Assembly (NCBI GenBank): GCA_043750125.1
Contig: JAYVCD010000156.1
Coordinates: forward strand, 1 to 17,701
Direction of reading: 5' to 3'
Length of the DNA stretch: 17,701 bases
From: Archangiaceae bacterium
GTDB taxonomy: Bacteria > Myxococcota > Myxococcia > Myxococcales > Myxococcaceae
A program made the translations under genes and the position numbers. The notes below the pieces were generated by a model, which worked only from the letters and a program-made list of their open reading frames with translations, was not told the origin of the DNA and did no database searches. Of the stretch, positions 1 through 17,701 are shown one piece after another. Position 1 is the first letter of the stretch, and every line of letters begins with the position of its first letter.

Positions 1-1787
1 GGAACCTGGACCCCCTCGTCGATGCGGCCGACCGGACCCTTGAGCTCCATGATCGCGCCGTTGCCGTAGACCTCGCGCAGCACAGAGCCCGCGATCGGAG
101 GCCCGACGATCGTCAGCTCATCCCCGATCTTGAGCTTGGTCTTCTTGCTCGGGCGGACCCACAGCTCCCCTTTGTCGCGGAACATCGTCAGGGCCTCACC
201 CTTCACCTCGGCGCGCGACAGCTTTTGAGGATCCCCCGGCTTCGCAGGCTCTTCTGCCTTCTTGGGAGCCACTTCGGGCACCACCGGCTCTTTGACCGCG
301 GCCGGCTCGACCGGCTTGTCCCCGACCTTGGTCACGACCATTTCCTTCGGGTCTTCTTGGCGGGGAGCCTCAATCGCTCCGTCCTTCCCTGACGCGCCGT
401 CGGCACCGCGGGTGAGCCAATAGCCTGCGCCTGCGAGCCCGATCACCAGCAGCAACACCACGACCCAGGGGGCGCGGCTCTTCTGGATCTTCAGATCTTC
501 GTCCGCCCCTTCACCGACAAAGCTGTCTCTCGGCAGCTGCACCGGAGACGACGCAGGCCGCTGCCGAACCTGAGGCTGTTGAGACTGAGAGATCGGTGCT
601 GAAGACATCGCCCCGGACAGCGCCCGTTGGGGGCCCGTCATCGGCTGCTCGCGCTCCGACGGCGACGGGGTGCGCAACATCGTCCCGTCCATCCGGTACG
701 CCCCGTTGCTGCCGCCGTCGTCCTGGCCCGACTCGCGAATGCTCGTGCCCGCGAACTCTGCGGGGCGGGAGGCCACCTTTGGAGAGCTGCCCTTCTTCCG
801 TTCGGCCGACAACTTCGACTGCAGGTGACGTTCAGCCGCGAACTCTTCGGGGCACATCGAGCGGACGTAGTTGCCGACCTCCTCGGACGACACCGAGAGG
901 TTCTCTCGAACCAGCAGCTCATTGAGCGCCCGCGAAAAATCGTCGGCGCGGGTGTAACGGGACGCAGGGTCGGCGGCGAGCGCACGCATCACGACCCGAT
1001 CGAGCGTCTCGGAAACTTCAGGCCGAATTTCCCGCAACGAGACGGGCTTGGGGAACGCCATCTGGGCCACCATTTCGCCCACCGTCCCGCCCAGAAACAG
1101 CGACCGGCCCGCGAGCAGCTCCCAGATCAAAATCCCCGCTGAGTAGATGTCGCTGCGGTAGTCGACCATCTCGCCCTTCGCCTGCTCGGGCGACATGTAC
1201 CCGAGCTTGCCGAGCACGGTCGAAGGCATGGTGTGCTTGCTGCGCGCGCTGCTCTTCGCCAGGCCGAAGTCGATGACCTTGACCTCGCCTTCGTAGCTGA
1301 CCATCACGTTCTGGGGCGAGACGTCGCGGTGCACGATGCCCAGTGAAGCGCCGTCGGCTCCGACTTTGCGATGGGCGTACCCAAGCGCCTCGGTGATCTG
1401 CTGGCCGATCAACACGGCGATCGCCACCGGGACCACCGCGTGCATCCCCTTCACCCGATCTTCAACCCGCGAGAGGTCGACGCCCGCGACGTATTCGATT
1501 GCCATGTAGAGCGTCTGGTCCACGTCTCCCATGTCGTAGACCTGCGCGATGTTGCTGTGGGTCAGGTGGGTGAGGACCTTCGCCTCGTGGTGGAAGCGAT
1601 CGACGAACTGAGGGTCCGTCATCATCTGCGGGAGGATCGTCTTCACGATGCACAACTTCTCGAAGCCCGCTGCTCCGGTCAGGCGGGCCAGATGCACCTC
1701 ACCCATGCCGCCTTGACCGAGCAGGTACATCAACTCATATCGACCGAGGAAACGCGGCTGGGCACCGTTTTGCGGCTGGCTCGCCAT
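1..1787 (-). CDS. Eukaryotic-like (Hanks-type) Ser/Thr protein kinase with a transmembrane helix; 3' end beyond the window
   Basis: Manual translation from ATG at 1787 (absent from the ORF track): MASQPQNGAQPRFLGRYELMYLLGQGGMGEVHLARLTGAAGFEKLCIVK...HRDVSPQNVMV...VIDFGLAK...GKLGYMSPEQ...SDIYSAG. A low-complexity linker follows, then TM PWVVVLLLVIGLAGAGYWL (~415-470), then an extracytoplasmic part open to base 1. Confidence 0.96.
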   Translation of the reverse strand, partial: MASQPQNGAQPRFLGRYELMYLLGQGGMGEVHLARLTGAAGFEKLCIVKTILPQMMTDPQFVDRFHHEAKVLTHLTHSNIAQVYDMGDVDQTLYMAIEYVAGVDLSRVEDRVKGMHAVVPVAIAVLIGQQITEALGYAHRKVGADGASLGIVHRDVSPQNVMVSYEGEVKVIDFGLAKSSARSKHTMPSTVLGKLGYMSPEQAKGEMVDYRSDIYSAGILIWELLAGRSLFLGGTVGEMVAQMAFPKPVSLREIRPEVSETLDRVVMRALAADPASRYTRADDFSRALNELLVRENLSVSSEEVGNYVRSMCPEEFAAERHLQSKLSAERKKGSSPKVASRPAEFAGTSIRESGQDDGGSNGAYRMDGTMLRTPSPSEREQPMTGPQRALSGAMSSAPISQSQQPQVRQRPASSPVQLPRDSFVGEGADEDLKIQKSRAPWVVVLLLVIGLAGAGYWLTRGADGASGKDGAIEAPRQEDPKEMVVTKVGDKPVEPAAVKEPVVPEVAPKKAEEPAKPGDPQKLSRAEVKGEALTMFRDKGELWVRPSKKTKLKIGDELTIVGPPIAGSVLREVYGNGAIMELKGPVGRIDEGVQV

Positions 1788-1814
1788 GGCGCGTCATACT
1801 AACCCCAGCCACCT

Positions 1815-2537
1815 GTGATTGGCTCCTTTCTGCTCTGGGTCTGGGTCTGGATCCTCGGCACCATCCTCGCGACGCTTTCGCTCGTGCTGAGCATTCCGTT
1901 CAACCCGTGGACAGACCCCCGGCGGGTGGTCGTCGGATACCTCAGCCAGGCCTGGGGTCGAGGCGTGATGTGGGCCTTGCCTGGAATCACGATCGAAGCG
2001 CGGGGGTTCGAGCACCTCAAGCCGGGGCCGGTGATGCTGGTGCCCAATCACAGCTCGATTTCCGACGTGATCATGCTGTTGGCCGCCCTGCCCCAGTTCA
2101 AGTTCATGGCGAAAGCGCCGATTTTTTTCATCCCTCCGATTGGCTGGCACCTCTTTCTGGCTGGGTACATTCGCGCCGGCACCGGTGAAGAAGGCGACGC
2201 GCCGCGGGTGCTGGCCCAATGCCTCAAATGGCTGGCGCTCGGCTGTCACATCCTCTGGTTTCCGGAAGGTCACCGCTCGAAAGACGGGAAGGTGCAGCGG
2301 TTCAAGACCGGAGCCTTCGTCGCGGCGAAACAGGCGGGGGTGAAAGTCGTGCCGGTCGCGATCAGCGGCACGCCCAACGTGATCAAGAATCGCAGCCTGC
2401 GGTACTTCTTCAAGGACATCCGGGTGCAAATCACGCTTCTTCCCCCCTTCGAAGTCGACGCCGATCCCAAGGCCGCCGCCGCCAAAGCCCGCGAGCGGGT
2501 GGCAACGCAGGTCGCCGCCCAGCGGGCCACAGAGTGA
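1815..2537 (+). CDS. PlsC-family (1-acyl-sn-glycerol-3-phosphate/lysophospholipid) acyltransferase
   Basis: NHSSISD (HX4D), FMAK, FPEGHRS, FKTGAF and VVPVAI motifs; hydrophobic N-terminus; GTG start. Confidence 0.92.
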   Translation: MIGSFLLWVWVWILGTILATLSLVLSIPFNPWTDPRRVVVGYLSQAWGRGVMWALPGITIEARGFEHLKPGPVMLVPNHSSISDVIMLLAALPQFKFMAKAPIFFIPPIGWHLFLAGYIRAGTGEEGDAPRVLAQCLKWLALGCHILWFPEGHRSKDGKVQRFKTGAFVAAKQAGVKVVPVAISGTPNVIKNRSLRYFFKDIRVQITLLPPFEVDADPKAAAAKARERVATQVAAQRATE

Positions 2538-2620
2538 GGAACATCCTCTTGCGACCATTCGTTTTCGTTCCGGCTCGACGGCCGAGCCCAGCCCCCCTCA
2601 GCCGGTCGGAGGATTAACGC

Positions 2621-3733
2621 GTGGCAATCGCAATCACGGGGTACGGAATCGTCAGCGCTCATGGCCAGGGCCTGCAGTCGCTTGCCGAGGCGCTGCGCAG
2701 TGGAAAGACCGGCGTTCGCCCGGTCACCGAATTTTCCACCGAAGGGCTGTGCAGCAACCTCGCCGCCCAGGTGCCTCTTGCGACCCAAGGCGACCGGGCG
2801 TTGGGTTTGCTGAAGCTCGCCGCGGAAGAAGCGCTGGGCTGGCGCGATTGGGCCCCCTCGAACCGCCGCGCGGTGTTGCTGGGCTCGACCAAGGGCTCAC
2901 TTCCCAGGGTGTTGCTCCAGGGTGAATCGGATCCTTTCGCCCACCTCACCGCCTGGCTTGCCGAGCGCGCGCGAGCCCGCGGGCCGGTGCGCGCAATCGG
3001 AGCGGCCTGCGCCTCGAGCAGTGCCGCCGTCGGCGCCGCGCTGCAGCTGATCGAAGCAGGCCGCTGCGACGAGGCGGTGGTGGCCGGGGTCGAGGCACTG
3101 CACCCGTTCGTGTTTTCGGGTTTTCACGCGCTCAAGGCGATGTCCCCCAGGCCCGCCGCTCCTTTCGACGCGAATCGGCAGGGCTTGTCGATGGGCGAGG
3201 GCGCGGCGGTTCTGGTGCTCGAGAGCGCGGCCAGCGCCGCCGCGGGGTCTCGCAAGCCCCTGGGGTGGATTGAGGGGTTCGGAGCCGCCTCTGACGCTCA
3301 TGACCAGACCGCTCCCCATCCCGAAGGGGTAGGGCTGTTTCGCGCGTGTCAGGCGGCGCTGCAGTCGGCGGGGCTCGAGGTGAAATCAGTCGGCCGGTAC
3401 CACGCCCACGGAACGGCGACGGTGCAGAACGACGCGATGGAAGCCGCGATGTGCTCGCGCTTGTTCGGACCCCAGGGAATTCCGCTCTGCGCGACCAAGG
3501 GGTCCATCGGCCACACCCTGGGCGCCGCCGGCGTGCTCGACCTGCTCGGCTGCCTGGCGTCCTTGAACGCCCGCGAGCTGTGGCCCGTCGTCGGACTGCA
3601 GCAGCTCGACCCCAGGCTTTCCATTTCGCCCGTCACCACCCTTCGCGCCGACCCCCACCCCCGCGCGCTGATTGCCACTGCGGGCTTTGGCGGAATCAAC
3701 GCCGCGCTCGTGGTGCGAAGGAACGAACCATGA
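2621..3733 (+). CDS. Beta-ketoacyl-ACP synthase (FabB/FabF-like KS1) with intact Cys-His-His triad
   Basis: IAITGYG, ACASSS, PFDANRQGLSMGEGAA, HAHGTAT, KGSIGHTLGAAG and AGFGGINAAL motifs; GGAGG upstream of the GTG start. Confidence 0.94.
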   Translation: MAIAITGYGIVSAHGQGLQSLAEALRSGKTGVRPVTEFSTEGLCSNLAAQVPLATQGDRALGLLKLAAEEALGWRDWAPSNRRAVLLGSTKGSLPRVLLQGESDPFAHLTAWLAERARARGPVRAIGAACASSSAAVGAALQLIEAGRCDEAVVAGVEALHPFVFSGFHALKAMSPRPAAPFDANRQGLSMGEGAAVLVLESAASAAAGSRKPLGWIEGFGAASDAHDQTAPHPEGVGLFRACQAALQSAGLEVKSVGRYHAHGTATVQNDAMEAAMCSRLFGPQGIPLCATKGSIGHTLGAAGVLDLLGCLASLNARELWPVVGLQQLDPRLSISPVTTLRADPHPRALIATAGFGGINAALVVRRNEP

Positions 3734-4437
3734 CCGCGGGAATCTCACGTTGGGCTGCCTGGACGGCGAAGGGCGTCACGATCGGCGGAGATCCTTCCGA
3801 CCGCACCGATGGCCCGCTGGCCGCCTGGCCCGAGGCGCCTTTGCTGACCCAGATTCACCCCCGGGCGCGAAGGCCCCACCCTCAAGCCAAAGCGTTGGTG
3901 CAGCTGGCTTCGGTGGTGCTCGGCGATCGCCGAATCGAAGCTCTGGGGCTCACGCTCGGCTCGGCCAGCGGCAGCTCCGGGCCCGATCGCGAGTTCGATC
4001 AGGAATTGAAAGCCAAAGGTCCCGGCTTCGGAAGCCCCTCGCTCTTCGTCTACACCCTGCCCTCGGCTGCCCTGGGGGAAGTCGCTGTCGCGTTCGGCGC
4101 GCACGGTCCGCTCACCACCGTCAGCGCAGGCTCAGCCAGCGCTCTGGCCGCGATCGTGACGGCGATCGATGACGTCGATTCCGGGCGCGCACCGGCGGTG
4201 CTTTGCGGAGGCTTCGAGTGGGGCACCGCGTCGGACTTCATCGCTTTGTTTTTGATCGAACCGACCGGGCCGATCACGCTCACTGGCGACTCCGGCTACG
4301 GAGAGACGCCCGAGGGAACCCGCGGCGACGTGCTCGACCTCGTCGCCGCCGTGGCCAGCGGTCAGCCCTTCACCCTCACCGCAGCCGACCGCCTCGGCTT
4401 CTGGGCCCAGCTTCAGTCCGAGGGAAGCCTCCAATGA
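3730..4437 (+). CDS. Short KS N-terminal-domain protein lacking the catalytic Cys (chain-length-factor-like partner)
   Basis: ATG at 3730 overlaps the KS1 stop (ATGA). FGSPSLFVYTLPSAALGEVAVAFGAHGPLTTVSAGSASALAA aligns to the KS active-site region, with AGSAS in place of TACSS. No His-containing C-terminal domain; 235 aa. Confidence 0.82.
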   Translation: MTAGISRWAAWTAKGVTIGGDPSDRTDGPLAAWPEAPLLTQIHPRARRPHPQAKALVQLASVVLGDRRIEALGLTLGSASGSSGPDREFDQELKAKGPGFGSPSLFVYTLPSAALGEVAVAFGAHGPLTTVSAGSASALAAIVTAIDDVDSGRAPAVLCGGFEWGTASDFIALFLIEPTGPITLTGDSGYGETPEGTRGDVLDLVAAVASGQPFTLTAADRLGFWAQLQSEGSLQ

Positions 4438-5600
4438 AGGGCGTCGCGGTCACCGGAATTGGAATGCTGTCCAACCTCGGCCGGGGCCTCACCGCGCACA
4501 GCGACGGGCTGCGACGCGGTGTCACGGCGCTGACCCCGCTGTCGCTCTTCAAAACCGAAGGTCTCGACGTACGTCCGGTGGGAGAAGTCGCCGACGCGCT
4601 GCTCGACGGGAAGTCGAACTATTCGCGCTGCCAGCGGCTGACATTGTCGGCAGCCAAGGACGCGCTCGGCGGTCATCACCCCACGGGCGAAGGGATCATC
4701 GCCATCGGGTCGACGACCGGTGGCATCTACGAAAGCGAGCAGCACTACCTCAAGCATCGCGGAGAGGAAGGGGTGGCCGATCGCGCGCTGTTGACCAACC
4801 ACCCGGTCGGAACGATTGCAGATCGCCTCTGCCGGGATCTCGGCCTGGGCGGCGAGCGCCACACTTTTGCGACCGCGTGCTCTTCGAGCGCGAACTCGAT
4901 TGGTTACGCTGCGGCGCGCGTCGAAGCCGGAGCTCCCTGGGCGTTGGCGGGTGGCGTCGATTCGCTGTGCCGCCTGACCTGGGCCGGCTTCCACTCGCTG
5001 AAGCTGCTGTCGAGCACCGCGTGTCGCCCTTTCGACCTGCATCGAAACGGGCTGTCGCTGGGCGAAGCGGCGGCGTTTCTTTTCCTCGAGCCGATCGCGG
5101 CCGCGCGCGCCCGGGGAGCGACGATCTTCGGGCTCGTCAGCGGCTGGGGCTGCTCGGCCGACGCGTACCACATGACCGCGCCCCACCCCGAAGGCCTGGG
5201 AGCGATCGCCGCGATGCGGGCTGCGCTGGCCGACGCCGACTGTCAGCCCGGACACATCGACTACGTGAACGCCCACGGCACGGCCACCCCCGCCAACGAC
5301 AAGGCCGAAGGGCTCGCGCTTCGAGCGGTGTTTGGCGCACGCGTGCCGCCGGTGAGCTCGACGAAAGGAGTCACCGGGCACTCGCTGGGAGCCGCCGGCG
5401 CGCTCGAGGCGGCGATCAGCCTGTTGATCATTCGCGACGGCTTTCTTCCGGGAAACGTCGGGCTGAGCCAGGTCGACCCGGCGATTGGCTTCGAGCCCCT
5501 GGGCCCAGCCACCGCATTCGCGACCGTCTCGAAAGTGATTTCCAATTCGTTCGGCTTCGGGGGCAACAACACCGCCCTGGTCTTGGAGCGTGCCCCGTGA
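4434..5600 (+). CDS. Beta-ketoacyl-ACP synthase (FabF/ApeO-like KS2) with intact triad
   Basis: ATG at 4434 (ATGA overlap), beginning MKGVAVTGIG; TACSSS, GLSLGEAAA, DYVNAHGTAT, KGVTGHSLGAAG and SNSFGFGGNN motifs. Confidence 0.95.
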   Translation: MKGVAVTGIGMLSNLGRGLTAHSDGLRRGVTALTPLSLFKTEGLDVRPVGEVADALLDGKSNYSRCQRLTLSAAKDALGGHHPTGEGIIAIGSTTGGIYESEQHYLKHRGEEGVADRALLTNHPVGTIADRLCRDLGLGGERHTFATACSSSANSIGYAAARVEAGAPWALAGGVDSLCRLTWAGFHSLKLLSSTACRPFDLHRNGLSLGEAAAFLFLEPIAAARARGATIFGLVSGWGCSADAYHMTAPHPEGLGAIAAMRAALADADCQPGHIDYVNAHGTATPANDKAEGLALRAVFGARVPPVSSTKGVTGHSLGAAGALEAAISLLIIRDGFLPGNVGLSQVDPAIGFEPLGPATAFATVSKVISNSFGFGGNNTALVLERAP

Positions 5601-6355
5601 CCGCCGTTTCGATTCTCGGGCACGCCGTCCTTTCTCCCCCGCCCGGTGAGACCCGGGTGACCCACATCGGCGACGAGGCTGAGAAGAACGCCCGCCGGCT
5701 GCCCCGGGTCGATCGCATGGCGCTGCACGTCGCACGGTTGGCGCTGGGCAATCACCCGGTCGAAGGGGTGGGCCTGGTGGTTGGCACTGGCTACGGCGGG
5801 CTGCAAGCGACGGTCGACTTTCTCGAGGGCATCGCGGTCCGGGGAGCAGGGTTCGGCAGCCCGACCGCCTTCCATCAGTCGGTGCACCACTCACCTGCGG
5901 GGCAGATCAACCTCGCGTTGAAGATCACCGGCCCCTCGCTCACCTGCACCTCGCGAGAGGTCTCTTCCGAGGCGGCGCTGCGCGAGGGCATCGATCTGCT
6001 GACGATGCGGCGCTGCGAGAAGATGCTGGTCGTCTGTGCGGACGAGGTCGTCCCGGCGCTCGAGTCGGCCTTCAAAGCATTTGGAGCGCGATGGATTCCG
6101 TCCGAGGGCGCCGCGGCGGTGCTGCTCGGGCTCACAGGCTCAGATCTCGAAATCAGCGCGGTGCGGCTGTCGAGCCGATCAGCCTCGATGCTCGAATGGA
6201 CGACGCCTCCTCCGCCGGGCTCCGCGGTGAATCCTGCAGGAGGCTTGATCCGACTGGTCGAGGCGGCGCGCGCGCTCGAGTCCGGAAACAGCATCACTCT
6301 GCAGTCGTTTTCGTTGGGAGGCGGCGAGGCCACCGTCGCTTTGAGGCGCAGGTGA
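5597..6355 (+). CDS. Beta-ketoacyl synthase chain length factor (ApeC-like)
   Basis: GTG at 5597 (GTGA overlap); ARRLPRVDRMAL, VVGTGYG and SPTAFHQSVHHSPAGQINLAL motifs typical of aryl polyene-type CLFs; no catalytic triad. Confidence 0.85.
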   Translation: MTAVSILGHAVLSPPPGETRVTHIGDEAEKNARRLPRVDRMALHVARLALGNHPVEGVGLVVGTGYGGLQATVDFLEGIAVRGAGFGSPTAFHQSVHHSPAGQINLALKITGPSLTCTSREVSSEAALREGIDLLTMRRCEKMLVVCADEVVPALESAFKAFGARWIPSEGAAAVLLGLTGSDLEISAVRLSSRSASMLEWTTPPPPGSAVNPAGGLIRLVEAARALESGNSITLQSFSLGGGEATVALRRR

Positions 6356-7065
6356 TCGAAGCGCTCGCCGGAGCGATCGCCGGCGCGGGCCTGACGGCGA
6401 TGGGCTTGGGAATGTTTCACCCCCGCGTCGCGCTCTTTGGCCCCCAACATTCTCACGGGCCACGTGGGACACCGCAGGTGGCGCTGTCCTTCGATGACGG
6501 GCCGCACCCGGACTTCACTCCGCGAATCGCTGAAGTCCTCGCGAAAGGCGGCGCCCAGGCCACCTTCTTCTGCATCGGTCAGTGTGCCGAACAACACCCG
6601 GAAGTGGCGCGCGCGCTGCTGGCCGCCGGGCACGAATTGGGCAACCACACCTACAGCCACAACACCCGGGGCCACCTGTTTTCGGCGTCCGCGCTCGAAG
6701 CCGACCTGCGGCGCTGTCAAAGCGTGCTCGCGACCCTCGGCACCGCATCGCGCTGGTACCGACCGGCCGTAGGCATTCGCAACCCTCCGGTTCACGCCGC
6801 GGCCAAAGCGTTGGGCCTGCAGGTGGTGATGTGGTCCGCAGCCGCCCGCGATGGAGCCTGGGCCTTCGATCAAGACAAGGCGCTGCGAATGGCGAGGCAA
6901 GCGCAGCCCGGCGACATCCTCGTGCTGCACGACGGGCTGCGGGGCACCTCGAGCACCGTCCGGGAATCGACCGTGCGCTGGCTGCCGAGCTTGCTCGAAG
7001 GGCTGCGCGAGCGTGGGCTTCAGCCGGTGACTGTTTCCCAGCTGCTCAATCCCGCGGCTCCTTAA
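6352..7065 (+). CDS. Polysaccharide deacetylase (NodB/CE4) with hydrophobic N-terminus
   Basis: GTG at 6352 (GTGA overlap); ALSFDDGP, ATFFCIG, HELGNHTYSH, YRPAVG and ILVLHDG motifs. Confidence 0.93.
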   Translation: MIEALAGAIAGAGLTAMGLGMFHPRVALFGPQHSHGPRGTPQVALSFDDGPHPDFTPRIAEVLAKGGAQATFFCIGQCAEQHPEVARALLAAGHELGNHTYSHNTRGHLFSASALEADLRRCQSVLATLGTASRWYRPAVGIRNPPVHAAAKALGLQVVMWSAAARDGAWAFDQDKALRMARQAQPGDILVLHDGLRGTSSTVRESTVRWLPSLLEGLRERGLQPVTVSQLLNPAAP

Positions 7066-7670
7066 GAGGGGCACTGCTCGAGTCGGGCGCGGACTTCAAG
7101 CCATTCCTCGAGGAGGATTGAGTAGATCGCGGTGTCCCGAGGGCCTCCATCGGACGCCAATTGCCAGGCCCGAAGCACGCCGTCCGCCTTCGATCCCAGT
7201 CGCAAGATCGCCGCCCTCGACTTCAGATTGCGCGCGTCGGTCTTCAGGGTGACCCGGTGCACCTTCCAGACTTCGAAGGCATGCCGCAGCATCAGCAGCT
7301 TGGCCTCGGTGTTGATCGCGGTCCGTTGGGCCGACTCGGCCAACCAGGTGCTGCCGATCTCGAGCACGCTGGGAGGGGACTCCCGGGTCGGAGCGGACTC
7401 GAAGTACTTGTGCCAGCGTTCGATGTTCATGAAGCGGGTCGAGCCGACCAGCCGGCCGGTTTGCGCATCGACCGTGGCGAACGGAACTGTCACTCCGCGC
7501 TCGGCATCGGTGCGCGCGAGCTGAATGAACATCCGCATCTCGATCTCATCGCGGGGGATGACGGTGAAGGTGTAGCTCGATCGATTTTCGTTCGCGGCCG
7601 CCAACAGCGCGGTCGAGTGGCCGAGGTCCAGCGGGACGAGTCGTACGTACTTGCCTTCGAGGGTGAGCAC
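7062..7670 (-). CDS. GNAT N-acetyltransferase, RimJ/RimL-like
   Basis: LEGKYVRLVPL, VGSTRF, EIGSTWL, QRTAINTEAKLLMLRHAFE, KTDARNLKSRAAILRLG and RDTAIYSIL motifs. Start placed at GTG 7670, downstream of the preceding gene's stop; the start is uncertain. Confidence 0.9.
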   Translation of the reverse strand: MLTLEGKYVRLVPLDLGHSTALLAAANENRSSYTFTVIPRDEIEMRMFIQLARTDAERGVTVPFATVDAQTGRLVGSTRFMNIERWHKYFESAPTRESPPSVLEIGSTWLAESAQRTAINTEAKLLMLRHAFEVWKVHRVTLKTDARNLKSRAAILRLGSKADGVLRAWQLASDGGPRDTAIYSILLEEWLEVRARLEQCPS

Positions 7671-7699
7671 GCGCGGGAACCTGGTACGTGATGCGGGGC

Positions 7700-7930
7700 T
7701 CAGCCGACGAGCAGATTGGATAAGGCCCAAATCAAAAAAACGAGCACGAAGAGTGTCACCAACGCCGGCTCGACCCACCGAGTCCAGGTCCGCCAGGCGG
7801 TCGCGGCGGGTCGCCTCGATTCATCTGCGTGATTGCGAAAGGCGCGCTCGGCTTGCGGTCGAGCGTCAATCGGAGCCACGACGGGCTTTAGGGTCCCGAG
7901 AAGATCGTCGAGGGGATCAAGGGGGCTCAT
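7700..7930 (-). CDS. 76-aa single-TM protein, putative anti-sigma factor
   Basis: ATG at 7930 overlaps the sigma stop (ATGA); MSPLDPLDDLLGTLKP... with C-terminal TM WVEPALVTLFVLVFLIWALSNLLVG. Function inferred from position only. Confidence 0.7.
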   Translation of the reverse strand: MSPLDPLDDLLGTLKPVVAPIDARPQAERAFRNHADESRRPAATAWRTWTRWVEPALVTLFVLVFLIWALSNLLVG

Positions 7931-8484
7931 GGAGTTTCTCCAGCGGCAAGCGAAGCACGAAGCTGCTCGCGCGCGCGGGAAAGGCGTTGTCGAAAGGCCT
8001 CGGGGTTGACGCCGATGATCCGCGCCGCTTCCGAAGGCTCGAAGTGCTCGACGCAAACCAGCAACAGCGCCTCGCGGTATTTCAGCGGAAGCGCGGCGAG
8101 GGCGCGATCGAGCGTGCGCTGGGCTTGCGACGCCATCGCCACGCTCTCGGGCGTCGAATCTTGCCGGCGGTCTTTGAACCACACCGCCGCTTCGGCGAGG
8201 CGCGAGCCGTCGACGAGGCTCCAGCGCCGGTGGGAAAGAAACAGGTTGCGGGCGACGGTGAAGAGCCAGGCGGTCAGGTGGGTGTCATCGTGAAGCCAGG
8301 CTGCTTCGGCGGCGAGGCGAAGCCAGGTTTCCTGACACAGCTCGGCGGCGATCTCGCGGCGGCGGGTCAGACGCCAGAGGAAGGAAAACAAGCGCGGGTG
8401 ATGGGATCGATAGACGGCATCGAACGCGCCCGAGTCGCCGGCTTTGAGGCGGGTGACGAGACTCGAGGGGGCAGGAACGTCCAC
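7927..8484 (-). CDS. ECF-family RNA polymerase sigma-70 factor
   Basis: Region 2 (GDSGAFDAVY...AAELCQETWLR...AWLFTVARN) and region 4 (ALAALPLKYREALLL...EAARIIGV...RQRLSRAREQL); 185 aa with no C-terminal extension. Confidence 0.94.
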   Translation of the reverse strand: MDVPAPSSLVTRLKAGDSGAFDAVYRSHHPRLFSFLWRLTRRREIAAELCQETWLRLAAEAAWLHDDTHLTAWLFTVARNLFLSHRRWSLVDGSRLAEAAVWFKDRRQDSTPESVAMASQAQRTLDRALAALPLKYREALLLVCVEHFEPSEAARIIGVNPEAFRQRLSRAREQLRASLAAGETP

Positions 8485-8495
8485 TGGGGAGCATC

Positions 8496-8522
8496 AACTC
8501 CGCAGCCGAGCGGGCGTGACAA
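8496..8522 (-). promoter_or_regulatory. Candidate ECF promoter (autoregulatory) TTGTCACG-N14-GAGTT
   Basis: Minus strand reads TTGTCACG (8522-8515), 14 nt, GAGTT (8500-8496), ending 11 nt before the sigma GTG. Confidence 0.7.
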
Positions 8523-8533
8523 CAGATCTTTCA

Positions 8534-8560
8534 TTGTCACGTTGATTTCGCACGCGAGTT
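8534..8560 (+). promoter_or_regulatory. Candidate ECF promoter TTGTCACG-N14-GAGTT for the 8585 gene
   Basis: TTGTCACG at 8534-8541, 14 nt, GAGTT at 8556-8560, followed by SD AAGGAG at 8570-8575 and ATG at 8585. Confidence 0.72.
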
Positions 8561-8584
8561 TCAAGACCTAAGGAGTCACACTCA

Positions 8585-8953
8585 ATGCTCGAATTCTTCC
8601 TGGCCGGTGGCGTGCCCATGCTCGGAGTCGTGGTCTGCGGCCTGGGGGCGTTGATCGCGGCGGTGCGGTTTGCCCTCTCACCGGACCCGCGAAAAGTCAT
8701 GGCGATCGTGAGCCTCAGCGTGGCGGCGCTCGTCTCCAGCGTCCTGGGTTCTGCGGCCGACCTGACCGTGGTCTTCCGAACAATCGGCAAGATGCCCGAG
8801 TGGCAGAAGCCCGAAGTCCTGCCGTTGATCCTGATTCAAGGCGCAAGCGAGTCGCTGTCCCCCGTAATTCTGGGCCTCACCCTGCTGACCGTGATCTGGT
8901 TGGTGATGGCGGTCGGCTATCGGCGACTGGCTCCCCGCCTTCCTATGGTGTGA
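8585..8953 (+). CDS. Small 3-TM membrane protein resembling a minimal MotA/TolQ/ExbB fold
   Basis: Strong SD. FFLAGGVPM at the N-terminus, SVLGSAADLTVVF and QGASESLSPVILGL resemble ExbB/TolQ TM1-TM3 motifs by eye. Confidence 0.7.
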   Translation: MLEFFLAGGVPMLGVVVCGLGALIAAVRFALSPDPRKVMAIVSLSVAALVSSVLGSAADLTVVFRTIGKMPEWQKPEVLPLILIQGASESLSPVILGLTLLTVIWLVMAVGYRRLAPRLPMV

Positions 8954-9002
8954 GCGCGCTTGCGAAGGCGGGTGCGTTCAACTACGAGTCCCGCCGTCGC
9001 TC

Positions 9003-9076
9003 GCGCGATTAGCTCAGCTGGATAGAGCGTCGGCCTCCGAAGCCGAAGGCCAGTGGTTCGAATCCACTATCGCGCA
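9003..9076 (+). tRNA. tRNA-Arg, anticodon CCG; CCA not encoded
   Basis: Acceptor stem GCGCGAT/ATCGCGC, D arm GCTCAGCTGGATAGAGC, anticodon arm TCGGC-CTCCGAA-GCCGA, T arm AGTGG-TTCGAAT-CCACT, discriminator A at 9076. Confidence 0.97.
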
Positions 9077-9083
9077 TGGGTTC

Positions 9084-9127
9084 AAGGGCCGGAGTTCGTT
9101 GGGATTCTCCACCGGGTTCCGGCCCTT
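9084..9127 (+). terminator. Post-tRNA stem-loop (terminator or att-associated hairpin)
   Basis: AAGGGCCGGA (9084-9093) is the perfect reverse complement of TCCGGCCCTT (9118-9127), extendable with G-U pairs; the U tract is weak. Confidence 0.55.
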
Positions 9128-9234
9128 CGCTTGTCCGGTTTCGGGTGTCGGGGACGGATTTGGGACACTTCCAACGGCCGCGCGAGCCTTTTCGACTACC
9201 AGAAGCACCGCGGGCTTCGGCGGCTCGCCCTCTC

Positions 9235-9703
9235 TGCCAACGTGAGTGAGACAGCGACCCCGGTTGAATTTACTGTGCAGGGCGATGGGGTTTTCTCGCA
9301 TGTGTCGGTCGAGCAACGTTCAGTCGTGTCGTAGTCATCGTGCAGTTGTCGGGTGCCCCGCCGGAGCGAAGCGGAGGCGGCCTGTAGGAGGCGGAGCTTG
9401 GCTGAAGGTGGAAGCTGCGACGGGTGGGGGACGATGATGGAGCCCGCACTGTTTGTGGCGCAGGAGACCGTGGTCGTGGCCAAGGCGAAGCGGCGGAAGT
9501 TCTCCGCCAAGGAGAAGCTGCGGATCCTCGACGAGGCAGATGCCTGCGCGAAGACCGGCCAGCAGGGCGCGCTACTGCGGCGTGAGGGGCTGTACTCCTC
9601 GCACCTATCGGAATGGCGGCGGGCACGGGAACGTGGCGAGTTGGATGCGCTGACGCCGAAGAAGCGCGGTCGCAAGGCCCTTGCGCCCAACCCGCTGGAG
9701 AAG
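9235..9703 (+). mobile_element. IS3-family remnant: candidate left end plus truncated orfA (9434 to ~9703); no orfB
   Basis: AKAKRRKFSAKEKLRILDEADAC...GALLRREGLYSSHLSEWRRARERGELDALTPKKRGRK is a recognisable IS3 OrfA HTH, and similarity stops after NPLEK. TGCCAACGTGAGTGAGACAG at 9235 is a tentative inverted-repeat end. Confidence 0.8.
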
Positions 9704-9818
9704 GGTAAATCCTCGCCCGTCCCCGTCCCCGCCAATTCACCGCGAGATCAGCAGCGCGTGAACGCCGGTTACTGCAGCGCCCGCGGCGGCCTGCTGAGCG
9801 GCGAACTGGTGCGGCAGG

Positions 9819-10286
9819 ATGAAATCCACCCTGTCGCGCAGCTTCGAGAGCACCGCAGCCCGGACGTACGCCACCACCGCTGTCGAACACGTGAGGACGT
9901 TGGCTGAGGCACTGGTCTCCGGTGATGCCAACGGTGCTCGATTGCGAACTGTGGCCCGCGCTCTGGCGTCCGCTCGTACTCAGATTTGCCTGGTCGACGC
10001 CGCCGTTGGTCAGGCGATGGGACGCCGAGACCTCGAGACGATGGCGGCGCTGGTGAAGCTCGGCGACCAGCTGACCCGGCGCCTCGGCATTCTGCTGGAT
10101 CAGCACCGGCGTGAACTTGGGCACGACAGGTCGCGCGGTGTACTGGTGATCGGTGCAGCTCAGGACGGCAACGGCGGTGCGGCTCACGCGGGCCAGCTTC
10201 CCGCCGACCGATGTTTCGCTGATACGAATGAAATCGCCGACCTCGTTCGGTGGGCAACGGGTCTTCCTCAAATGCCCACGCACTGA
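9819..10286 (+). CDS. Hypothetical helical protein, possibly a degraded mobile-element gene
   Basis: The first ~110 aa (AVEHVRTLAEALV...LTRRLGILLDQHRRE) look protein-like. No clear SD, and the C-terminal part overlaps the next ORF. Confidence 0.35.
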   Translation: MKSTLSRSFESTAARTYATTAVEHVRTLAEALVSGDANGARLRTVARALASARTQICLVDAAVGQAMGRRDLETMAALVKLGDQLTRRLGILLDQHRRELGHDRSRGVLVIGAAQDGNGGAAHAGQLPADRCFADTNEIADLVRWATGLPQMPTH

Positions 10287-10461
10287 CTGCGGTCAGTTGG
10301 TGAACGTGATCGGGTTCGAGCCGCTCGCCGGCTTCGGCTGCAAACGGTGCCTGAAGTGGCGTCTGCGACCAGCCTGTCGGGCGTCGGCGTTGGTGAAGGA
10401 AGCGCAGGAAGCCGAAAGCCCCGCGACAGATCCGCCACGACAGCTCAGAGCTAACCTGTGA
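10153..10461 (+). pseudogene. Zn-ribbon ORF fragment of a type seen in integrative elements/prophages
   Basis: PTSFGGQRVFLKCPRTDCGQ...GFGCKRCL has an FGGxR-x4-CP...C...FxCxxC pattern; start uncertain. Confidence 0.45.
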
Positions 10462-10763
10462 ACCTCGCCTGACATGCCATTGATCAGGACAAGCACTTCT
10501 GGTGAACGAACGTGGATTTCAGCGGCCCGCATTACTGAGGAAAGCGCGGTCAGTATTTCCCCCCAGCGCTGAAAATGGCTCTCCCCGAGCGCCCACACCG
10601 GGGGTAGAGCCCGCCGCACTGAACTGATTGCCTAAGAGGCGTGGCCCAGCTCTCCGAAGAGCAGCGTTCAGTGTTCGGGCTGCAGGATCTTCTGAGGGTC
10701 AGTGGTCCGTGCGGGCGGCGGCACGTCGCTGACAGACGTTCGCTCGACGTTTTCGAAGAAAAG

Positions 10764-11381
10764 TCACAGCAGCCTGAATGCGACGCCCACGGAGAGGTTG
10801 AGCCACATCGTGTCCATGATTGCCGGGCGCGGGTTGCCATCGCGAAAGCCAATCGTGTTGCCGTCGAGCAGCAGCGACCCGACGTCGAGCCGCGCGAACC
10901 CGTCGAAAGTGTCGGTGAGCTGAACCGTCGCCATCCCGTGCCCGCGCGCTGCTGGAACCAGTTGAAACGCCCAGTCGGGCATGAACGGCGCAGCCGAGAA
11001 TTCGGCGATGTCGGAGTAGCCGGAGGAGGTCGCGAGGCCGACGCCCGCTCCGAGATCGAATCGCACTCGGCCCGCCGGAATGACAAACGCCACCGTCGGC
11101 ATCAGCCACCAACGATCGTGAACGATGGGCGATGCGGTGATGAGTCCCCACCCGAGATCGAAGCCGAGCGCGGCGTGCCTGCCCAGCCCCAGTCGCACGC
11201 CGGCGCTGACGGCCGAACCGCTTGCTCCGGGGCTGCCGAGGTAACCCAGTCCAAGGAAGACGCCGAGCTTCTGCGGGCCCGGATCGACCGGAGTAAGCTC
11301 GACAGGCTCAGTGAGCTGAAGCTCGGCGGCGCCGGCGACGGTGGAGGCGAGGACGGCGATGATCAGAAAGAACTTCTTCAT
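10764..11381 (-). CDS. Secreted protein, putative small outer-membrane beta-barrel (paralog B)
   Basis: SD AAGGAG, then ATG at 11381; signal peptide MKKFFLIIAVLASTVAGA; alternating Gly/aromatic beta-strands; ends NLSVGVAFRLL; 205 aa. Confidence 0.8.
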   Translation of the reverse strand: MKKFFLIIAVLASTVAGAAELQLTEPVELTPVDPGPQKLGVFLGLGYLGSPGASGSAVSAGVRLGLGRHAALGFDLGWGLITASPIVHDRWWLMPTVAFVIPAGRVRFDLGAGVGLATSSGYSDIAEFSAAPFMPDWAFQLVPAARGHGMATVQLTDTFDGFARLDVGSLLLDGNTIGFRDGNPRPAIMDTMWLNLSVGVAFRLL

Positions 11382-11451
11382 TTGGGGCTCCTTGAATCGG
11401 TTGAAGGGAAAGGGACGGCCTTGAACGACATCGTTCGAAGCGTTCGACTGG

Positions 11452-12033
11452 TCAGAGCAACCGGAACTGGCCGCCGAGCGAGAGGTTGATCCACATCGTG
11501 TCGGGGTTGCGGAGCGGCCCATCGCCGGTGCGCCAGCCGAGCGCGTTGCCCTCCAACAGCTGCGACGAGACGTCCACGCGCGCGAACAGCTCGAACCTTG
11601 GAGTGAGCGTGAACGCAGCCACCGCATGTCCGCGAACGGTCGGCACGCCTTGTGAGGCCCAGAGCGTACGATCGGCAGCCATGTCGTCCCAGGTGCTGAA
11701 GCCCGACGAGGTGCCGAGGCCAAGGCCCACTCCTAAATCGAGACGCACGACCTGCGTCGGGACGACTACCGCCACAGCCGGCATCAGCCACCACCGATCC
11801 TGCTTGCTGCTGAGCACCCCGTAGCCAGCGTCGAAGCTGAGCGCGAGGTGCTTGCCCATCCCGTATCGCAGCCCACCGATGACGTTGGCGCCGTCGCCGC
11901 CAGGACTCCCCTGGTAGCCAAGCCCAACGAAGGCGTGCAGTGGTCTTTGCTCGTGCTCGAGCAGCACAGGCGCGGCGGCGCCGAGCGTTGGGGTAACCAG
12001 CGTGAGGAAGGCGGCGATCAGACTTCGGGGCAT
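11452..12033 (-). CDS. Secreted protein, putative small outer-membrane beta-barrel (paralog A)
   Basis: SD GGAG; signal-like N-terminus; collinear similarity to 10764-11381; ends NLSLGGQFRLL. Confidence 0.8.
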   Translation of the reverse strand: MPRSLIAAFLTLVTPTLGAAAPVLLEHEQRPLHAFVGLGYQGSPGGDGANVIGGLRYGMGKHLALSFDAGYGVLSSKQDRWWLMPAVAVVVPTQVVRLDLGVGLGLGTSSGFSTWDDMAADRTLWASQGVPTVRGHAVAAFTLTPRFELFARVDVSSQLLEGNALGWRTGDGPLRNPDTMWINLSLGGQFRLL

Positions 12034-12099
12034 CGGGTTCTCCGGGGTGAGGTCCCGACAAGATGCACGGTCCGGCCCGATCCGATCCCTTCGATGCTC

Positions 12100-12167
12100 C
12101 GGATGGGCGGTTTGATGCGATGAGCGTCACCGACCGCGACGAGCGGAAGGGTGCGCGCGATGAACGG
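12100..12167 (-). promoter_or_regulatory. LytTR-type direct-repeat array upstream of the barrel genes
   Basis: Minus-strand boxes CCGTTCATCGC (from 12167), CCGCTCGTCGC (12146), ACGCTCATCGC (12127) and CCGCCCATCCG (12110); periods 21, 19 and 17. Confidence 0.75.
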
Positions 12168-12252
12168 TTCGCGCGGATTCGGAGCCCGTCTGCGGGTGTG
12201 TTACGAGAGCCGAAGGTTCTCAACTCGCTGTAGAGGCAAGATCTACCTACCT

Positions 12253-13311
12253 ATGACCCCGCGTGAGCCTTTCCTCGCCCGTGGGGCGCTGTTCGCACTG
12301 ACTGTCACGCCGCCGCTGATCACCCTGGTGACGCTGCCGCTCGGTTCGAGCCCACCTTCGCTGATGCACGCGGCTGGCTGCCTGCTTGCGACGAGTCTTT
12401 GCACCGTGCTCATCGGTGGTTTGATGCACGCAGCGGTCAACTGGAGCGCACCCAGGTTGCTCGTGATTGTGCGCCCCCCGTGGCTCGCCCACTTGGCGAT
12501 TGCCGTGGTCGCTGCATCGTCGGTGGTGACCGGGTTGCTAATTCTGCTGCCGTGGATCGGAGCGCTCGGACACGCGGTCGACGAGAACCTGATCACCTTC
12601 GTCCTCTATGGCTCGGTCGGAATCGCGACCCTCTACCTCGTTGGAGCGAGGGCAGCGGCGATCGTCGCGGCGCGCTCCCGCGCTCAGTCCGACCGGGCGC
12701 TCGCGAGTGCTGAAGACGCACTGCGGAATCGACTCGCGGCGCTCCAGGCGCAGATGAACCCGCACTTTCTTTTCAATACGCTCAACGCGGTTGCGAGCCT
12801 CGTACACAAACAGCCGGACCTTGCCGAGGCGACGATCGAGCGTCTGTCGGGCGTGCTGCAATACGCGATCTCCTCTGGACAGCGCGGCTCGGTTCGCTTG
12901 GGGGACGAACTGGACGCAGTGCGCGACTACCTGGGCATCGAGCAAGCGCGGTTTGGGGCGCGGTTGCGCTCCACGATCGAAGTGAGCCCCGACCTTCTCG
13001 AGACAGTGCTGCCTCCGATGTTGTTGCAGCCGCTGGTCGAGAACGCGGTGCTGCACGGGCTGGGGAGCCGCGAGCAGGGCGGGGAGATCAAGATCACCGG
13101 CCGCGCCGAGGGCAACGCGATCGTCCTCACGGTATCGGATGACGGCGTCGGGCCGGGCGGTTCGACTCGCAAAGGAAATCGCACCGGGTTGAGCAGCGTG
13201 CGCGAGCGAATCGCTCTGACGTTCGGCGACGCGGGGGCATTCTTGACGCGAGCGCGGGTCGGCGGCGGCTTCGAGTGCGAGGTGCGGGTTCCGAGGACTG
13301 CGCAGGCGTGA
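12253..13311 (+). CDS. LytS/YehU-family membrane sensor histidine kinase
   Basis: About 4 N-terminal TMs; LQAQMNPHFLFNTLN, YLGIEQARFG, LQPLVENAVLHG, VSDDGVG and TGLSSVRERI motifs. Start at ATG 12253 is tentative. Confidence 0.93.
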   Translation: MTPREPFLARGALFALTVTPPLITLVTLPLGSSPPSLMHAAGCLLATSLCTVLIGGLMHAAVNWSAPRLLVIVRPPWLAHLAIAVVAASSVVTGLLILLPWIGALGHAVDENLITFVLYGSVGIATLYLVGARAAAIVAARSRAQSDRALASAEDALRNRLAALQAQMNPHFLFNTLNAVASLVHKQPDLAEATIERLSGVLQYAISSGQRGSVRLGDELDAVRDYLGIEQARFGARLRSTIEVSPDLLETVLPPMLLQPLVENAVLHGLGSREQGGEIKITGRAEGNAIVLTVSDDGVGPGGSTRKGNRTGLSSVRERIALTFGDAGAFLTRARVGGGFECEVRVPRTAQA

Positions 13312-14009
13312 AGATCCTGGTCGTCGACGATGAGCAACTGGCGCGCGCGCGGCTGATCCGAATGCTTGCGCGCGTCGTGGACGCGGTCGTGGTGGGCGAG
13401 GCCCAGAACGGCAATGACGCGCTCGAGCAAATCACGAAGCTCATGCCGGACGTCGTACTGCTCGACGTTGAGATGCCGGGCTTCGATGGGCTCGCGCTGG
13501 CAGAGAAGCCGGGAATGCCTCCGATCATCTTCACGACGGCGCACGTGCAGTTCGCGGCCGCTGCGTTCGATCTCGACGCGGTCGACTATTTGATCAAGCC
13601 GCTGCGGCAAGACCGACTCGAGCGCGCGCTGGAACGTGTGCATCGGCGGACTGCGGCGGCGAAGCCGGCACCCTCAGCGAGCCACCAGCTGATCGTGCAC
13701 GAGAGTGGGACGGCGCGTTTCATTGATGCCCGGAAGGTGAGCGCGTTTCGTGCGACCGACAAGTACACCGAGTTCACGCTCGACGGCGAAGCGCTGCTGC
13801 TGCGCGAGAGCCTGGACGCGCTCGAGAAGCGACTGTCAGAGCTGGGCTTCTTTCGCGTTCACCGCTCCGGGCTGGTGCGGCTGGATGCGGTCGTCGCGCT
13901 CGAGAACAACAACGCGACGCTGGTGGTGAGGATGAGCGACGGAGCGCTGGTCGAGGTGAGCCGCCGCCAGGCGGTCGAACTGCGGCGACTGCTGGGCCTG
14001 CGGAAGTAA
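13308..14009 (+). CDS. LytR/AlgR-family response regulator (REC + LytTR)
   Basis: GTG at 13308 (GTGA overlap); ILVVDDE, LLDVEMPG, IIFTTAH and DYLIKP in the receiver domain; LytTR domain FFRVHRSGLV...VEVSRR. Confidence 0.95.
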   Translation: MKILVVDDEQLARARLIRMLARVVDAVVVGEAQNGNDALEQITKLMPDVVLLDVEMPGFDGLALAEKPGMPPIIFTTAHVQFAAAAFDLDAVDYLIKPLRQDRLERALERVHRRTAAAKPAPSASHQLIVHESGTARFIDARKVSAFRATDKYTEFTLDGEALLLRESLDALEKRLSELGFFRVHRSGLVRLDAVVALENNNATLVVRMSDGALVEVSRRQAVELRRLLGLRK

Positions 14010-14049
14010 GGGTTTCGGGGGCTCGTTCCCAGGCGGATGATCACTTCAC

Positions 14050-14364
14050 TCAAGCTGTCCCGTCCACGGGTCGACGAGTAAAATCAACATTCAGCATGAG
14101 CCCCATCGCAGCAGCGATCTTCTGCAGGAGGTCGAGCTTGGGCGTGACCTGACCGCTTTCGAGCCTGGCAATCGCCGATTGTGTGGTGTGAGCACGGACT
14201 GCCAGCTGTGCTTGGGTGAGGTTCTGACCCTCACGAAGTTTGCGAATGCGGCGGGCAAGCTGGCGCTTGTCCCATTCAGCGGCGAACTCCGGATCCTTCG
14301 CCCGCTGCTCCTTTACGTATTCATCAAGCGACCTGCCAATATGAGGATTTCTCTTCCTAGCCAT
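14050..14364 (-). CDS. XRE-family HTH protein, HigA-like antitoxin
   Basis: SD AAGGAGG, ATG at 14364; DPEFAAEW, IRKLREGQNLTQAQLA...QSAIARLESG...LLQKIAAAMG. Confidence 0.9.
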   Translation of the reverse strand: MARKRNPHIGRSLDEYVKEQRAKDPEFAAEWDKRQLARRIRKLREGQNLTQAQLAVRAHTTQSAIARLESGQVTPKLDLLQKIAAAMGLMLNVDFTRRPVDGTA

Positions 14365-14677
14365 TTGCAACCTCCTTCATCCGCGCCCGCGCGACCTCGA
14401 TCTCCGACCGTGGCGCCTTTTGTCCCTGCTTCTTGTAGGCGTGAAGCAGGATCATCACCGGCCCCTTGATGGTCACGTAGAACACCCGATGTCGCGAGGC
14501 CTTGATCTCCCAAAGCTTTCCTTCGATTTGTCGCGTGACCAGGCCCGCTTCGAAGCCGTGTTGTCGAATTTCGTCGAGGACGTCCAATAGAAGGGCTCGC
14601 TCATTCGCCTCCAAGGCCTCAAGGTATTTCTCCACGGGGCTGTTCCCAGCGGCGGTGGTGTAGAAGCGAACATCCAC
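14357..14677 (-). CDS. RelE/ParE-superfamily toxin (HigB/Gp49-like)
   Basis: VRFYTTAAGNSPVEKYL, GKLWEIK, RVFY and ILLHAYKKQGQKAPRSEIEVARARM motifs; lies upstream of and overlaps the HTH gene. Confidence 0.9.
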   Translation of the reverse strand: MDVRFYTTAAGNSPVEKYLEALEANERALLLDVLDEIRQHGFEAGLVTRQIEGKLWEIKASRHRVFYVTIKGPVMILLHAYKKQGQKAPRSEIEVARARMKEVANG

Positions 14678-14683
14678 CTGCGC

Positions 14684-14712
14684 AACATAGCGGTGACGCT
14701 ATAGAAGCACAA
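14684..14712 (-). promoter_or_regulatory. Candidate sigma70 promoter of the TA operon with an overlapping palindromic operator
   Basis: TTGTGC (14712-14707), 17 nt, TATGTT (14689-14684); palindrome ATAGCG-N4-CGCTAT at 14687-14702. Confidence 0.6.
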
Positions 14713-14820
14713 CCTCGAGTTCCCTCCGCTCGCAGCGGCATGGGACCTTGTGCTGCCGGGATGACTCCGTCGCGTCCGCGCGACAGTGTCACACAGGGGG
14801 CGACCGTCGAATCACGCCCG

Positions 14821-14893
14821 CCGCTCGTCGCATTGACCACACCGCTCATCGCGTAGCGGTCCCGCCCCTCGCACCGAAGTATGCGTTCGTCAC
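14821..14893 (+). promoter_or_regulatory. LytTR-type direct-repeat array upstream of the desaturase operon
   Basis: CCGCTCGTCGC (14821), CCGCTCATCGC (14842), CCGCCCCTCGC (14862) and GCGTTCGTCAC (14883); periods 21, 20 and 21. Confidence 0.8.
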
Positions 14894-14977
14894 GTTCCAT
14901 TGCGCCCAGGCGCGGACGCATGGCCTACTCCGCCCGAAAGAGGCAACAGGCACGCACGCCGTGACCCAAGGAAACCG

Positions 14978-15973
14978 ATGACCCACGTGCATAGATTCGA
15001 AACCACCCATACCGGCGAGCCCCACGCACGACGTCGGCGGGGGATCCTCGCGAAGCACCCAGAAATCCGGACTCTGATGGGCCACGATTCGAAGACCGCG
15101 TGGATCACGGTCGGGGTTGTCGCGGCTCAGCTCGTGCTGGCCTGGCTCGTTGGGCGACTGGCAAGCGCAGACAGTTGGTTGGCAAGCGGGTGGGTTATTC
15201 TTCCCCTCTCCTACCTTGTCGGCGCGGTGCTGACGCACTGGCTCGCGATGACCATCCACGAGACCACGCACAATCTCGCGTTCCGCACGCGGGCGGCCAA
15301 CATCGCCTTGTCGCTGGTCGCCAACGTTTCGATGGTGTTCCCCTGCGCGATTACTTTCCGTCGCTATCACCTCCATCACCACACCCACCTGGGCGTCGCC
15401 GGGGAAGACACGGACCTTCCGCACCGCGCGGAGGTCGCCTGGATCGGCACCTCCACCGCCCGCAAGCTTTTCTGGCTCGCGATCTATCCGTTCGTCTACA
15501 TCGGCCGCGGCCTCACGTTCGCCGGGCGGATCAGTCGAGGCGAAGTGCTCAACTGGGCGCTGATCATTCCCATCGACGTCGCGATCTACCACTGGCTCGG
15601 CCCCCCGGCGCTCGTGTACCTCGCGCTGAGCATGTTCTTTGCCCACGGCCTGCACCCGGTGGCCGCCCACTTTGTCCACGAGCACTACGTCTTCTCGCGC
15701 GGACAGGAAACCTTCTCCTATTACGGCCCGTTGAATCGGGTCACCTTCAACGTGGGCTTCCACAACGAGCACCACGACTTCATGAACATCCCCGGCCGTC
15801 GGCTTCCCGAGCTGCGGCGAATGGCCAGCGAGTCGTACAGTTCGCTCACTTCGCACCGCTCGTGGACGAAGGTGCTGTGGCTGTTCATCACCGATCGCGG
15901 CATCGGGCCGGCCAGCCGCATCGTGCGAAGCCCCGAAGACTTTCATCGTGGGGCCGCGGACGGCGCAGCATGA
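14978..15973 (+). CDS. Sphingolipid Delta4-desaturase/C4-hydroxylase (DES1/DEGS)-like membrane desaturase
   Basis: SD AAGGA, ATG at 14978; N-terminal EPHARRRRGILAKHPEI; His boxes HETTH, HLHHH and HNEHH; GLHPVAAHFVHEHY and QETFSYYGPLNRVTFNVGFHNEHHDF motifs. Confidence 0.92.
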   Translation: MTHVHRFETTHTGEPHARRRRGILAKHPEIRTLMGHDSKTAWITVGVVAAQLVLAWLVGRLASADSWLASGWVILPLSYLVGAVLTHWLAMTIHETTHNLAFRTRAANIALSLVANVSMVFPCAITFRRYHLHHHTHLGVAGEDTDLPHRAEVAWIGTSTARKLFWLAIYPFVYIGRGLTFAGRISRGEVLNWALIIPIDVAIYHWLGPPALVYLALSMFFAHGLHPVAAHFVHEHYVFSRGQETFSYYGPLNRVTFNVGFHNEHHDFMNIPGRRLPELRRMASESYSSLTSHRSWTKVLWLFITDRGIGPASRIVRSPEDFHRGAADGAA

Positions 15974-17701
15974 CTGGCGACGCCGTCATGGGATTCCCGC
16001 TGACCGATCCCGGCCACGTCAGGGTCGAGTCTCCATCGCTGCGTCAACGAGTCCTGGCACGGTTGATTCGCGACGAGCGCGATCTGCCGCTGGTGAGCCT
16101 GCTGTCGCTGCTCCTCGCGCTGTTCCCGCCCTGTGCGCTCTATCTCCTTTCTCAGCCGCGAATTGATTGGTTCGTCGCAGGTCCGTACCTCTTGTTGAAC
16201 CTGCTCGTGTTCGTCGGTCCGTACACGATGATGGTCCACAACATCTGCCACCGCGTTGTCTTCCGACCACGGTACCAGGCGTTCAGTCGCTTCGTCGCAT
16301 TCTGGATATTGGCTCCGATCTTCGGCCAATCCCCCGAGACCTATTATTGCCACCACGTGGGGACGCACCACCCCGAGAACAACCTCGTCGACGACGTCAG
16401 CTCCACGCTTCGCTACCAGCGCGACAGCCTCTGGGATTTCTCGAGATACCTTGCTCGCTTCACCCTGCTCGCCTTCTACGACCTCGCCGGCTATTTCTGG
16501 AGAAGGGGAAAGCGGCGCCTCTGGATTCGCACCGTGGTCGGCGAAGCGGCCTACTACCTCCTGGTGGGCGCGGCGCTGCTGCTCAACTGGCGGGGAGCGC
16601 TGATCGTATTCGTGATCCCGTGGGTCTTCGTCCGCCTGGCGCTGATGGCCGGGAATTGGGCTCAACACGCATTCATCGACTTGGCCGCGCCAGCGAACAG
16701 CTATCGCAACAGCATCACGTGCATCAACAGTCGCTACAACCGGGTCTGCTTCAACGACGGCTACCACGCAGGGCATCACCTGCGAACCGGCCTTCATTGG
16801 ACGGAGATGCCGGACAATTTCCTGAAAAACCTCCACAGCTACCGAAGCGAGGGCGCCGTGGTCTTCCGGGGGATCGACTACCTCGGAGTCTGGCTGGCGC
16901 TGATGCTCAAGCAATACGGATGGCTGGCCGAGCGATACGTGGATCTCAGCGAGCGCCCACTGAGCAAGGCAGAAATCATCGCGCTCCTTCGGTCGCGCAC
17001 CCGCAAGCGCACCGTCGATCCGCTGGTCGAGGCAAGTCGACCGCTCGGCGGCTGGGAGCGGATGACCGCGATCATGCACCAGGAGTTCCACGGCACCGGG
17101 ATCCTCGTCGGCTGTGCGCGACTGGAGGGCCTCGTCGAACGCGAGTCGCTCTGCCGAGCCTGGGCCGCAATGGTCGCACTGCATCCGGCGCTGCGGGCGC
17201 GCATCGCCTGGGCTAACGGAGAGCCACGCATCGAATCGCTCGCAGCGAACGCGTCGGCACTCCCGGTTGCATTTCCCCAGGGGGCGGACTGGCAACTGCT
17301 CATGGAGGAGGAGATGAGCCGCCCGTTCGATTCGGCGCGAGGGCCGCTGTGGCGCGTGCACTGTGTGAACGGAGCCGGGACGAGCGACATCGTGGTCGCG
17401 CTCCACCATACGATCGCCGATGGGCTCAGCCTCACCCGCCTGCTCGACGACTTGCTCACCCAGCTTTCACCTGGAGAGCTGGCGCCTGTGGGTTACGGCG
17501 CTCTTCAACCCGCGATCGAGAGTTCCCATGGGTCGAAGCCGAACCTTGTCCTCTACGGCGCGGGCTTTCTCAGCCGAGCGCTGATGCGCCTCGTCAAGCG
17601 ACAGCCGCGCGTCACCTTCTCCGGCTACGCACCGTTTCCGGATCGGCGAACCCGCCACCTGTTTTTCGAGCTTGCGGCCAATGAGACTGATGCGCTCGTG
17701 C
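15970..17701 (+). CDS. Fatty-acid desaturase-family domain fused to a condensation/PapA5-like acyltransferase domain; 3' end beyond the window
   Basis: Manual translation from ATG 15970 (ATGA overlap), open to the window end. HNICH at 16237-16251, HHVGTHH at 16351-16371, GNWAQH, and FNDGYHAGHH with HAGHH at 16765-16779. Then RPLGGWERM, HPALRARI, PFDSARGPLWRV and HHTIADG at 17404-17424. Confidence 0.88.
   Translation, partial: MTGDAVMGFPLTDPGHVRVESPSLRQRVLARLIRDERDLPLVSLLSLLLALFPPCALYLLSQPRIDWFVAGPYLLLNLLVFVGPYTMMVHNICHRVVFRPRYQAFSRFVAFWILAPIFGQSPETYYCHHVGTHHPENNLVDDVSSTLRYQRDSLWDFSRYLARFTLLAFYDLAGYFWRRGKRRLWIRTVVGEAAYYLLVGAALLLNWRGALIVFVIPWVFVRLALMAGNWAQHAFIDLAAPANSYRNSITCINSRYNRVCFNDGYHAGHHLRTGLHWTEMPDNFLKNLHSYRSEGAVVFRGIDYLGVWLALMLKQYGWLAERYVDLSERPLSKAEIIALLRSRTRKRTVDPLVEASRPLGGWERMTAIMHQEFHGTGILVGCARLEGLVERESLCRAWAAMVALHPALRARIAWANGEPRIESLAANASALPVAFPQGADWQLLMEEEMSRPFDSARGPLWRVHCVNGAGTSDIVVALHHTIADGLSLTRLLDDLLTQLSPGELAPVGYGALQPAIESSHGSKPNLVLYGAGFLSRALMRLVKRQPRVTFSGYAPFPDRRTRHLFFELAANETDALV

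Follow-up and report, generated by a model that had tools for sequence, protein, structure and literature searches.

A candidate AlgZ/AlgR-type module with probable tandem LytTR operators facing outer-membrane barrel and DEGS-like desaturase genes

Introduction

A 21-bp period is the rule for LytTR operators, in which imperfect direct repeats lie just upstream of the -35 region (PMC6193735; PMC4064291). The AgrA, VirR, PlnC/D, and HdrR/BrsR systems share such repeats upstream of the -35 region (PMC6193735); they mostly use two-box operators in Firmicutes and are driven by peptides or a membrane inhibitor. In the AlgZ(FimS)/AlgR system of Pseudomonas aeruginosa, a four-helix membrane kinase is paired with a receiver-LytTR regulator, and the signal of AlgZ-type four-helix sensors is stated to be unknown (PMC4064291).

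Here we analyzed a 17,701-nucleotide stretch of DNA (the window) from an Archangiaceae bacterium, in which a LytS/LytTR pair lies between two arrays of 11-bp boxes facing outer-membrane barrel genes on one side and desaturase genes on the other. Our main reading, to which we assign a probability of roughly 0.55, is that the locus is a small mobile AlgZ/AlgR-type module switching on a gene set for envelope and membrane-lipid remodelling.

Results

Sensor kinase and response regulator

12253..13311, plus strand: AlgZ/LytS-type sensor kinase, 352 aa, with four N-terminal membrane helices, His_kinase (PF06580), and HATPase_c
13308..14009, plus strand: response regulator, 233 aa, with a receiver (Asp53) and a LytTR domain

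The PF06580 kinase with its HATPase_c domain adjoins the receiver-LytTR regulator, as in LytS/LytTR two-component systems, and the two genes overlap by 4 bp. They are the sole PF06580 gene and the sole LytTR gene in the genome. H171 of the H box was invariant in 24 of 24 aligned kinases, and Asp53 is present in the regulator. The likeness to AlgZ/AlgR comprises about 150 N-terminal residues in four helices, an N box, and a receiver-LytTR regulator, with an H box reading NPHFLFNTL here and RPHFLFNSL in AlgZ (PMC4064291); this likeness rests on published descriptions of AlgZ/AlgR. The FhRhHRS motif of LytTR proteins (PMC4227749) appears in the regulator as FFRVHRS.

The best NCBIfam matches of the regulator were to E. 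coli BtsS/BtsR (YehU/YehT) and Staphylococcus aureus LytS/LytR, with which the PF06580 kinase is common; the scores of 130.5 and 113.1 bits lie far below the BtsR and LytR family cut-offs (246 and 375), and the regulator is therefore an equivalog of neither. The presence of both a receiver and a kinase sets the pair apart from LytTR Regulatory Systems of the HdrRM type, which have no kinase and combine a receiver-less regulator with a membrane inhibitor. The domain search found no 5TM-5TMR_LYT or GAF domain in the kinase, a PDB sequence search with the regulator returned receiver domains only, and viral contigs and plasmids yielded only distant kinases. Several database homologues of the kinase bear the automatic label AlgZ.

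Operator arrays

12100..12167, minus strand: left operator array, facing the barrels, with boxes at offsets 0, 21, and 40 and a doubtful one at 57
14821..14893, plus strand: right operator array, facing the desaturase operon, with boxes at offsets 0, 21, 41, and 62
12060..12065, minus strand: putative weak -10 element (CAnnnT), placed by comparison and lying at +102 relative to the first box of the left array

The boxes of the left array (12157-12167, 12136-12146, 12117-12127, and 12100-12110) have 0, 0, 1, and 3 mismatches to the consensus CCGYTCRTCGC and are spaced by 21, 19, and 17 bp. Those of the right array start at 14821, 14842, 14862, and 14883, with 0, 0, 2, and 2 mismatches and spacings of 21, 20, and 21 bp. 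Both arrays thus open with the 21-bp period and share one 11-mer, as the preliminary description of this DNA had reported, and they are imperfect direct repeats of the kind found in LytTR tandem operators. Four boxes had been claimed for each array, which holds for the right one. In the left array three boxes stand; the fourth, at 12100, is out of register at 17 bp, whereas other arrays have box 4 at +62, and it is decayed further in G003, a 95%-identical relative, so that this array is better termed three boxes with a doubtful fourth. A generic repeat finder did not place the arrays among its top families.

The arrays could in principle be chance GC-rich repeats, or sites of another protein. 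All four perfect consensus matches in the window fall within the two arrays. The 6.17-Mb genome contains 80 perfect single boxes, and at any spacing from 11 to 60 bp only two pairs of perfect boxes occur; both are spaced by 21 bp, both are these arrays, and they flank the only LytS/LytTR pair of the genome. By chance, 0.0005 such pairs would be expected with a spacing of 21 bp and 0.026 over all spacings, and six of six dinucleotide-shuffled sequences contained no pair. Because the consensus was derived from these same sites, this test is circular. A matrix built solely from five loci of other organisms avoids the circularity, and with it the two arrays ranked first and second genome-wide (scores of 47.2 and 42.5), compared with a best score of 31.9 among 10 control spacings. 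Accordingly, the concern that such arrays arise by chance in this GC background was not borne out. Rank 3 lies upstream of a broken third barrel copy on contig C340. A match on contig C19 (score of 30.2) was rejected as an operator, since it sits within a long open frame.

Two observations favor a chance origin: the fourth boxes are degenerate, and a less strict pattern finds exact pairs within the coding sequence of other genomes too. Among 208 family genomes, this pattern gave 25 matches in 18 genomes, most of them within coding sequence; of the matches outside the known modules, nearly all were coincidences of this kind, and one was at a LytTR locus of the sister clade. However, the arrays keep a fixed distance to the start codon and, where one is present, to a putative -10 element. 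Of 11 arrays, 6 have a -10-like hexamer between +102 and +104 (5% under the null), the left array among them; in the sister clade, 14 of 20 sites have one at a constant distance (0.5% under the null). The right array has no CAnnnT or TAnnnT match at the expected place, and a sigma-70 consensus scan returned 0 promoters.

The presence of arrays also follows the regulator clade. Within this clade 4 of 7 loci have a box pair, and within the sister clade 15 of 29 do, compared with 0 of 13 other LytTR loci; these counts include kin and are not independent, and both boxed clades carry DKY/EKY and VSRR-type motifs. In G004 the kinase and the boxes have been lost together, and no box pair occurs anywhere in that genome. 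Considering this agreement, we regard it as highly improbable that the arrays are chance repeats or serve another protein; they are very probably operators of the neighbouring LytTR regulator, as judged from their sequence and distribution.

Outer-membrane barrels

11452..12033, minus strand: outer-membrane barrel 1, 193 aa, predicted 8-stranded, of the NspA/OmpA/OmpW type
10764..11381, minus strand: outer-membrane barrel 2, 205 aa, with a signal peptide, 50% identical to barrel 1, without a Pfam match

The structure predicted for barrel 1 (pLDDT of 81.9) aligned with NspA over 146 residues (Z of 18.0, rmsd of 2.4 A), and a signal peptide with eight predicted strands points to an 8-stranded outer-membrane barrel. 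Other fold matches were Legionella porin (Z of 18.0), OmpA (16.8), OmpW (15.8), and AlkL (9.7), with 8 to 17% identity in the top eight. Some 8-stranded barrels, such as OmpW and AlkL, pass hydrophobic molecules. No Pfam or NCBIfam model matched this unnamed barrel family, which is small (73 clusters at 50% identity) and has an invariant DRW motif.

A box pair precedes the barrel in G002, G003, G365, L096, and L097, while 35 of 40 barrel matches had no box pair directly upstream. Three of six other barrel-bearing genomes had no similar kinase at an E value of 1e-35, and none of 20 further barrels sits on a contig matching in size those of these kinases. A single-barrel scan of genome contigs found G003's contig only. 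Class-level searches with the barrel alignment around G164 (20 genomes) and with the kinase alignment around G065 (2 genomes) found nothing; several named homologues come from Polyangia.

Desaturase operon

14978..15973, plus strand: DEGS/DES1-like membrane desaturase, 331 aa, with Lipid_DES, FA_desaturase, and three His boxes
15970..17701, plus strand: second desaturase with an in-frame fusion to an acyltransferase domain of the PapA5/condensation type, running off the contig

The first desaturase scored 49.9 bits against Pfam Lipid_DES (cut-off of 23) and has the motif and three His boxes typical of DEGS/DES1; a PDB sequence search with it found no solved relative. The C terminus of the desaturase-acyltransferase fusion probably lies at the start of contig C326, and the junction of the two contigs could be assembled free of stop codons from runs X2 and X3, which come from a single study. 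C326 is probably the continuation of the window contig, which would make its boxed desaturase a neighbour rather than a distant, independent trans target.

Of 401 Myxococcota genomes, 83 encode DEGS-like homologues, and nearly all of those examined lack boxes. Box pairs lie upstream of 3 of 34 DEGS-like loci (0, 3, and 3 mismatches, compared with at least 6 in the other 31), and these three loci form one clade (support of 97/93). Among kinases of the group on contigs of at least 10 kb, 3 of 18 match a desaturase contig in exact size and source; the desaturases belong to the same 34-of-118 clade, and such matches can at most place both genes on one contig and do not speak for adjacency or for boxes. 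In G002, G004, G365, and L072 no desaturase stands next to the regulator, and the desaturase query found none anywhere in G002 or G365. In-frame searches of the other module loci retrieved gave no match to the acyltransferase.

A metagenome cassette, L079, carries LytS, LytTR, boxes, DES, a DHCR24-like FAD oxidoreductase, a lipoprotein-like gene, and a barrel in this order as one run of genes, with the array directly after the regulator stop codon. Because regulator, boxes, desaturase, and barrel are joined there, both flanks probably share the regulator. The earlier proposal of one regulator for both flanks acting through LytTR operators is supported by comparison: the genome has a single LytTR gene, the boxes follow its clade, and they recur before barrel and DEGS-like genes in other organisms. 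We judge it likely, from gene arrangement and motif, that one regulator co-activates both flanks. Barrel, LytS/LytTR, and DEGS-like genes stand together in L079; most barrels are boxless, and several modules lack the desaturase.

tRNA-anchored island

9003..9076, plus strand: tRNA-Arg(CCG), left anchor of the island
14050..14677, minus strand: type II toxin-antitoxin pair (Gp49/RelE-like toxin, 14357-14677; HTH antitoxin, 14050-14370)

The module sits in a tRNA-Arg island, which the preliminary description had overlooked. A 53-bp, att-like copy of the 3' part of the tRNA (9030-9082) is located at C326:314-366; the Rfam search found the tRNA only. The module is 95% identical to that of G003, whereas the flanking genes there are just 76% identical. 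The sensor/regulator pair does lie between the arrays as claimed, but not alone: the toxin-antitoxin pair, also missed earlier, is inserted between the regulator and the right array and has 58% GC, compared with 64 to 66% around it. Decayed copies are present elsewhere in the genome (a barrel on C340, an oxidoreductase on C326, an array without a target on C158, and a kinase fragment on C11), which may mean that selection on the module is weak in this genome.

Discussion

In the mechanism that we propose, the four-helix membrane kinase would phosphorylate the LytTR regulator, as expected from its family. The regulator would bind the in-register tandem 11-bp boxes (0/21/41/62), probably as two dimers. 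By comparison across arrays, these boxes stop roughly 30 bp short of a putative weak -10 element, and from there the regulator would activate transcription. The steady targets would be the 8-stranded outer-membrane barrels, with an optional second target, an operon led by one clade of DEGS-like desaturases and continued by a further lipid enzyme, putatively the desaturase-acyltransferase here and a Delta24-sterol-reductase-like oxidoreductase in L079 and C326. The module would most likely respond to a change in the inner membrane or to a hydrophobic compound within it, and its output would be an altered lipid saturation and outer-membrane protein content. That membrane remodelling is the purpose of the regulon is an even call.

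A different reading accepts the operators and takes the module as a promiscuous local switch that first carried the barrel and acquired the desaturase operon behind a surplus array, the two flanks having no physiology in common. The sister myxobacterial clade uses almost the same box before unrelated genes, including small membrane or secreted proteins and the regulator itself (autoregulation); its boxes end in G and are followed by a clear -10 element. In G365, four boxes also precede another gene of outer-membrane type, and a profile comparison did not match this gene to the barrel family. Downstream of the desaturase, gene content varies between cassettes, and the tRNA anchor and the contrast in identity between module and flanks fit such a capture. 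However, every desaturase with boxes or a kinase link belongs to a single clade of 58 to 61% identity, and the link survives different gene orders, which suggests an old link rather than a recent capture. We consider this reading possible, though unlikely.

A further reading follows the earlier proposal of lipid sensing: an external lipid (sphingoid base, ceramide, fatty acid, or sterol), perhaps derived from prey, would be detected by the kinase, imported by the barrels, and converted by the desaturases, the reductase, and the acyltransferase. In two organisms the boxed operons start with a DEGS-like desaturase, and the lipid enzymes that follow have their best-known relatives in sphingolipid and sterol metabolism; barrel and desaturase share one gene run in L079, and OmpW and AlkL are among the barrel fold matches. 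However, the fold is nearer to NspA, OmpA, and Legionella porin, and fold shows no function. The all-membrane sensor had been taken to suggest a lipid signal; this argument is not supported, since a four-helix sensor is the generic, ordinary AlgZ design, whose input of about 150 residues has no known signal (PMC4064291). Most barrels occur without the enzymes, and a host PKS on C452 that carries a fused class II aminotransferase domain could make sphingoid bases, so that prey lipid would be unneeded. The analysis gave no support for lipid sensing, uptake, or prey origin, and we regard the proposal as improbable. Equally doubtful, if not more so, is the version in which the module senses eukaryote-type membrane lipids and induces a dedicated channel with DEGS-like and DHCR24-like remodelling enzymes; if true, bacteria would have a circuit that senses, takes up, and remodels such lipids, and an AlgZ-type four-helix sensor would have its first ligand class.

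Under our main reading of an AlgZ/AlgR-type remodelling module, the locus offers a compact reporter for what AlgZ-type sensors detect and for what bacterial DEGS-like and DHCR24-like enzymes act on. Because the sister clade is widespread in Myxococcaceae, the operator can be tested in relatives of the uncultured host. Searches of the open-access literature found neither this operator nor the barrel family described, and no account of their connection with a DEGS-like desaturase.

Compared with known systems, the barrels share the fold of NspA, the OmpA transmembrane domain, OmpW, and PagL, from which no function follows. The desaturase resembles DEGS1/DES1, the sphingolipid Delta4-desaturase, in its Lipid_DES N-terminal motif above the cut-off and its three His boxes; in contrast, it belongs to a bacterial clade with a putative sphingolipid-type substrate and may be a desaturase or a C4-hydroxylase. 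Unlike the Firmicutes LytTR systems, the module has a phosphorelay pair, up to four boxes, and putative lipid-enzyme targets. According to PMC4064291, the box core matches the AlgR site CCGTTCGTC, but AlgR sites are scattered and not necessarily tandem, whereas the boxes here are phased in arrays of up to four; the kinase also keeps a DDGVG box that is said there to be absent from AlgZ. AlgR is a global regulator, whereas these boxes precede a few local genes. The mechanism is a familiar one, and the regulon itself would be new.

Two box arrays are rare in the host genome

Box matching in the window confirmed both arrays proposed in the preliminary description, each consisting of four copies of the 11-bp box CCGYTCRTCGC. 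The left array faces two barrel genes, and the right array faces a desaturase operon.

12167 to 12100, minus strand, left array: mismatches 0, 0, 1 and 3; spacings 21, 19 and 17
14821-14893, plus strand, right array: mismatches 0, 0, 2 and 2; spacings 21, 20 and 21

In the host assembly (G000; 6.17 Mb, 89% complete), perfect single boxes occurred 80 times. Perfect pairs at 11-60 bp spacing occurred twice, in the left and right arrays, against 0.0005 to 0.026 expected by chance, and six of six shuffled genomes contained none. Because the consensus was derived from the window arrays themselves, a second matrix was trained on five loci from other organisms only and run genome-wide. The right array ranked first (47.2) and the left array second (42.5), followed by matches on contigs C340 (37.0), C158 (35.5), C19 (30.2, within coding sequence) and C326 (29.4); the best score across ten control spacings was 31.9.

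Genes of the module

Pfam searches of the window identified a PF06580 kinase, a receiver-LytTR regulator, a Gp49-like toxin with an HTH partner and a Lipid_DES desaturase, and Pfam and profile searches showed a second desaturase fused to a condensation/PapA5-type domain. The assembly encodes no other PF06580 kinase and no other LytTR regulator. The two left genes had no family match and are 50% identical to each other; their products are predicted 8-stranded outer-membrane barrels (pLDDT 81.9), and the model matched NspA with a Z of 18.0. The barrel family is small, with 73 clusters at 50% identity.

Assignment of the boxes to the LytTR regulator

The clade match, the joint loss in one genome and the array geometry argue indirectly that the arrays are putative operators of the adjoining LytTR regulator, with a probability of about 85%. 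In this regulator clade, 4 of 7 loci carry the strict pair pattern, as do 15 of 29 in the sister clade, against 0 of 13 LytTR loci that are more distantly related; these counts include kin, so the loci are not independent, and one of the four pairs sits on another contig of its genome (G002). The recognition motifs of the 13 distant loci differ from those of the two box-bearing clades, and the final box base is mostly C in this clade and mostly G in the sister clade. In genome G004, the kinase, the array and one barrel are deleted, a 5'-clipped regulator is left directly beside the other barrel (L032, L084), and no box pair was found genome-wide.

The 21-bp period is given as the LytTR rule in passages of PMC6193735 and PMC4064291, the latter of which also gives the AlgR core as CCGTTCGTC. 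Of 11 arrays of this kind, 8 have box 3 at +41/+42 and box 4 at +62/+63, and 6 are followed by a CAnnnT hexamer at +102 to +104 (null 5%); downstream of the right array, no hexamer occurs at the expected place. TAnnnT lies 27-33 nt past the pair in 14 of 20 sister-clade sites that we selected (null 0.5%).

The sister clade comprises widespread Myxococcaceae LytS/LytTR pairs (L114-L140, L036-L038, L151). Its CCGYTCRTCGG pairs lie upstream of the kinase gene (autoregulation) and of small, unnamed genes that come after the regulator and encode membrane-anchored products. TAnnnT follows about 29 nt on, and the start codon is often just 5-12 nt after the hexamer (near-leaderless).

Association with barrels and desaturases

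Arrays lie upstream of a barrel in G002, G003, G365, L096 and L097, and on C340 an array precedes a third barrel copy, which is internally deleted and frameshifted. A barrel was adjacent or within the same gene run in every module copy seen. The converse does not hold: a pair lay directly upstream in just 5 of 40 barrel matches, which include near-duplicates and three with little or no upstream DNA, and a similar kinase is absent from three of six other barrel-bearing genomes. A contig size in common with such a kinase was found for 6 of 15 close barrels and 0 of 20 further barrels. On contig C14 of G365 (~220,700; L234:2021-2665, minus strand), a four-box array precedes an unnamed gene whose 5' end may be frameshifted and whose product has an outer-membrane-type C-terminus; profiles showed no relation to the barrel family.

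Upstream pairs were found at 3 of 34 DEGS-like loci, namely the window, the metagenome locus L079 and a paralogue on C326, and the best upstream pair at the other 31 had at least 6 mismatches. The three boxed desaturases form one clade (support 97/93; 32 rows, two short ones omitted). L079 belongs to a different organism (kinase 64% and desaturase 58% identical to those of the window) and is ordered kinase, regulator, array, desaturase, FAD oxidoreductase, lipoprotein-like gene and barrel; the nearest Atlas clusters to the oxidoreductase are named Delta24-sterol reductase, a lead only. Among 18 related kinases on contigs of at least 10 kb, three matched a desaturase in exact contig size and source (50,470, 96,151 and 121,636 bp), which indicates the same contig at most; these desaturases belong to the same 34-of-118 clade (support 88, FastTree). 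In G002, G004, G365 and L072, genes other than a desaturase follow the regulator, and the window desaturase had no match in G002 or G365.

Homologues of the second desaturase occur in 83 other genomes of 401, and no match among those listed reaches into the acyltransferase part. The 24 homologues examined stop at around residue 350 and lack boxes. Assemblies of two other runs, both of one study, carry the fusion with no stop. A third DEGS-like gene (G000:C460:5370-5950) lacks boxes and breaks off midway; the open frame continues upstream of it, as is the case for homologues of about 550-570 aa.

The proposal that one regulator serves both flanks is favored by the boxes at barrels in other genomes and the three-member desaturase clade, although most barrels are unboxed and several modules lack a desaturase. 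On this comparative evidence, co-regulation of both flanks by the LytTR pair is likely. Searches of the open-access literature returned no report of this operator or of the predicted regulon.

A probable genomic island beside a tRNA gene

Upstream of the module, the window contains the following features.

1815-7065, acyltransferase, four ketoacyl-synthase-type genes and polysaccharide deacetylase (Pfam)
7927-8953, sigma-factor-like gene (minus strand), divergent from a small membrane protein gene (plus strand)
9003-9076, tRNA-Arg(CCG), preceding the module
9353-10412, open reading frame remnants without a Pfam match

The first cluster, which we take to resemble aryl-polyene or fatty-acid clusters, lies outside the island and is conserved in part in G003, a same-genus relative of this myxobacterium. 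The divergent genes had no Pfam or NCBIfam match at E 0.001, and both have G003 counterparts. The remnants resemble insertion-sequence debris, and an 83% copy of 9878-10412 lies on C239.

The tRNA 3' end (within 9003-9082) has a 53-bp copy at C326:314-366 (L232). The first 141 bases of C326 encode the best match to a PapA5-like C-terminus among 1,439 contig-end peptides compared (E 2e-5) and likely encode the C-terminus of the acyltransferase cut at 17701. Because of these two features, C326 is probably the continuation of the window contig, giving an island of about 10 kb; given this adjacency, the second boxed desaturase and a broken oxidoreductase probably lie about 1.5 kb past the island end. 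No integrase was seen in the window. The module beside the same tRNA in G003 is 95% identical, against 76% for the flanking genes, suggesting that the module was transferred recently. Low GC content marks the toxin-antitoxin pair as an insertion. To judge from relics on C340, C158 and C11, the module has been gained and has decayed repeatedly. At G000:C158:6012 (L233), a strong four-box array has no intact target; after it comes a LysR substrate-binding remnant with an internal deletion.

Signal and possible function

No obvious stand-alone serine palmitoyltransferase was found among 12 inspected of the 19 PF00155 matches in G000. Contig C452 (L231:1086-7802, minus strand) encodes a polyketide synthase of 2,238 aa (KS-AT-KR-DH) with a class II aminotransferase domain at its end, which by inference might make sphingoid bases. 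Because this enzyme might supply such bases and the sensor design is generic, we favor a membrane-remodeling response over a pathway for prey-lipid uptake.

The all-transmembrane sensor had been read as a pointer to a hydrophobic or intramembrane signal. At its N-terminus the kinase carries four helices with short loops, and a passage of PMC4064291 describes AlgZ alike, with its signal stated as unknown. The lipid-sensing model is unsupported. Because AlgZ shares this design, a four-helix N-terminal input does not single out lipids.
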